DNA from: Methanotrichaceae archaeon
GTDB lineage: Archaea > Halobacteriota > Methanosarcinia > Methanotrichales > Methanotrichaceae
Length of the DNA stretch: 64,000 nucleotides
NCBI GenBank assembly: GCA_963754945.1
Contig: CAVWIG010000028.1
Span: forward strand, 128,001-192,000
Direction of reading: 5' to 3'
Shown: positions 1 to 64,000 of the stretch, piece after piece
Layout of the letters: every line of letters starts with the position of its first letter
Position numbering within the stretch: position 1 is the first letter of the stretch
Position numbers and translations under genes: made by a program
Notes under the pieces: generated by a model
The model's database searches: none
Seen by the model: the letters and a program-made list of their open reading frames with translations, nothing else
Told to the model about the DNA's origin: nothing

Positions 1-194
1 AAAAATTGGAGAAATTAGTATGGACTAATTAGAATATCCGACTGATAAATTTAATCGGTATGCGTACTGAATCGAATGGCAGTTAAATTGACTTAATTGA
101 GAAATAATTTAAAAAGTTAAACGGCGGCTACCGCGAAGCAACTGAGGGCATCCAAGGTGCCGCCGCATGAAAGTGGAATCAGTTAAGCCAGATC

Positions 195-345
195 CATTCC
201 AGAGTTGAAAGATGTCCGTGGTAGTAGGAGCACATCCAAAGGAGGGCAAAGGATGAGAAGTTGTGAGCAGCGCCTCTTAGGTGCAAGGAAATATGGCGTC
301 AGGTCGGCAATGCCAATATCCAGGGCTTGGAAACTGTGCCACCCA
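195..345 (+). pseudogene. dinB: DNA polymerase IV (DinB) N-terminal remnant
   Basis: Across frames it reads PELK..VVVGAHPKEGKG*EVVSSAS*/ARKYGVRSAMPISRAWKLC, matching the Y-family motif VVS(T/S)ASYEARKYGVRSAM; contains stops and frameshifts. Confidence 0.75.
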
Positions 346-538
346 TCTCAGGTTTATGGAGGACTTGAATCGATCCCAGCCTTCTATCTTAGAAAAAATT
401 TAAATTCATTCAAGAGGCATGATATCTTGATGAGAGGCCGATTTGAGTTCACGATCTTGTTCATTTCCACCTGCAGACTTTCTGATCTGAGTATCGATGG
501 CAGTGAGTCAACTTCGAGTTTATAAAGATGGTGTTTAT

Positions 539-1756
539 ATGAAGCTACATATTCTCGTAGTAATCCTGCTGATGGTGGGAACTGCTGAGGCAACAACTCT
601 TAAGGTCTGTCCCAGCGGATGCGACTACACCAGTATACAGACAGCAATAAAGTATGCAGATCCTGGCGATATCATCAATGTGTCGGAAGGAACTTATAAA
701 GAAAATATTGTGACCACCAAGCCAATCACAATAAATGGCGCTGGTATGGGTCATACTTATCTCGATGGCTCATATTCCGGTCCGGTGTTCACGATCGGCC
801 CTGGACCATCCTCGATTGGTCCGCTGATCGTATCGTTATCAGATATGACCATTGAACATGGCAAGGCAGATTTTGGCGGAGGGATTTACAACCAAGGCAG
901 TGGTTGGAACGAAGGCGATAGTGTAATAACGTTGACTGAATGCAATGTTACGCACAATGTGGCAAACGAGGGCGGCGGTGGGATTTGGAATGGCAGAGGT
1001 CTCATAAGATTAAATAGCAGCACCATAACCGCCAATATGGCGACACATCCAGGAGAACAAGGTGGTAGCGGGGGCGGCATTTACGACGATTCTTTGGCAA
1101 CGCTGAACATTAATGCTAATAGCTCCATAACAAATAATACGGCAGTCTACAGCGGCGGCGGAATTTCTAGTCAGGGAAGGGTGAACCTGAATAGTGGCAT
1201 CATAACTGGAAACAGGGCAGCGATCGGAGGGGGTGTTTACACCAATCTAGTGATAAACATGACTGGAGGTTCTATTTCCAATAACTCCGCAAATGTGGGA
1301 GGGGGCGTTTACAATGACCAGTCAGGAGGATTTGTAACGCTACAACTAAACTTGACCGGCGGATCGATTGACCATAACTATGCAGAAACCTATGGCGGAG
1401 GTATTTATAATAACCAGGGGTTGGTGAATCTGACCGGGACCTCGATTGACCATAACCGTGCCAGAATGTTCGGAGGTGGAGGCATTTATAATAACCTCGG
1501 CTGGGTGAATCTGAACGGCAGCTCGATAAGCAACAACCATGCTGGAAGCTATGGCGGAGGCATTTATGATAACGTCGATACCGGCTCAGGGCTCTACAGC
1601 ACTGTGAACCTTATCAGTGGCTCTATAGATCATAACATAGCAAAGGCAAAGCTTTCAGGTGGTGGCATTTACAACGTATACGGCACAGTGATAACAGGCA
1701 ACAGAAGCTTGGTGCACGAAAATACTCCGGATCAAATCAGAACCGTAGGATCGTAA
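539..1756 (+). CDS. Secreted pectin-lyase-like beta-helix / polymorphic membrane protein-like surface protein
   Basis: Signal peptide MKLHILVVILLMVGTAEA, YTSIQTAI..GTYKENI cap, many N.A..GGGIYN repeats; the ORF track starts at 497 but ATG 539 fits the signal peptide. Confidence 0.8.
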   Translation: MKLHILVVILLMVGTAEATTLKVCPSGCDYTSIQTAIKYADPGDIINVSEGTYKENIVTTKPITINGAGMGHTYLDGSYSGPVFTIGPGPSSIGPLIVSLSDMTIEHGKADFGGGIYNQGSGWNEGDSVITLTECNVTHNVANEGGGGIWNGRGLIRLNSSTITANMATHPGEQGGSGGGIYDDSLATLNINANSSITNNTAVYSGGGISSQGRVNLNSGIITGNRAAIGGGVYTNLVINMTGGSISNNSANVGGGVYNDQSGGFVTLQLNLTGGSIDHNYAETYGGGIYNNQGLVNLTGTSIDHNRARMFGGGGIYNNLGWVNLNGSSISNNHAGSYGGGIYDNVDTGSGLYSTVNLISGSIDHNIAKAKLSGGGIYNVYGTVITGNRSLVHENTPDQIRTVGS

Positions 1757-1768
1757 TTGAGCCTAAGT

Positions 1769-1810
1769 AGTGGAGAGCTCAACAGCTCTCCACTCGGCTA
1801 AACTTTTCTT
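1769..1810 (+). terminator. Hairpin followed by a T-rich tract downstream of the beta-helix gene
   Basis: AGTGGAGAGCT-caac-AGCTCTCCACT perfect 11-bp stem, then aacttttcttt. Confidence 0.55.
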
Positions 1811-1813
1811 TGA

Positions 1814-3730
1814 CCGGAGTTTATAAGATCTTTTAAAAAACGGTCGTTACATGTTGAAAGATGTAGGGTCTAAGGAAGAATTAATTCATTCTGGAAGATA
1901 TTGGCCGAGTTGGAGTTTGCTGAAGACGTCTGCAGTATTTTTGTTCATGTCTTCGACCACAAAATCGAATTTCGTTCTGCTCGCTTCATGAGCTTCTGCG
2001 TTGTAGATAACACCAAGCCTTACTTGATCCAAATAGTGTGCCAATCGTTCTATCGATAATTCGGAATCATTAATAACATAGAGCAGATAATTATATAATA
2101 AGATTCCGACGACACATAAGAACACATGTGCCCTGATTTTACTATCTTTGCGGACATACGTTGGTTTCAAGGGTATCAACAATCGATCTTTTAACCATGC
2201 GATATCCGTTTCAATTTGGTTGCGCGAATCATACAATTCCGATATCTGGCGCGAAGTTAATTCCATCATATCCGTAAATATGACGGTTTTTCCCATAGAA
2301 GATACATGCTCTTGGATGCGAGTTTCGTTCAGCTGGAAATCGAGCTGCAACTTTCGATCTACTTCGACAACCTTATAATCAAATAAACCGCGATATTGCT
2401 TTGGAATTGCATCTACAACCCGATTGATCAGACCCTTTGGAGTCAATTTTCTACCTTTGCCATTTCTGTTTAATTTTAATTTTATATTCTCTATATCATT
2501 TAGAATTTCATCTTTAACTCGGTTCCATTCAGCTAGCTGTTTTTGTTGAGTTCGTTCGTTATATCTAATTATTCCTATAAAATCATGACTATACCAGCGT
2601 TTTGCTGTTCGATAGGCCCTTAAGGGATTTTCATGGGCGTTCGTCCAAGTCTCATTGAATTCCGAAATCGGAATCTGAAAGAGTTCTTTGCACATCGACT
2701 CAGGCAAGGAACCGACAACATGCATTCGCTCCACTGCTTTTTGAATATTTTCTGTCGAATTCATACCCCGATCAAATATTATCGCGATGTCTTTTGCAGG
2801 AATATCGATATCATGAAGCCTTTTGCAGATACCATCAATCAGACCAGAGAATAATTGTGTATCGTTCTTATTTGCAGGATATACAAATGAGTTGAACGGA
2901 ATATTATGATCCGATGTGGTCAATCCTATTCCGATCAGATTCTTATCGTATCTCTTCTCTTTTGAGTTCCCTTTTTGTGGTAAGTTTTCACCATGATTGA
3001 TATGAGTATAAAAATTCGTGGTGTCAAATATCAGTCGTGTAGGTTTAAGTCCGCGTTTGATCAAGGTACGAGATATATCAAGTTCGATGTTCTGAATGGT
3101 TTTTTCATCTAATTCATTCATATAATTGAGAAAGTTTTGACTAGAGAGTTTATATTTCGGATTCCAAAAGAATTGAAGCGAACTTTCTTTGAAGTATTCA
3201 TCGAGAACGTTCCTACTTAAGGCATGCTCAGATCTACCTATGATTATCAGAAGAAGGTATTGTGCAGGAGTAAGGCCACCGAGCTTCTTTCGATCAATAT
3301 TTCGGTTTATGCTATCCGTCAAACCTACTTCTTCAGCGGCCTTTATGAAGGCGGCAGGTTTCCCAAAAGAAAAAGAAGCAATATGGGCGGGCTTTTTCAA
3401 AGAAAAAAGATCATTGACTTTATCAGGAGATCCTACGCATTTTTGCATCACTTGGACTACCTTTCCATTTATGCGTTGGTTCTCGATGAGATAGAGATAT
3501 TTGCGCCCTTTTATGGTCTTTATCTTGAAGTGCACAACATATATTAGACCCTACAAGTGGATAAATGTTTCGATCATCTAATTGATGATGAAACCAAAAA
3601 AATAGATTCAATAAGCGTGTTTATCATAAGATCACTAAACGACCATGCCACAAGAAAATATAAAAATTTGTTAGACCCTACAAGAAACGATACGTGCTGA
3701 TGGGCTGGGTCAATATTTTATAAACTTCGG
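1814..3730 (-). mobile_element. IS1634-family insertion sequence, complete
   Basis: Terminal IRs CCGGAGTTTATAAGAT (1814) and CCGAAGTTTATAAAAT (reverse complement ending 3730); 5-bp target duplication TTTGA at 1809-1813 and 3731-3735. Confidence 0.9.
1886..3535 (-). CDS. IS1634-family DDE transposase
   Basis: N-terminal KTIKGRKYLYLIENQRINGK, FDTTNFY, GNSKEKRYD, IIFDRGM, Y..R.QIE, IRAHVFLC motifs. Confidence 0.9.
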   Translation of the reverse strand: MHFKIKTIKGRKYLYLIENQRINGKVVQVMQKCVGSPDKVNDLFSLKKPAHIASFSFGKPAAFIKAAEEVGLTDSINRNIDRKKLGGLTPAQYLLLIIIGRSEHALSRNVLDEYFKESSLQFFWNPKYKLSSQNFLNYMNELDEKTIQNIELDISRTLIKRGLKPTRLIFDTTNFYTHINHGENLPQKGNSKEKRYDKNLIGIGLTTSDHNIPFNSFVYPANKNDTQLFSGLIDGICKRLHDIDIPAKDIAIIFDRGMNSTENIQKAVERMHVVGSLPESMCKELFQIPISEFNETWTNAHENPLRAYRTAKRWYSHDFIGIIRYNERTQQKQLAEWNRVKDEILNDIENIKLKLNRNGKGRKLTPKGLINRVVDAIPKQYRGLFDYKVVEVDRKLQLDFQLNETRIQEHVSSMGKTVIFTDMMELTSRQISELYDSRNQIETDIAWLKDRLLIPLKPTYVRKDSKIRAHVFLCVVGILLYNYLLYVINDSELSIERLAHYLDQVRLGVIYNAEAHEASRTKFDFVVEDMNKNTADVFSKLQLGQYLPE

Positions 3731-3874
3731 TTTGAACATGAATATAGATATTCAGTTCTATCTCCAAAATAGCGCGATGGCGGAAAGACAGATCCGAGAT
3801 ATTTTGGAGTTGTTTCGGAATCTAGGCATCTGTTTGATGAGGAATGAAATAGTTTGAGAGAACTCTGGCAAAGC

Positions 3875-4318
3875 CTAACTCCTGATCTCGAAAGCATGCG
3901 TTTTATTTTCTTGATCCAATATGTCGCCTGAAGGCAACTTCAACTGAACGCTCTCATTGTACCAGCCGTCCGGAGCTCTAAGAGTCCCGTTTTGTCCTAC
4001 TAAATCGAGAGCTGTCGAGGTCGAACCATCCCATCTTGAAGTTCCAACATCAGGAAGCGTAAAATGTTCATCTTCTCTTGGTTTATACACCCTTCCATCC
4101 GACCCGGTGAATCTTACAATTAACCAAGCTTCTTGAGAGATAAAACCGTTATTGGAGATATTTACTTCGGTATTAATCGGGTTATAAATCCCGTATGTCC
4201 CATTTGGCCATTTAACTTCTTTCATGCACGCGCTAACATCACAGTGACCATCGTCGGCGGCTCCCTTCAGCGTTAGCGTGAGAAGCACCAAAACAACTGA
4301 CAACAAAGCTCGGTTCAT
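3875..4318 (-). CDS. Secreted hypothetical protein, possibly lamin-tail-domain-like Ig fold
   Basis: Signal peptide MNRALLSVVLVLLTLTLKGAA; IYNPINTEVNIS and VQLKLPSGDILDQ resemble lamin-tail domain motifs. Confidence 0.5.
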   Translation of the reverse strand: MNRALLSVVLVLLTLTLKGAADDGHCDVSACMKEVKWPNGTYGIYNPINTEVNISNNGFISQEAWLIVRFTGSDGRVYKPREDEHFTLPDVGTSRWDGSTSTALDLVGQNGTLRAPDGWYNESVQLKLPSGDILDQENKTHAFEIRS

Positions 4319-4466
4319 AAATATCACCTGATGATTCTAATTATTATGGGTCTTCTACTATTATAAATTTTAGTTTCTACAGTTGGCCGAATCCGGACCT
4401 GCGGACTCGGCTGGTATTCTCATCCCCGTTTGTACCTCGAAACTCCAAGTTTTAGTATGGAGAAGC

Positions 4467-4802
4467 TCAAGACTTTATCATCACCAATAGCATTTTGAAT
4501 TTGCTCAACGCTTTAAGGGCATGAGGCTCATTGGCAGGCAAGATCACGACCTCCCCTTGATTCAGATGGTAAGATTTGCCAGAGATACTAAACTCGACTT
4601 CTCCATCCACAACATACACAAGCGCATCAAATGGAGCGGTGTGCTCGCTTAGCCCCTGACCTACATCAAAAGCGAATAGTGTTACCGTACCAGTGCTCTT
4701 GCGAATTATCTCTCGGCTCACAACCGAGCCATCCTGATAGTTCACCAAATCCTTCAGCGGCTCTACTTTCGGCTGGCTGTTAATATTCTCTTTTTCTGTC
4801 AT
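4467..4802 (-). CDS. Cupin domain protein
   Basis: GQGLSEHTAPFDALVYVVDG ... LPANEPHAL cupin motifs. Confidence 0.9.
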   Translation of the reverse strand: MTEKENINSQPKVEPLKDLVNYQDGSVVSREIIRKSTGTVTLFAFDVGQGLSEHTAPFDALVYVVDGEVEFSISGKSYHLNQGEVVILPANEPHALKALSKFKMLLVMIKS

Positions 4803-5517
4803 TACTGCCCCCTCTTTGTGGCTTTAATGATGAACTCATTCCGATTGTTCATCGGGCCAAACACAACCTTCTTGAATTAGTTAGAGCCATGAAACTATTA
4901 AAATCTTGGTCTGAAAGCGGCTTTCCCCAAGCTATTTGACAGGAGAAACCTCTCCGGGGCCAGCTTCGTGAGAGGAATCTGATCGCTTGCAGCGTTCACG
5001 TCTGCGACCATACGATCACGTTAAAAACTTCGCGTTTTCTGGCCCTTCTGTACTATGATCTTTTGCAAGCCCGCCATTTAACTATGGTGGAATCGCTATG
5101 TTGAACCGTATTTGGAACTTAGCGAACCAATAAGGAACCAAAAAACGCACTTATTATATTGATTTATTTTAAATGTCTTCACAGAGAACAGCGAGTAATA
5201 GTATGTTGAGAGATAGTGCTCACCGGCCTGGGATTACTTCAGAGTTAGCCTTCGTTCGCCTTTATTCATTTGACTGCGCAGAGCTACGATGATTAACCAC
5301 TTATCATGCAACAGAAATATAAACATGGGAATCTATTAGGAAGCCAGTATTACCACCTCGTTCTCCGCGTGTCTTGGCTTTATATGCTTTTTTATAAAAT
5401 ATTTTTTTGATCCAAACAACCAGATCCCGCATTTACCTGGCGAAAGCGACTCGCCGGTGTGATACGTTCCGAAGACCATCACTTTATTACCTGGCTTAAT
5501 TCTCGGATCAGAAAAAC

Positions 5518-6788
5518 GGTAGTGTGCCGAGATTTCTGTAATTTGGAGTTGCCCTGTATCCCAACATACTCAATCAGCATCCATAGATAAATACTTTTTA
5601 GCGGTCAGCCATTCTTCGTTGATATCGATGAGGATCGAAACCCCTAACCTCATGAACGAGCTCTCACTTGGGAAGGCACCGACTACCCTGGATCTTCTTT
5701 TCAGCTCCTTGTTGATCCTCTCCAGCCCGTTTGTAGTCCGAATCCTTCTCCAGTGACCTCTGGGGAATGCCCTGTAATTCCACAGACTGAATCTGAAGCG
5801 GTCGATAGTGTCAGCAGATTTCGCATAACCTCTTTCCCTCAATTCTTTCGCTAAGTCCTGTATCTTGATTTCGTCTTCCAGAGCGATCTTGATCTTATCG
5901 GCGATCTCCTTATGATACTTCTTGGCAACGTTTCTCAAGACCGCTCTTGAAAAGTGAACGTGACACATTTGCCATGAAGCACCAAGAAATGATTTCTCAA
6001 CCGCTTTCTGGATTCCCTTATGACCATCTGATATCACGAGCTTTACTCCGGACAACCCACGATCCGCCAGATCTTGAAATAATCCCGACCAGAAGAGTTC
6101 ATCTTCACTGTCAGCTATTCTTGCGCCAAGTATCTCGCGATAACCGTCATCTCTAACACCTGTGACGATCATGAAAGCTTTGGTAACATATCTTGATTCT
6201 GTTCTTACTTTGAAGTAGCTTGCATCTACATAAAGATAAGGAATAGGACGTTCGATAGGTTTCTTCAGGAATTCTTCTACCTTCTCGTCAAGCTCTTTGG
6301 ATATCCTGGAAACGCTAGAGGCAGATAAATTCTCGATGCCAAATCGAGAGACAATATCTTGGATTCTCCTGGTTGAAACCCCCTGGAGATACGATTCGAG
6401 TACAGCGTTGACCAAAGCCTTCTCTACGCGCGAAAATCTGTCGAACACCTTGGTTTCGAAGGAAATTTCACGGAATTGAGGTTTCTTGAGTCGGAGCTCT
6501 CCAACTCGCGTCTTCAGAGATCTTTCCTTGTAGCCATTCCTATGTGCCTTTCGGGATTCGACTCTCTGATACGGTTCTGCATCTGCCTGTTGCGCCGCTT
6601 CTAGCTGCATTACAAGGTTCAAGAACCAGGTCAGAAGCTTCTTTAGTCCATCTTCCTGATCGATAAGGTAATCTTCCAAGAGTGCTATGGGTATCATGGT
6701 CCTGTGTCCTCCTTTTCTCAAGATTGGATAGGATACAGGGCCGATAATCATTCTTATTATCAAAGTACAGAAAAATCGTTACACTGCC
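5518..6788 (-). mobile_element. IS256-family insertion sequence, complete
   Basis: IRs GGTAGTGTGCCGAGATTTCTGTAATTT / GGCAGTGTAACGATTTTTCTGTACTTT; 8-bp target duplication AGAAAAAC at 5510-5517 and 6789-6796. Confidence 0.93.
5570..6697 (-). CDS. IS256-family (mutator-type) transposase
   Basis: RNGYKER, GVSTR, YLYVDA, VISDGHKG, WQMCHVH, TTNGLERINKELKRR motifs. Confidence 0.95.
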   Translation of the reverse strand: MIPIALLEDYLIDQEDGLKKLLTWFLNLVMQLEAAQQADAEPYQRVESRKAHRNGYKERSLKTRVGELRLKKPQFREISFETKVFDRFSRVEKALVNAVLESYLQGVSTRRIQDIVSRFGIENLSASSVSRISKELDEKVEEFLKKPIERPIPYLYVDASYFKVRTESRYVTKAFMIVTGVRDDGYREILGARIADSEDELFWSGLFQDLADRGLSGVKLVISDGHKGIQKAVEKSFLGASWQMCHVHFSRAVLRNVAKKYHKEIADKIKIALEDEIKIQDLAKELRERGYAKSADTIDRFRFSLWNYRAFPRGHWRRIRTTNGLERINKELKRRSRVVGAFPSESSFMRLGVSILIDINEEWLTAKKYLSMDAD

Positions 6789-8007
6789 AGAAAAACCCCA
6801 TGGTATCGGAGAAATGGGTGCAAATGTCGTCACATTTATCACCCTGCTGCAAGGCCGAGGACCGAATATAACATGATCTACCTTTATGGTCCAATAAGAT
6901 CCGCCGCCGAAGCCAGATGGTTTGTGAAAAGCAAGTGCAGTTCCAACCAGTTTGATCTCCGTAGGGGCTTCCTTTAAGTAGAAATCCTCAGATCCATGTA
7001 GTGTAATCACGCTGTTAGATTCAATTGCACCAAAGACCCAAACTCTATCACCTGCCTTCAATCCTGGATCCACTTTCCCCCATGGTGGCGGAATTGACTG
7101 GAATGTCTTCACCTTTACGCAGGGTGTGATGTTTTGCGGGCCAACCTGTATCTCATCCACTTTGACGGTCCAGTAGCTCGGCGCACCAGGCACGGTTCCC
7201 TGATGGAATTCGCATAAAGTGCCAATGAAGTAGACCGCTGAAGACCCAGCATTTTGACCTTCGGCAGACGTGTTATGATCGTCAATAGTCGATTGGGCCG
7301 ATCCCACAAACAGAGCTAAGGCTAAAAAGAGACTCATCCATGCAGTTAACTCGATTCTCTTCATAACATCTCCCCAAACTTCTGAAGTATATGAGATCTA
7401 TGAGATAAATACTTTTCACTGTTTTATTTATGTGATGCCAAATGATGAGGTCCGTTAGTTCCTCGCACATGAAATCAATTTATCTGATAGACACATTCCT
7501 GTAAATAGAAAACGTAACTCTTATCGAGGCGTGTTTCGGACCACGAACCCGATAAAACCCGACCACAAAGACAGAATAAACAGCTAAACCGGATTTACAG
7601 CTAGCTCTGCTATGGGCGTAGAACTCGACGCTGAATACAATAATTATTGACAAATTTTATGCATAATTCAGAGATGTATGATTGTCCCGAAACGTATGAA
7701 CAGCGGTATTCCAAAGGTGCAAAATTAGAACTAGCTGCTGGATAAACTGGAATGAGGCGCTGGTGGCAACCGTTGGCAAGCCCGCCATTCAATTCGACTA
7801 CACGTCAATTCTGTTTGGAGATCTTGCTTCCAAACTTCAGATCAAGAATTACGTAATTTATTGAGGGATATAACGAAGGTTCTTGCCTGCAGATTTCCAG
7901 CCCTTCTGAAAATGATTTGCTTTCTACTTGTGCACATCAACCAACGACATACTTCTTATTTTCGAAACCCTTATAGGGGCCGGTAAAGTCTTGACATAAG
8001 TCCTTGC

Positions 8008-9201
8008 TCAGGAAAAATCGGCCAGGCTGGCCTGAGCTGTTCCTGTCGCCAGTTTTGTGTACGGCTTCCATTTGCCCATTGGCGTGGCAATCCTTCTTCC
8101 CATCTCCCCCAGGGCCTCTTTCAGCGTGGTGAACCTCTTGGGCAGAGCCATCATGGCCTTTCGCGCCACTTCCCTGACCACCCACACGCCCAGAGGAGCC
8201 CAGTAATCCTCGGAGATCTCCCGGACGGCCAGTACGGATGCTTGCCTTCCCATCGCCGCCAGCCGCTCCAAAACAGCCAGACGAGCTGCATAGTAGCCGC
8301 CAGCCAGGGAGCTGTAATCCTTCTTGCCCCTCGGCCCTTCGCTGTCCGATCCGATGAAACCGTCCGGAGACCAGACCGATCTAGGCATCCATATCTCTAC
8401 CAGCTCGAAGCTGTAGGCTCCTGGAAGGAAAAGGATCTCGAAGTGGTTGCCCAGATCCTCCCCAGAGTAAAGCTGATAGCCGCCGATGAATGGCTTGTCG
8501 AGGACAGCCTCCTTCAGGGACTTTCCTATCATGTCGTCCGAGGCTGTGATGGACCATCTTGTGGGAACTAGCCTTCTATCCTTGCCCATTAGCCCAAGGG
8601 AGAGGAGCCTTGAGATGTGATCCACATTAATGCCCGAGGAGTAAAGTTCAGCCGCCGCAGTAGCTGCACCAGTGGCAGGGTCCTCCACAATCCTGTCTAC
8701 CTTTCTGGGGATGACAGGGTTTGTGGTTATCTCCATCTCCTTTAGCACGCCCGCCGGACCTGTGGGAGAAAGCACTCCGTCAAAACGTAGGCTCCCTCGC
8801 GGCGGCTTCAAAAAAATTACCTCAGTCCCTACTGGCGCTGAGGACATAGCTATCTGCTGTGCAGTCTCAAGCAGCCTTCCCGGCTCCCTGGCCTCATGCA
8901 CGCCGATCCTCGCCTCCGATCTGACTAGAGATGCCCTATGAGCTATTATCTCCCCGATGTCCATACCCAAAGATGGCATGCTTTGCTCCTGCACGGGCTC
9001 TCCGGCTGGTATCATGGGTCCGGCTCTGACTATCGGGTAGCCGTGTCGGCCAACGAAGACTTCCGGGGGCGAGAATCCCTCGATGGACAGGCCGATCTTT
9101 GGCAGAGCCGCTATCTCCTCGAACCTCCTCAGAATGGGACAGACCAGCCTGCCGCAGAACCCTCGGCCCTTGCAAGAGATGCACTGGCTCACACCTCTCA
9201 T
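8008..9201 (-). CDS. nreA: Nre-family archaeal DNA repair protein
   Basis: N-terminal CISCKGRGFCG..CP zinc motif, SPPEVFVGRHGYP, LVPTRWSITA, GGYYAARLAV, C-terminal PIP-like QASLADF. Confidence 0.9.
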   Translation of the reverse strand: MRGVSQCISCKGRGFCGRLVCPILRRFEEIAALPKIGLSIEGFSPPEVFVGRHGYPIVRAGPMIPAGEPVQEQSMPSLGMDIGEIIAHRASLVRSEARIGVHEAREPGRLLETAQQIAMSSAPVGTEVIFLKPPRGSLRFDGVLSPTGPAGVLKEMEITTNPVIPRKVDRIVEDPATGAATAAAELYSSGINVDHISRLLSLGLMGKDRRLVPTRWSITASDDMIGKSLKEAVLDKPFIGGYQLYSGEDLGNHFEILFLPGAYSFELVEIWMPRSVWSPDGFIGSDSEGPRGKKDYSSLAGGYYAARLAVLERLAAMGRQASVLAVREISEDYWAPLGVWVVREVARKAMMALPKRFTTLKEALGEMGRRIATPMGKWKPYTKLATGTAQASLADFS

Positions 9202-9237
9202 TAATCCTTTATAGGATATATCCGCTACCATTCTATC

Positions 9238-9576
9238 ATGGATGCTCTGATTCCGACCATCGCCCAGGATTATGCTACCGGCGAGGTGCTCATGCTGGCC
9301 TATATGAACGACGAAGCCCTGGCCAAGACCAGGGAGACCGGAAAGGCTCACTACTGGTCCAGGTCCAGGAAGAAGTTGTGGTTGAAAGGGGAAACCTCCG
9401 GAAACTTCCAGCTGGTCAGGGAGATCAGGATCGACTGCGATTACGATGCCATCCTCCTTCTCGTGGAGCAGAAGGGAGGGGCCTGTCACACTGGCTATCG
9501 GTCCTGCTTCTACCGAACTGTGGATGGAAAAATCGTAGGCGAGAAGATCTTCGAGCCAGAGGACGTCTATCGATGA
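9238..9576 (+). CDS. hisI: Phosphoribosyl-AMP cyclohydrolase
   Basis: [41 protein letters not shown]. Confidence 0.97.
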
Positions 9577-10673
9577 CCTCTGAAGGCCGGTCCTATAGCC
9601 TGTTCAATCACCCGCTTCTTCAGGCCACATGCTCTTTGAAGGACGGCCGGATGACGACCGAGGCCCAGGGGCCTTTGTCGATTATGCCAGGTGTGAGGTC
9701 TGCAATGGGGATGATCGATGGACAGGTTCCCGCTCTTGCGGGAGAGAAGCTGTTCATATCCACCTGGACGCCTCCTGTGCCGAGCGTTGCATTTCAGAGA
9801 TTGGCCCAGAGCCAAATCAAGGCCGCTTTGGGCATAAGAACTCCTGATCAGGTAACCATCTCCATAACCGAGAAGTGCCCAAACAGGTGCATTCACTGCG
9901 CTCTGCCGGATTCTGGGAGACATCTACGGCTAGAGCCTGAAAAGATCAAAGAAATAATTTCTCAAATCCTGAAAATGGGAACTACCCTTGTGATCTTCGA
10001 TGGAGGAGAACCGACCACTTACAAAGAGCTTCCTGAGCTGGTAGCCTCGGTGGGTGATCGCGCCATATCCACGCTCTTCACCTCAGGCGCGGGCTTTAGC
10101 GAAACGCTAGCCGGACGGCTGAAGGAAGCCGGGCTTTATGCTGTCAACGTCAGCCTGGACAGCCCTGTCCCCGAGGAGCACGACGCAATGCGAGGTCGGT
10201 ACGGTGTCTTCCGGGATGCTATGCGGGCAGCGGAGTATGCAAAGGATGTCGGCCTGCTTGTGGATCTGTACGTAGTGATTCGGCATGATAATATACATCA
10301 CCTTCAGGAGTTCCACAATCTGGCTAAGAGAATAGACGCAAACGAACTGACTTTCTTCGAGGTTGTCTCGGTCGGTCGCTGGTCAGGCAGAACAGACGTG
10401 TCCCTCACCTCTGCGGATCAAGCAGCCCTGGGCAACTTTGTGTCCCGTTCGAGAGCCCCCAGAATCTTTTCAGTCCCCGCGGCACGGAAGCGTTTCGGCT
10501 GCTTCGCCGGGCGAACATGGTTGCACATTACCCCTGGCGGCGACGTCTACCCTTGTGCATGCATGCCTCAGTCCTTCGGCAGCATCTACCAGGAGCCGAT
10601 ATCCAAGATCTGGCAAAAGATGGCCAACCTTCCCTTCAAGGGCAGCAAGGTCTGTCCCATGCGTAAGAGTTGA
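9573..10673 (+). CDS. Radical SAM/SPASM-twitch domain protein
   Basis: CPNRCIHC motif, DGGEP, CFAG..GDVYPC; ATGA overlap with the hisI stop. Confidence 0.88.
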
Positions 10674-10957
10674 GTTCCAATGCCTTCGGATACGATACCC
10701 CATATTTCCCATTTCGAAATGTTGAGACGAATCAACAACTTCAATGATTGTCCCGATTATATTGATAGTTAATATTATATCCATTAATAGCAAACTATGT
10801 TTGCCACCATCGGTTAGAAAGACGCGAGCCGCAAAGAATTTATTTTCAATTTCCGGAAAAAATATCAATAAAATAGGGATTCAATCTGTGATCCGAGCTG
10901 ATGTAGATTTCTATTCCGTATTTGGATCACCAATAAATCTTATATAGGGCATTAGTC

Positions 10958-11845
10958 ATGAATAATTCCGATCGAAGTATGGACCTAACACCAGTTCAAA
11001 GAGATATATTGACCGCACTGATCAACATTCACCGCGGAGAAGGCCGCGCCGTCAAAGGCGAGGAGATTGCAGAGTTAATAGACCGCAACCCTGGGACCAT
11101 TAGGAACCAGATGCAGTCATTGAAGGCTTTAAACCTTGTAGAGGGCGTGCCCGGTCCTAAAGGCGGCTACAGGGCCACTGGCGCAGCCTATGAGGCACTG
11201 AGCCTCGACGCCACCGGTGATGTTGTCGAGGTGCCTGTAGTCAAGAACGGAGTAACCGTCGAAGGCGCGTCGGCCACGGAAATAGTCTTCAACAAGGTCA
11301 TGAAGTCCCAGGATTGCGGCGGAGTGGTCCGCATAATAGGCAACGTCAGGGATTTCAACGTGGGCGATGAGATTGAGATTGGGCCTACGCCGGTTAACAA
11401 GCTCTACATTCGCGGAAAGATATTGGGAAGGGATGACACCATGTCCCGGCTCATCTTCAGCGTTTCGACGATGATCTCCGTGCCAAGGGTCCCCATCAAG
11501 GCAGCAGCACGACGTGCAGTTCACATAAGCCCATCTGCTACCCTCCAGGAGGCTGCCAGGGTCCTGATCCACAACGGCGTTCAAGAGGCTTTAGTGGATG
11601 ACAGTTCTCCAGGCCTTGTCAGCATGACAGATATAACCCGAGCCATAGCCGATGGCAAGACAGACCTCAAGGCCAGCGAGGTTATGACCCGCGGCTTCCT
11701 GACAATCGATTCCGAGGAGCCCATCTACGAGGCCATAAAGATGCTGGGGCGGAATAGCGCAAGCCAGTTGGTGGTCTCCGAATCAGGGACGCTTTGGGGC
11801 ATAATCACCCCGGCTGATCTGGTAAAGTCGCTCACGCCGAACTGA
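10958..11845 (+). CDS. Winged-HTH plus CBS-domain transcriptional regulator (methanogen family)
   Basis: LTPVQRDILTALI..VKGEEIA..RNPGTIRNQMQSLK..GPKGGY, C-terminal CBS pair. Confidence 0.88.
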   Translation: MNNSDRSMDLTPVQRDILTALINIHRGEGRAVKGEEIAELIDRNPGTIRNQMQSLKALNLVEGVPGPKGGYRATGAAYEALSLDATGDVVEVPVVKNGVTVEGASATEIVFNKVMKSQDCGGVVRIIGNVRDFNVGDEIEIGPTPVNKLYIRGKILGRDDTMSRLIFSVSTMISVPRVPIKAAARRAVHISPSATLQEAARVLIHNGVQEALVDDSSPGLVSMTDITRAIADGKTDLKASEVMTRGFLTIDSEEPIYEAIKMLGRNSASQLVVSESGTLWGIITPADLVKSLTPN

Positions 11846-12345
11846 TCTCGGTGCCCGGGTGGGCGCCGATTATCCCTTTTTTCAGATTTTCGATATCCTT
11901 ACCGTGGACTATAGCCGTGGGTATGGAGCTGCGCTCGATTATCTTGGCGGCCAGGGGATCGACGGGCGAACGTGATCCTGCCTTCATCTCGGTCTCCATA
12001 GCCATCCTGACAAGCTCTTTGGGAGTCATCCTGGCTATTTTTCGGGCGGATGGGTCAACCTCCGGGTCAGCAGTGTAAACTCCGTCCACAGATGTAGCGA
12101 TGATGAGCCGATCGGCGCAAACGTACTCGGCCAGCAGTGCGGATACCGCATCGGTGGTCTGGCCGGGGCTTACGCCACCCATGACAACGATCTTTCCGGG
12201 CGAGCATAGCCTTGCTGCGTCCTCGTAAGAGGCAGGAATCTCCTTTGGGGCCGCATCGCCCAGGGCAGCGACGAGCAGCATTGCGTTGAGCTTTGTCGCA
12301 CCGATGCCTATCTGGTCGCAGAAGACCTCAGATGTGCCCAAACAC
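11832..12345 (-). pseudogene. pyrH: 5'-truncated uridylate kinase copy
   Basis: MGG..PGQTTDAVSALLAE, DGVYTADP, DPLAAKIIERS are present; the N-terminal SLGGS and VVGGG loops are missing. Confidence 0.85.
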
Positions 12346-12428
12346 ATCAAAACTAATCACTCTTATTGGATAAATATGATGATTTTTAGAAAATGAAAAG
12401 TTATAAGCACCGACTTCTCATCAGGACA

Positions 12429-13124
12429 TTATGCCGGTCTAATCTCGGTGCCTTGGTGGTTACTAGTCATCCCTTTTCTCAAGTTCGCGATGTCTCGACC
12501 ATTTACAATGGCTGTAGGGATCGAACTTCGTTCGATTATCTTGGCAGCTAGTGGATCTATTGCGGATTTGGAGCCAGCTTTCATTTCGGTCATCATGGCA
12601 ATCTCTACAAGCTGCTTGGGCGTCATCCTATCAAGCTTCGTGGCCTTGGGGTCAACCTTTGGATCGGCGGTGTAGACCCCCTCAACATTGGTTGCTATAA
12701 TCAGACGATCCGCTCTGACCAACTCCGCAAGCAAGGCCGAGACGGCATCGGTGGTCTGGCCGAGGGCGACCCCACCCATGACCACAACCTTGCCTGGGGC
12801 GCTTTGTTGAGCTGCCTCAAAATAACCGTTGGGGAGCATAGCTGCATCCTCTTTTAGGGCGGCCATCAGCAGGATGGCATTCACCTTGGCAATGTTTATG
12901 CCTATCAGGTCGCAAAAAGCCTCGCTGGCCCCAAGGGCACGGGCCTTTTCGATATAAGTGCGGGCGTACTTTCCGCCTCCAACGACGACGTATATGCTAT
13001 TCTTTTCTCCATTCTCGTTATCAACCTCATTTGCAAGATTATTCAGCTCGTCGGCGTACCTTCTGAGACCATCAGTTTCTTGCTCTGCCAAAATGGAGCC
13101 ACCAAGCGAATATACAATTTTCAT
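12429..13124 (-). CDS. pyrH: Uridylate kinase (UMP kinase), full-length
   Basis: MKIVYSLGGS, VVVGGGKYARTYI, GQTTDAV, GVYTADPK. Confidence 0.93.
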   Translation of the reverse strand: MKIVYSLGGSILAEQETDGLRRYADELNNLANEVDNENGEKNSIYVVVGGGKYARTYIEKARALGASEAFCDLIGINIAKVNAILLMAALKEDAAMLPNGYFEAAQQSAPGKVVVMGGVALGQTTDAVSALLAELVRADRLIIATNVEGVYTADPKVDPKATKLDRMTPKQLVEIAMMTEMKAGSKSAIDPLAAKIIERSSIPTAIVNGRDIANLRKGMTSNHQGTEIRPA

Positions 13125-13400
13125 GGAATGGTCCATTGCGGGATCTGATAAAAAGCTTACCTGCAATCGTCTGTCGCCTTGTCTAAAGGATAAGACATAT
13201 ATATAATAAATCTAATTCTCATCCCTGGTTACGCGATCAGAGCTATACGTCAGTATTCCTGAGCTCTATGTTAATATAGAGGTCACTAAGTTAGGTGGAG
13301 TTCAAGATGACTGTGAAAAATAGCGATTTCATCAGAATTGGATATATTGAGGGCGCTCGGGTGGCTCTGCTAAAATTGCTCATCGGGGGAGGTGCCTAGG

Positions 13401-13886
13401 ATGGCTGAACATTTGAAGAGTTCGAAACAAAAAAAGGACCGGCCCATCACTGATGGAACCGTGATTGACCACATTACAGGAGGCGAGGCGCTCAATGTGC
13501 TTAAGATTCTTGGCATCTCCGGAACCACTGAAGCCGAGGTCACAGTAGTTATGAATGTTGGTAGCGGCCGTCTCGTCAAAAAGGACATAGTAAAGGTTGA
13601 GGACCGTGAATTGAAAGACGAAGAGGTGAATAGGATCGCACTTATCGCCCCGTTAGCTACACTCAATATCATCCGAAATAGCAAAGTGACTGAAAAGCGC
13701 CAGGTGGTTTTGCCCCGTGAGATCACAGGCGTGGTGCGCTGCCAAAACCCCAACTGCATCTCGAACTCCACCGAACCCACCGTGTCCAGGATGCAGGTTA
13801 CAGTTACAGCCAAGAATCCTGTTTTGGTCAGATGCTACTACTGCGAGCAGCCTATCACAGAGAATATAGCAGATTACTTAATTTGA
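13401..13886 (+). CDS. pyrI: Aspartate carbamoyltransferase regulatory chain
   Basis: GTVIDHI, KKDIVKVE, IALIAP.ATLNII, zinc ligands CQNPNCISN ... RCYYCE. Confidence 0.93.
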   Translation: MAEHLKSSKQKKDRPITDGTVIDHITGGEALNVLKILGISGTTEAEVTVVMNVGSGRLVKKDIVKVEDRELKDEEVNRIALIAPLATLNIIRNSKVTEKRQVVLPREITGVVRCQNPNCISNSTEPTVSRMQVTVTAKNPVLVRCYYCEQPITENIADYLI

Positions 13887-14058
13887 GGGATAATTCGCTT
13901 TGCAGATAATCTTTACCAGACAATATTGAACGAGTTAGCCAAGCGGGATTATAGTGTTTAACCTAATTGCTTTATAAGTAGAAAGTTGTTCGATTAAGCT
14001 ACGCATTGCGGTCATACGTTTCATATGTTGGGTTAAATACTATAATTCCGATGACCTG

Positions 14059-14871
14059 CTACTTGGTCGACAAATCTTCAAGATTTCTATTATCTTGAAG
14101 ATCAGGAAACTCCTGCTCAATCCTTTTTATATAATGTAAGTTGTCGCTTTTCGATAGGACTATCTTTGCATGCAATGTGGCATTACTGAAATCCCCCATA
14201 GATTTGTAGATCAGCGCCAAATTATAATCGGCATCGATGTTGGTCTTATCTTGCTCGAGTGCCAATGAAGCAAAGCCTTTGGCCTCAACATTTCTTCCTA
14301 ATTTTCGTAGCGATGCGCTTGCAAAACTGTAGTTCTTGCTGGAATTGGAACCCTTGGCGATGGCCAAGGCCGATGTCTCCAAGGCAAGTGAGTGCGAATT
14401 TTTTTCGTTATACCTTGCGTACAATATCAGTAAATTCTCTGCTGGAATGGGCGAAATGAACTCGTACCAGCGTTCTTGTGCCATATCAATAGCCTCAATA
14501 TCTGAAGGCGAAATATGATCAGATAGCTTGAAGGGTCCATGATCGGATGGATCGCCTAACGCTCCCTTCTCAGGTTTTGGAAAAGTCAAGGTAAATAGCT
14601 CTTGTTTTTGATATTCCGCTGGTCCATAAAGTTTATGGTGGTGTTTGCTAACGAGCCAGGTAAAGACGATAAGGACCAACACCGGAAATAGGACTAAAAA
14701 CGAAATTAATGGAGTAAGATCATCGGGTCGAAGATTTTTACTAAAGCTAACGACAATAGAGGCGAATCCATACACTAAGACTATGAACAATGCGATTATC
14801 CCAAGTGGGTTTCTTGCCAATCCCACTGCTGTATCTCCAAAAATCTTCGGATTCCCGCTCAAATTTTGCAC
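14059..14871 (-). CDS. 2-TM membrane protein with C-terminal TPR-like repeats
   Basis: Two hydrophobic helices (NPLGIIALFIVLVYGFASIVV; LISFLVLFPVLVLIVFTWLV) followed by HHHKLYGP; TPR-like ADYNLALIYKSMGDFSNA. Confidence 0.75.
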   Translation of the reverse strand: MQNLSGNPKIFGDTAVGLARNPLGIIALFIVLVYGFASIVVSFSKNLRPDDLTPLISFLVLFPVLVLIVFTWLVSKHHHKLYGPAEYQKQELFTLTFPKPEKGALGDPSDHGPFKLSDHISPSDIEAIDMAQERWYEFISPIPAENLLILYARYNEKNSHSLALETSALAIAKGSNSSKNYSFASASLRKLGRNVEAKGFASLALEQDKTNIDADYNLALIYKSMGDFSNATLHAKIVLSKSDNLHYIKRIEQEFPDLQDNRNLEDLSTK

Positions 14872-14976
14872 CTTCTCGCTGACATCGGGTTATATCGTCT
14901 TGGTTCGTCGGGCAAGCTTATCTTGGAGCTTGCGAGTATTTTTTTATTTTGCAGGATATTGTCGTATTTTAGGAAA

Positions 14977-16758
14977 TTATCTTGAACAACCTGATATTGA
15001 TTCAGACACACGCATTGATTCTCCATTTGCAAAAATATCAATTGTGCCATTTTGTGAAACACATACGACTGCTGTCTTAGGACATTCCTTACTGGTTCTG
15101 TATGCGGCAACTTTCCTAGCACCGCCCTTCTTTGGAAATGATTCACTAGTATCCTTATTCGAAATAATAACTGACGCGTCCAGAACTATACCCTTTTTCG
15201 ATATAAACACCGCTCCATCTAATTTGGCTATCTCAGAGATCTCGCCTATCTCAAATGATAGTATCTTTTGTTTTTTAATCCGGATTTTTGGGTCTTCGTG
15301 TCCAAGGTCTTTTGATTTCTCTAATCCTATTACAAAGAGCCCTCCATATCCCCGGACGACCATTTCTCGAGATATTTCAAGAACCCTCTCCATTACCTGT
15401 CGGTCAATCCAAGGCGTAAAGCTGATAATTTCTTTCAGTCCTATCGGTGTGTCGAATTGCCAAGAACCTTTCTTCTCTGATAGCTCTGCAACTGCTTTCA
15501 ACTCTCCATCCCGATACACAGCAATAGACTTGCGTTTTCGGCGAAGAATCAATCCAATCGAATCAGTGTCTAATGTAGCTTGTCGGAAAGCTTCAATTTC
15601 CTTATAATTCTTACCACTAAGTTCAAGGTGCGATATCCCAAAAAGTTTGCCCTCCCTATCAAATAGAAAAACCGCTTCGGTTTCTTGTAACGCATCATAG
15701 TAAGGTATAAGTTCTTCTAACTTTTCGGAACTTTCGCATTTTATATTATCTGGGGGATCAACCTTTGCATCCGAACCAAACATGCCGGTAAGCTCATCCT
15801 CGTCACCAATTAGGATTGAACAGCCTAATGATCGAGACTCAACTTTTATATTCGAAACAGCAAATAGATGCATTACAAGCTCTGAAAGAACTCTTTTTCT
15901 ATCGATATCCGTTTCATTCCCATGCAATAAGCGAATAAATTGCATGAGTCTACTTTCTTCTACAATCCTGTCCATTGGAAGCCCAATACTAAGAGATTGT
16001 AGCCAGTGATCCAAAAAATTTTTTATCAGATCAAGCTGATCCACGTTTTTCTGCTTATAATAAACCATTTTATATCCCTTACGGATTTTATCAGCCTTCT
16101 CCGGATTGGACAAGATCACGGGAACTATATTGTCTTCTGCATCATCATGCAGACTGTCTAGTGGCTTTTGAGCTAGGCAATCGGGGCAATCACTTGGATC
16201 ATACATTTCCGAATGATCCGTAAATAGTGAAAAAACCTTGTATTCATTACCATCATCCACCTCCACTTTATGTTCTCTGCTACGATCAATGGCTACTACA
16301 ACTCGAACAATTTTTGCCTTATGTTCTTTGAGGGACAGAATCGATGACTTTAGAGTACGTCCGGTCATAAATATATCATCTACTAGTACTACACCCGTTA
16401 AGCCATCTGGATGATCTTCAATACCTCCTGTCGCCTTTGTTCCATCCCACGCATTCCACGTAATTTTACCTGCAGTACGTCGGCCTGCTAAGCATTGCAC
16501 TTTTAATTCTTCAGCAAGATTAATTGCAAGTAAGATTCCACCAATTGTACTAGAAGCCACCATTTTGGGTTCAATATCAGCGAGCTCATTAGCCATTGCA
16601 TTTGCGAATTCTTTGCAAGTTTCTGGATTCATCATGCCAATTCGCGCATTAATATATGTTCTCGAATGCTTGCCACTTGAAAGTTTGAAGTGCCCATCAT
16701 CATGATAGCATCCATCATTTTTCAATGAATTTTCCCATTTTTTTTGACTTGGCTTCAT
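14977..16758 (-). CDS. Orotate-PRTase-like domain fused to tandem DisA_N (diadenylate cyclase)-like domains
   Basis: GHFKLSSGKHSRTYIN, VVLVDDIFMTG, YDPSDCPDC (PyrE type); C-terminal GYGGLFVIG, AKLDGAVFI, GGARKVAA, VSQNGTIDIF (DAC fold); middle degenerate copy LGCSILIG..EAVFLFDREGKL..IAVYRDG. Confidence 0.8.
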   Translation of the reverse strand: MKPSQKKWENSLKNDGCYHDDGHFKLSSGKHSRTYINARIGMMNPETCKEFANAMANELADIEPKMVASSTIGGILLAINLAEELKVQCLAGRRTAGKITWNAWDGTKATGGIEDHPDGLTGVVLVDDIFMTGRTLKSSILSLKEHKAKIVRVVVAIDRSREHKVEVDDGNEYKVFSLFTDHSEMYDPSDCPDCLAQKPLDSLHDDAEDNIVPVILSNPEKADKIRKGYKMVYYKQKNVDQLDLIKNFLDHWLQSLSIGLPMDRIVEESRLMQFIRLLHGNETDIDRKRVLSELVMHLFAVSNIKVESRSLGCSILIGDEDELTGMFGSDAKVDPPDNIKCESSEKLEELIPYYDALQETEAVFLFDREGKLFGISHLELSGKNYKEIEAFRQATLDTDSIGLILRRKRKSIAVYRDGELKAVAELSEKKGSWQFDTPIGLKEIISFTPWIDRQVMERVLEISREMVVRGYGGLFVIGLEKSKDLGHEDPKIRIKKQKILSFEIGEISEIAKLDGAVFISKKGIVLDASVIISNKDTSESFPKKGGARKVAAYRTSKECPKTAVVCVSQNGTIDIFANGESMRVSESISGCSR

Positions 16759-16892
16759 TCGATCAACTCCTCGCCACTGAGCAATTTCACTTCCCTTCTG
16801 AGGAGCTGGCAGAACTCGGTCAGATATTCTTTATCATGCACGTTCGCAAAGTGCTCATAGCTCATGAATGCCACTGGTTTACGTTCATCCAT
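16755..16892 (-). pseudogene. 45-aa ORF resembling the N-terminus of a TIR domain
   Basis: MDERKPVAFMSYEHFANVHDKEYLTEFCQLLRREVKLLSGEELIE*; AFMSY resembles the TIR beta-A motif; ATGA overlap with the PyrE-DAC start; not in the ORF track. Confidence 0.6.
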
Positions 16893-17079
16893 AGACGGAT
16901 TCCTACCTACTGGTGCAAGATTCAGGCTCTTATTCTTTAAGCTTTTTGTAAGTAAAGTCTATCGAAAATTTTGCAAATTTGTAGGTTTGTGTATTACTTC
17001 TCTTGATTGTTTGCTTTAGCTCTCAGCTAAATTCTGAAGTTCAGTCTGTAAATTTCAAAAAAAAGGAAGTTTAAGAGTT

Positions 17080-17490
17080 CTAGATCTTATCCAGAGCCTT
17101 GACAATATTGCCGAAGATGGCCTTGAGATCGCCCGTGCCGTTTATGTTGGCAACGATGCCCCTCTTGTTGTAGAAATCGATCAGGGGCTGGGTCTGAGCG
17201 TGGTAAGCCTGAAGCCTCTCCTTGACCATATTCCTCGGTATCGTCCTGCCTCTGGTACAGTACAGGTCAGCGCCGCATGCATCGCACTTGCCTGCCACTT
17301 TTGGCGGGTTGAACTGGACGTGGTAGGTTGTTCCGCACTTGCACATTCTGCGGCCTGTCACACGCTTGATCAGCTCAGCGTCGGAAACATCGACATTCAG
17401 GACAACATCGATCTTCTGGCACAGAGCCGGAAGGATCTTGTCCAGAGCCTCTGCCTGGGGAATGGTCCTCGGGTAGCCGTACAGCATCCA
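17080..17490 (-). pseudogene. adk: Adenylate kinase 3' remnant
   Basis: GYPRTIPQAEAL, LID domain RRMCKCG.TYH..CDACG, RLQAYHAQTQPLIDFY; no P-loop; internal 5-bp duplication GTACAGTACAG scrambles the QRxDD motif. Confidence 0.88.
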
Positions 17491-17678
17491 GCCTGCCTCA
17501 GTTTCGATAGGTTCCAAGATCGCAGCCGCTGAGGCTGCGCAGATCCGGGAACTGATCGAAGCCGGTGTTTATCTAAAAGAGTCTGATTTTGTGAGAGATG
17601 CGACGAAGGAGACAGTAGTGAGATAACATTCAGCTACTACCAAAACTAATATAGCCATTGATGACTACTATTAGCTAT

Positions 17679-19424
17679 ATGAAAAAATATTGCCTGTTGC
17701 TTCTAATAGCGCTAACCTTATCGTTAGCCGTAATAGCTTCTGCCGAACACACTAAGAACAGTACCGTAAATATGAACTATACTAACACTACAGCATTGAA
17801 GGAACTGGTTATAGGGTCAGAAAAGAATTTAGAAACCTATCGTTTCACCCTCACTCAAGATCAGAATATCGCGATCATCAAGCTCCCGCTTGGCAACACA
17901 ACGTACCAGACCAAGCTCCTAACCCTTGGAGCAGGTGGCTTCAACCGCACCAGCAAGGCCTTAAAGACCGTCAGTACCTCCATGTCCATTCCAGTGGGCC
18001 AGGAGGAGAACGCAACCGCTGCAACCACAGAGCTGTATTTCCTCAACAATACCATTTATAGAAATGTTAACGGCAACAGAACCGTTCTGAATCTCACCTT
18101 CCCCGCGAACATCTGGATGAGCCAGAACAGGCTCGAACAGTCCTCAGATCTGATGAACTCATCCAGTGTCAAACTCCTCGGCACGCAAGCCATCAACGAC
18201 GTGGGTTACTATGTAATTGAGGTCACACCCAATAGCAGCGCGCTCTCCGCACTGGTCAGCAGACAATTGGGTTCAAACTTCTCCAAATCACTCTCCACTC
18301 ATGTCAGCGTAGGTCTAGGTTCGAACTTTTATGGGTCCACACTCGCACTGAACCTCAGCGCTCTATTGAATAATACCCGGCTTAGATATGTCATCTGGAT
18401 CGCAGAGGACAGCCATCTGCCAAGTATGGAGTATGTTCAGATGAACATGATCCTAACCCCAGGCATGTTTGGTCTACCCAGTGCAGCGAATCTGGAGATG
18501 AATATCGATTCCGTCACAACCGTGATCTTCAGCGGTTTCAACAAGACCGTGAATATAGCGCTGCCTAAGGAGGCGAATATAGCAGGGATGGCATCTTTGA
18601 ACAACACAAACGCATCGCTATCCAAGCCTGCTGATCCCAATGACCCTCCGGTTACCAGCTCTGATATCGCCAACAATCCAGATCTTCAGCAACGGTTTTG
18701 GTTGGCGGGTGCATACGCTTTCCTCAATGGAGATTACTATAGCACTCGCTATGGCTACCCGTACATGTCTTACGACATGTATTATTCGCCGTACTATACT
18801 CAAAACTACAATTCATACAATGCGTACCCGAACTACAACCAATACTCGAACTACAACTCCTACACCAGCCCAATGCAGAGATACCCCACTCTCAGACTTG
18901 GATATACACTACCCTCCCAAGGATATACTACGCCTATGCAAGGGTATACTGTGATGACTGGTTATAATCCCTCATTGGGCACATATCTGACAGATAGCAA
19001 GGGCATGACCTTATACCACTTGGTGAACGACGGTGGCAACTATAATAGCGCTTGCACCGATGCAACTTGCACGAGCATCTGGCCTCCGTTCTACGTACAA
19101 GGCATAAACGTACCTGGGAACTTGAACCTTGCTGATTTCCGCACCATAAGTGTTAATGGATACAGGCAATACCAACAGACCACCTATAAGGGATGGCCGC
19201 TATACTATTACTCAGGTGATACAATACCAGGCCAGATCAATGGGCAGGGCCTGAAAGACAGCTATGGAACCTGGTCCGTGGTAAGTCCCAATAGCATCAA
19301 CACCTTCCCTGCCAACTTCCCTTACAGCTCCAGCACAGCTACACCGACTCAGTATCCTACAGCGCAGCCATACACAACAACGCCATACAGTCAATCGACG
19401 CCATATAGTTCATCGGGCTACTAG
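17679..19424 (+). CDS. Secreted multidomain protein: LppX/LolA-like N-domain, Tyr-rich linker, C-terminal secreted-repeat (Lipoprotein_15-like) domain
   Basis: Signal peptide; LTDSKGMTLY..D..C...C..IWPPF and QTTYKGWPLYYYSGD..PG..NGQG...W motifs; the N-domain call is tentative. Confidence 0.7.
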   Translation: MKKYCLLLLIALTLSLAVIASAEHTKNSTVNMNYTNTTALKELVIGSEKNLETYRFTLTQDQNIAIIKLPLGNTTYQTKLLTLGAGGFNRTSKALKTVSTSMSIPVGQEENATAATTELYFLNNTIYRNVNGNRTVLNLTFPANIWMSQNRLEQSSDLMNSSSVKLLGTQAINDVGYYVIEVTPNSSALSALVSRQLGSNFSKSLSTHVSVGLGSNFYGSTLALNLSALLNNTRLRYVIWIAEDSHLPSMEYVQMNMILTPGMFGLPSAANLEMNIDSVTTVIFSGFNKTVNIALPKEANIAGMASLNNTNASLSKPADPNDPPVTSSDIANNPDLQQRFWLAGAYAFLNGDYYSTRYGYPYMSYDMYYSPYYTQNYNSYNAYPNYNQYSNYNSYTSPMQRYPTLRLGYTLPSQGYTTPMQGYTVMTGYNPSLGTYLTDSKGMTLYHLVNDGGNYNSACTDATCTSIWPPFYVQGINVPGNLNLADFRTISVNGYRQYQQTTYKGWPLYYYSGDTIPGQINGQGLKDSYGTWSVVSPNSINTFPANFPYSSSTATPTQYPTAQPYTTTPYSQSTPYSSSGY

Positions 19425-19709
19425 TCTGCCACAGCACGCACATACCAACAACTGCACCTGTAATCCAGCAAAAAACAGTCGACTCAAAGAGGAGAAAAAA
19501 TCACGACGATGAGAATCTGGCTGGAATCGAGGCCTTGCTTCGATTCCGCCCATCTTAATCTTTTCACGAAATTATTGACCTTCTCCCTCAGCCCATTTCA
19601 AGCGAAAGGCATCGAGCAGATATACCTGCTTAGACAAAACTATTCGGAAAATCTTGACCATTTTAAAAAACAATGGATTCACAACAATCCGCAACTCTAC
19701 TTCGATGAA

Positions 19710-21203
19710 TTAAAAGTCCAAAAGAGATCGTTGTTTCTTGCTGTCCTTGGTCTTTGAAGGTTCCGGTTTAGCTTTGGCATCGGGTCTCTTGTCTTCTAGA
19801 TTAACAGGCTTGGATTCAGCCTTCGCCTGCTCCACCGGTTCCTCAGACTTCCCTTTCGTTTCACGCTCCAGTGACCTCTGGCCTGTTACGTGCCATCCCA
19901 GATCTATCTTCCCGGCAAGCTCCGCCTCCCTGATCTTCTGAGCCTCTTCGAATATCGTCTGGACTTTCTTGGTAGTCGGAGTAGTCGCCATCAACAGGGC
20001 GATCTCATCCGGATTCAGGTCCAGCTCGGCCGCTACCGCCGGAGCTAGCTTCTTGCTCTTGAGAAGCAGTCCCAGGAAGTCCATCAGCTCCGAGCGGGCA
20101 AATCCAGCGGATACGTGGCAGCGCGCTCCTATCTTCTTGGCAGCCGAGTCTCGGACGTTGCGTGCCTTTTTGGATTGTCCCATCCTGCGCCATAGGGCCG
20201 GAGGCCGAAACGCAATGTATCCTGACCTGCGTGCCGTCCTGGAGGCCTGGACGCCTCCAGTCATGAGAAAGCCAGCGTATCTCCACAGACCGTAGTTCTG
20301 CCTGCGCCTTACCCTTCCCAGGAACACGTCGGCTCTGGCGAGAGTGTCAAATCCGCTGAGGAGGTCGGCTCCCTGATAGGCAACAGGGAGGTTCTCATCT
20401 ATCCAGTGAACAAGGTCCTCGGGGCTCTCGTCCAGAGTATAAGACGCCTGTAGGGCATCCGATGGATTGCTTCCCCGGAATATGACCTCCAGAACCTTGA
20501 AGATGGACTCCTTTACATCTCGCTCTGCTGTGGCCACATCCTCCAGTCGGACCTCCGACTGGCCCTGTGCAGCAGCCTGAAGGTCATTTATGGCGGACCG
20601 CAGGTCTCCTCCGGCACGCTCAGCAATCAGTTCAATGGCATCCGGGTCGCAGGCGATCGCCTCGGCTTTGCATATCGTCCTCATGGTTGAGGCGATGGTG
20701 ACTGATCTCACCGACCGGAACGCAATTCCTTTAGCAGCATCCCTCAAAGGCTTCTCTATCTCGTAGTACTCGTTGGCGATGAGCAGAACTGGCTGATTGG
20801 CTCCCCTGACCAGCTTGAGCATGGCCGCGGCGCCCCCGCGGTCTGCTGTGCCGTGCAGGTTGTCAGCCTCGTCCAGAATCACAAGACGTCTGCTGCCGGA
20901 GAATGTGCTGGTCCTCGATGCTGGGCCGGCGATCCGCTCTATCATTCCTGCTGTACGCACATCACTGGCGTTCATTTCGACTTCTTCCCAATCCATCTCC
21001 CTTGCCAGGGCCAACGCTGCAGAGGTCTTGCCTGTCCCTGCAGGCCCGTAGAGGATGGCTGCTCTGGTTACTGGTCTATCCTGCTCCCAGGATTCCGCCC
21101 ACTCCCTGAGCTCAGAAATAGCCTTGCCGTTTCCCAGAACCTCCTGGAGTGAGTTTGGCCGATACTTCTCTGTCCACTTAGCGGAGGCGGTAACCGATGC
21201 CAT
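19710..21203 (-). CDS. rfcL: Replication factor C large subunit
   Basis: WTEKYRP, GPAGTGKT, EMNASD, DEAD, GDLRSAINDLQ, C-terminal PIP QRSLLDF. Confidence 0.96.
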   Translation of the reverse strand: MASVTASAKWTEKYRPNSLQEVLGNGKAISELREWAESWEQDRPVTRAAILYGPAGTGKTSAALALAREMDWEEVEMNASDVRTAGMIERIAGPASRTSTFSGSRRLVILDEADNLHGTADRGGAAAMLKLVRGANQPVLLIANEYYEIEKPLRDAAKGIAFRSVRSVTIASTMRTICKAEAIACDPDAIELIAERAGGDLRSAINDLQAAAQGQSEVRLEDVATAERDVKESIFKVLEVIFRGSNPSDALQASYTLDESPEDLVHWIDENLPVAYQGADLLSGFDTLARADVFLGRVRRRQNYGLWRYAGFLMTGGVQASRTARRSGYIAFRPPALWRRMGQSKKARNVRDSAAKKIGARCHVSAGFARSELMDFLGLLLKSKKLAPAVAAELDLNPDEIALLMATTPTTKKVQTIFEEAQKIREAELAGKIDLGWHVTGQRSLERETKGKSEEPVEQAKAESKPVNLEDKRPDAKAKPEPSKTKDSKKQRSLLDF

Positions 21204-21204
21204 T

Positions 21205-21633
21205 CTACCAGATTCCCTCTCGACCGGTCAATTCAACTACCTCGATCTCCCAGATGGTCATCTCCATCCGCTCTAGCTCCTCCCTCTGGAACTTCTTGTC
21301 ACCATGGCCTCCGATGCCTTTCTTAGTGAAGGCGTCGAACATCCTGGCCTTGGCTTCGATGTCGGAGGAGAGTTTTGCTTTTCCAAAAGCAAGAACGCTT
21401 GCCCAGCGGTCTTCGTTGAGCAAATCAACCTCAAAGCAGACCCTCGAATTTTTGGCTGCCATCTCTATCTTCCTCCCTCTGCCACGGGAATGGAGGTAAA
21501 TTTTTCCGCCAGAATAAACATAGGACATTGGAATGACATAAGGATTGTCATCTGAGGAGAGTCCGAGCCTGCCGAATTTGGAAGAGGAGAGAATTGAGGC
21601 GCATTCGTCCTGGGATAGAGTCCTGGGCTTCAT
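21205..21633 (-). CDS. Pyridoxamine 5'-phosphate oxidase-like (NimA-type) flavin-binding protein
   Basis: GRLGLS..PYVIPMSY..IYLHS..GRK..VCFEVD..WASVLAFG. Confidence 0.88.
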   Translation of the reverse strand: MKPRTLSQDECASILSSSKFGRLGLSSDDNPYVIPMSYVYSGGKIYLHSRGRGRKIEMAAKNSRVCFEVDLLNEDRWASVLAFGKAKLSSDIEAKARMFDAFTKKGIGGHGDKKFQREELERMEMTIWEIEVVELTGREGIW

Positions 21634-21796
21634 GAATTCAGGTCTTCGCTCAAGGGTTATAGCTTTTGTTCAGATGAGAAAAACGATCTTTTGAATCGAG
21701 TTTGTCTTGTTCGACGTTGTCTAAGGAAACGTGTACTTGCATTGTGTCATTAGGATCCCCAATTCAAAATAAAAAAAATGATAGTCCATCAATACA

Positions 21797-23173
21797 TCAA
21801 TAGTCCCTCTGGTTTCTCGTTCTGGTTTCGTAGCAGTGGTAGGTGTCCTTCTGCTTATCCTGGAGGTAGACATAGTTGAACTTGCTGTCCTCCTTGTGCT
21901 CTTCGAACTCCTCTCTGGCATCCTCCCGGCAACTAGAGCAGGCATTGCGTGGCAGGGATACACAGAAGGTGCTGTTCAGTATACCGTAACCCTTCTGGGC
22001 CTGAGAGGCAATGGTCATGTATCCGTGGCATCTGTCACAGAGCCTGACAGTTTCTTCCTGGCCCTCGTTGATCATGTCGGTGTCGTAGAAGATGCGCTTT
22101 CGCCTGCGGTAGAACTGTCCGTGCTCTGCCAGGGCATCCTCGACAAGCCGATCACGGTTATCCCAGATCTCTTGAAGCTGCCCTATCGTCGCCTCTATCT
22201 CCCTCTTCATCTCCGCAGACTGAACGAACTTGCCTGGCACGTAATCAGGTTCCCTGACGTGAGAGTAGTCGAGTCCGGCCATGGCCTGGATTATGCCGGT
22301 GTTGACGTAAGGCAGAGCAGTCTCAATAGCGTAGCCTCCCTCCAGGACGCACAGGTCTGGAGCCAGCTTTTCGTTAAGGCGAGCGTAACCGTTCGCAGAG
22401 AACCGCATGTTGGCCAGAGGATCTGTGTAGTGGTTGTCCTGGCCGGCCGAGTTCAGCAAAAGGTCAGGCTGAAAGTCCTTCAGGACCGGCAGTATGAAGT
22501 TGTCCAGAACGTAGTGGATCCCCTCGTCAGTCGTTCCTGACGGGAGCGGTATATTGAGAGTCCTTCCTAACGCCTGGGGGCCGCCCATCTCGTTAGGGAA
22601 TCCTGATCCCGGATAAAGGGTTCGGCCATCCTGGTGGAAGGATATGAAGAGCACATCGGGATCGTGCCAGAAGATGTCCTGGGTTCCGTCACCGTGGTGG
22701 ACGTCGGTGTCGACTATGGCGATCTTCTTGTGGCCGTACCTTGTCCGGAAGTACTCGACCATGATTGCCATGTTGTTGATGTTGCAGAAGCCCCTGTTCC
22801 CATGGACGACCATCATGGAATGATGGCCCGGCGGTCGGACAAGAGCGAAGCCGTTACGAATCGCCCCACTCTCCTTGGCATCAGCCAGAGTAAGGACGCT
22901 TCCGGCTGCGATCAAGTGGGCCTCTGCTACCTGGGCCTCCACATTCGGGACGCAGAAGTGTACCCTGGATATGTCCTTTGGTGTGGCCAGACGGGGCTTG
23001 TACTCCTCGATCTCTGGAAGGTCCATCAACCCTTCCTCGAAGATCTGGTCTCTGGTGTACAGGAGGCGCTCCTCCCTTTCTGGGTGGGTAGGCGAGATTG
23101 CCCAGTCGAAGGCCGGGAAGAATATCAGGCCTGTCTTGCCCTTCTTATTCGCTGTCGTGCCGCAGGCTTCCAT
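21797..23173 (-). CDS. Histone deacetylase-family (acetylpolyamine/acetoin utilisation) protein
   Basis: HPER, RPPGHH, GFC, DTDVHHGDGT, SAGQDNH..DPL, LEGGY. Confidence 0.92.
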   Translation of the reverse strand: MEACGTTANKKGKTGLIFFPAFDWAISPTHPEREERLLYTRDQIFEEGLMDLPEIEEYKPRLATPKDISRVHFCVPNVEAQVAEAHLIAAGSVLTLADAKESGAIRNGFALVRPPGHHSMMVVHGNRGFCNINNMAIMVEYFRTRYGHKKIAIVDTDVHHGDGTQDIFWHDPDVLFISFHQDGRTLYPGSGFPNEMGGPQALGRTLNIPLPSGTTDEGIHYVLDNFILPVLKDFQPDLLLNSAGQDNHYTDPLANMRFSANGYARLNEKLAPDLCVLEGGYAIETALPYVNTGIIQAMAGLDYSHVREPDYVPGKFVQSAEMKREIEATIGQLQEIWDNRDRLVEDALAEHGQFYRRRKRIFYDTDMINEGQEETVRLCDRCHGYMTIASQAQKGYGILNSTFCVSLPRNACSSCREDAREEFEEHKEDSKFNYVYLQDKQKDTYHCYETRTRNQRDY

Positions 23174-23174
23174 T

Positions 23175-24848
23175 TTAACACCTCCCCCATGCAGGGATGA
23201 TTCCCGCTGGGATCTCCATCCTTACATCGAGGAGCCTGCCGACCGTTGACCAGCCTCTGACCATGTTGAAGATCTCGCTGTAGGTTACCTCTGCCTCATT
23301 TGCATACTCGCCGATTCCCATTTTGTTTGCCCACTCGGTCATTAGTTTTCTGGCCATCTGCTCCGCTTGCTCCAGGTTCATGTTCTTGCCGTTCGCCTTG
23401 CCCATAAGTCCTTCCTCAGCCACAATGTACTCCCCTCTTTCGGTATCGATCCGAAGATTCAGGGTAAGCGTGGGCCGAGCTACTGCTGCGCCGATGGCGT
23501 TGGCCACAGGGGCATATTCGGGTATGACGGCCTTTGCGCCTAGCCTCTGGGCCACCAGAGGAACCAAAGGCTGTGCTGCGCCCCCAACTCCGACAACATT
23601 CTGGGCCTGGAGCAACTCTTTCTTCATTATCTCCCAGACGCGGTAGGCAGGCTCCTGCTCCCACTCCCGGAACATCTCGTTGACGTGACTCACGATCTTG
23701 TCCACGACGGCATCGATTACCCTCTTGGCCACCTCTTTCGGGGTGCAGCCCAAGCGTTTCGCAATATCGGCCATTGCTTTCTCGGCAGCCGCAGCATCTC
23801 CGATATCGGACAATCCAAGGACCCGCAGGGCGTCCGTTGTTGTGGCGCATGGACCGCCCATACAGAGGGCTGGCCCTTCCCTGTGGGGTCCAACAGCGAT
23901 GCAGTCACCATTCACGCTAACGGCGCTGTCTCCTCCAATGGCAACCGACTTGACGGCAAAAGCCCGGACGTGAGTAAGAAGAGAGTTTACCCTTGCGCCT
24001 TTTGATGACAGCAGGGGCTTGCCTGACAGTATCAAGGCCAGGTCGGTCGTTGTCCCGCCGATGTCGACAACTACGGATGTCTGTGTAGTCGGCATCAGGG
24101 CCATGACGCCCATGATGCTGGCAGCCGGTCCTGAGAAGATGGTCTCCACAGGCATATCGACAGATTTGTCCAGGGGCAGGGTCCCTCCGTCTGCCTTCAA
24201 GATGAAGACCGGAGCGGAGATCTTGCGATTCTTTAGGGCAGCGTTGATCTGGTCTGCAAATTCTCGATACTTATCCTTGGTGGCAACCGTAAGCCTTGTA
24301 GTTGCTGCACGTCTGGGGAAGTTCAGTTGGCCTGAGACCCGGTGGCCCAGCTCGACCTGAACGCCCGGGACGACGCTGGCCACGATATCGGCAGCCTTCA
24401 GCTCATGGACGTGGTTCCTCTGGCCGAACTTCCCAACCACTGCGATTTTCTTGAATCCTTTATTAGCTAGCTCCAGTGCAGTTGACTTTACCTGAGATTC
24501 GTTCAGCTTCTGGATCTCCCGGCCCCTATAGTCTATTGCTCCGTCAAGGATGAAGACGTCCTGGCCCAGGTGGTAGTCTTTCGGGTTGGTGCCGGGGCCT
24601 GGGATGAGCACCAGGGCTACGGGATCAGTCTTGCCCTCGGCTATCATGTTGGTGATCAGGGTGGTGCTGAGCACGACCCTCTCGATCTTGTCGGGCGAGA
24701 CGCCCTCGGTGAGCTTGTCCAGGGCGGAGAGAAGGCATCCGAGCAGGTTATCGTGGTCTGTCGGGACATAGGCCGACCTGAAAACTCTGCCGCCCTCTAC
24801 CAGCACTGCATCTGTGGTAGTTCCGCCGACATCAATTCCAATCAACAT
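23175..24848 (-). CDS. Hydantoinase/oxoprolinase-family protein
   Basis: GIDVGGTTTD, TIFSGPAAS, DIGGTTTD, ANAIGAA. Confidence 0.92.
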   Translation of the reverse strand: MLIGIDVGGTTTDAVLVEGGRVFRSAYVPTDHDNLLGCLLSALDKLTEGVSPDKIERVVLSTTLITNMIAEGKTDPVALVLIPGPGTNPKDYHLGQDVFILDGAIDYRGREIQKLNESQVKSTALELANKGFKKIAVVGKFGQRNHVHELKAADIVASVVPGVQVELGHRVSGQLNFPRRAATTRLTVATKDKYREFADQINAALKNRKISAPVFILKADGGTLPLDKSVDMPVETIFSGPAASIMGVMALMPTTQTSVVVDIGGTTTDLALILSGKPLLSSKGARVNSLLTHVRAFAVKSVAIGGDSAVSVNGDCIAVGPHREGPALCMGGPCATTTDALRVLGLSDIGDAAAAEKAMADIAKRLGCTPKEVAKRVIDAVVDKIVSHVNEMFREWEQEPAYRVWEIMKKELLQAQNVVGVGGAAQPLVPLVAQRLGAKAVIPEYAPVANAIGAAVARPTLTLNLRIDTERGEYIVAEEGLMGKANGKNMNLEQAEQMARKLMTEWANKMGIGEYANEAEVTYSEIFNMVRGWSTVGRLLDVRMEIPAGIIPAWGRC

Positions 24849-25093
24849 ATATCAATCGCCTTGCTGATTGCGCTCAAGAGACTTGGATGTATATCGGCTT
24901 TGTGGTTCTTCCCAAGGTCATTACATTCGTATCTAGTAGAGGGGAGGCTCGGAACAAATGAATTCCTATGAATCGATTAACTGGAACAGTACAGACGTTT
25001 GTCTCCTGAGGCACAGAGATTCCCGTTGACATAAACCGATTCAATTGAACTATTGTGGAAGAGTCTTTATCTTCATCCTTCCCTAAGCAAGCC

Positions 25094-25463
25094 ATGAACC
25101 GGCTAGCAATGTCTGCACTCTGTCTCTGCCTCCTAAGCGCAGGTTGTGTCGATCACCAGGGCAACGGAAACAAGAGCTCCGCCAAGGTAGAACCGCTTTC
25201 CGTGGCCATAGCTTCTCCCGATTCCGGCGCCATCATCACCGGAGACAAGGATATCAAGTTCGAATCCACGGTTGAAGGCGGGAACAAGCCCTACGTCTAC
25301 GAGTGGTCCTCCAAACCTCGACGGGATTTTGTCAACTGAAAGCTCCTTTACCCGGAGGTCTTCCCTGATGCAGAAAGGGGAGCACTACGTCATTCTCAAA
25401 GTCACCGATGCTTCAGGCAATACCTCTGAGGCCACGTGTCTACTGAGATTGTTATCAAGTTGA
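25094..25463 (+). pseudogene. PKD-domain lipoprotein with a +1 frameshift
   Basis: Lipobox LLSAGC; GGNKPYVYEWSS continues as NLDGILS..GEHYVILKVTDASG in another frame; extra A near 25313. Confidence 0.7.
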
Positions 25464-26222
25464 GGACGCCTCTTGCCGGGCGCAGGAGCACGACCTCCCA
25501 TCCGGGATTTTTTCGGCTGTTCGGGATATTATCTCTTTTACGCAACCGCTCAACCGGTCCATCTGCTCTGTAATTTCTGAGAGGCTCAGTTTGCCTCCCC
25601 CCGTCTTCATTCCGCAGGCCTCGTTGGTCACGATGCATAGCGATGCATAGCAAAGCCCCAGCTCCTTGGCCAGCACAACCTCCGGATATCCGGTCATTCC
25701 CACAACATCCCCGAACTGCCTCATCATCCTGATCTGGGCAGGAGACTCCAGATGAGGCCCCTCTGCACACACGTAAACTCCCTCGAAGGGCTGTACGTTC
25801 ATTTCCGACATGGCATCCCGAAGACTTGTAAGCAACTCAGGGCAATAAGGCTGGCTCATATCGACGTGCACCGCTCTGTCATCAAAGAAGGTGTTTGCTC
25901 TGGCTTTGGTGAACTCGACATAGTCCAGGGGCAGGAAAAAGCTGCCGACCGGATGGTAGGACATTGTGCCCACGGTGTTGATTGAAATAGCTCCAGTAGC
26001 ACCGCTCCTCCTAACTGCACTGATGACTGCCCTGTAGTTTACTTTGTGTGGTGGAAGATGGTTTATACCGTGACGTCCAATGAAGACAGCCTTCTTGCCT
26101 CCGAGCCTTGCAGATTGGACTTCAACGTTTCCATAGGGCGTTTCTATCGTATCTGACGGCCCATCAAGGCAAAAGCCAACTCCGCCTATTATCGCAATCC
26201 TAGCATCCATCAGGGAATCCAT
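25455..26222 (-). CDS. MTAP/PNP-family methylthioadenosine/inosine phosphorylase
   Basis: IAIIGG, TPYG, RHG..H.PPHKVNYRA, EGPHLESPA, VVGMTGYPE. Confidence 0.9.
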   Translation of the reverse strand: MDSLMDARIAIIGGVGFCLDGPSDTIETPYGNVEVQSARLGGKKAVFIGRHGINHLPPHKVNYRAVISAVRRSGATGAISINTVGTMSYHPVGSFFLPLDYVEFTKARANTFFDDRAVHVDMSQPYCPELLTSLRDAMSEMNVQPFEGVYVCAEGPHLESPAQIRMMRQFGDVVGMTGYPEVVLAKELGLCYASLCIVTNEACGMKTGGGKLSLSEITEQMDRLSGCVKEIISRTAEKIPDGRSCSCARQEASST

Positions 26223-26362
26223 GAAAATTAAGCCTCTTGGAGAAATGCTTCACTCCAAGCCATTAAATCTTCTTGTCGTCTCTTTCTTTTCGCCAAAAAT
26301 AAGTCTTTTAACTCAAGAAGTCTTTTATATTATGGCCGCGACCCAATTTAGGAGATCCCCAG

Positions 26363-27604
26363 ATGGAGTTTACTGCCCAAGAGAAGTACGAATTCAAACG
26401 GATGCTCGACAACCTCAGGTCCAAGGTTGGCAGAGGCACCGAGCTGATTTCTCTTTATATACCTCACGACAAGCAGATATCTGATGTGATGGCTCAGCTT
26501 CGTGAGGAGAACGGCCAGGCCGCCAACATCAAGTCCAGAGTAACGCGCCTCAATGTTCAAAGCGCCCTAGATTCGGCTATGTCCAGGGTCCGCCTCATCA
26601 ACAAGGTTCCTGAAAACGGTGTTGTAATATTCATTGGATCAATAGACATAGGCAGCAACAAGACTGATATGTACAGCCTAGCTCTGGAGCCTCCCGATCC
26701 CATTACAACCTACAAGTATCACTGCGATTCCGCGTTTCTTCTGGCTCCACTGGAGGAGATGCTGGCCGACAAGAAGACCTTCGGCTTGATAGTCCTGGAC
26801 AGGCGCGAGGCAACCATTGGACTCCTCAAGGGCAAGCAAATAGTGCCCATTAAGCACATGACCTCCACAGTACCCGGCAAACAGAGGAAAGGAGGTCAGT
26901 CCAGCCACAGGTTCCAGCAACTAAGGCTTATTGCCATTCACGACTTCTACAAGAGGATAGGAGACAGCGCGACTGAGGCCTTCCTTCCCATAGACCCGAA
27001 GGATTTTGAGGGCATTATCGTCGGCGGTCCGTCGCCCACGAAGGAAGAGTTCGTTGAGGGAGAGTTCCTTCACCATGAGCTGCAAAAGAAGCTCCTCGAT
27101 GCCCTTGATGTTTCCTACACAGACGAATCCGGCTTGCACGAGCTGGTTGAAGCAGCACAGGAAAGGCTGATCGACCTTGAGCTCACCCAGGATAAGCTGG
27201 TCATGAGACGATTCTTGAGGGAGCTGGTGAGCGACAACGGCCTGGCTGCCTATGGCGAAAAAGAGGTGAGGCACAACCTTGAGCTTGGCTCGGTTGAAAC
27301 TATGCTCCTGTCGGAGGACCTGCGCAAGACCAGGGCCAAGATCATCTGCACTAACAAGAGCTGCGATTTTGCCGAGGATCAGACCAGGACTTCGTCCTCT
27401 CAGCCTGTAGGGAACTGCTTTAAGTGCGGCAGCTCTCTAGGCATAACAGAAGAGGAGGACATAGTCTCAGACCTCTCCAAGCTGGCGGATGCAAGCGGCT
27501 CTGCCGTCAAGATAATCTCAACCGATTCGGAGGAAGGAGCCCAGCTCTACCAAGCCTTTGGCGGGATTGCAGCGATTCTGAGATACAAGACGAGCCACCT
27601 ATAG
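26363..27604 (+). CDS. prf1: Peptide chain release factor aRF1
   Basis: GTELISLYIP, NIKS, GGQS motifs, AFGGIAAILRY. Confidence 0.98.
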   Translation: MEFTAQEKYEFKRMLDNLRSKVGRGTELISLYIPHDKQISDVMAQLREENGQAANIKSRVTRLNVQSALDSAMSRVRLINKVPENGVVIFIGSIDIGSNKTDMYSLALEPPDPITTYKYHCDSAFLLAPLEEMLADKKTFGLIVLDRREATIGLLKGKQIVPIKHMTSTVPGKQRKGGQSSHRFQQLRLIAIHDFYKRIGDSATEAFLPIDPKDFEGIIVGGPSPTKEEFVEGEFLHHELQKKLLDALDVSYTDESGLHELVEAAQERLIDLELTQDKLVMRRFLRELVSDNGLAAYGEKEVRHNLELGSVETMLLSEDLRKTRAKIICTNKSCDFAEDQTRTSSSQPVGNCFKCGSSLGITEEEDIVSDLSKLADASGSAVKIISTDSEEGAQLYQAFGGIAAILRYKTSHL

Positions 27605-27668
27605 GCGGATGAATCTTCGGACAACGCTGGACACAGATAATAGACCGTGGATTTCGAGACAGTTGACG

Positions 27669-28148
27669 ATGACGACGATTGAAGTCTCTGTTTATGTTCT
27701 AATCAGGCCCACAGAACGGGTGGAAAAAGTTGCCTCTGCTGTGGAGAAGATCTTCCCTGGCCTGATGATGGACATCAGGGGGGATCGGATAGAGGCTTAC
27801 GGCGGCCCAAGCACTCTTCGGACTCTGCATAAGTTACTGAGAGAGCAGGAGATCCTGGACACTGCCAGATCGGTAATGCTCCGAGGGCGTGATGGGAATA
27901 CGATACAATTCAGATTGAATAAACAGGCGGCTTTTATGGGCATGGTCAATTTTCCGCCTGAAGAGGAGCCGCTGGGTTCCATTCACGTCCAGATCACGGG
28001 GGATGACATGGTGATTGACTGGCTTAGCCCCATGACAGAGAACGGTGTTCCTGTTAAAGAGATCGAACTCCCGGAGCTTGGACCCCAAGAAATCGATTCA
28101 CTGGAGACACATTTAACAGAGGCCTCTCCCAGGGAGGAAGATGTTTAG
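27669..28148 (+). CDS. UPF0201/COG1931-like RNA-binding protein
   Basis: PTERVEKV..AVEKIFP, ILDTARS, LNKQAAF..VNF; start uncertain (27609 or 27669). Confidence 0.8.
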   Translation: MTTIEVSVYVLIRPTERVEKVASAVEKIFPGLMMDIRGDRIEAYGGPSTLRTLHKLLREQEILDTARSVMLRGRDGNTIQFRLNKQAAFMGMVNFPPEEEPLGSIHVQITGDDMVIDWLSPMTENGVPVKEIELPELGPQEIDSLETHLTEASPREEDV

Positions 28149-28911
28149 CTTCTCCTCGAGCGCCATGGTGGAGAAGCCCTTCGACTGGGCGTACCAGCTC
28201 GAGGATCTTGGCTACACCGGCTGGGAGATAGTCAATGAAGGAAAGCAGAGGCTGACGAAGGAGAATATCCAGGAGGCAAAGGATATAGCCCAGACGACCG
28301 GACTGGTCATAACTGTTCATCTTCCCTATTCGGACCTGAACCTGGCAAGCATGAACCAACCCATCTGGGAGGAGACGATCAGGCAGATGAAGAGATGCCT
28401 GAGTCTGTCGAGCGATTTTTGCCGGCTTGCAGTGGTTCATCCTGGACACCTATCCCCCCTTGGAATGCAGATGCCAGACAAGGCTTGGTCCCAGAACATC
28501 CTAGGCATCCAGGAGATCTGCGACCACGCCGCAGAGCTGGATATGAAAATCGCTGTGGAGAACATGGTCAACATGCCGGCCCTTCTTGGCCGAATGCCAG
28601 AGGAGATAGTTGGTATTCTGGAGACGGTGAACAGGGACAACGCTGGGTTCATCCTTGATGTGGGTCACGCCAACACCAATGGGAACGTGAATCAGTTCCT
28701 GAAGCTTAAGGATCTGGTCATCCACGTTCACATCCACGACAACCACGGAGAGAGAGATGAACATCTTCCTGTCGGTTTTGGCACAGTACCATGGGACCGT
28801 GTCGCTGCAGCCTTCGAAGGTTACAGCGGCAGAATGGTCACTGAGTCCAGGTCCCTAGCCGAGGGCCAGAGATCTCTCAAGCGCCTCAAAAAGCTGATGA
28901 AGAAGGAGTGA
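28141..28911 (+). CDS. Sugar phosphate isomerase/epimerase (AP endonuclease 2 TIM barrel)
   Basis: HLPYSDLNLAS, VVHPG, ENM, LDVGHA, HVHIHDNHG..DEHL..G.G. Confidence 0.88.
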   Translation: MFSFSSSAMVEKPFDWAYQLEDLGYTGWEIVNEGKQRLTKENIQEAKDIAQTTGLVITVHLPYSDLNLASMNQPIWEETIRQMKRCLSLSSDFCRLAVVHPGHLSPLGMQMPDKAWSQNILGIQEICDHAAELDMKIAVENMVNMPALLGRMPEEIVGILETVNRDNAGFILDVGHANTNGNVNQFLKLKDLVIHVHIHDNHGERDEHLPVGFGTVPWDRVAAAFEGYSGRMVTESRSLAEGQRSLKRLKKLMKKE

Positions 28912-28923
28912 ACAGGTAGCCTC

Positions 28924-29571
28924 ATGTCTTCATTTGACGCCATCGCAGTAGAAATGCTCGCCTGGTTCGATGAAAAGAATACAGCCAGAGAGGAGTCTTT
29001 GCGGCTCTGCAGGGCAGCCATAAGGTGCTGTTCGGCGGCGATAAGATCCGTTCACCGTGGCCAACTGGAAGAGGCTGAAAAGGTCATGGCCGAGGCACAA
29101 ACGAATCTGACCAGGGTCAGAGAACTTTTGAAGGACCATCCTGATGTTCGCCATGCTGGCTTCTACGACGATGCAGAGCAAGAGTACGCGGAGGCCAGGA
29201 ACGTCTACTCGATCGTTGTGGATCACGAGATCCTGACGCCTGAGAAGACCGGCGTAGGGTTTGTCAATTATCTATCGGGATTGGGCGACGTCACAGGAGA
29301 GCTACGGCGTCACATCCTTGACCTCATCCGCAAGGGTGAGCCCGATGTTGGAGAGTATTACCTAGAGACGATGGAGGAGATCTTCTACCTGCTGATGCTC
29401 TTCGATTACCCCGATGCCATCACTCGGGGTCTGCGCAGAAAGAGCGATCTTGCCAGGTCCATGATCGAACGGACCCGGGGCGACCTGACCAACGCCATCG
29501 AGATGAGAAAGGTCGAGACGTCGTTGCGTGGCCTGGAGGATAAGCTTAAAGAATCCGGTTTAGGAGTCTAA
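28924..29571 (+). CDS. Translin-family protein
   Basis: REESL..R, QEYAEA, YLSGLGDVTGELRR, GLRRKSD. Confidence 0.88.
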   Translation: MSSFDAIAVEMLAWFDEKNTAREESLRLCRAAIRCCSAAIRSVHRGQLEEAEKVMAEAQTNLTRVRELLKDHPDVRHAGFYDDAEQEYAEARNVYSIVVDHEILTPEKTGVGFVNYLSGLGDVTGELRRHILDLIRKGEPDVGEYYLETMEEIFYLLMLFDYPDAITRGLRRKSDLARSMIERTRGDLTNAIEMRKVETSLRGLEDKLKESGLGV

Positions 29572-29575
29572 AACC

Positions 29576-31189
29576 ATGAAATTCGATCCAGCCCAGATCA
29601 GAGAGGCCGCCGAGCAGGACTTCGACAAAGCCTGGCGGCAGGGCGGTGCGTATCTCGGACATCCAAAGACCAACGATAGATACCCCAGGCGTAACTGTAA
29701 CTATGGCGTGCCCCACCCCATTTTTGACACAATTCAAAAACTGCGAGAGGCCTACCTGAGGCTGGGGTTTTCTGAAGCCATGAACCCGGTGATGGTCGAC
29801 GCTTTGGACGTCTATCGTCAGTTTGGGTCGGAAGCTTTGGCGGTCCTGGACAGATGCTTCTACCTGGCGGGTCTTCCCAGACCAGATATCGGCATATCGG
29901 ACGATAGAATTGCCCAGATCAACAGGATTCTCAATAGAGAGCTTTCTGTAGACGAAGTCGAGGCTGTCCGTCAGATCCTCCACGGCTACAAGAAGGGCAA
30001 GGTTGAGGGCGACGACCTGGTCGGTGAGATCGCCCACGCCGTAAATGCCAACGATGCCCTTGTCTCCACAATCCTGGAAGAGGTCTTTCCTGAGTTCAAA
30101 GAACTTAAAGCCGAGGCAACCACCAGGACGCTGCGAAGCCACATGACCTCAGGCTGGTTCTTGACGCTGTCCAATCTGCACTACCGCCAGAAAGCGCCGG
30201 TGCGGCTGTTCTCCATAGACAGATGTTTTCGCAGGGAACAGGCCGAGGATGCAGCCAGGCTCATGAGCTATCACTCAGCCAGTTGTGTGATAATGGACGA
30301 TGAAGTTTCTGTGGAGGATGGCAAGGCCATAGCCGATGGACTACTGAGCCAGTTCGGATTCCAGAAGTTCAGGTTCCAGCCGGACGATAAGAGGAGCAAG
30401 TACTACACCCCTGGAACTCAGATAGAGGTGTATGCCTTTCATCCCGCACTTGTCGGATCTGCAACTAAGTACGGAAGCGGCTGGGTGGAGGTGGCCACCT
30501 TCGGCGTATACTCGCCAACTGCTCTGGCGCAGTACGACATACCCTATCCGGTCATGAACCTTGGCCTGGGTGTCGAGCGAATAGCCATGATTCTGCACAA
30601 CTCCAAGGACCTCCGTGCCCTGTCTTACCCCCAGTTCCAGGCAGACTGGGAGCTGACACCCAGGGAGACGGCTCAGATGATCAGAGTGGATAAGTCACCA
30701 TCCACAGAAATCGGTCAGGCAATCTCTGAGGCCATCGTCCAGACTTGCATAGAGCACGGCGATACGCCGTCGCCTTGCGAGTTCCCCGCCTGGGAAGGCC
30801 AGCTTTACGGCAGAAACGTAAAAGTATCCGTGGTTGAGCCGGAGGAGAACACAAAGCTGTGCGGCCCTGCCTACCTGAACGAAGTAGTCGTCTACAAGCA
30901 GAATGTGATGGGCATTCCCAGGACCTCTCGCTGGGATGATGCCTTCGCGGAAGGAGTGACCACCGGCATAAGGTACATAGATGCCTTTGCCGAAGCGGCA
31001 GCCTCCGAAGTGGAGGTTGCCACGCTGAACGGCAAGGACTCTGAGACCAGGGTGAAGATAGTTCGGACGCCGGGAGAGATTAACCTGAGGATCGATCCGG
31101 CCCTTGATCGGTACATCACAAGCCACAAGCACAAGATGGATCTTCGTGGGCCGGTCTTCGTCACAGTCCGCAGCAAGATAGTTGAATAA
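29576..31189 (+). CDS. sepS: O-phosphoseryl-tRNA(Cys) synthetase
   Basis: QFGSEALAVLDRCFYLAGLPRP, LRSHMTSGWF, FSIDRCFRREQ, VMNLGLGVER. Confidence 0.97.
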   Translation: MKFDPAQIREAAEQDFDKAWRQGGAYLGHPKTNDRYPRRNCNYGVPHPIFDTIQKLREAYLRLGFSEAMNPVMVDALDVYRQFGSEALAVLDRCFYLAGLPRPDIGISDDRIAQINRILNRELSVDEVEAVRQILHGYKKGKVEGDDLVGEIAHAVNANDALVSTILEEVFPEFKELKAEATTRTLRSHMTSGWFLTLSNLHYRQKAPVRLFSIDRCFRREQAEDAARLMSYHSASCVIMDDEVSVEDGKAIADGLLSQFGFQKFRFQPDDKRSKYYTPGTQIEVYAFHPALVGSATKYGSGWVEVATFGVYSPTALAQYDIPYPVMNLGLGVERIAMILHNSKDLRALSYPQFQADWELTPRETAQMIRVDKSPSTEIGQAISEAIVQTCIEHGDTPSPCEFPAWEGQLYGRNVKVSVVEPEENTKLCGPAYLNEVVVYKQNVMGIPRTSRWDDAFAEGVTTGIRYIDAFAEAAASEVEVATLNGKDSETRVKIVRTPGEINLRIDPALDRYITSHKHKMDLRGPVFVTVRSKIVE

Positions 31190-31214
31190 ATAGAGTAATC
31201 GTGGGGGCTCACAA

Positions 31215-31907
31215 GTGAAGGTAGCGTCTTCTAACCTTGAGGACAAGAAGGCGGCGGGCGAGTCAGCAGCCCGTCTGATCAAAGACGGCATGGTGGTGGG
31301 CCTGGGCACAGGATCGACAGTGGCCTGGACGATTCGCAAGGTCGGAGAGATGGTCGAAGCAGGGCTCGATATCCTGGGAGTGCCTACGTCTTATCAGGCC
31401 GAAGCCCTGGCCATTGAGTCGGGCATAAGGCTCACTACCCTGAGCCAGCACCCGGTTCTTGACCTGGCCATCGATGGAGCCGACCAGGTCGATGCCGATC
31501 TCTTTGCCATAAAGGGTGGTGGAGCGGCCCACACCCGCGAGAAGGTGGTCGCCTGCTCAGCCCAGCGGTTCGTGATAGTGGCCGATGAGAGCAAGTACGT
31601 GGAAAAGCTGAGCCACCCGGTGCCTGTGGAGGTGTTGCCATTTGCAGCCAAGCTTGTGGAGCGGCGGCTGAAGGAGCTGGGCGGCGTGCCGGTGTTGCGC
31701 CTGGGCAAGATGAAGGACGGGCCGGTGATCACGGATAACGGGAACTTCGTGATGGATGTGGACTTTGGGGCAATCGTTGATCCTGCGGGGCTGGCGGCGA
31801 GGCTGTGCCCGGTTCCCGGATTGGTGGAGCACGGGATATTCGACAATCTGGACGAGCTGTACATTGCGAAAAAGGGCGAGGTAGAGGTCATAAGGAGAAA
31901 GGAATGA
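31215..31907 (+). CDS. rpiA: Ribose-5-phosphate isomerase A
   Basis: [35 protein letters not shown]. Confidence 0.97.
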
Positions 31908-32031
31908 GGCGACGGTTCTTTTGGCCGATTCATCTTTTGCCTCTTAACGGAATCTTGCGGAAAAGCAGGCACAACTCTCATCAAAGTTCTCTCTGAAAGC
32001 GCTGACTAGCTCATCCATGCACATGTGCAGG

Positions 32032-32487
32032 TTATGTCCATCGATCTAAGTTTCGCTCATCCTGTTTCCTGGTTCTTACCAAATCAATCACCGTATCCTC
32101 AATCAGATCGTTCTCAACTTCTTGTTCCATCAATTTATCCGCGACGACGCTCAGCAGCTTTCCTGGCAGTACTGGCTTTTGCAGATATCCGTCTGCACCC
32201 CAATTGAGAGATTTGATTGCATTTTCCAGTGTGGCATAACCTGTAACTATGATTTTCTTTGTATCCGGATTGATTTGGTGAAACTGTTTTAAGAGTTCAG
32301 TGCCTTCCAAATCCGGAAGCTTGATATCGATTAATGCCAGGTTATAGTAGTTGGCTTGATACTTCTCTATGGCTTCCTGGCCACTTTCGGCGGTGCTTAC
32401 TCTGTACCCTTTGAGTCCCAGAATGGCCGAAAAGCTCTTGAGAATTCCTTTATCATCGTCTACTACTAATATAAATTTCTTGTTCAT
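32032..32487 (-). CDS. Response regulator receiver protein
   Basis: ILVVDDD, LIDIKLPD, TGY, GADGYLQKP. Confidence 0.93.
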   Translation of the reverse strand: MNKKFILVVDDDKGILKSFSAILGLKGYRVSTAESGQEAIEKYQANYYNLALIDIKLPDLEGTELLKQFHQINPDTKKIIVTGYATLENAIKSLNWGADGYLQKPVLPGKLLSVVADKLMEQEVENDLIEDTVIDLVRTRKQDERNLDRWT

Positions 32488-34934
32488 GTTTTCTTATCCT
32501 GTGGTATCTCGATTGTCACTTCAGTTCCTGCGTTCACCTTGCTGGCAACAACAATATTACCCCGGTGGGCCTCCACCAAACGTTTGCAGATCGTAAGCCC
32601 TAAACCAATTCCTTTGGGCTTGGTGGTGAATAGAGGCAAAAATAGTTTTGGGATGTTCTCATTAGGTATGCCCGCACCTTCATCGCTGATGGTCAAGAGG
32701 ACAGATCCTTCTTTGCAGATGGCAGTTATCGTTATTTGCCCTCCCTTTGGCATGGACTGGATCGAGTTGTTGACCAGGTTTACGATCACACGTTTGATTT
32801 TTTCGGGGTCGATGGTGATCTCTGGTAATCCATCCTCTACCTCAGTGGAGACTTCAACACCCCCCGGAATTTCTAAAAAAGATATCGCATTGCGGATCAA
32901 CTGGTGAATATCCGTTTCTACTAATTCGAGATTAAGCGGTCCTGCATAATTCTGGAGATCGGATATTATCTGGTTCATATAGCTGCAGCTCTTTTCGATA
33001 TCGTCAAGGATCTCTGTAACGCTGAGCTGACCTTCTACCTGTGGAGTTTCCGCCGAAGTCAACATCTCCTTGGCCAAATATACCATAGATATTACAACTT
33101 GAAGTGGGTTTCTAAGGTCATGTCCGACCATAGTGGCAATCTCACCTAGGGTTGCCAAACGGGTAGCCTGTTGGAGTTGTTTAGTACGCTCTTCGACCAG
33201 ATCCTTGAGGTTTTCAGAATATCGTTTTAGCGCCTCTTCATCACGTTTTCTACCTGTGATGTCCCTTGATATTCCCATAATACCCGTCACATTGTTCTTT
33301 TCAAGAAGTGGGACAAGATAGGATTCGTAAACTCTCGTTATGCCGTGGTCCCCCACGGCTGTGTGCTCAAACTTGCGTATTTTCCCAGTCTTTTGGCACT
33401 CGACGATTTCCTTTTTAAGTATCTCTCCGGACTGTGTTGAAAGATATTTGTATACACTGCACCCAATGACCTCTCTTTCCGTGAATCCCTCTGCACAGTG
33501 ATTCAGGAACAAGACTCTACCCTCCCGGTCGAGCAATGTGATATAGTCAGGCAAGACACTTACAAGAGAACGCCATTTCTCTTCGCTCTCCCGCAGTGCC
33601 TCTTCTGCCTGTTTGCGGGAAGTGATGTCGGTGAGAAAATTCAACGTGGCTGGGTTGCCTTGCCATTCAATCAAAACCGCGTTGATTTCCACCCATTTGA
33701 CAATGCCTTCACTGGTAACCACCCTGAAGGCATACCGAGGCGGTGATGCCTCGTTTGCCATCCGTCGCCGATAATTTTCAACCACCATTCTCCGATCATC
33801 CGGGTGGATGAATTCGGGAAAAGGTCTGTTAATGAGTTCCCGCTCCGAAAACCCTCCCCACATACCAAATGCTGCGGGATTGATAAACTTGAGAAGGCCA
33901 TCTTGCACGACAATGATTGGTTCGTTAGCGTTGTCTATCAGCAATTGGCACTTTTTCTCGCTCTTCAGCAACGCCTTCTCGGTTCTCTTGTATTCGGTCA
34001 GGTCCCTCGAGTAAACGGCAACACCAGTGATTTCCCCATGCGAATCTCGAATCGGGTTATGCGATATCTCGAAATAACTCTTCGATAGAGCTTTATCTCC
34101 GGCATACGCCTCCAGAGTTACCGATTCGCCACAAAGCGCCCGGTCGATGTTCATCTTGGCGCTAATATGGTTATCGATGTTAGTATGGTATTCAAGAATG
34201 CTGTGCCCGATCTCGATATCAGCTCCAAATAGCGTCTTCATCACCGCTGCATGCCTTGAGTTGAAGCTCGTGTAGTGGTAGTTGCGGTCTACCGAGAAGA
34301 TTGATACATTCGAGTTTTCGAGTACTGCTTTCAGCACTGCGCTCTGAAGTTCCAGTTTTTCCTCAATCTGCTTGCGCTTGGTTATGTCTATGACAGCAAC
34401 CCGGCACAATCTATCTTTCTGCGAACCATCCTCTGAGACTGTGCCCTCGATGCGGACATAAACAGTAGGCTCACAATCTTTTGGGAGATTCAGTTCGCAT
34501 GTTTGCTTGGTTAAGGTCTCAAACGCAGATTTACAAAAATCATCAAAAATGGGACGGTCTTTGGGCGCGACGAACAGCCGAATACGTCTATTCATCAGGT
34601 TGCGCCTCTCAATGCCGAGCAGCGCGGCTCCAGCCAGGTTGACCTCTTGGATCAATCCCTGCAGATCGATAGCGAAAAGCCCGATGGGCGCAAAGTCGTA
34701 GAGATCGAAGTACTTCGTCAAAGCATTTTCCATCTCCAGCCTGGCGCGCTTCAGCTCTTCGTTTTGCATCTCCAATTCAATCTGATGAACCTGCAGTTCG
34801 TGAACCAGAGCCATTGCGTCTACACCGTCCGCTATCTTGGAACCGACTGGACCGCTTTGGCTGGCCTTCAAACGCTCCTCCGCATGGCGACGCTGGTTAC
34901 CGTTCTGGTTCGGTTCGGCTTTCTCCTTCTTCAT
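32484..34934 (-). CDS. Multi-PAS sensor histidine kinase
   Basis: [17 protein letters not shown] coiled coil, about 4 PAS domains ending D(I/L)T.RK, H-box HDLRNPL, N/G boxes, FTTK..G.GLGL. Confidence 0.95.
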
Positions 34935-34989
34935 AATCCTCTTGCGATCTTCAGGACTGCTAATTGCGATACGCGATGAACTTCTATGG

Positions 34990-35217
34990 CTAAGGAGATC
35001 ATGTGCTTGCAGATTGTACGATTGCAGCTCCGTGATCCTGACTGAAGCTGCGGCCCAGGTTCCATCGCTACAAGGATATCCAGATCGCTTTTCGGCCCGG
35101 CCTCTCCTCTGGCGACGGAGCCGAAGACCCGAAGGTTATTGGGCACCGTGCTTGGCGGCGATTGCCAGAATCTCCTGGGCGCTTGGATTCCAGCAATTCC
35201 TCAATTTTCATGGGCAT
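34990..35217 (-). pseudogene. Minimal nucleotidyltransferase (MNT) remnant
   Basis: [11 protein letters not shown] / [22 protein letters not shown] in different frames; degenerate copy of 36146-36442. Confidence 0.8.
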
Positions 35218-35289
35218 ATCCTGTTGGACTTTATAGTATAATAAACGCATGAAAATTTAAAAGTATTCGTTTCCAGTCGGGCGGGAAAA

Positions 35290-35460
35290 TACTTTGATCA
35301 GACCATCGAGGGCTTGGAGGCGCGGGCTGCGAGGTTTGTCCGATTCCGAGTGTTGCGTACCAGGGATATTCGACAACCTGGACGAAACTGCATCTGGCCA
35401 GGGTGGAGATATCACGTGGAGGGAATGATAAGAAGGTCCTTTTTCCTTCATTCATCTTTG
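35290..35460 (+). repeat. Degenerate copy of the rpiA 3' end and downstream flank
   Basis: GGGATATTCGACAACCTGGACGAA at 35363 versus rpiA GGGATATTCGACAATCTGGACGAG at 31833. Confidence 0.75.
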
Positions 35461-35518
35461 CTACTCAAATCCCCGAATCTTGCGGAAATTAAAATATGCT
35501 GCAAGCGAATTTAGAACA

Positions 35519-35830
35519 ATGGCCGCTCATCCGTCAACCATAGAATTCTATGAAAGGCGTCCTCTGCAGGAATTTGCCGTAGGTGTCAGGAAATTCGTTC
35601 CCCTTAGGGTCACCAATCTGCAGGTAGACTACGATGACGGCCTCTGGATTGTAAGTTTGCCTCCCCTGGACGCAACCGGAAGCTCTCCGGATTTTCAGGA
35701 AGCAAAAAGATTGTTATTTGAGTATATAGACTTCTTATGGAATGAGTATGTCCTTTGCCTGGAAGAAGAGCTGGGCGAGACCGGGAAGATGCTAAGGGAT
35801 TTGCTCTTGGAATTGTTTTCGGTGAGCTGA
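35519..35830 (+). CDS. HicB-like antitoxin candidate
   Basis: DDGLWIVSLPPLDATGSSPDFQEAK partial RNase-H-like motif; TGATG coupling to a HicA-like gene. Confidence 0.55.
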   Translation: MAAHPSTIEFYERRPLQEFAVGVRKFVPLRVTNLQVDYDDGLWIVSLPPLDATGSSPDFQEAKRLLFEYIDFLWNEYVLCLEEELGETGKMLRDLLLELFSVS

Positions 35831-36136
35831 TGGTTTCGGCGCTGAAGCCAGGATGAGATTGAGGCAGGGCTTGCGAGAAAGGGCTTTTGCCGCAGTCACA
35901 CTGATCACAGATATTTTATCCTTTATGTCAACGAAAAGAAAGAGGCCGCCACTTTTCTAAGCCACGGGAAGAACCAGGATATCGGCGCACCCTTGCTCAA
36001 TGCCATGGCCAAGGAGCTTGGCCTCACTACCAGGGACTTTGTTGATCTTGTGAAGTGTACTTTGAGCACTAAGGAATTTTTGGCATCGAAAAAGGAGAGG
36101 CTGGCCAGTGGTCTGCGGATATTGAGACGGGGTTGA
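35830..36136 (+). pseudogene. HicA-like toxin with a frameshift near the start
   Basis: MVSALK / QDEIEAGLARKGFCRSHTDHRYFILY..TFLSHG..DIGAPLLNAMAKELGL...DLVKC; one extra base near 35848; not in the ORF track. Confidence 0.65.
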
Positions 36137-36145
36137 ACCGATAAT

Positions 36146-36442
36146 TCACAATGGAGTTGCCTCGGCAAGCACTCGGTCCCGGATGTACCAATGCAGTGCC
36201 CTTTCGCTGACCACATCCACCTTTCGTTGCAGAAGGTCTTCAAGATCCTGCTTAAGGGCCACATGATCCATCAAGCTGCGCCCAGGTTCCATCTCTACAA
36301 GGATGTCCAGGTCGCTTTCGGGCCGGGCCTCTCCTCTGGCCACGGAGCCGAAGACCCGAAGGTTACGGGCACCATGCTTGGCGGCTATGGCCAGAATCTC
36401 CTGGCGCTTGGATTTGAGGTGTTCTTCGATTTTCATGGGCAT
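36146..36442 (-). CDS. Minimal nucleotidyltransferase (MntA-like antitoxin), no HEPN partner adjacent
   Basis: [33 protein letters not shown]. Confidence 0.9.
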   Translation of the reverse strand: MPMKIEEHLKSKRQEILAIAAKHGARNLRVFGSVARGEARPESDLDILVEMEPGRSLMDHVALKQDLEDLLQRKVDVVSERALHWYIRDRVLAEATPL

Positions 36443-36514
36443 GTTCTGCTGGACTCTACAGTATAATAAAACGCATGGAAATTTAAAGTGTTCGTTTCCG
36501 GCTGGGCAGGAATA

Positions 36515-36690
36515 CATTGGTCCGACCATCGAGAACTCGGAAGAGCTGGCGGCGAGGCTTTATGGGATTCCTGGTCCAGTGGAGCACGGATATTCGACAA
36601 TTGGATGAGCTGCATCTGGCAAGGGCGGGCGGGGTAGAGATAATCAGGATGAGTTATGAAAGAAGGTCCTTTCTTGGCTTCATTAGTCTG
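36515..36690 (+). repeat. Second degenerate copy of the rpiA 3' end
   Basis: CTGGCGGCGAGGCT..GTGGAGCACGGATATTCGACAATTGGATGAGCTG; translates ELAARLYGIPGPVEHG / LDELHLARAGGVEIIR versus Rpi[36 protein letters not shown]. Confidence 0.85.
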
Positions 36691-36736
36691 TTGCAAAATG
36701 TTTATACTAGGAAATCATACGGCTTGTTAGTGCTCT

Positions 36737-37936
36737 ATGGCAAACGAGGAACATATTGAGATTCTGCGGCAAGGAGTAGCCTCTTGGAATATTTGGAGAA
36801 AGGATAACTCTGATGAGCCCATAGATCTCAGCGGAGTGAACCTCCGTGGGGCTAATCTCTGTAACGCTAATCTTAACAGTGCGAATCTTGCAGATGTAAA
36901 TTTAGAGGGTGCGAAACTTAGAGAAGCCGACCTTGTAGATGCCGACCTTAGCGTAGCAAATCTCTTTGAGGCGGACTTAATGTGGGCGAAACTCAGCCAC
37001 GCGAATTTTATCCACGCAGACCTTCGTGACGCGCATTTACCATTTGCAGATCTTAGTCAAGCATATCTCTATGAGGCTGACCTCGTGAGAGTGGATTTTC
37101 TTAGGGCGAATCTCAGTCAAGCTTGCCTCCATGGGGCAATCCTTGAAGGAGCTGATCTCTTTGGTTCTAATCTTTATAGAGCAGATCTTACTGAGGCAAA
37201 CCTTTTTCAAGCTAATCTCAGTGAAGCGAATCTTAGTGAAGCAGATCTTTCTGGATCGAATCTTATCAATGCGATCTTGGTTGATGCAACCCTTGATAGA
37301 GCGAATCTGACTAATTGCAATGTACATGGGGTCTCTGCTTGGGGATTAAAACTCAACGGCACGACTCAAAAAAATCTTCGCATAACCCCGGTTGTTGGCT
37401 TTCCTGCCATTACTGTAGATAACCTTGAAGTTGCACAGTTTATTTATCTCCTTCTTTATAATGAGAAGATCCGCGATGTAATTGATACTGTAGCAAAGAA
37501 AGTTGTGCTCGTTCTTGGCAGCTTCTTACCAGAGCAGAGGGTGGTATTGGATGCTATCAAGGAAAGACTTAGGAAGCTCGATTATTTGCCAGTGGTGTTC
37601 GATTTTCCGAACTCAGAAAGCAGAGATCTCATAGAAACCGTTTCCCTGTTAGCTCATATGTCTCGATTTATCATAGCTGATCTCACTAACGCTCATAATA
37701 TTATCGCCGAATTAATCTGCATTAGTGAACGGCTACCCTCTGTGCCTATACAGCCTTTGCTTTTTAGTTCACAGAATGAGTATGCAACGTTCGAGCATAT
37801 CCGGGTATACCATTCTGTTTTGAGGCCATACCACTATGAAACCTTGGAGGAGTTGCTCGCCGCTTTCGATGAGAAAATCATAGCCCCTGCCGAATCGAAG
37901 GTAGATGAACTTTGGAAAGAGCGACTGAGTCAATAA
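36737..37936 (+). CDS. Pentapeptide-repeat protein with a C-terminal alpha/beta domain
   Basis: Long A(D/N)Lxx repeat tract; C-terminal VVLVLGSF...SRFIIADLT...IAEL. Confidence 0.88.
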   Translation: MANEEHIEILRQGVASWNIWRKDNSDEPIDLSGVNLRGANLCNANLNSANLADVNLEGAKLREADLVDADLSVANLFEADLMWAKLSHANFIHADLRDAHLPFADLSQAYLYEADLVRVDFLRANLSQACLHGAILEGADLFGSNLYRADLTEANLFQANLSEANLSEADLSGSNLINAILVDATLDRANLTNCNVHGVSAWGLKLNGTTQKNLRITPVVGFPAITVDNLEVAQFIYLLLYNEKIRDVIDTVAKKVVLVLGSFLPEQRVVLDAIKERLRKLDYLPVVFDFPNSESRDLIETVSLLAHMSRFIIADLTNAHNIIAELICISERLPSVPIQPLLFSSQNEYATFEHIRVYHSVLRPYHYETLEELLAAFDEKIIAPAESKVDELWKERLSQ

Positions 37937-37979
37937 TTGTTTTCTTGAAGTTCATATTCGAAGATATGAGCCCTTGGCC

Positions 37980-38070
37980 CATTTCCTGCCGGGATAAGAA
38001 CCTGTGAAACCAAACTCGCCAATCGCTTGATGAGTTCCTGCCGGGAGATGGGTAGGAGCTTAGTCGACAA
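37980..38070 (-). pseudogene. HicA toxin N-terminal remnant
   Basis: KLLPISRQELIKRLASL / GFTGSYPGRK, overlapping the hicB stop; truncated. Confidence 0.6.
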
Positions 38071-38329
38071 CAGCAATTGGCTCCTTTGAGGATTCTATGG
38101 TATGGCCAGCGATGGGTGGAATCGGATATCCCCACTGTATCCGGGCAACAATCCATTCCTCAATGACTTCAATGAGATCCTTGCGGCACTCTTCAAAAGA
38201 GTCGCCAACCGCTATGACTCCCTGAAGTCCCGGAACTGTGGCCACATAAGAGCCGTCTTCTAGAGTGTCATATTTAGCTCTCTCTAAGGCAGCTTGAATG
38301 TACTCGGAGAACATATCGATATCAATCAT
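38060..38329 (-). CDS. HicB-family antitoxin
   Basis: EDGSYVATVPGLQGVIAVGDSFEECRKDLIEVIEEWI...IP. Confidence 0.88.
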   Translation of the reverse strand: MIDIDMFSEYIQAALERAKYDTLEDGSYVATVPGLQGVIAVGDSFEECRKDLIEVIEEWIVARIQWGYPIPPIAGHTIESSKEPIAVVD

Positions 38330-38641
38330 GCATTATTGGGATTTAATCCTTGCCGGAGCGGATGGCCTTTACCTCACACTGCTGCAAGAGTAGAGGATTT
38401 TCCCAGCCCACAAACGAATTATGCCAATCGCCCCCAGCTGCGATCAACGATCCCACCGCTGGCAATCCCCAGCTCTGCGGAAATCCGATGGACCAGGCCA
38501 GTCAGCTCGCTTTCGGGCGACGAGCCCACGCGCTAGGCTCGGATGCTGGGTATCGGCTGGCAGTTTAACTGCAGGCAATCGCTACTTAGCGCCTCGGGCT
38601 AAATATATAAACTCGTGATGTAAATAGATCTTGGTGACAGG

Positions 38642-38818
38642 ATGATCGTAAAGGCCAGATACGAAAACAATGTTCTGAAGCCTCTTGATAAGCTGAACCT
38701 GAGGGAAGGCGAAGAGGTGGACATCGAATTAAAGGAAAAGAGCCTCTTCGGTCTACTGAAAGGATGGAAGATCGACTCTCAATCCCTAAAGGATGAGTTG
38801 AGAGAGATCAATGGCTAG
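38642..38818 (+). CDS. AF2212/DUF104-type VapB antitoxin (58 aa)
   Basis: MIVKARYENNVLKPLDKLNLREGEEV; overlaps the vapC start; below the ORF-track cutoff. Confidence 0.85.
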   Translation: MIVKARYENNVLKPLDKLNLREGEEVDIELKEKSLFGLLKGWKIDSQSLKDELREING

Positions 38819-39188
38819 ATTTTTTGGGGATACTTACGCGCTTATCGAGCTTCTCAAGGGAAACCCTAACTACGAGGGCTATTCACGAGTAGGTCTGGTC
38901 ACTACCGAATTCAACATTCTTGAGCTGACGTATGCCTTGTTTAGGGATTTCGGACGCAATGAGGCCGCAAATGTTATCGACTTTATAAGATTCAAGATCG
39001 AGGTTGTGCCTGCGGAGGACTCGGATTACCTGAATGCTTCCGAGTTCAGGCTATCCACAAATCGGACCGGAAAGAAGCTCTCCCTCGTGGACGCCCTTGG
39101 GTACTCGTATTCGAGAAAGCTCGGAATAAAATTTCTAACCGGAGACAAAGAGTTCAGCGGGATGGAAAACGTAGAGTACGTCAAGTAG
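38811..39188 (+). CDS. vapC: VapC PIN-domain toxin
   Basis: DTYALIE, E, LSLVDALGY, LTGDKEF acidic PIN motifs. Confidence 0.88.
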   Translation: MARFFGDTYALIELLKGNPNYEGYSRVGLVTTEFNILELTYALFRDFGRNEAANVIDFIRFKIEVVPAEDSDYLNASEFRLSTNRTGKKLSLVDALGYSYSRKLGIKFLTGDKEFSGMENVEYVK

Positions 39189-39209
39189 GGAACCAGAGGA
39201 GTTCTCAGT

Positions 39210-40013
39210 ATGTCGCTTTTCGCTCAACGACTGAATGCCAACTCATCGGATCGGGGTACCATAGTATTTTTGCATGGCGGTGGAATAAGCGGCTGGTCAT
39301 GGCGTCCGGTGGCCGAGCTTTTGACAGAATTTGAAAGCCTGATTGTCGATTTGCCCGGACACGGGCAAAGTATTGGAATCGGGCCATTTACTATGAAACT
39401 GGCTGCCAATGAGGTTTCAAAAATCATTAATGAGCGAACTTCTGGAGGCGCGCATGTCGTCGGGCTTTCGCTTGGCGCGCAGGTGATAATCCAATTGCTG
39501 GCCACGAATCCGGAAATCATCAAGAGCGCTTTTGTGAGCGGCTGTTCCGTTCGGCCGATTCCGATAGTCGGCAATTATCATTTCTTGAGAGCGTTATTCA
39601 GCGCCTATGCGCCATTCCGGAACATGCGCTGGCTGGTCCGAATGAACGCCCGCGCCATGGGAGTTCCAGAAGCGTATGAAAACGATTTTGCGAAAGATAC
39701 TTGGTTGATGGTTCCGGCGAGCCTTGCCCGCATAGTTGCCGAAAGTCAATCCTTCATAATTCCGAAGGAGTGGGAAGGAGTTGCAACGCGCACGTTCGTC
39801 GCCTTTGGTGAAAAAGAATTGGATTCGGTCAAAAAATCAGCAACCGACCTGGCCCAGGCGCTGCCGAATTCAACCGCTTACAAGGTTATCGGTAGAAACC
39901 ATGCTTGGCCAATCCAATATCCGCAACTCTGCGCCGATGCCATTCGCGCATTCTTGAGCGGTGGCGTTATCCCGGAACAATTTGTCGGTATGACGCGGAT
40001 TAGCAGTACATAA
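39210..40013 (+). CDS. Alpha/beta hydrolase
   Basis: FLHGGG, DLPGHGQS, GLSLG nucleophile elbow, late His. Confidence 0.9.
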   Translation: MSLFAQRLNANSSDRGTIVFLHGGGISGWSWRPVAELLTEFESLIVDLPGHGQSIGIGPFTMKLAANEVSKIINERTSGGAHVVGLSLGAQVIIQLLATNPEIIKSAFVSGCSVRPIPIVGNYHFLRALFSAYAPFRNMRWLVRMNARAMGVPEAYENDFAKDTWLMVPASLARIVAESQSFIIPKEWEGVATRTFVAFGEKELDSVKKSATDLAQALPNSTAYKVIGRNHAWPIQYPQLCADAIRAFLSGGVIPEQFVGMTRISST

Positions 40014-40129
40014 CCCTTTACGTGGCGAAGAAGGAGTTGCCGCATGTTTGAATGCGCATCATGAGATGATTGAAGCAAAAATAATAATAGCAGCATGCGA
40101 AATCAGTCTAGGGTGATTTGACCTTGAGC

Positions 40130-41140
40130 ATGTGCGAGTCCAGGACCATCTGGTGGGACGACGGCTTGTGGCTGATCGATCAGACAAGGCTTCCCGTTGA
40201 GCTTCGGCCGATCAAGATTGAAAGCGTGAAAGGTCTGATCGAAGCCATAACAAGCCTTCGGGTCAGGGGTGCCCCGGCCCTGGGCGCTGCCGGAGCTTAC
40301 GGGATCGCCCTGGCTGCACAGCTCTCGTCCACTGATAACCCGTTCCAGCTTCTTCAAGAGCTGGAGATGGCTGGGGAGATCATCAAGAAGTCCAGGCCAA
40401 CAGCGGTCAACCTCTCCTGGGGGGTGGACAGAGCTCTGAGGTCCGTTATGGTCCAGGATACAGCCGAGGGAATCAGGGAGGCAGCACTTCGCGAAGCGGA
40501 GCTAATCGCCGACGAGGACATCGCCATCAACAAGACGCTAGGCAGGAAAGGAGCACTTCTCCTGGACGATGGAGACAGTGTCCTGACACACTGCAACGCA
40601 GGCAGGCTGGCCTGTGTGGGTTGGGGAACAGCTCTAGGAGTCATCCGGTCTGCGGTCGAGGCTGGCAAGGAGATTCACGTCTATGCTTGCGAGACCAGGC
40701 CCCTGAACCAGGGGTCGAGGCTGACCGCCTGGGAACTGGTCCATGAGGGAATAGACGTGACACTGATCTGCGAGAGCGCCTCGGGAAGCCTCATGAGAAA
40801 GGGAAGGATCGATAAAGCAATCGTAGGCGCTGACAGGATAACCAAAGATGTTGTCTTCAACAAGATTGGAACCTACAATCACGCTGTCCTGGCCAAAGCC
40901 CACAAGCTGCCTTTCTATGTCGCGGCCCCTCTATCCACTTTCGACCTTGGGCACTGTGAGGCTGACATCACCATTGAAGAAAGAGGCGCTGAGGAGCTGT
41001 GCTCTGTTGGAGGAGTCCAGCTTGCTCCGACGAGCGTAGACACATACAACCCTGCCTTTGACGCTACGCCGCTTAATCTTGTAACGGCGCTGATTACTGA
41101 AAAGGGCATCTTCAGGCCGCCGCTGATGCCGCCTGTTTGA
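40130..41140 (+). CDS. mtnA: Methylthioribose-1-phosphate isomerase (eIF2B-like)
   Basis: VRGAPA, SRPTAVNL, LTHCNAG, ETRPLNQGSRLT, NKIGTY, NPAFDATP. Confidence 0.93.
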   Translation: MCESRTIWWDDGLWLIDQTRLPVELRPIKIESVKGLIEAITSLRVRGAPALGAAGAYGIALAAQLSSTDNPFQLLQELEMAGEIIKKSRPTAVNLSWGVDRALRSVMVQDTAEGIREAALREAELIADEDIAINKTLGRKGALLLDDGDSVLTHCNAGRLACVGWGTALGVIRSAVEAGKEIHVYACETRPLNQGSRLTAWELVHEGIDVTLICESASGSLMRKGRIDKAIVGADRITKDVVFNKIGTYNHAVLAKAHKLPFYVAAPLSTFDLGHCEADITIEERGAEELCSVGGVQLAPTSVDTYNPAFDATPLNLVTALITEKGIFRPPLMPPV

Positions 41141-41417
41141 TGCCCATTACTGCTGTCCCCTCAATCGATCAAGTGTAACTCAGATAGCGCTAGTCTTATT
41201 GGTTCCAATTTATCCGGATTCCAGTTGTCTAGACTCCAGTTATACCCCTGTTATAGAAGCCTAGTTATCTAGATTCCAAATATCCAGGATGTATTGTTTT
41301 ACGGTCTAGATTCTCTTTTTTCTCGTGAAGAATTTAAATGGTAATTAACCTATCGATAATTATCTTAGAATCAAACTATTCAAAAACTTTATAAAGATAT
41401 AAGTTAGTTCATATTCC

Positions 41418-43838
41418 ATGAATCAACTGGTTGTTCTTCAAGAGATATACGAGTCGTTCTCAAAGGGTGGGGAGGGACTTAACACCATCGATCCGGAGTC
41501 GATCGAAGGGAGCTGCTCCGTCCAGGTTGCCCAACTCTTGGAAGGCTCTAAGCAGGGGAAGATAGATGCCGACCTCTGCTCAACTCTTGCCGACTGTCTC
41601 CAGGATGTTTACGAAGTGAAGAGATTGGGAGATATCTGCAAAAAGGCGGGACTTTTAGAACTGGCTATAAGATGCTATGACCGAGCACTATCAACTACCG
41701 GGGATAAGGGCGTGAAGGCGGTGCTTCTTAACAACCTAGGCCAGGTTTATGCTCAGTACGGTGATCTGGGAAGGGCTGTTGCATACTACAGGAAAGCAGT
41801 CAAGCGTTTCGAATGCATAGGAGACCGAAGCGGCATGGCCCACGTTCAGGGGAACCTGGGTTCCGCCTACAGAAGGGCCCACGAATGGGATAAGGCCATT
41901 GAGTACTGCTACAAAAGCCTGAGAGCCTTCGAGGATCTGGGAGACGAGCTTGGAGCTGCCCAGATGACGGGTAGCCTTGGCAGAGTCTACGCAGAGATGG
42001 GCGAGTCAGAGCTCGCCGCCAGGTATTTCGAGAAGAGTTTGAAGGCCTTCCAGAAGCAGGGGGATAGGAGAAGTGAGGCCTGGGTCCTTAATCGACTCGG
42101 TAGGAGCAGCGCCGATCAGAGCTTAGATGCCCCAATAAAATACTATAACCAGAGCCTGTCCATCTTCGAAGACCTAGGCCAGAGTCAAGGCTCTGGAATA
42201 GTTCTATCAAATCTTGGCCGAGCTTATCTCGACAAGGGCGAGGCTTCTTTAGCCAGGGACTGCCTCGAGCGATCATTGAAGATCTTGCGAAAGAAGACAA
42301 AGCCTGCGTACTGCAATGCATCGGCATGGCTGGCAGCGGCCTACAGCTCTTTGGCAAAGGAGAACCAGGTAAAAGCAAACACCACTTCATCAGTAGTAGT
42401 AATCGAAGGAGACAAGAAGAAAGATGAGCTTCTCAGGCTGGCCTCCCAGTACTATTCGAGGGCAGCAGATCGCTACCGTGATCTTATAGGTACATCTAGA
42501 ACCGAGCTTACTGACATTGGCATGGCCGGAAGCGTTGCAGCTCTGCTGTCAATGCTTTCAGAGCTTCAGGCCGAGCACACAGACGAGGAGGCTGTCAAAA
42601 TTGCCGATAGAGCCATCTCGAATCTGGAAGAGATGGCAAGAAATGATGGCAAGGAGACCGAACAGATTGAGGCTATCAAGAGGACTCTGACCGGAATGAG
42701 AGAGGTGTGGTCCCAGGGACTGCCCAATAAGGAGCCCTGGAAGCTAGCCAGGTCGATTACCGATTCTATAGAATACTTTATGGGAGGATTGTCTCTCCAA
42801 GGAGAGGCAGGCATTTGCATCTGCGACGCACTGAGGAGCTTCAAGTGTGCCATCGAGGAAGAGCAACAAAGGAAAAATCCAACCGAGCTGCTCAAGGCCA
42901 CAGCATCCCTGCTGAGACAGGCAGAGAAGAGATTCAGGTCAGACAGCATCGACCTAGAATGCGAGAGCGCGACTTGGTTAGGGAATACAGCGACTCTTAT
43001 AGACCGTCTGATCAGCGCTGAGGCTGATCCAGTCAAGACAGTCTCTTTCAACATCAACGAGCTGCTCAACTACAGAACGCACAGAAAAGCGATCCTGCAA
43101 ATCGGTTGGGTGTTGGTGGTGAATGCTCTACCAGCTATAGACAAGACCGGTTACGTCTACTCCTGGGATGAATCGATGAACCTGGTGGAGAATAGACCTG
43201 CAGGACAACTTCAACAAGGGGCTGCATCAAAGGCCCAACAAATGCAGGAGAAGCCAATCCCAGACTCAGATACCCTTCAGGGAGATGATGCCTTCGACGA
43301 AGTGGAGGGTGAGACCATAATCGAATGTACATCGGAAACGGATGGAATGAACGAGCGGAACACTATTTTGGAGATGGATGCTGAAAGGGCTCTATTTGCG
43401 GATGGGCCAGTTGTTGAAGTAATTCCAGAAGGTGGTAGTCTGGTTCCGACAACGTCAAATCTTGTGTACGCTCCACGCGACGCCCGGGTCTTGGTTCAGC
43501 GCAGCGAGAAGCCAGCAAGGGTCAGTGGAGCCTACCACTTCGATCCCGGATCTGATGCAATAAGCCTCGGAGGAAGAAACTCCAGGTCAGCCGAAGTGAT
43601 CAATCGTTCGTCTAATGCCACACGAGGCCACTTAAGCGAGTTCGAAGAACCCGTCAGGGTCAGAGCAGCGTGGGAGAGCCCGAACTTTTCAGCTTCTTCA
43701 GCGATGGGAAATGCAGAAAGACGATACGCCTTCGGCAATGGACTCTTCACAAGGTCCAATGTCATCAATTTGGTAAAGGCTTTAGCTGTTGTTGTGCTTT
43801 CGCTCCTGGCTATAGATGTAATACTATATTTGATATAG
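41418..43838 (+). CDS. TPR-repeat protein with C-terminal membrane anchor
   Basis: Several 40-aa TPRs (LNNLGQVY, GNLGSAY, LSNLGRAY); C-terminal hydrophobic helix. Confidence 0.85.
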   Translation: MNQLVVLQEIYESFSKGGEGLNTIDPESIEGSCSVQVAQLLEGSKQGKIDADLCSTLADCLQDVYEVKRLGDICKKAGLLELAIRCYDRALSTTGDKGVKAVLLNNLGQVYAQYGDLGRAVAYYRKAVKRFECIGDRSGMAHVQGNLGSAYRRAHEWDKAIEYCYKSLRAFEDLGDELGAAQMTGSLGRVYAEMGESELAARYFEKSLKAFQKQGDRRSEAWVLNRLGRSSADQSLDAPIKYYNQSLSIFEDLGQSQGSGIVLSNLGRAYLDKGEASLARDCLERSLKILRKKTKPAYCNASAWLAAAYSSLAKENQVKANTTSSVVVIEGDKKKDELLRLASQYYSRAADRYRDLIGTSRTELTDIGMAGSVAALLSMLSELQAEHTDEEAVKIADRAISNLEEMARNDGKETEQIEAIKRTLTGMREVWSQGLPNKEPWKLARSITDSIEYFMGGLSLQGEAGICICDALRSFKCAIEEEQQRKNPTELLKATASLLRQAEKRFRSDSIDLECESATWLGNTATLIDRLISAEADPVKTVSFNINELLNYRTHRKAILQIGWVLVVNALPAIDKTGYVYSWDESMNLVENRPAGQLQQGAASKAQQMQEKPIPDSDTLQGDDAFDEVEGETIIECTSETDGMNERNTILEMDAERALFADGPVVEVIPEGGSLVPTTSNLVYAPRDARVLVQRSEKPARVSGAYHFDPGSDAISLGGRNSRSAEVINRSSNATRGHLSEFEEPVRVRAAWESPNFSASSAMGNAERRYAFGNGLFTRSNVINLVKALAVVVLSLLAIDVILYLI

Positions 43839-43864
43839 TTTCCCGCCTACCTTATTGTTGCAGG

Positions 43865-44479
43865 ATGAAGAAGAAACAGCTCGAAATACAACTGGAGCGG
43901 CTTACGGGCTTCTCCAACCCATCAGCCGAAAAAGAGCAATATGCAACTCCTGCGTCTGTGGCAGCGGATTTGCTTTATCTGGCATATCTGCATGGAGATC
44001 TGGAGTGTGTCTGTGATCTGGGGTGTGGAACCGGTGTTCTAGCCATAGGATCCGCGCTCTTGGGCGCAAAAGTAGTGGGAGTGGAGATAGATCCGCGGTC
44101 CCTACGGACAGCCAGAGAAAACGCCACCCGGCTTGGAGTCGAAGTGGAATTCATAAGGGGTGACGCTAACTCCGTGAGCCTTAAGGGAATCAAAACTGTG
44201 GTCATGAATCCCCCCTTCGGGGCGCAGAAAGCTAGCATGGGCGACAGAGCGTTTCTCAGAAAAGCTGTGGAGATCGCCGATGTGGTCTACTCCATCCACA
44301 ACCTGGGAAGCGAAGGGTTCATTAGAAGGATTGTAGAACCTTCCACTATTGAAGAGATCTACAGGATAAAGTTTCCCCTTAAAAGATGCTTTGCATTCCA
44401 CAGCAAAGACGTAAAGATCATAGAGGTTGAGTTGTACAGAATATTGTGCCGCCGAAACGGCGCAACAGGACATGAATAA
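43865..44479 (+). CDS. METTL5-like RNA methyltransferase
   Basis: EQYATP, DLGCGTG, MNPPFG, VYSIH. Confidence 0.9.
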   Translation: MKKKQLEIQLERLTGFSNPSAEKEQYATPASVAADLLYLAYLHGDLECVCDLGCGTGVLAIGSALLGAKVVGVEIDPRSLRTARENATRLGVEVEFIRGDANSVSLKGIKTVVMNPPFGAQKASMGDRAFLRKAVEIADVVYSIHNLGSEGFIRRIVEPSTIEEIYRIKFPLKRCFAFHSKDVKIIEVELYRILCRRNGATGHE

Positions 44480-44528
44480 CCAGTATATATCGAACAAGCA
44501 ATATTCTAGCTTATTAGAGGAATTCGAG

Positions 44529-45086
44529 ATGGAAAACAGTTTTGTGCTCCCAGGAGACGTGGTAGGGTCTGCGGAGGAGTTCGTTCCAGGCGATTGCACC
44601 TACGTCAAGGGAGGAGTAATATACGCAACGACTGCCGGATTGTTGAATATCGACGAGAAGAACAAGCTGGCTAGCGTAATTCCGAAGACCAACGCCCCTG
44701 CCAAGCTCTGTCAGGGAGATATTGTTGTTGGCGAAGTAATAGACATGAAGGAGAGTCTGGTCATAGTGTCGCTGGCCTTCAAGAAAGGTTATGAGGACCG
44801 ACCAATCTCAGATGAGGAGGCCACGATTCATATCTCCAACGTTCGGAACTCCTATGTCAAGGACCTGAGGCAGATGTTCTCTGTACGAGACATTCTCACG
44901 GCCAAGATAGTCGATGAGAGACAGCTTCGGTTGTCAACAGGTGACGAGGACCTCGGTGTTATTAAGGCCTACTGCAACAGATGTTTGACTGGCCTGGTCA
45001 AAAAGGACGGCAAGCTGGTCTGTCCGAGCTGCGCCAACACAGAGACCAGGAAGATGAGCTCATCCTACGGATTGGGAGTGGTTTAA
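44529..45086 (+). CDS. csl4: Exosome RNA-binding protein Csl4
   Basis: VLPGD...EEFVPG, S1 domain, LGVIKAYC..C ... CPSC..TETRK. Confidence 0.93.
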   Translation: MENSFVLPGDVVGSAEEFVPGDCTYVKGGVIYATTAGLLNIDEKNKLASVIPKTNAPAKLCQGDIVVGEVIDMKESLVIVSLAFKKGYEDRPISDEEATIHISNVRNSYVKDLRQMFSVRDILTAKIVDERQLRLSTGDEDLGVIKAYCNRCLTGLVKKDGKLVCPSCANTETRKMSSSYGLGVV

Positions 45087-45361
45087 TGGATCTCAAAATA
45101 ATCAATAAGACTGCAAATGAGATCTCCATAGAGTTCATCGGAGAGGGTCATACGATTCTAAACCTCCTCCGCACAGAGCTTCTGCTCGACGAGCGGGTCA
45201 TGCTTGCAACCTACGATACCAAATTTCCGGTCATGGACAATCCAGTGTTCCGGCTCAAGACCTTAGGAGCTGACCCGGTGGTCGTTCTGCGGGAGGCCGC
45301 GGCAAAGATCATTGGCCAGTGCGATCTTTTTAGCAGTGAGTTTGCGGCTGCCGCCAAATGA
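45086..45361 (+). CDS. rpoL: RNA polymerase subunit L (Rpo11)
   Basis: GEGHTILNLL..ELL..V..ATY...P; follows csl4 as in the conserved archaeal order. Confidence 0.92.
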   Translation: MDLKIINKTANEISIEFIGEGHTILNLLRTELLLDERVMLATYDTKFPVMDNPVFRLKTLGADPVVVLREAAAKIIGQCDLFSSEFAAAAK

Positions 45362-45392
45362 TGCGGGCGGAATGATTGCGACTAGCAGCTAA

Positions 45393-46418
45393 ATGATGGA
45401 GATTGACGGATCTTATGGCGAGGGCGGCGGCCAGATAGTCAGGACTGCGGTGGCCCTGGCCGCAGTAACTGGAACATCCATCAGGGTTTCCAAGATCCGG
45501 CAAGGCAGGCCAAAGCCTGGCCTCGCTCCCCAGCACGCCCAGGCCATTTTGGCGCTCGCGGGGATCTGCAACGCAAAGACCGCAGGAATTGAGCCAGGAT
45601 CTTCAGAGATCGCCTTTGAGCCTGGGCGGACCAAGGGCGGAAGCTATCGCGTCGACATCGGCACAGCAGGCAGTATTACTCTTCTTGTGCAGTGTTTGCT
45701 ACCGGCCATGATTAGAGCAGATGGGCCAGTTACTCTTAAGGTCACAGGGGGGACAGACGTTCGATGGTCGCCCACAATAGATTATTTTGAGAGAGTTTTT
45801 CTTCCAGCCCTGAGCGAGTTCGGAGCCCAGGTCAAGGTCGATAGCATGAGACGCGGTTACTACCCCAGAGGCGGAGGCTCGGTCATCCTGACGGTCAACC
45901 CAGGCAACCTGAAACCCGCCCATCTGAAACCCAAAGAAGCAGGAATTGTAGAAGGAGTCTCTCATTGTTCTAACCTTCCGGAACACGTGGCCAGACGACA
46001 GGCTGATTCTGCTACTGCAGCTCTGAAGGATGCAGGCCACATGGGCTTGGTAGCTACGGAGGTACTCAAGGAGACTTCCACAGGAAGCGGCATAACCCTG
46101 TGGAGCGGGCACAAGGGGGGGAGTGCTTTGGGTGAAAGAGGCATCCGGGCGGAGGACGTGGGAAAGGCCGCTGCTCTGGAGATAATAGCCGAACTTTCAT
46201 CGCCTGCTGCCGTGGACGTGCGCCTGGCTGACCAGCTAATACCTTACCTGGCATTGGCCGGAGGGAGCTACACAGTCAGGCAGATATCCAAGCACGCAAG
46301 CACCAACATCTGGACGGCGAGGCAATTCTTGAACACGAAGTTGGAAGTAATGGAGGAAGCAGGAGTATTAAGGATCGAAGGGCAGCTTAGTCGATCACAA
46401 CTTAGCATCGAAAATTAG
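45393..46418 (+). CDS. rtcA: RNA 3'-terminal phosphate cyclase
   Basis: [42 protein letters not shown]. Confidence 0.96.
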
Positions 46419-46446
46419 CGTGGAAAAAAAGGAATAATTAGCGTAA

Positions 46447-48156
46447 TCATGCCGTCTTCATCTTCGCCACTTCCTCCAGGCCCAGATCTTTGATGGATTC
46501 CTCTCTCATCTTGTACTTCTGAATCTTGCCTGTGACCGTCATGGGGAAATCAGCAACGAACTTGATGTATTTTGGAATCTTGAAGTGGGCTATTTTGCCT
46601 TTACAGAACTCTTTTATCTCATCCGGGGTTGCACTTGCTCCCTGCTTAAGCTTGATCCAGGCCATCAGCTCTTCGCCGTACTTCAAGTCCGGCACGCCTA
46701 TGACCTGAACATCGCTGATAGCAGGATGGGTGTAGAGGAACTCCTCGACCTCTCTCGGATAGACATTTTCGCCTCCCCTGATGACCATGTCCTTCAAGCG
46801 GCCTGTGATTTTGCAGTAGTCCTCATCGTCCAGGGTTCCGAGGTCTCCTGTGTGCAGCCAGCCCTCTTTGTCTATTGCCTGATCCGTAGCTACAGGATTG
46901 TTGTAGTAACAGCGCATGATCATGTAGCCACGGGCGCATATCTCGCCGGTCTCGCCCCGGGGGACCATCTTGCCGGTCTTTGGATCCACTATCTTGACCT
47001 CTGTGTGGGGCAGCGGCCTGCCGATAGTGGAAACCCTTCTATCGATCGAATCATCCGTGGAAGAGTTGGTGATTCCAGGAGAGGCCTCGGTCTGTCCATA
47101 GGTTATCACTACCTCCTTCATGTTCATGAGAGTGGCCGCTTTTTTCATGAACTCGATGGGACACGGCGATCCTGCCATGATGCCTGTTCGTAGAGTGCTG
47201 AAGTCGAATTTGCTGAAATCGGGGTGTTCAAGCTGGGCGACAAACATGGTTGGCACACCGTGCACGGCTGTGCAACGCTCTTTTTCGATTGCCCACATTG
47301 TCGATTTCGGGTCAAAATACTCTGCAGGCAGGACCATAGTCGCGCCGTGGGTCACACAGGCCATGTTGGACAGAACCATACCGAAGCAGTGGTAGAAGGG
47401 AACCGGTATGCAGAGCCGGTCCTTCTCTGTGAACTTCATGCACTCTCCTATGAAGTAGCCGTTGTTCACCAGGTTGTGATGGGTGAGGACGACTCCTTTT
47501 GGAAATCCGGTTGTCCCCGAGGTGTACTGGATGTTCACAGGATCGTCGAAGTCCAGGTTCTCCTGGATGTCGAGTAGTAAATCGTCGGGCATCTCTTCTC
47601 CCATCGCCATGACTTCGTCCCAGGAGTACATTCCCGGCTGCTTTTCGCCGCGAACGAGAATTGCCGTCCTCAAGAAGGGCAGCTTCTCAGAGTGAATTTG
47701 ACCAGGCTTGCTCTCCTTTGCTTCGGGACAGACCTCGTAGAACATCTTGACATAGTCCGATGTCTTGAATCGATCCATCAGCAGAAGTCCTTGGGCCTCC
47801 GATTGCCTGAGGGCATACTCCAGCTCGTGGGTCCTTGAGGCAGGGTTGACGTTCACGAGAATTATTCCCGCTTTCGCCGTGGCGAACTGGGTGACGACCC
47901 ATTCCGCTATATTGGTGGCCCATATTGCCAGTCGATCGCCTTTTTTGAGCCCCAAGCCGACGAATCCCTTGGCGGCCCTGTCGACCTCGCGTTGAAGCTG
48001 CCGATACGTGTATCGGATGCCCTGGTGAAGCGAGACAATTGCATCGTTTTCAGGGTAGGTTTCCGCAATTTCATCGAACATATCGCCGATGGTCTTTCCA
48101 ATAAGTGGTTTCTCTGAACCCCGAAACGCATAGCTGCGGGAGACTTTGACTGGCAT
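46447..48156 (-). CDS. AMP-binding acyl-CoA synthetase family protein
   Basis: YTSGTTGFPKG, YGQTE, GWLHTGD, GRLKD..IRGGEN, TGKIQK. Confidence 0.93.
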   Translation of the reverse strand: MPVKVSRSYAFRGSEKPLIGKTIGDMFDEIAETYPENDAIVSLHQGIRYTYRQLQREVDRAAKGFVGLGLKKGDRLAIWATNIAEWVVTQFATAKAGIILVNVNPASRTHELEYALRQSEAQGLLLMDRFKTSDYVKMFYEVCPEAKESKPGQIHSEKLPFLRTAILVRGEKQPGMYSWDEVMAMGEEMPDDLLLDIQENLDFDDPVNIQYTSGTTGFPKGVVLTHHNLVNNGYFIGECMKFTEKDRLCIPVPFYHCFGMVLSNMACVTHGATMVLPAEYFDPKSTMWAIEKERCTAVHGVPTMFVAQLEHPDFSKFDFSTLRTGIMAGSPCPIEFMKKAATLMNMKEVVITYGQTEASPGITNSSTDDSIDRRVSTIGRPLPHTEVKIVDPKTGKMVPRGETGEICARGYMIMRCYYNNPVATDQAIDKEGWLHTGDLGTLDDEDYCKITGRLKDMVIRGGENVYPREVEEFLYTHPAISDVQVIGVPDLKYGEELMAWIKLKQGASATPDEIKEFCKGKIAHFKIPKYIKFVADFPMTVTGKIQKYKMREESIKDLGLEEVAKMKTA

Positions 48157-48393
48157 GGAGGAGTTAGTCCATCGTTATGTGAATATAACATTATCTTACA
48201 TCAAGTTTCGATAAGGTAGCAAGCGAAGGTCGATTCGCAAGAGTAGTGAGAATAGTGCTATGCCTAGAAGACTATGTAACAGACTAAGAAAAAATCTTGA
48301 TTTCTGCATATCTCGGTCATCTTGGTCAACTCTCTTCCTAGAATCCATCCCCTCGAAACCGATTTATGTAATGAATCCTCACTATCCCTTGCT

Positions 48394-49578
48394 ATGCAGG
48401 ACTACTCCGAAAATCAGTTTCTGGCCCTCGCCGGAACCCCTCCCCTGGACATCGAAATCTGCGATGTAACCCTTCGCGACGGAGAGCAGATGCCCGGAGT
48501 AGTCTTCAGACCGGATGAGAAACTGGACATAGCTATGCGACTGGATGAGATTGGAGTGGAGGTCATTGAGGCAGGCTTCCCGGTCGTGTCCAAGGCTGAG
48601 AAGAACGCCGTGCGGGAGATCTGCAACCTGGATCTGGATGCTAAGATCTCCGCCCTGTCCAGGTCTGTCAAGGCTGACGTGGATGCCGCCCTTGATTGCG
48701 ACGTGGACATGATCAGCGTATTCATCGCCACCTCCGAGCTGCACCTCAAATACAAGCTGCATATGTCCTGTCCTGAGGCTATCAGGTGCGCCTTAGATAC
48801 TGTGGAGTATGCGAAGGACCACGGCCTCATTGTGAGATTCTCTGCCGAGGACGCCACCCGAACAGACTTCGAGACCCTGAAGAAGTTGTACAAGAAAGCG
48901 GAGGAGCACCATGCGGATTACATCAGCGTTGCCGACACCGTTGGGGTCATGAATCCTCGAACAACCTACTACATGATCAGCGAAATCAAAAAGGTGGTGA
49001 AGATCCCCATCTGTATGCACTGCCACGATGACTTGGGCATGGCCCTCGCCAATACCCTAGCTGGGGCGGAAGCAGGTGCCAAACAGCTCCACACGACAGT
49101 TAACGGCATCGGCGAGCGCAGTGGCAACACTCCTTTGGAAGAGATGCTTGTGACCCTTAAGCTGCAATACGGAGTTGATGCTTACGATCTTACCAGGCTC
49201 AAGGATCTCTCAAAGCTAGTGGAGTCCTATTCTGGAGTGTCCGTTGCCAGGAACAAGGCTGTCGTTGGCGTCAACGCCTTTGCCCACGAGTCGGGGATCC
49301 ACGTGGCTGCGGTTCTGGAGGAGCCCAGGACATACGAGCTTTATTCTCCGGAGATAGTTGGTGCTGCCAGACACATTATAATAGGCAAGCACACCGGAGC
49401 AAAGGCCCTGAAATACATCACCGAGCGAATGGGGTATCACCTGAAGGAACATGAAGTCTGCGAACTGGCTGAGAAGGTTAAGATGTGCAGCGAGTTCAAG
49501 CGTCCCATTAACTGCGAGGAATTGCGCAGGTTAATCCTGGGAATGGAGAACCTGGAAATTTCGTATCCGGGCCCGTGA
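48394..49578 (+). CDS. aksA: Homocitrate synthase family (AksA-like) DRE-TIM enzyme
   Basis: DVTLRDGEQ, HCHDDLG, NGIGERSGN, HESGIH, GKHTG; no LeuA regulatory domain. Confidence 0.8.
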   Translation: MQDYSENQFLALAGTPPLDIEICDVTLRDGEQMPGVVFRPDEKLDIAMRLDEIGVEVIEAGFPVVSKAEKNAVREICNLDLDAKISALSRSVKADVDAALDCDVDMISVFIATSELHLKYKLHMSCPEAIRCALDTVEYAKDHGLIVRFSAEDATRTDFETLKKLYKKAEEHHADYISVADTVGVMNPRTTYYMISEIKKVVKIPICMHCHDDLGMALANTLAGAEAGAKQLHTTVNGIGERSGNTPLEEMLVTLKLQYGVDAYDLTRLKDLSKLVESYSGVSVARNKAVVGVNAFAHESGIHVAAVLEEPRTYELYSPEIVGAARHIIIGKHTGAKALKYITERMGYHLKEHEVCELAEKVKMCSEFKRPINCEELRRLILGMENLEISYPGP

Positions 49579-49819
49579 AGAAGGCCAAGGGGGTACCCCG
49601 AAGGATTTAGATCGAGTTAAACTCTCGAAAACTCCTGGGAGAAAAGTTTCAAGCGGACTGCTGGCTTGATCGCCGACGGATCTGCGTTCCGTATAGGCAT
49701 CGATCATGCCCAAAAGAGACAAACCCGACAATTTCGCCAAAACATAGAGCGCGAGGATGACCCGCGCTTCAATGTTGAGTTGGGATCCTGATGTACAGGA
49801 TCGACACATTTCATTCTCC

Positions 49820-51187
49820 TCATGCTTCGATGCCGAGGAATGCCAGCATCATCTCGGATTGCATCAGGTCCTCGATCCCCTGCGTTGCTGGAATGAACTT
49901 GAACTGGAAGGCATAGTTGTAGATTCCAGATCCGTCAAGCTTCATCCATACCAGCCAGAGGTTAGTACCTGCCGGTTGGGCCCGGATGTTGTGGTATAGC
50001 CTATTCGCGTCCTTGAGCTGTAAGGTTAGGCCGCCAACTGCGAAGTTGCCCAGGCTCCTGTACTGGTAGAACGCCATGACCTTGATAGGCACATCCAGAT
50101 CTGGATATCCCGTCCTCTGGACGATAAGGTCCGTTGTCTTGACACCAGTTATGGGCATGACCATCAGGACGCCTCCTGTTGGAAGGAATATATCACCAGC
50201 CGGGGCTATAGGTGTCAAGGTTATGGTCGTCTGGTATGTCTGCTTATCGGTTACTGTGAAGGTCAGGGGATAATCCTGGTAGCCCGTCTTCCTGACTGTC
50301 ACTGAGTAGTAGCCTGCGGTCAGGGCGATGAATTTGTCTGTTTGGCCTATAACAGCGCCTTTAATCACGATGTCGGCCTTGAGCGATCCAGCGGTGTTGA
50401 TCTGGATTCCCGTTTGGCCGGAAGGCGGTATAATCGACAAACTGTAGCCGTAGCCTGCATAAGCTCGGAAGATGCCGCATACGCCGTATGCAATCTTGAA
50501 CCAGCCTGGATCGCTCGGATCGCCCCATTCTGTGCTCCAGGAGTTCTTACAGATCCAGCAGCCCTGTACATCGTCGTAGCCGATTATACAGACACAGTGG
50601 CCTCCCACATAATCACCGTACCCAGGAGAATAGACGCCGCCAGAATAATCGAAGAAGTCAGAATCTACTTCCATCGCAGCCTGAATGGCCCCATTGGAGC
50701 TGAGCCACTGCTTAGCGACTGCATCAGAGGTGATTCTGGTGGCGGAGAGGATCTTGAGCTTGTTGCCGTCACAGCAGCTTTGCTTACTGCCGTTGTATGG
50801 CCAGCACCTCTCAGGACATACGCCCCTGGACTGAAGAGCAGCATTTGCAGCTTCAAGTGTCCACCCATTAGCACATGTGCCACCGTTGCTGAATAGGTCG
50901 GCCTCGGAAAGCTTGTCGTCTTCGCCTGGATTTTGGTCGGCGACTTTTTTGGTGACTTCGAGGGTGGCTGTAGAGCCAAAGGCCACACAGCTTCCACAAT
51001 CACCCTGGTCCTGAATGGGTGTTGTATAGTTCTTGCCGTTGACATTGCGCCAGTTCCATGTGGCCGGTGTGCCCCAGATGGTGTGGACCTTAAGAGCTAT
51101 GTCCCTGGCGTCCTCTGCGGCGGTACGTTTTAGCTGCTCGGTGATGATGAGTCCTAGCTTGCGAATCATACCCTTTCCTTTTTCCAT
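49820..51187 (-). CDS. Papain-family (C1A) cysteine peptidase with a PEGA-like domain
   Basis: QGDCGSCVAF, GGHCVCIIGY, CKNSWSTEWG; then G.T..LTAGYYSVTVRKTGY. Confidence 0.88.
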   Translation of the reverse strand: MEKGKGMIRKLGLIITEQLKRTAAEDARDIALKVHTIWGTPATWNWRNVNGKNYTTPIQDQGDCGSCVAFGSTATLEVTKKVADQNPGEDDKLSEADLFSNGGTCANGWTLEAANAALQSRGVCPERCWPYNGSKQSCCDGNKLKILSATRITSDAVAKQWLSSNGAIQAAMEVDSDFFDYSGGVYSPGYGDYVGGHCVCIIGYDDVQGCWICKNSWSTEWGDPSDPGWFKIAYGVCGIFRAYAGYGYSLSIIPPSGQTGIQINTAGSLKADIVIKGAVIGQTDKFIALTAGYYSVTVRKTGYQDYPLTFTVTDKQTYQTTITLTPIAPAGDIFLPTGGVLMVMPITGVKTTDLIVQRTGYPDLDVPIKVMAFYQYRSLGNFAVGGLTLQLKDANRLYHNIRAQPAGTNLWLVWMKLDGSGIYNYAFQFKFIPATQGIEDLMQSEMMLAFLGIEA

Positions 51188-51597
51188 TCACAATCATCTC
51201 CTTAGCTATCTATAACTAATGTCTAAAAATATAAATATTGTGTATCCTTTGGTATGGAGGAGCAGGAAATCTCGTATCCAGGCCAGTGAAGAGGCATCAG
51301 GCAAGTGGATTGGTAGATTAAGATTAGTTTGAATTTGGAAAATAATTTCTGACTACTCAGATGCTTGCTCCTAACCCTCAATGCGGGCACTAATGGCAAT
51401 TTTTAGAAAAACGCACAAAATCTGTTGTAGTCTTCTTATCCCTAGATATCATAACGCTAATATGTCTCCCAGTTATTCATGGCCAACCGCAAGCAGATCT
51501 GGCTCAAACCGGAAAACTATTTGGAAATCTGTTCATTAGCGGCATCCACTTTGGATAATTTGGCTATTGTCTCAGCAAATAAATGGAATGATTAATC

Positions 51598-52515
51598 TTA
51601 ATCATTTAAGCAAATTATAAATAATCTCTGTGTTCTTTTCTCAAACGGCAAAGAATCATTCAAGGACGGCGTGAGATCTTTCGTTTTTTCAATTCCAGAG
51701 ATCAACCTGATTCTACAGCTAGTTGTCTCTCTAGGAACTTTTGAAATTAAATATTCACCATTTTCATTAGTGAGATTTTGCCGTCCGCCCATCCCAATTA
51801 TTGCGCCTATTACCGGCTCTGGACGCATGCCTTTTTGTCCGCAATAATCCTTCACCATGCCAAATACATCTATGGTATTGCCAGGATTAACAGTTATGTC
51901 ATAATTTTTGTATTTTTCCTCGGTTTCATATTTTGAAAATTTAAGCTCATTTTGGTAGAGCACATTGTTATTAGCGTCAGCCACCACGATGTAGTTTAGC
52001 AATTTTGGGTTTATTGAAACTTGAGATAATTGGTATTTACCAGTAGGAGCGTAAAAAGATTTATCATATCCGACTCTTACAGCTACATTTTTCAGTGGAT
52101 TCCCTAATTCGTCAATCACGGTTCCTTCTATTGTAAAATTTATTTTATTCACGTTCACTGATACATTTTGTGAAAGCAATGAATAAAAAGGTATATTTAA
52201 TCCTTTGTTAATGGTATATTTAGGAAATATAAAGTCAATAGAATTTGCATTTCTAGGTACGCTCTCTAATTCGTATATGCCTTCACTATTAGAAGTTGTA
52301 CTGATATTCTCAATCTCAACTCTAACGGAATTCGCGGGATTGCCATCCCAATACGTTATTTTTCCTTGAACTGTTACCGTTTTTGGATAAACTATTGCCC
52401 CGAAACCTATTAGAAGAAAAATAGCCCCAATCGCTCGACACTTATTACAATCTCTTGGATTAAGTAATTCGATCTTTCCACTAATTTTTACGAAAGATAC
52501 AACGAACAGCAGCAA
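51598..52515 (-). CDS. Membrane-anchored protein with carboxypeptidase-regulatory-like (Ig) repeats
   Basis: N-terminal TM helices; repeated G.V.D..G.P...V, T...G.Y....VP; start uncertain; AT-rich. Confidence 0.65.
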   Translation of the reverse strand: MLLFVVSFVKISGKIELLNPRDCNKCRAIGAIFLLIGFGAIVYPKTVTVQGKITYWDGNPANSVRVEIENISTTSNSEGIYELESVPRNANSIDFIFPKYTINKGLNIPFYSLLSQNVSVNVNKINFTIEGTVIDELGNPLKNVAVRVGYDKSFYAPTGKYQLSQVSINPKLLNYIVVADANNNVLYQNELKFSKYETEEKYKNYDITVNPGNTIDVFGMVKDYCGQKGMRPEPVIGAIIGMGGRQNLTNENGEYLISKVPRETTSCRIRLISGIEKTKDLTPSLNDSLPFEKRTQRLFIICLND

Positions 52516-52686
52516 ACCTAGAATAATAATTAATCCTGTGACATCTCTAACAATTGAAACATAAAATCGTAAAATTCCACGATCTCCTCCTACAATAGAT
52601 TATTTGTATTTTTAAATTTCATCACAACATTTTCATCTCCAGCAAATTACTTGGATTTAAATATTAGTTCTTCTACTTTATTTGGA

Positions 52687-53094
52687 CTAACTGAAAGGAG
52701 GACTCTTAGGTTTCGCCACAAACCACAATCCATCTTGGTTATTCCCTTTGATGTCTCCTGGACTATGATCTCCTGTGTAAAGATACAGCGGCCATCTCTT
52801 ATATGCGATCTGCTTTACACCATCTTCTCGTAATATTGTACTAAAATCATTTATGTTCAGATCTCCTCCAACGCTGATATCGTTCGCAGGGAAGGGTTGC
52901 CACCTCTCTGAACAGCTACCGTAGCATGTGCTTATCATGTTGCCACCATCATTTACAAAATAGTATAATGTCATCCCGTTTCCATTAACCATATTCCCAT
53001 TGGTATCAGTCGTTATTATCGTAGATGATGATGCCGTTGCACCTGTTGCGAACAAGGCAAGTGCCAAGAAGATCGTTTTAAATTTAGCCGACAT
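52687..53094 (-). CDS. Secreted Lipoprotein_15-like (Y-X4-D) repeat protein
   Basis: Signal peptide; GMTLYYFVND..CYGSC..WQPF; QIAYKRWPLYLYTGD..PGD. Confidence 0.85.
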   Translation of the reverse strand: MSAKFKTIFLALALFATGATASSSTIITTDTNGNMVNGNGMTLYYFVNDGGNMISTCYGSCSERWQPFPANDISVGGDLNINDFSTILREDGVKQIAYKRWPLYLYTGDHSPGDIKGNNQDGLWFVAKPKSPPFS

Positions 53095-53936
53095 AATTTT
53101 CTCCAGATATACTTGTGTAATTGTTATTTATTTAGTTTTTGGTTATGTTGAACTCATTTGAAAAACTCATCGAACGACAAGAAAGTAATCGAGGCTCAAG
53201 TTTAAAGCATCTCGATCAAATAAATGGACGGAGAATCCTTGGCACTTCATATTGCTCACCCAAAGGCATTGATCGAGGGCCCCCTTTTTGCCGCTGGCAA
53301 ACACCTTTCCTTGAAGAACCTTATGCGGATTTTAGCCCATCTGAGAACACGGCAGGATTTGCTCGTTTTCCAGGGCTATCTATCAAATGGCTGCAATCCG
53401 CTCCTTGCGGCCGCTCTTACAGTAGAAATATTCCAACTATAGAGACGTGCATCGTAATACAGGTTCAACAGCGCACCTTCTTCTGTGCCAGGCTGCCCAA
53501 CCCTGTACAGGAAGTATTCAACATCTTTTTTGTGCGCTCCACGACGCGATGCAAACTCTTCGATATCAATAGCTGACAACGTATGCACTAAAACACCCTC
53601 TGGAAATAGTCTTAGCTCACGGATAGGTAGTTCGCTTACTGAAAATAACCTAGGCCCACTAGGGCAGACTATAGTCACAGTAGGAAATCAAAAGTATAAA
53701 TTTTTATGTATGATCATAGTTACGGACTTAGAACTTCTTGCCAACAACAAAACCGTTTTGCAGAAACGTCATATCTCAAGCGGCGTGGTATTGCCTGAGA
53801 ACTCGGTTTAACCCTGAACTCCCTATGATCCATCTGGTCAATCCCTTATGTGCCTGGGAGGATAAGATCGGATACATAAGGCGAAATTGGTTGATCTGCA
53901 TCAATACTAATAAATAATCCAAGGCCCGACCTCCTT

Positions 53937-54191
53937 TTAGAAATCATCTTTAGTAACAACGAGGATGTCGCTTTTAGCCGCATGTTTCTTTATATCAGCC
54001 CATGCCTCCTGCAACCGTTCCACCTCCAGCGGGTGCGGCGGAAGCTTATAGCGTCTCGGTCCCAGAGCTGCTGCTGGATCTATCACCACCTTCAGGTCGT
54101 TAGACTCCACATAGGTGGCCATAGAGCGCACGCCGAAACTGTCGAAGGCCAGAGGCTTGACCTTTAGTTTCTTCAATTCCTTTCTTGGCAT
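53937..54191 (-). pseudogene. Metallo-beta-lactamase-fold (UPF0282-like) protein, 3'-truncated
   Basis: [32 protein letters not shown]; stops at DILVVT, just before the expected HxHxDH. Confidence 0.8.
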
Positions 54192-54399
54192 AATAGACTC
54201 ACATCTGTTATTATGATTTTTTGTAGTTATAATTTTGTGTTAGGATAGGTCAGGCTACAAGAGCTTTCAGAATCAAGCAGCACTTGTCGTACTATTTGAT
54301 ATTACTTCGGAGTAGTCCGAAACCAATACAAATCACGAAGAATTGAGTTAGCCATAAGACTTAAATCCCTGTGTTTTGTTGCTTTCACATTTGATAGAG

Positions 54400-54816
54400 A
54401 TGGGATACCTTGAGGAGATCAAAGCGCGAGGACGGGCTGCCAACCCTTTCTTCCTCTTGATGGGAATCGTTGTGGACTCCTTTGGCGATGGTCGATCAGA
54501 ACTGTCCATGCAAGTGCGACCCGACATGCTAAACGGAGTCGGTTGGCTGCAAGGAGGTCTTTACACTGCTCTGTGTGATGAAGCAATGGCTCTGGCCCTC
54601 TACACAGCTCTTGAGAATGGAGAAGGCATTGCCACTATATCCGAGAGCACATCCTATCTTGAGGGAGTCAGAAGCGGAAAGATAATCGCAAAAGGCAGAG
54701 TTGTAAAGAAAGGAAGACACGTAGCTTTTACGGAGGGGTGTGTAAAGAAAGCATGCGGGAATGAAGCCGTCCTCACGCAGACCAGGGCATCTTTTACAGT
54801 CATCAGAAAACCGTAA
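54400..54816 (+). CDS. PaaI-family thioesterase
   Basis: MLNGVGWLQGG..LCDEAM, hotdog-fold pattern. Confidence 0.88.
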   Translation: MGYLEEIKARGRAANPFFLLMGIVVDSFGDGRSELSMQVRPDMLNGVGWLQGGLYTALCDEAMALALYTALENGEGIATISESTSYLEGVRSGKIIAKGRVVKKGRHVAFTEGCVKKACGNEAVLTQTRASFTVIRKP

Positions 54817-54862
54817 AGCATCTCCGGCTTGGTGGCAGTTGAGCGAAAAATGGTCCAAATGG

Positions 54863-55072
54863 TCAACCAGCACTGCGAAATCCTGTCATTTCCTTATCGC
54901 CCATCTGTAGCTTTCTCACCGTATCTCCTGCTTCTCTTGCGTCATCCGCCCGAGCCAGAATCCTGACTCTGTCGATTTGCGTCTTTCTTCCGCAAGGGCA
55001 GGTCCTTGTCTTTGCTCCTTCCTGTACGTATAGGTGCCTGCCACAATTGCATCTAAAGACCAGGTAAGCCAT
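54863..55072 (-). CDS. DUF1922-like zinc-ribbon protein
   Basis: YLVFRCNCGRHLY..KTRTCPCG. Confidence 0.8.
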   Translation of the reverse strand: MAYLVFRCNCGRHLYVQEGAKTRTCPCGRKTQIDRVRILARADDAREAGDTVRKLQMGDKEMTGFRSAG

Positions 55073-55097
55073 CTTACGAATTCAAAAGAGAGAAAGA

Positions 55098-55481
55098 TCA
55101 CTGGGGCGGCAGTAGGACTGCATTTATGAGTCCATCCTGGCCTGGCCTGTTGGTGACCTTGGCATCACCGAGCTCTGTCTTGATGACAGCGCCCTTAGTG
55201 ATTATGTTTCGCCTCATATAGTGCTGGTTGGCCTTGTTATCCTTCACAGTTTCGATCTTCACTTTCTTGGCATTGCCGGTTTTCGGATCAGAGACTAAGG
55301 CTACGTCCCCACGAAGGATGCGCATCTTGTGATTTCCTCCCATGGTCTCTATCCTCTTGGTCCTAACCGCGGCTATGGTCGTATCGCTCTGCTCTCTACC
55401 TATCTCGAACTTGCGCTTGCCCCTGGCCAGAATCAACCTTCCACCAGTGGGCTTTCTTCCAGATTCTCCTTGCCATCGCAT
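55098..55481 (-). CDS. rps8e: 30S ribosomal protein S8e
   Basis: RKPTGG..RGKRKFEIG, RRNIITKGAVI, RPGQDG. Confidence 0.97.
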   Translation of the reverse strand: MRWQGESGRKPTGGRLILARGKRKFEIGREQSDTTIAAVRTKRIETMGGNHKMRILRGDVALVSDPKTGNAKKVKIETVKDNKANQHYMRRNIITKGAVIKTELGDAKVTNRPGQDGLINAVLLPPQ

Positions 55482-55773
55482 ACTTTAATTCCTCAGATCG
55501 CTGTTCCTCATTCAGCAGTGTATTTAATCATTTTGGTAATATCAAAGCTGCTTGAGCAACTTGAAGTACGGGTCGTGGCCCCCCCCACCAGCGACTGGCA
55601 CTTCCTGCATAGAATAGCCGCGTTTATTGTCTGGATGATCGAGCTTCTCTCGTCATTTACTGATCTTCCTTTATGGCTCTGTTCCAATCTTCTGTGCCAT
55701 TTGTTCATCGTTCTTTATCGTCCAGAGATCTAATACTCCAACTCAACTCGTTGTACATGGCCAGACCTCAAGC

Positions 55774-57360
55774 CTACAGGGATTTGGCCATGTAAGGTGA
55801 TCTGAGAGCATACCCGAGGCGCTCATAATAAGCACGAGCTCCTATTCCACTGGTGATCTCCAGCGATGCATAGCCCGCGCTCCTGGCAATCTCCTCTGCG
55901 GCCTCGACTAACCTTGCTCCATAGCCCTGATGCTGCCAGCCGCCTTTTCTGGTCCCGATGGGCACCATGGGACCGTAGATGTGCAGCTCTCTTATCCTTG
56001 CAGCCTGGCCAAGTCGGAGGCGCAAGAACCCCACAAGAGTGTCGTCCTCCCCGTCGAAGGACAGGAAATGCTCGTCTGCTCCGCACGCCCCATATGTCTC
56101 GTGATTCATTTCCAATTCGCCTTCATGGACTCCTCGGAGACCTGCCTCTCGACAGCGTATGCACTGACATTTCTTGCCTCGATCTCTCAGTCTATAGCCA
56201 GCAAGCTGGCGAAGGTTGGACTTCCTCACGCCAGCGACTATCAGATGTGCTGGTATGTCCCTTTGCACCCTCTGAAGCCGAACATACCTGGGTAGCAGCT
56301 CCTTAACCCTGGAGACCAAATCGGCAGCCTCTTCGCTCTCAAGAGGGCTGTATTCGCCCCTCTGGTACATCCTATGCAGCTCGGTTCCCTCTATCACCAG
56401 TGTAGGGTATATCTTGAGGTAATCCGGGCGAAAGCTGCTGCTATCGAACAGCTCTTCGAAGACATCCAGATCAACCTCAGGCGAAGACCCGGGAAGCCCT
56501 GGCATCATGTGGAACCCTACTTTGATGCCGGCCTCTCTGAGGGCTGTGTTGGCCTGTACTACATCATCCACACTGTGACCGCGATTTATAGTCTCCAGAA
56601 TTCGATCTCTGGTGCTCTGCACCCCGAGCTCGACCTTGGTGGCCCCCAGAGCGAGCATACCATCTATCTGCTCTGGCCCACACCAGTCCGGCCTTGTCTC
56701 GAAGGTGGTGCCTATGTTCTTCACGGCAGCGTTTCGATTGGCCTCGGCGACATCCTCGAAGGAACTCCATTCTGGGCCGTGACAATTACCTTCTTGTTCG
56801 TTACCCTTCAATCTGAGATCTCGCCGGGAATAGTCGTTCATCGCCTGCAGGCAGCGCTTGACGAACCAGTGCTGGTAGCCCAGGGGCCTGGAGGTAATGG
56901 TTCCTCCCATGATTATCAGCTCGGCCTTGTCCAAGGGGTGGCCTATCTCATAAAGCTGGCTCAATCTCGCCATGACCTGATCGTATGGATCGAAGTCATG
57001 CTGGGCTGCGCGCATGGCCGCTGGCTCTCTGCCTGTGTAGCTCTGTGGCGATGTGGCCTCACAACCCACTCCTCCGGGGCATGGGACACAGACTCCATGA
57101 GGGCACCTGGCAGGGGAGGTCATGGCGGCTATCACAGCCACACCCGAGAGGGTCCTGGTGGGCTTACGCACCAGCATCTTGAGCCGCTCCCGCTCTTTCG
57201 CCGTTGCAAATCCCAGGATGTCGGCATTGCTTGGCAAAGAGGCAAGACCAAGCTTCTCCGAAAGCCCCTTTTTCATAGACTCCAGCCCGGCTGGAGTGCT
57301 GACGGTTCCCGAGAGGATGGCGTCTACTATTCCTCTCAGTTCTGTGCTCACTCTATCCAA
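55774..57360 (-). CDS. elp3: Elp3 tRNA uridine(34) carboxymethyltransferase (radical SAM + GNAT)
   Basis: RTLSGVAVIA, CPHGVCVPCPGG, ETRPD, ELGVQ, LKIYPT, RELHIYG, QHQGYG. Confidence 0.96.
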   Translation of the reverse strand: MDRVSTELRGIVDAILSGTVSTPAGLESMKKGLSEKLGLASLPSNADILGFATAKERERLKMLVRKPTRTLSGVAVIAAMTSPARCPHGVCVPCPGGVGCEATSPQSYTGREPAAMRAAQHDFDPYDQVMARLSQLYEIGHPLDKAELIIMGGTITSRPLGYQHWFVKRCLQAMNDYSRRDLRLKGNEQEGNCHGPEWSSFEDVAEANRNAAVKNIGTTFETRPDWCGPEQIDGMLALGATKVELGVQSTRDRILETINRGHSVDDVVQANTALREAGIKVGFHMMPGLPGSSPEVDLDVFEELFDSSSFRPDYLKIYPTLVIEGTELHRMYQRGEYSPLESEEAADLVSRVKELLPRYVRLQRVQRDIPAHLIVAGVRKSNLRQLAGYRLRDRGKKCQCIRCREAGLRGVHEGELEMNHETYGACGADEHFLSFDGEDDTLVGFLRLRLGQAARIRELHIYGPMVPIGTRKGGWQHQGYGARLVEAAEEIARSAGYASLEITSGIGARAYYERLGYALRSPYMAKSL

Positions 57361-57863
57361 CTTACGACCTCATCCAGGTTCCTGGCTGGCGGAGCATGCG
57401 GGCTCTCCGCTGGCCAGCCTATGGAAAGAATGGCTACCGGCAGCACATCTTTGGCCAGATTCAGGGCATCTCTGACTATCTGATCGTCAAAGGCCCCGTT
57501 CCAACAGGCCCCCAGGCTCAGATCGTATGCAGCCAGGAGCAGGCACATAGTCGCCGCTGCAGCATCCTGTATCGAATAAAGGCTTCCGCGATCTCCGTAA
57601 CGTCTGCTCGATCGAGGGACATCCGCACAGATCACGACCAGCAGAGGCGCAGTCTCCACCTGACTCTGACCGTAGGCGGCCACTGCCAAAGTCTTTCTCA
57701 TTTGGGTGTTGGTCACGACAACATATTTCCTGGCTCGAAGATTTCCTGCGGACGGAGCAGTCTCAGCCGCTTTGATAAGATCGAGAATAAGATCCTTGGA
57801 GACAGGATCTTCCTTATAGCTCCTCATCGACCTTCGCCCTTCAAGGGCATCCATCAGATTCAT
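57348..57863 (-). CDS. Nitroreductase-family protein
   Basis: RRSMRSY, APSAGN, QDAAAA, LGACWNGAFD. Confidence 0.92.
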   Translation of the reverse strand: MNLMDALEGRRSMRSYKEDPVSKDLILDLIKAAETAPSAGNLRARKYVVVTNTQMRKTLAVAAYGQSQVETAPLLVVICADVPRSSRRYGDRGSLYSIQDAAAATMCLLLAAYDLSLGACWNGAFDDQIVRDALNLAKDVLPVAILSIGWPAESPHAPPARNLDEVVSWIE

Positions 57864-57904
57864 CGTCTAAAGAATAGTGTCCCCATTGGATAAGAAATTG
57901 CTTG

Positions 57905-58843
57905 CTAATTATAATCGTGCGTGAACAAGGGCTCCTGTCTACCAAGCTGTCTTACTGTCACACAGTCGTCATCGATGACTATATAGGTGTCCGGCGACTT
58001 CTCATTGTTTCCATTTCGCCTCTCGGAGGTGAGGCTTCCTGCATTGACCGCTAATGGACCATCATCGCGTCTGTATATGCCTGCCTTATGAGTGTCCCCG
58101 TAGACGAAGCAGTCCACCTTCCCAACCCGCTGATTCTTCAGGAACTCCAGTATGGCATCGTACTGTCTCTCGACAGGGGCGTATTTCCTCCGAATCCCAT
58201 TATTCATCTTGTTGAAGATACAGGATACCTTCCATAGCTTCTGCTCGAACTCCACCATCTCTCCGATGTAGCTGGACCTGTACATCCCTTCGTAGGCGTA
58301 GGCCATCATCATCTCCAGGTCGGCTGGCGAGATTTCCTCGCCGGAGAGCTTCCTTAGCTGCTCTACTAACTGGATGGAAAAAGCCTGGACACCTTTTAAA
58401 TGGTGGCCGTGAGTGAACAGGTAGTTCCTATGGTAGCAGCTTGCCTTGTAGATGGGGTAGTACATGTCAACGTTCAGGCCGTCAAGGGTCTGGTTCCAGT
58501 TGAGGTTGGGAGTGTAGACAGAATAGATGTCTCCTCTGGCCACCCTTTCCAGAAAATCCATCTCCTGGCTCATCACCGCCAGGTGATGATCATGATTTCC
58601 CACAACATAACTTATCTTCACATCCAGCTCTGACAGCCTCTCAAATAAATACCTGGAGTCCCGCAACGCTCTCTCCGGCCTGGCCCTCCACAGGTCGAAG
58701 ATGTCTCCCAGGAGGACGATCTCTCCACAGCCTTTCCCGTACTTCCATACCTCCCATATCAGGCAATCGACCAGCTTATGATCGGTAAGAGTGGATGAGC
58801 TTAGACCAAAGTGAGTATCTGACAATACCAGGATTGAAGCCAT
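57905..58843 (-). CDS. Calcineurin-like metallophosphoesterase
   Basis: SDTHFG, GDIFD, GNHDH, THGH, GDTH. Confidence 0.88.
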   Translation of the reverse strand: MASILVLSDTHFGLSSSTLTDHKLVDCLIWEVWKYGKGCGEIVLLGDIFDLWRARPERALRDSRYLFERLSELDVKISYVVGNHDHHLAVMSQEMDFLERVARGDIYSVYTPNLNWNQTLDGLNVDMYYPIYKASCYHRNYLFTHGHHLKGVQAFSIQLVEQLRKLSGEEISPADLEMMMAYAYEGMYRSSYIGEMVEFEQKLWKVSCIFNKMNNGIRRKYAPVERQYDAILEFLKNQRVGKVDCFVYGDTHKAGIYRRDDGPLAVNAGSLTSERRNGNNEKSPDTYIVIDDDCVTVRQLGRQEPLFTHDYN

Positions 58844-59033
58844 TATGATCTCCTTGTCGTATGAAATAGTATTACAGTTATTATTTATAAATATTTTGTG
58901 CAATCTACGCCGGGAATTTCGAAAAGATCTCTCGATTCGATGAACATGGGGTTGGACGCCGCGTACGCTAGGCAAACAACCAAGCAAAAGACAAAAATAT
59001 CCGATATTGAACCAAGAACATGGAGTCTCATCG

Positions 59034-59906
59034 ATGATAGATATCGCAATTCCCAAGGGCAGCCTCCTGAATCAAACCCTGCAGCTATTCGAGCAGGCTG
59101 GCCTGGAGATAAGAAGGACAGAGCGAGAGTACAACGCGAAGATCAACGATCCCCGCGTGGGCAAGGTCAAGATCCTCCGGCCTCAAGAGATCCCTTCCTA
59201 TGTTGCCAAAGGCTACTTCGATCTGGGAATATCGGGCACCGATTGGATTAGGGAGTCCAAGGCGGATGTAGTGACTGTTGCCGAGCTGAACTACGGCAAG
59301 CAGGGACCCGGAAAGGTGAAGTTGGTAGTGGCCGTTCCAGACTGCGAGGGGATAGCTTCGGCAAGAGACATCAAACCCAATAGCCGGGTTGCCACAGAGT
59401 ACCCAGAGTTGACGAGGTCCTTCTTCGAGCGGCTCGGAATACAAGTGGATGTCCAGTACTCCTACGGTGCCACAGAGGCAAAGGTGCCTGAGCTGACTGA
59501 CGTGGTCGTAGACCTTACGGAGACAGGTTCCACTCTTCGGAAGAACGGGCTGAAGATCGTTGATGTGATGATGGAGTCCACATCGGAGCTGATCGCAAAC
59601 AAGAAGAGCTGGGCCGATCCGGAGAAGCGTGAAGACATCCAGGCCATTGAGACTTTACTGTCGGCAGTAATAAGAGCCAGGGGGAAGGTGCTCATTGATT
59701 TGAACGTACCCGAGGAGAAGATCGAAGAGGTGATATCCATCCTGCCGAGCATGAAGAACCCAACAATCTCCAAACTCTACAACTCCGGCTACTACGCAGT
59801 GGAGAGCGTTGTGGACAAGTCTCAGATCAACCTGCTTATACCAAGGCTCAAGAAGGCAGGTGCAGAGGACATCCTGGAGCTGGCAATATCGAAGATTGTT
59901 CCCTGA
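59034..59906 (+). CDS. hisG: ATP phosphoribosyltransferase (long form)
   Basis: IAIPKGSL, RPQEIP, VATEYP, SYGATE, DLTETGSTL, C-terminal ACT-like domain. Confidence 0.97.
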   Translation: MIDIAIPKGSLLNQTLQLFEQAGLEIRRTEREYNAKINDPRVGKVKILRPQEIPSYVAKGYFDLGISGTDWIRESKADVVTVAELNYGKQGPGKVKLVVAVPDCEGIASARDIKPNSRVATEYPELTRSFFERLGIQVDVQYSYGATEAKVPELTDVVVDLTETGSTLRKNGLKIVDVMMESTSELIANKKSWADPEKREDIQAIETLLSAVIRARGKVLIDLNVPEEKIEEVISILPSMKNPTISKLYNSGYYAVESVVDKSQINLLIPRLKKAGAEDILELAISKIVP

Positions 59907-59934
59907 TAAAATCCAAAATAATTTAACGGAAAAG

Positions 59935-60009
59935 CGGGCGCGGGGGGATTCGAACCCCCGATCTACAGCTTAGGAGGCTGCCGCCTTATCCTGACTAGGC
60001 CACGCGCCC
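59935..60009 (-). tRNA. tRNA-Arg (CCT)
   Basis: GGGCGCG acceptor stem, D-arm, anticodon arm GCAGC-CT-CCT-AA-GCTGT, GGTTCGAATCC T-loop; no encoded CCA. Confidence 0.95.
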
Positions 60010-60100
60010 TCTGGCTCTTCCTCGTATAACCAACACGTATATCAATCTTTCCGGGTGGCATCGATCTTCTATCAACTCATTTCGTGATCTTCTTGCCGAG

Positions 60101-60200
60101 TTATCTTATAAGCACGCCACTTAAGGTGACCACGAATAGTCCCAGGAAGAACCATCCTAGAACCTCGATCATGGCCAGATGCCAACATACCCTATGGATA
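60101..60200 (-). pseudogene. 3'-end remnant of a pentapeptide/ion-channel paralogue
   Basis: HLAMIEVLGWFFLGLFVVTLSGVLIR* versus HLAMLEIILGWFFMMLFVVILVGILIR* in the adjacent gene. Confidence 0.75.
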
Positions 60201-60269
60201 AACCCTATGGATAATTGTTCACAGGAGCTCGGGGATGGTTTTGACTAGATTATCAGACCGAATCTTGAG

Positions 60270-61763
60270 CTATCGGATCAATATGCCAACCAGGATAACC
60301 ACGAAGAGCATCATGAAGAACCAACCCAGTATAATTTCTAACATCGCCAAATGCCTGTAAAAACCCACAGGATATCTATTCACCGGTCCCTGCGCTGAGT
60401 TGAACTGGGCGACACTGAAGTACATGGCGTCGATAAGGGATACACGCTGTTTCTGGATGCCTTTTGTTCTGCCCGGAATCCTCTGTCCGATTTGTTCGAA
60501 CCCCTTCATTCCGTTGCCAGCCCAGAAGACAACTCCAAAGAGGACGATGGTGAAGATGCACCAGAAGGCGGTGTAGCTCACGCGAACGCCGTAGCCGCAG
60601 GAGAGCCAGGCAATCACATCTGCCAGCTTTGCCCAGCCCCATGGCTCGTTTGCCTGGCTGATCTGGCGATATTCATAGTAACAGTCGTCTGCATCATTGA
60701 ACCACTCGAGATTCTTGTAGTTTTTAACCAGGGCCAGGTAGGCGGCACCATTGAACTCCAATCTGTCTCTTATGGTTGACCAGGGGACAACCAGCCTTGT
60801 GAAGTCCGCATCCTTTAGACTAATCGTTGAATTCTTCCCGAAAGTAGCGTTGTCGAGTTGCATGTTGTAGATCCTGGCGCTCTCGAGGACCAGGTCTTTG
60901 TTGAATTTCGCGTCCAGAAAGTGAGCATTATCATCGAACTTTGCCACGGCGAAGAACGCAGTGTTCTCAAAAGTAACGTTGGCAAAGTCAGCAAACCCAC
61001 CGAAGCTGGCAAGGCCAAAGCTGGAGCCTCCGTAAAAATGGGACGACCGGAAAATGACGTCTCTGACGAACTGAGTTCCTGCAAAGTCAGCATTCCCTTT
61101 GAAATTAGAGTCCATGAAGATGGTAGTCCCGCTGAATTGAGAGTTGGTGATGCTTGCATCTCCGGAGAAGATGGCACCCATGAAGGTTACAGGACGGGAG
61201 AACTGGACCAGGTCGAATTTGGCGCCTGCATCAAAGTTTGAGCCTTCGAAGACGGCATTTCCGTCAAACTGGGAGTTGGCAAAGCTGACCACCCCTTCGA
61301 ACCTCGCTAGGCTGAAAGAGACTGCACTGTCGAACCTGGCAAACTTGAAATCCGTATTACCGGAGAATCTCGTGCCACCAAAATTCGCATCTCCCTGGAA
61401 CCGGGCTTTAGCAAAGCTTGCATTGCCCTGGAAGGCCGTTCCATGAAAGTCCATAAGATCCCCAAAGGTTACTCTCTCGAAGTTCGCAGGTCCTTGGATT
61501 ATGGAGTTGGTTATCTCTACCGACTGGCGGACCGGCCCTGTTAGTTTGCTCAGGTCAAGGTTCCCTGAGATGGAGACATTATCATAAGACACCGCTTGGT
61601 TGGCTTCGATCTCGTTCAGGATCTGGGAAGCAACGACCTCTTGCAGGCGGATAGCGCTATTCTTCGTCGAGTTTCCTGAAGCCGGCAGGCTGGATGCATC
61701 GCATGCAGAGGCGAAGATGAGGATTAGAAGTAATGCCGTAGTCCACTTGGATATTCGGAACAT
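60270..61763 (-). CDS. Pentapeptide-repeat protein with a C-terminal 2TM-P K+-channel-like domain
   Basis: Signal peptide; A.F....F repeats; WLSCGYGVR TM1, DAMYFS pore helix, E..LGW TM2. Confidence 0.82.
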   Translation of the reverse strand: MFRISKWTTALLLILIFASACDASSLPASGNSTKNSAIRLQEVVASQILNEIEANQAVSYDNVSISGNLDLSKLTGPVRQSVEITNSIIQGPANFERVTFGDLMDFHGTAFQGNASFAKARFQGDANFGGTRFSGNTDFKFARFDSAVSFSLARFEGVVSFANSQFDGNAVFEGSNFDAGAKFDLVQFSRPVTFMGAIFSGDASITNSQFSGTTIFMDSNFKGNADFAGTQFVRDVIFRSSHFYGGSSFGLASFGGFADFANVTFENTAFFAVAKFDDNAHFLDAKFNKDLVLESARIYNMQLDNATFGKNSTISLKDADFTRLVVPWSTIRDRLEFNGAAYLALVKNYKNLEWFNDADDCYYEYRQISQANEPWGWAKLADVIAWLSCGYGVRVSYTAFWCIFTIVLFGVVFWAGNGMKGFEQIGQRIPGRTKGIQKQRVSLIDAMYFSVAQFNSAQGPVNRYPVGFYRHLAMLEIILGWFFMMLFVVILVGILIR

Positions 61764-61818
61764 GCCCAACTCTCGGGGAACTCTCAAGGATATAAAGCAT
61801 TTCTGTTCTGCTATTTGA

Positions 61819-62740
61819 TCATGTTACCTGATCGTAATCCTTCCCAAAGTCACCAGGAAGAGCGCCAGGAGAAGCCAACCCAGAATGCCCTCGACTATGA
61901 CGTAGTACCTGTGCTCCTGTCGGCAAAAAGTCGATTGGCCCTTGAGAGAGGAAGATGCAGGTACTGAAGAACAGAGCGTTGCGAAAGATCGCTCTTCTGG
62001 AATGGAGTCCTTCTCGACAGGGCCCTGCAGGGGCTTGGCTGATCTGCGAATGCCGTCTCCCTTCCAGAAAATCAGTGCAAACACTAGGATTAGGATGGTC
62101 AATACCGCCCAGGCAAACAGTGTAACCGGGCCGAACACCGTAGCCGCAAGACAGCCAAGCTAGAACGTCTATGGCCTTCGACAAACCAAACCCTTTCTCT
62201 GCCTGGTCCAATCTGCGATACTCGTAGTAGCAGTCGTCTTGTTCACTATGCCAGTCAAGGACCTGTAGTTGTCGATAAGACCTAGGTAAACTCCCGGATC
62301 GTAGACCACATGATCTTTGATTTCGTTCCAGGGAGCCTTCTGTCTCTTAAAATCTGCATCCTTCAAGTTAATTTTGGAGTTCTGCTGAAGCTGGCCTTTC
62401 CAGAAGCATTGAAGAAATCTGGGCGCTCTACAAGTTCAGTTCACTGTCGAATGCCGCGCTTTCTAAGCTCGTTATGTCTTCGAACTTGACGAGGCCGAAG
62501 AGGGCCTTATCCTTGAAATGAGCCTTAGAGAAGTCGGCAGCATCGCTGAAGCGTGCCAGGTTGAAGGTGGCCTCCTCGGAGAATAGAGCGTCGCCGAAGG
62601 AGGATAGGCCTGAAAATCTGGTCAGGCCGAACCTGGCTAGGCCACTGAAGTTACAATTGCCGAAGCTGGTATCCTTCTGGGCATAAGATAAGTCGCTGTG
62701 GACATCACCAGAACTGCGAACATTATCATGAATAGCTTGA
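61819..62740 (-). pseudogene. Multiply frameshifted pentapeptide/ion-channel paralogue
   Basis: Fragments in three frames: DADF..PW..I.D, YL.LI.NY, LAWLSCGYGVRP, ALFFS, EGILGWLLLALFLVTLG. Confidence 0.78.
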
Positions 62741-62917
62741 CCATCTCACGGGACAAGTGAGGACAATTCAATGCTTTATCTTTTCCCCTGTATAGAGCTT
62801 TGAGACATGCAGGATGGTGCCGCAAAAAAAATGAAGTCTGCAACTTCATTCCATCACTTTCATCGATAAATATCAGGCGTCAAATTGGAACTCGCTTAAG
62901 AAGATTCATATGTAAAG

Positions 62918-64000
62918 CTAGCCTTTGGCAATATTGACTGCCAAGTCTAAAACCGTCATAGGTTGGACCGATGTTACTAGAATTCCGGCGTCTAGCGCCT
63001 TACGGCACAGTGAGCCTCTCAGAACCAGGTTCTTTCCGGAGATGCCTTTGACCAACCGGTCAATATCTACATCGCTCATGTTTCTAAGAGTCTCCAGGGA
63101 CGCCCTGCCCAATCGGTATACCCAGCCGAACTCGGACCACCAGAGGCGTTCGTAACGGGATAGGGTCGCCCTGGACACGTCTCCGGCTGAAACCGCCTGG
63201 CCGGCCACTGTGCCGCAGATGGTCCCGGCGCGCATACCGTAAATAAGCCCGCTCTGACCTGAAGCCCCTCCAGTCACCATAAAGCCGTCTGAGACTATCT
63301 CTCCCGGGAGAACGGCTATTGGGTCGCCTCCTTGCTTTATGGAGAGTACCTTCATCTGTTCGATTTTTCTGTAAGCTTCGGCCTTGTATGCTTTGAACCT
63401 ACCGAGAAAGCTTTGGAAAAAAGGATTGACGTCCATGCCGTGTCCCCTAACAAATACGCCCAAGGTAGCCAGGTCTTCCCCTGCGGGCGAGAATGTCGCC
63501 TTCCACCCTGGGGCCATGCTGCCAATCCAGTACTCGAAGAAATCCTCTTCTCCTAGGCCAGGATGCTGGACTGTGGCTTCCACGGCCCAGGCAATGTCCA
63601 GAGGATGGCGAATTGGAGAAATGCCTGCTTGACGAGCCAGAAAGGGCTGCACTCCAGAGGCATCTATCGTTACCTTGGCTTGGATATCCCCTTGCCGTGT
63701 AGATACCAGACTGTTACCCGATCTGATCAAAATTCCCGTTGCTTGGCCTTCCAGAAGCATAACCCCCTCTTTTTCAGCGATGTTCAGGTAGTGATCGTCG
63801 AAACGTCTTCTGTCTATGAAGTAGCCCTTCGCAGGTACGGTTGCGCAATGGCCGGAAGGCGAGACGATTCGCATTCCTCGCAACGATCTTTTTATATAGC
63901 AATCATCAACTTGAAAACCCGTCTGGGAGGCCATGCCTTCGAAGAAGGTGTTGGCTGAATGATCAACTCCCCAGGGGTTTCTGTCTAGGAGGATCACGTC
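62918..64000 (-). CDS. Geranylgeranyl reductase-family FAD oxidoreductase (5' end beyond the window)
   Basis: GYFIDRRRFD, AKVTIDASG, G..G..YG..AG..AG, LSRYE..W. Confidence 0.8.
   Translation of the reverse strand, partial: DVILLDRNPWGVDHSANTFFEGMASQTGFQVDDCYIKRSLRGMRIVSPSGHCATVPAKGYFIDRRRFDDHYLNIAEKEGVMLLEGQATGILIRSGNSLVSTRQGDIQAKVTIDASGVQPFLARQAGISPIRHPLDIAWAVEATVQHPGLGEEDFFEYWIGSMAPGWKATFSPAGEDLATLGVFVRGHGMDVNPFFQSFLGRFKAYKAEAYRKIEQMKVLSIKQGGDPIAVLPGEIVSDGFMVTGGASGQSGLIYGMRAGTICGTVAGQAVSAGDVSRATLSRYERLWWSEFGWVYRLGRASLETLRNMSDVDIDRLVKGISGKNLVLRGSLCRKALDAGILVTSVQPMTVLDLAVNIAKG

Follow-up and report, generated by a model that had tools for sequence, protein, structure and literature searches.

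A rare protein joining an orotate phosphoribosyltransferase-like domain to tandem diadenylate cyclase folds in a Methanotrichaceae archaeon, beside the remnant of a deleted TIR domain

Within the 64,000-nt stretch of Methanotrichaceae DNA that was analysed (here called the window), the minus strand carries three co-oriented open reading frames of 45, 593 and 270 aa (Table 1). The initial annotation had described three such genes in AT-rich DNA, and both the ORFs and their motifs were found in place, with a GC content of 40-42% against 49-58% in the flanks. The 593-aa gene stands at 39.7% and the 270-aa gene at 41.9%, as compared to 48.7-57.8% for the flanking genes and 49.5% for the whole window; the low value of the 593-aa gene, some 10-15 points under its flanks, suggests acquisition. 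The stop codon of the 45-aa ORF overlaps the start codon of the 593-aa ORF (ATGA), and the 593-aa and 270-aa genes are separated by a 105-bp spacer containing no T-rich stretch. The region upstream of the 45-aa ORF is probably the promoter region, judging from its base composition and conserved blocks. Of the adk gene adjoining the locus only a 5'-truncated piece is present, covering ADK profile positions 72-150 of 151, and no CBASS genes were found nearby among the window ORFs or with PADLOC. As argued below, the locus comprises two separate things: the pieces of an enzyme gene (45 + 593 aa) and an independent gene for a 2TM-TPR protein.

Table 1. Features of the locus, in window positions.
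Feature	Positions	Strand	Description
45-aa ORF	16755-16892	-	orphaned TIR N-terminus (remnant)
593-aa ORF	14977-16758	-	PRTase + helical linker + DAC' + DAC
270-aa ORF	14059-14871	-	2TM-TPR protein
Intergenic region upstream of 45-aa ORF	16893-17079	-	32.6% GC; blocks conserved with L029
Deletion junction	16740-16775	-	~490 bp absent relative to L029, frame shifted
OPRTase-like type I PRTase	16144-16758	-	residues 1-205; pyrE_Therm type
Helical linker	15913-16143	-	residues 206-282; helices 211-217, 219-236, 239-259 and 268-279 in the model
DAC' (degenerate DAC fold)	15409-15912	-	residues 283-450
DAC	14980-15408	-	residues 451-593
2TM module of 270-aa protein	14602-14871	-	residues 1-90; two hydrophobic segments
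TPR-like module of 270-aa protein	14062-14424	-	residues ~150-270; likeness to P0176

The 45-aa ORF had been read as a TIR-like mini-ORF coupled to the start of the next gene. The first part of this reading stands, the second does not: the ORF is a genuine TIR remnant, and its overlap with the 593-aa frame is the scar of a deletion within a single gene rather than a designed coupling. Over the first 44 residues of a 793-aa orthologue with a TIR_2 domain, identity to the ORF reaches 77% (tblastn E 1.9e-18), which makes a chance ORF a very poor explanation; Pfam returned no TIR match in the 45-aa ORF itself. The orthologue, a single TIR-PRTase-DAC'-DAC protein, is encoded at a syntenic Methanothrix-like locus (L029), where pyrH, a pyrH paralogue and a CBS-HTH gene then follow in the same order as in the window. 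When window positions 16690-16960 (minus strand) were aligned to L029 positions 250-1010, ~490 bp corresponding to TIR residues ~45-207 were seen to be missing from the window, with a shift of frame; the protein alignment picks up again at KPSQK, and the DNA upstream of the L029 TIR start codon aligns with the window in conserved blocks. These alignments show that the 45-aa and 593-aa ORFs are two pieces of one former TIR-PRTase-linker-DAC'-DAC gene, which lost its TIR through the ~490-bp deletion. No complete TIR fold, catalytic Glu region included, is found in the window, the first 44 residues alone having survived; we take the catalytic Glu to lie outside them.

The closest homologues of the enzyme (75-77% identity, 757-803 aa) carry TIR_2, and fusion to TIR is seen in two lineages that have diverged from each other (P0002-6 and P0040). 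The 593-aa product begins within a few residues of the start of natural TIR-less homologues, and what the deletion left has the layout of the TIR-less form, which is the more frequent one in this rare family and is scattered over distant lineages. At best, the window copy may retain the activity of that form. The 45-aa stub still looks conserved (dN/dS of 0.04 against L029 on 44 codons, with dS saturated), so that the deletion may be recent; if it is, the intact state of the 593-codon frame, which is uninterrupted by stops or frameshifts, is no proof of function after the event.

The N-terminal domain of the 593-aa protein is a type I PRTase (PF00156), as attested by its profile match (Pfam Pribosyltran, 38.2 bits against a cut-off of 26.3) and its acidic PRPP loop. 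The loop, VVLVDDIFMTG (residues 123-133), is intact, with D127, D128 and T132 invariant across the family; the motif GHFKLSSGKHS occupies residues 22-32. The orotate-PRTase character initially assigned to this domain is supported by a match to pyrE_Therm (NCBIfam TIGR01367, E 3e-24, profile positions 4-182 of 187) and by the recovery of OPRTases with Foldseek. Its profile also matches the Helicobacter pylori OPRTase 4paw (E 8.9e-19), including the PS.CPLC tail that gives the C-terminus of the domain its CPxC motif. Altogether, ~170 residues align with the Thermus/Helicobacter enzymes, which share the GHF.L.SG.HS motif, the PRPP loop and the P-S-x-C-P-x-C tail. Unlike these enzymes, the domain is fused to ~390 further residues and scores below both curated pyrE cut-offs (TIGR01367, 85.7 against 150.25 bits; TIGR00336, 56.2 against 106.8). 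Identity as a pyrE equivalog was rejected on this basis.

Beyond the linker lie the degenerate and near-intact DisA_N-like domains proposed earlier. The C-terminal DAC is matched by Pfam over residues 467-580 (46.6 bits, cut-off 27; E 3.1e-12) and keeps the DGA motif (D514-G515-A516), invariant in 23 sequences. A profile alignment to Mycobacterium smegmatis DisA sets DGA on DGA and G-S-R-K-E-T-A on G-T-R-H-R-S-A. At the RHR position the window protein has R-K-V and the family R-R/K-E, with the first Arg alone invariant; more distant DAC'-DAC members keep R-H. With RHR altered, cyclase activity is not assured. DAC' lacks DGA and has a conserved motif of its own, PYYDA..E, in which D355, A356 and E359 are invariant. 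Folded alone (pLDDT 84.5), DAC' gave 24 Foldseek matches in the PDB at E <= 0.001, every one a diadenylate cyclase. A search independent of Foldseek (VIA) returned six chains at Z >= 5, all DAC proteins (Z 10.1-12.1, 123-142 residues aligned), the next match being at Z 4.4. The hhalign comparison of DAC' with the C-terminal DAC is collinear and weak (E 0.013, probability 3.3%). The AF2 model of the whole protein (pLDDT 81.6) has OPRTases and DisA/CdaM among its Foldseek matches, in agreement with the PRTase plus two DisA_N folds that such a model had been expected to show. By profile and by fold, the 593-aa protein belongs to the DAC/DisA_N superfamily (PF02457); motifs and models together predict that DAC' is dead and the C-terminal DAC live.

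The 593-aa gene has a dN/dS of 0.13 against its L029 orthologue, falling to 0.09 in DAC', the most conserved part, and its slow pace of change is much like that of the neighbouring pyrH. Three features are invariant family-wide: DGA, the leading Arg of RHR and the DD-T of the PRPP loop. The PRTase-DAC'-DAC family is rare (~34 clusters) and patchy, occurring in archaea and three bacterial phyla. Among the GTDB species representatives only three full-length loci turned up (from Planctomycetota, Chloroflexota and Desulfobacterota), and across 40 related genomes, and again across 400 other genomes of the phylum, G000 remained the only one with a full-length match; a search of viral contigs yielded no homologue. 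The DAC'-DAC unit is itself a reusable module, since many proteins of ~770-800 aa match query residues 287-582 alone; one such relative is annotated DisA/GAF by JGI.

The family gene usually stands alone, with no conserved partner gene in the loci compared, often beside pyrE, pyrF or pyrH and sometimes beside defence genes. In 8 of 12 loci a pyrimidine gene lies no more than 5 kb away: pyrH in the window and in L029, pyrE-like genes scoring over the TIGR00336 cut-off in L030, L031, L033, L034 and L038, and in L002 (genome G042) the only pyrF of that genome. Among 58 neighbour ORFs, Pribosyltran was matched seven times and OMPdecase and AA_kinase twice each. Several neighbourhoods are plainly housekeeping in content (PPDK, TldD/PmbA, pyrF). 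Defence-type neighbours comprise a retron St85 RT with its effector and an MNT/HEPN-like pair (L003), PIN_12 (L035), SIR2_2 (L034) and DNA methylases. The strongest neighbourhood signal is pyrimidine genes, not defence; a metabolic or regulatory role would explain it no less well, and it lends indirect support to the earlier idea that the PRTase may make or sense a pyrimidine nucleotide.

Involvement of DAC enzymes in antiviral immunity was demonstrated only in 2026, and only two forms are described, DS-2C and the minimal PanS. DS-2C has an experimentally demonstrated role in phage defence and synthesises c-di-AMP in vitro (10.64898/2026.08.10.743927; PMC13092281; PMC13069673). This CdaG-type DAC of CBASS-DAC has the order DACNG-DACNH-DAC in ~550-575 aa. 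The window protein resembles it in length, in its multi-domain build and in having presumed sensor domains ahead of a C-terminal DAC. Unlike DS-2C, it has an OPRTase-like N-terminus, a second DAC fold in the middle and no CBASS genes nearby. Membership was rejected, as neither DACNG nor DACNH was detected (Pfam, E <= 1) and NCBIfam DS2_3_antiphage (NF053872) scored 14.6 bits against a cut-off of 630, within the DAC core only. PanS comprises nothing but a DAC of ~150 aa, and >90% of minimal DACs are operonic with PanE (2TM + beta-barrel); in PanS, broken symmetry of the DAC active site yields an asymmetric product, 3'3'-cUA. The window likewise has a DAC gene beside a gene for a two-TM protein, and its DAC'-DAC pair is asymmetric by build. 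Assignment to PanS-PanE (Panoptoo/PanDA) was nevertheless rejected, the DAC protein being 593 aa long and its 2TM neighbour carrying TPR and not co-occurring with it. Membership in CBASS or Pycsar, in which a CD-NTase or pyrimidine cyclase goes with a cognate effector, was rejected as well: PADLOC gave no significant match for any of the three proteins (best E 0.008).

Both DAC folds match the structures of DisA, CdaA and CdaM, and the DGA aligns with that of DisA. In contrast to these enzymes, identity is 11-25%, the RHR position reads differently, two DAC folds follow each other in one chain, the first without DGA, and HhH, TM and YojJ partner domains are absent from the window protein. The usual euryarchaeal DAC is DacZ/CdaZ (PMC6741144). 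DacZ-type genes are present in sister families and absent from the host's own family; assignment of the window protein to this type was rejected (NF041371, 23.6 bits against a cut-off of 430; an N-domain that is a PRTase and not PK_C-like). In the full-length relatives, a TIR at the N-terminus precedes nucleotide-handling domains within a single chain, an order that recalls TIR-SAVED and TIR-STING, and P0004 shows weak PADLOC matches to TIR families (e.g. SAVED5--SAVED_TIR, E 2e-4). Unlike those effectors, the family has no SAVED or STING domain, its C-terminus is enzyme-like rather than receptor-like, and in the window the TIR is deleted. The initial view that the architecture lies outside named systems is borne out by PADLOC, NCBIfam and the literature searched. 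No description of the PRTase-DAC'-DAC layout was found in that literature; the layout is rare and apparently undescribed.

We tentatively favour, at somewhat less than even chances, a reading in which the protein is a self-contained nucleotide-signalling enzyme, probably serving conflict or immunity, whose TIR has been lost here and to which the 2TM-TPR gene is an independent neighbour. The OPRTase-like domain would bind or turn over PRPP or an orotate/OMP-like pyrimidine ligand and would control or feed the covalently linked DAC'-DAC pseudo-dimer. At the one live DAC site, ATP may be converted to a di-nucleotide containing adenine; this would be c-di-AMP, made once the protein has oligomerised, or else an asymmetric product. 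The N-terminal TIR, presumably an NADase, would have been added as an effector in the Methanothrix lineage. The conflict-type signals are the TIR fusions in two lineages, the low GC, the patchiness and some of the neighbours, and the reading draws on the precedent of DAC enzymes with proven immune roles (DS-2C/CBASS-DAC and PanS). Weighing against it are the searches of PADLOC and of viral contigs, neither of which gave a significant match, the mixed neighbourhoods with pyrimidine genes foremost, the altered RHR, and the standing of the gene as sole clear DAC in three of four host genomes, which would suit a housekeeping cyclase too. If immune, PRTase-DAC'-DAC with or without TIR would extend the immune DACs by a class found in archaea and several phyla. 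It would also provide a naturally occurring covalent pseudo-dimer with one live site, of direct relevance to the way DACs come to make asymmetric products, and might tie nucleotide signalling to the biosynthesis of pyrimidines. In a methanogen family otherwise free of DAC, any product would be a private and easily traced signal.

A bolder version, which we hold to be quite unlikely, makes the protein a single-chain immune DAC guarding the OMP/UMP node. Here the OPRTase-like domain would monitor a pyrimidine mononucleotide or supply one from PRPP, the dead/live pseudo-dimer would join it to AMP as an asymmetric linear or cyclic pyrimidine-adenine signal, and the TIR NADase would have been bolted on in methanogens without c-di-AMP signalling of their own. 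Immune DAC enzymes would then have a third class, set apart by its structure.

Rather unlikely is a housekeeping or regulatory cyclase that senses PRPP, orotate or OMP through its OPRTase-like domain, reports the pyrimidine pool as c-di-AMP and, in the few organisms possessing it, stands in for CdaA, DisA or DacZ, the TIR fusion being a lineage-specific oddity. The pyrimidine neighbours and the pyrH-like rate of evolution agree with such a role. So does the fact that the gene is the sole clear DAC in three of four host genomes (the only DAC match in G000 and G043, the only one above cut-off in G042), DAC genes being otherwise confined in Methanotrichaceae to a weak match in 1 of 24 genomes, as against 15 of 16 genomes in sister families. 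Relatives that join the DAC'-DAC module to a GAF-annotated region have a classic sensor layout. However, the failure to find the enzyme outside G000 in the 40 related genomes and the 400 further genomes of the phylum marks it as dispensable and patchy, unlike core signalling genes, and all four host genomes hold a canonical pyrE elsewhere. The apparent acquisition and the defence genes beside some copies also speak against housekeeping, as does TIR fusion in two diverged lineages; to our knowledge, prokaryotic TIR domains are nearly always conflict-related.

It is less probable still that the protein is a receptor and not a synthase, its DAC'-DAC cleft binding a cyclic or linear di-nucleotide in the manner of SAVED or degenerate GGDEF/EAL domains and switching on the PRTase, and the TIR in relatives, as effectors. 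TIR-SAVED and TIR-STING effectors have their TIR at the N-terminus, an order that the relatives share. The altered RHR and the conservation of a DAC' devoid of DGA would suit a binding role, and PRTase effectors exist in PADLOC systems, with weak matches here (PRTase_III-A, E 0.008; ShosT, E 0.018). This reading is weakened because the invariant DGA and first RHR Arg, together with the R-H of distant relatives, look like an active site under selection. Moreover, no partner cyclase gene is conserved nearby, and three of the four host genomes lack another clear DAC to make the ligand.

We also doubt, rather strongly, that the window copy is a relic, poorly translated since the frame-shifting deletion and decaying like its neighbours. 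The frame shift forces a restart at the ATG overlapping the stop of the stub, the adjoining adk is truncated, and conservation of the stub suggests a recent deletion, in which case the intact 593-aa frame is uninformative on this point. Against decay stand the open frame itself and its start close to that of the natural TIR-less homologues; ATGA overlaps can support coupled translation, and the one here may do so.

The 270-aa protein has hydrophobic segments at residues ~21-47 and 49-78, in keeping with the 2TM+TPR reading first given to it. Its own TPR matches are weak (E 0.04-0.16); the relative P0176 (TIR_2-TPR), 65% identical over 71% of the query, matches TPR_2 and TPR_1 at ~2e-6. Many proteins with REC (PF00072), pYEATS (PF20305) or unassigned C-termini share 60-69% identity with the 2TM module at their N-termini. 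Such module swaps, including that of 2TM for TIR in P0176, suggest that the 270-aa protein may itself be conflict-related. The gene is missing from the syntenic L029, where 410 bp alone part the DAC gene from pyrH, and tblastn found it in 0 of 41 other loci and 0 of 3 other enzyme-carrying genomes. On this sequence evidence, the 2TM-TPR protein is an independent neighbour assembled from shuffled, widespread modules, and not the effector of the system. The synthase plus membrane-effector operon proposed at the outset, in which the PRTase-DAC product would open or activate the 2TM-TPR protein in CBASS-, Pycsar- or Panoptes-like fashion, is largely refuted by this lack of co-occurrence and highly improbable despite the shared strand, short spacer and low GC of the two genes and the DAC-2TM effector pairing of PanS-PanE, given also that PanE-type effectors join 2TM to a beta-barrel ligand-binding domain and not to TPR, and that PADLOC gave no significant match.

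Database entries name members of the enzyme family either 'diadenylate cyclase' or 'orotate phosphoribosyltransferase', and neither name conveys the PRTase-DAC'-DAC architecture.

The 593-aa protein had been described in the initial annotation as a PRTase joined to one degenerate and one near-intact DAC domain, and domain and fold evidence establishes that architecture. At the N-terminus, the Pfam Pribosyltran family matches residues 57-178 (38.2 bits, above cut-off); in NCBIfam, pyrE_Therm is the top model for the protein (E 3e-24, covering positions 4-182 of the 187 in the profile), but the score is below its cut-off. Profile alignment of the N-domain picks out the H. pylori OPRTase 4paw as the best match (E 8.9e-19), and the aligned stretch takes in the PRPP loop as well as the GHF.L.SG.HS motif and the C-terminal P-S-x-C-P-x-C tail. 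Residues D127, D128 and T132 are invariant. An AlphaFold2 model of the protein, predicted from 23 homologues (pLDDT 81.6), retrieves OPRTases and DisA/CdaM in Foldseek. The PRTase domain is not the host's housekeeping pyrE, because a canonical and better-scoring pyrE lies elsewhere in all four host genomes.

In the C-terminal half, Pfam DAC covers residues 467-580 (46.6 bits, above cut-off), and residues 283-450 (DAC') have no Pfam match. Folded in isolation, DAC' is predicted with a pLDDT of 84.5, and all 24 Foldseek matches of this model with E ≤ 0.001 are diadenylate cyclases. A fold search independent of Foldseek returned six chains with Z ≥ 5, all of them DACs (Z 10.1-12.1), the next chain having a Z of 4.4. 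Alignment of DAC' to DAC with hhalign is collinear at a probability of 3.3%, not significant by itself; it is the fold search that settles the assignment of the modeled DAC' as a DAC fold. The DGA motif is retained only in the second DAC; DAC' has an invariant motif of its own (D355, A356, E359). At the RHR position, the C-terminal DAC reads R-K-V in the window and R-R/K-E in most relatives, R-H being retained in more distant ones. Searching PDB sequences by phmmer with the C-terminal 154 residues gave no match, and a 10-sequence profile was required to make the connection. Homodimer prediction for residues 283-593 scored 0.28 (mark 0.42), which speaks neither for nor against a dimer. An exhaustive search with representatives (583 matches, E ≤ 0.001) recovered many proteins of ~770-800 aa whose similarity is confined to residues 287-582. 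DAC'-DAC is thus a module joined to other N-termini; one such relative carries the JGI annotation DisA/GAF (GAF by annotation alone).

Features of the window and of loci carrying members of the enzyme family. Empty cells: no entry.
Sequence	Feature	Coordinates	Strand	Basis
Window	Short UMP-kinase-type paralogue	11832-12350	-	
Window	pyrI	13392-13886	+	
Window	270-aa ORF (2TM-TPR)	14059-14871	-	ORF call
Window	2TM module of 270-aa ORF	14602-14871	-	
Window	593-aa ORF (enzyme)	14977-16758	-	ORF call
Window	45-aa ORF (stub)	16755-16892	-	ORF call
Window	Adenylate kinase fragment	17080-17517	-	
Window	588-aa protein	17658-19424	+	
Window	Low-GC stretch (0.375-0.383)	2001-4000		
Window	Low-GC stretch (0.349-0.405)	51001-53000		
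L029	Short UMP-kinase-type paralogue	3779-4255		
L030	Methyltransf_25 gene	7769-8434		
L031	Methyltransf_25 gene	7766-8428		
L003	Putative MNT/HEPN ORF pair; retron St85-type RT with effector-like protein	6896-7563; 10010-12060		
L034	PRTase/SIR2_2 cluster	4265-8703		

The 26 homologues of the 593-aa protein comprise the window's own sequence, five proteins with an N-terminal TIR_2 domain (75-77% identity, 757-803 aa) and 20 without TIR (38-53% identity, mostly ~590 aa). The nearest relatives carry the annotation Methanothrix sp., and P0040 represents a second TIR-bearing lineage, which has diverged further. As proposed initially, the 45-aa ORF is a TIR remnant, being 77% identical to residues 1-44 of the TIR forms. 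Its origin is apparent from L029, a syntenic metagenomic locus in which a 793-aa TIR form is followed by pyrH, the truncated pyrH paralogue and a CBS-HTH gene, an order matching that of the window. The two DNAs align through the upstream region and the initial ~130 nt of coding sequence; beyond that point the window lacks ~490 nt of L029, and the match picks up again at the KPSQK codons. The deletion of the TIR segment shifts the frame, such that the stub's TGA and the ATG opening the 593-aa frame overlap. All four parts of the enzyme are under purifying selection, with dN/dS relative to L029 of 0.13 overall (PRTase 0.21, linker 0.14, DAC' 0.09, DAC 0.11; dS is near saturation). For the stub the ratio is 0.04 over 44 codons, an unreliable value. 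Since the stub also looks conserved, the deletion is probably recent relative to the split of the two genomes. Small-share DNA sequencing runs yielded six short matching contig pieces, none spanning the deletion junction; those from X1 and X2 were all identical to the window (5/5) and the X3 piece had two differences. The window copy, devoid of TIR, may still be expressed or may be silent.

The initial annotation had paired the enzyme with the 2TM-TPR gene as its membrane effector. This link does not stand: the gene is missing from L029, whose enzyme gene lies 410 bp from pyrH, as well as from the 41 other loci compared, and it was not found in three other enzyme-carrying genomes. The 2TM-TPR gene is independent of the enzyme. 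Its 270-aa product has two hydrophobic segments and a TPR-like C-terminus. Residues ~1-90 are 60-69% identical to the N-termini of 1472 proteins (E ≤ 0.001; 4797 candidates) whose C-termini are REC, pYEATS or unknown domains, and the final ~190 residues are 65% identical to the C-terminus of P0176, a TIR_2-TPR protein. Judged from these identities, the protein is a mosaic. The 2TM module, for which Pfam has no family, reads as a strongly conserved membrane anchor that carries interchangeable heads; P0185, P0195 and P0200 are among the proteins sharing it. The gene may itself be conflict-related.

No conserved partner gene of the enzyme was found across the loci compared. The 58 neighbor ORFs surveyed (11 loci, distance up to 5 kb, minimum length 100 aa) match Pribosyltran more often than any other Pfam family (7), with OMPdecase and AA_kinase found twice each. 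PRTases adjoining the enzyme in four loci (L030, L033, L038 and, with two, L034) score above the pyrE cut-off, and the pyrF adjoining it in host genome G042 is the only one in that genome. These pyr-gene neighborhoods are the strongest single contextual signal, and they argue that the PRTase domain handles PRPP, orotate or OMP. In the sub-lineage formed by L030 and L031, a Methyltransf_25 SAM-dependent methyltransferase gene lies 29 bp past the enzyme gene and is followed by a convergent tandem double-pyrE gene (444 aa in L030, with a 443-aa counterpart in L031).

Some neighbors are of defense type, DNA methylases among them. In the Desulfobacterales locus L003, two such elements flank the family member. 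One is a retron St85-type RT (255 bits, above cut-off) accompanied by a protein resembling St85-family effectors; the other consists of two small ORFs that look like a putative MNT (nucleotidyltransferase)/HEPN toxin-antitoxin pair. L035 has a PIN_12 neighbor. A PADLOC batch scan of the 58 ORFs returned mostly methyltransferase models. In L034, tightly spaced genes beside the family member encode a 223-aa PRTase resembling pyrE, a 354-aa SIR2_2 protein, a 458-aa protein with weak PRTase similarity and a 421-aa protein of unknown type; this cluster may be a separate NAD/PRPP-based system.

We favor the view that the enzyme is a self-contained nucleotide-signaling enzyme with a probable role in conflict, in light of its TIR fusions, its low-GC accessory-gene behavior and the immune functions of DACs. 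To our knowledge, prokaryotic TIR fusions point to a conflict role. The main rival is a cyclase reporting pyrimidine status and having no immune role, which the pyr-gene neighborhoods support equally. If the proposed signaling enzyme operates through DAC'-DAC, the pair, having one live site only, would have to oligomerize to make c-di-AMP or else yield an asymmetric product. In PanS, broken DAC symmetry leads to 3'3'-cUA. DACs are now proven immune enzymes (PMC13092281, PMC13069673, 10.64898/2026.08.10.743927).

The 593-aa protein belongs to the DAC and type I PRTase superfamilies and fails the NCBIfam equivalog tests for pyrE, DacZ, DisA, CdaA and DS-2C. Its N-terminal domains set it apart from DS-2C, and its size and partner set it apart from PanS-PanE. 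PADLOC matched it to no system and found nothing significant for the window's three proteins. The main texts of the literature searched describe neither a PRTase-DAC nor a TIR-DAC protein. A bare PRTase-DAC class may already be in Galperin 2023, which reportedly has 22 DAC families, or in Corrigan & Gründling 2013, said to include archaeal DacV-DacX. The extended-data DAC trees of two 2026 preprints may include a PRTase-DAC'-DAC clade.

The enzyme family is rare and patchy. When one genome from each GTDB species was scanned with peptide patterns, which may miss divergent members, three full-length loci were found (Sedimentisphaerales, a Chloroflexi MAG and Desulfobacterales); a search with the DAC'-DAC part gave 34 clusters (E ≤ 1e-5). 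In the comparison with 40 related genomes, G000 alone has a full-length match, the remaining matches covering just the PRTase or just the DAC. The picture is unchanged in 400 further genomes of the phylum, on the evidence of the best 150 of 351 matches. Strong DAC-region matches in another archaeal family proved to be a 177-aa stand-alone canonical DAC rather than the PRTase-DAC'-DAC architecture. Viral contigs gave 22 pattern matches, none confirmed, and the ESM Atlas search no usable match. Host genomes G000 and G043 have no DAC match besides the enzyme, and in G042 no other match exceeds the cut-off; a canonical DAC is present in G041. DAC matches occur in 1/24 sampled genomes of the host's family, weakly, and in 15/16 of two sister families; DacZ-type c-di-AMP synthesis seems to have disappeared from the host's family.

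The AT-richness noted at the outset holds for the two larger genes, whose GC contents (593-aa gene, 39.7%; 270-aa gene, 41.9%) compare with 48.7-57.8% for the flanking pyrI, pyrH, adk fragment and RFC genes and 49.5% for the entire window. The genes on either side are archaeal: an HrcA-type wHTH-CBS regulator, the RFC large subunit, pyrI and two genes of UMP-kinase type. The pyrI gene (aspartate carbamoyltransferase regulatory chain), between pyrH and the 2TM-TPR gene, is solitary, with no adjoining pyrB; both it and the 2TM-TPR gene are absent from the corresponding position in L029. Immediately after full-length pyrH, the second UMP-kinase-type gene is N-terminally truncated (AA_kinase profile positions 75-233 of 234). 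It seems to be maintained, since the arrangement is kept in L029 with 73% identity and a dN/dS of 0.11. The adenylate kinase fragment has no P-loop N-terminus, its match being confined to the lid and to positions 72-150 of the 151 in the ADK profile; with the next gene ~140 bp away, it looks like a 5'-truncated pseudogene immediately upstream of the TIR stub. The 588-aa protein has a signal-anchor-like N-terminus, a long N/S/T/Y-rich low-complexity region and a C-terminal pair of Lipoprotein_15 repeats. Two other stretches of the window are also low in GC.
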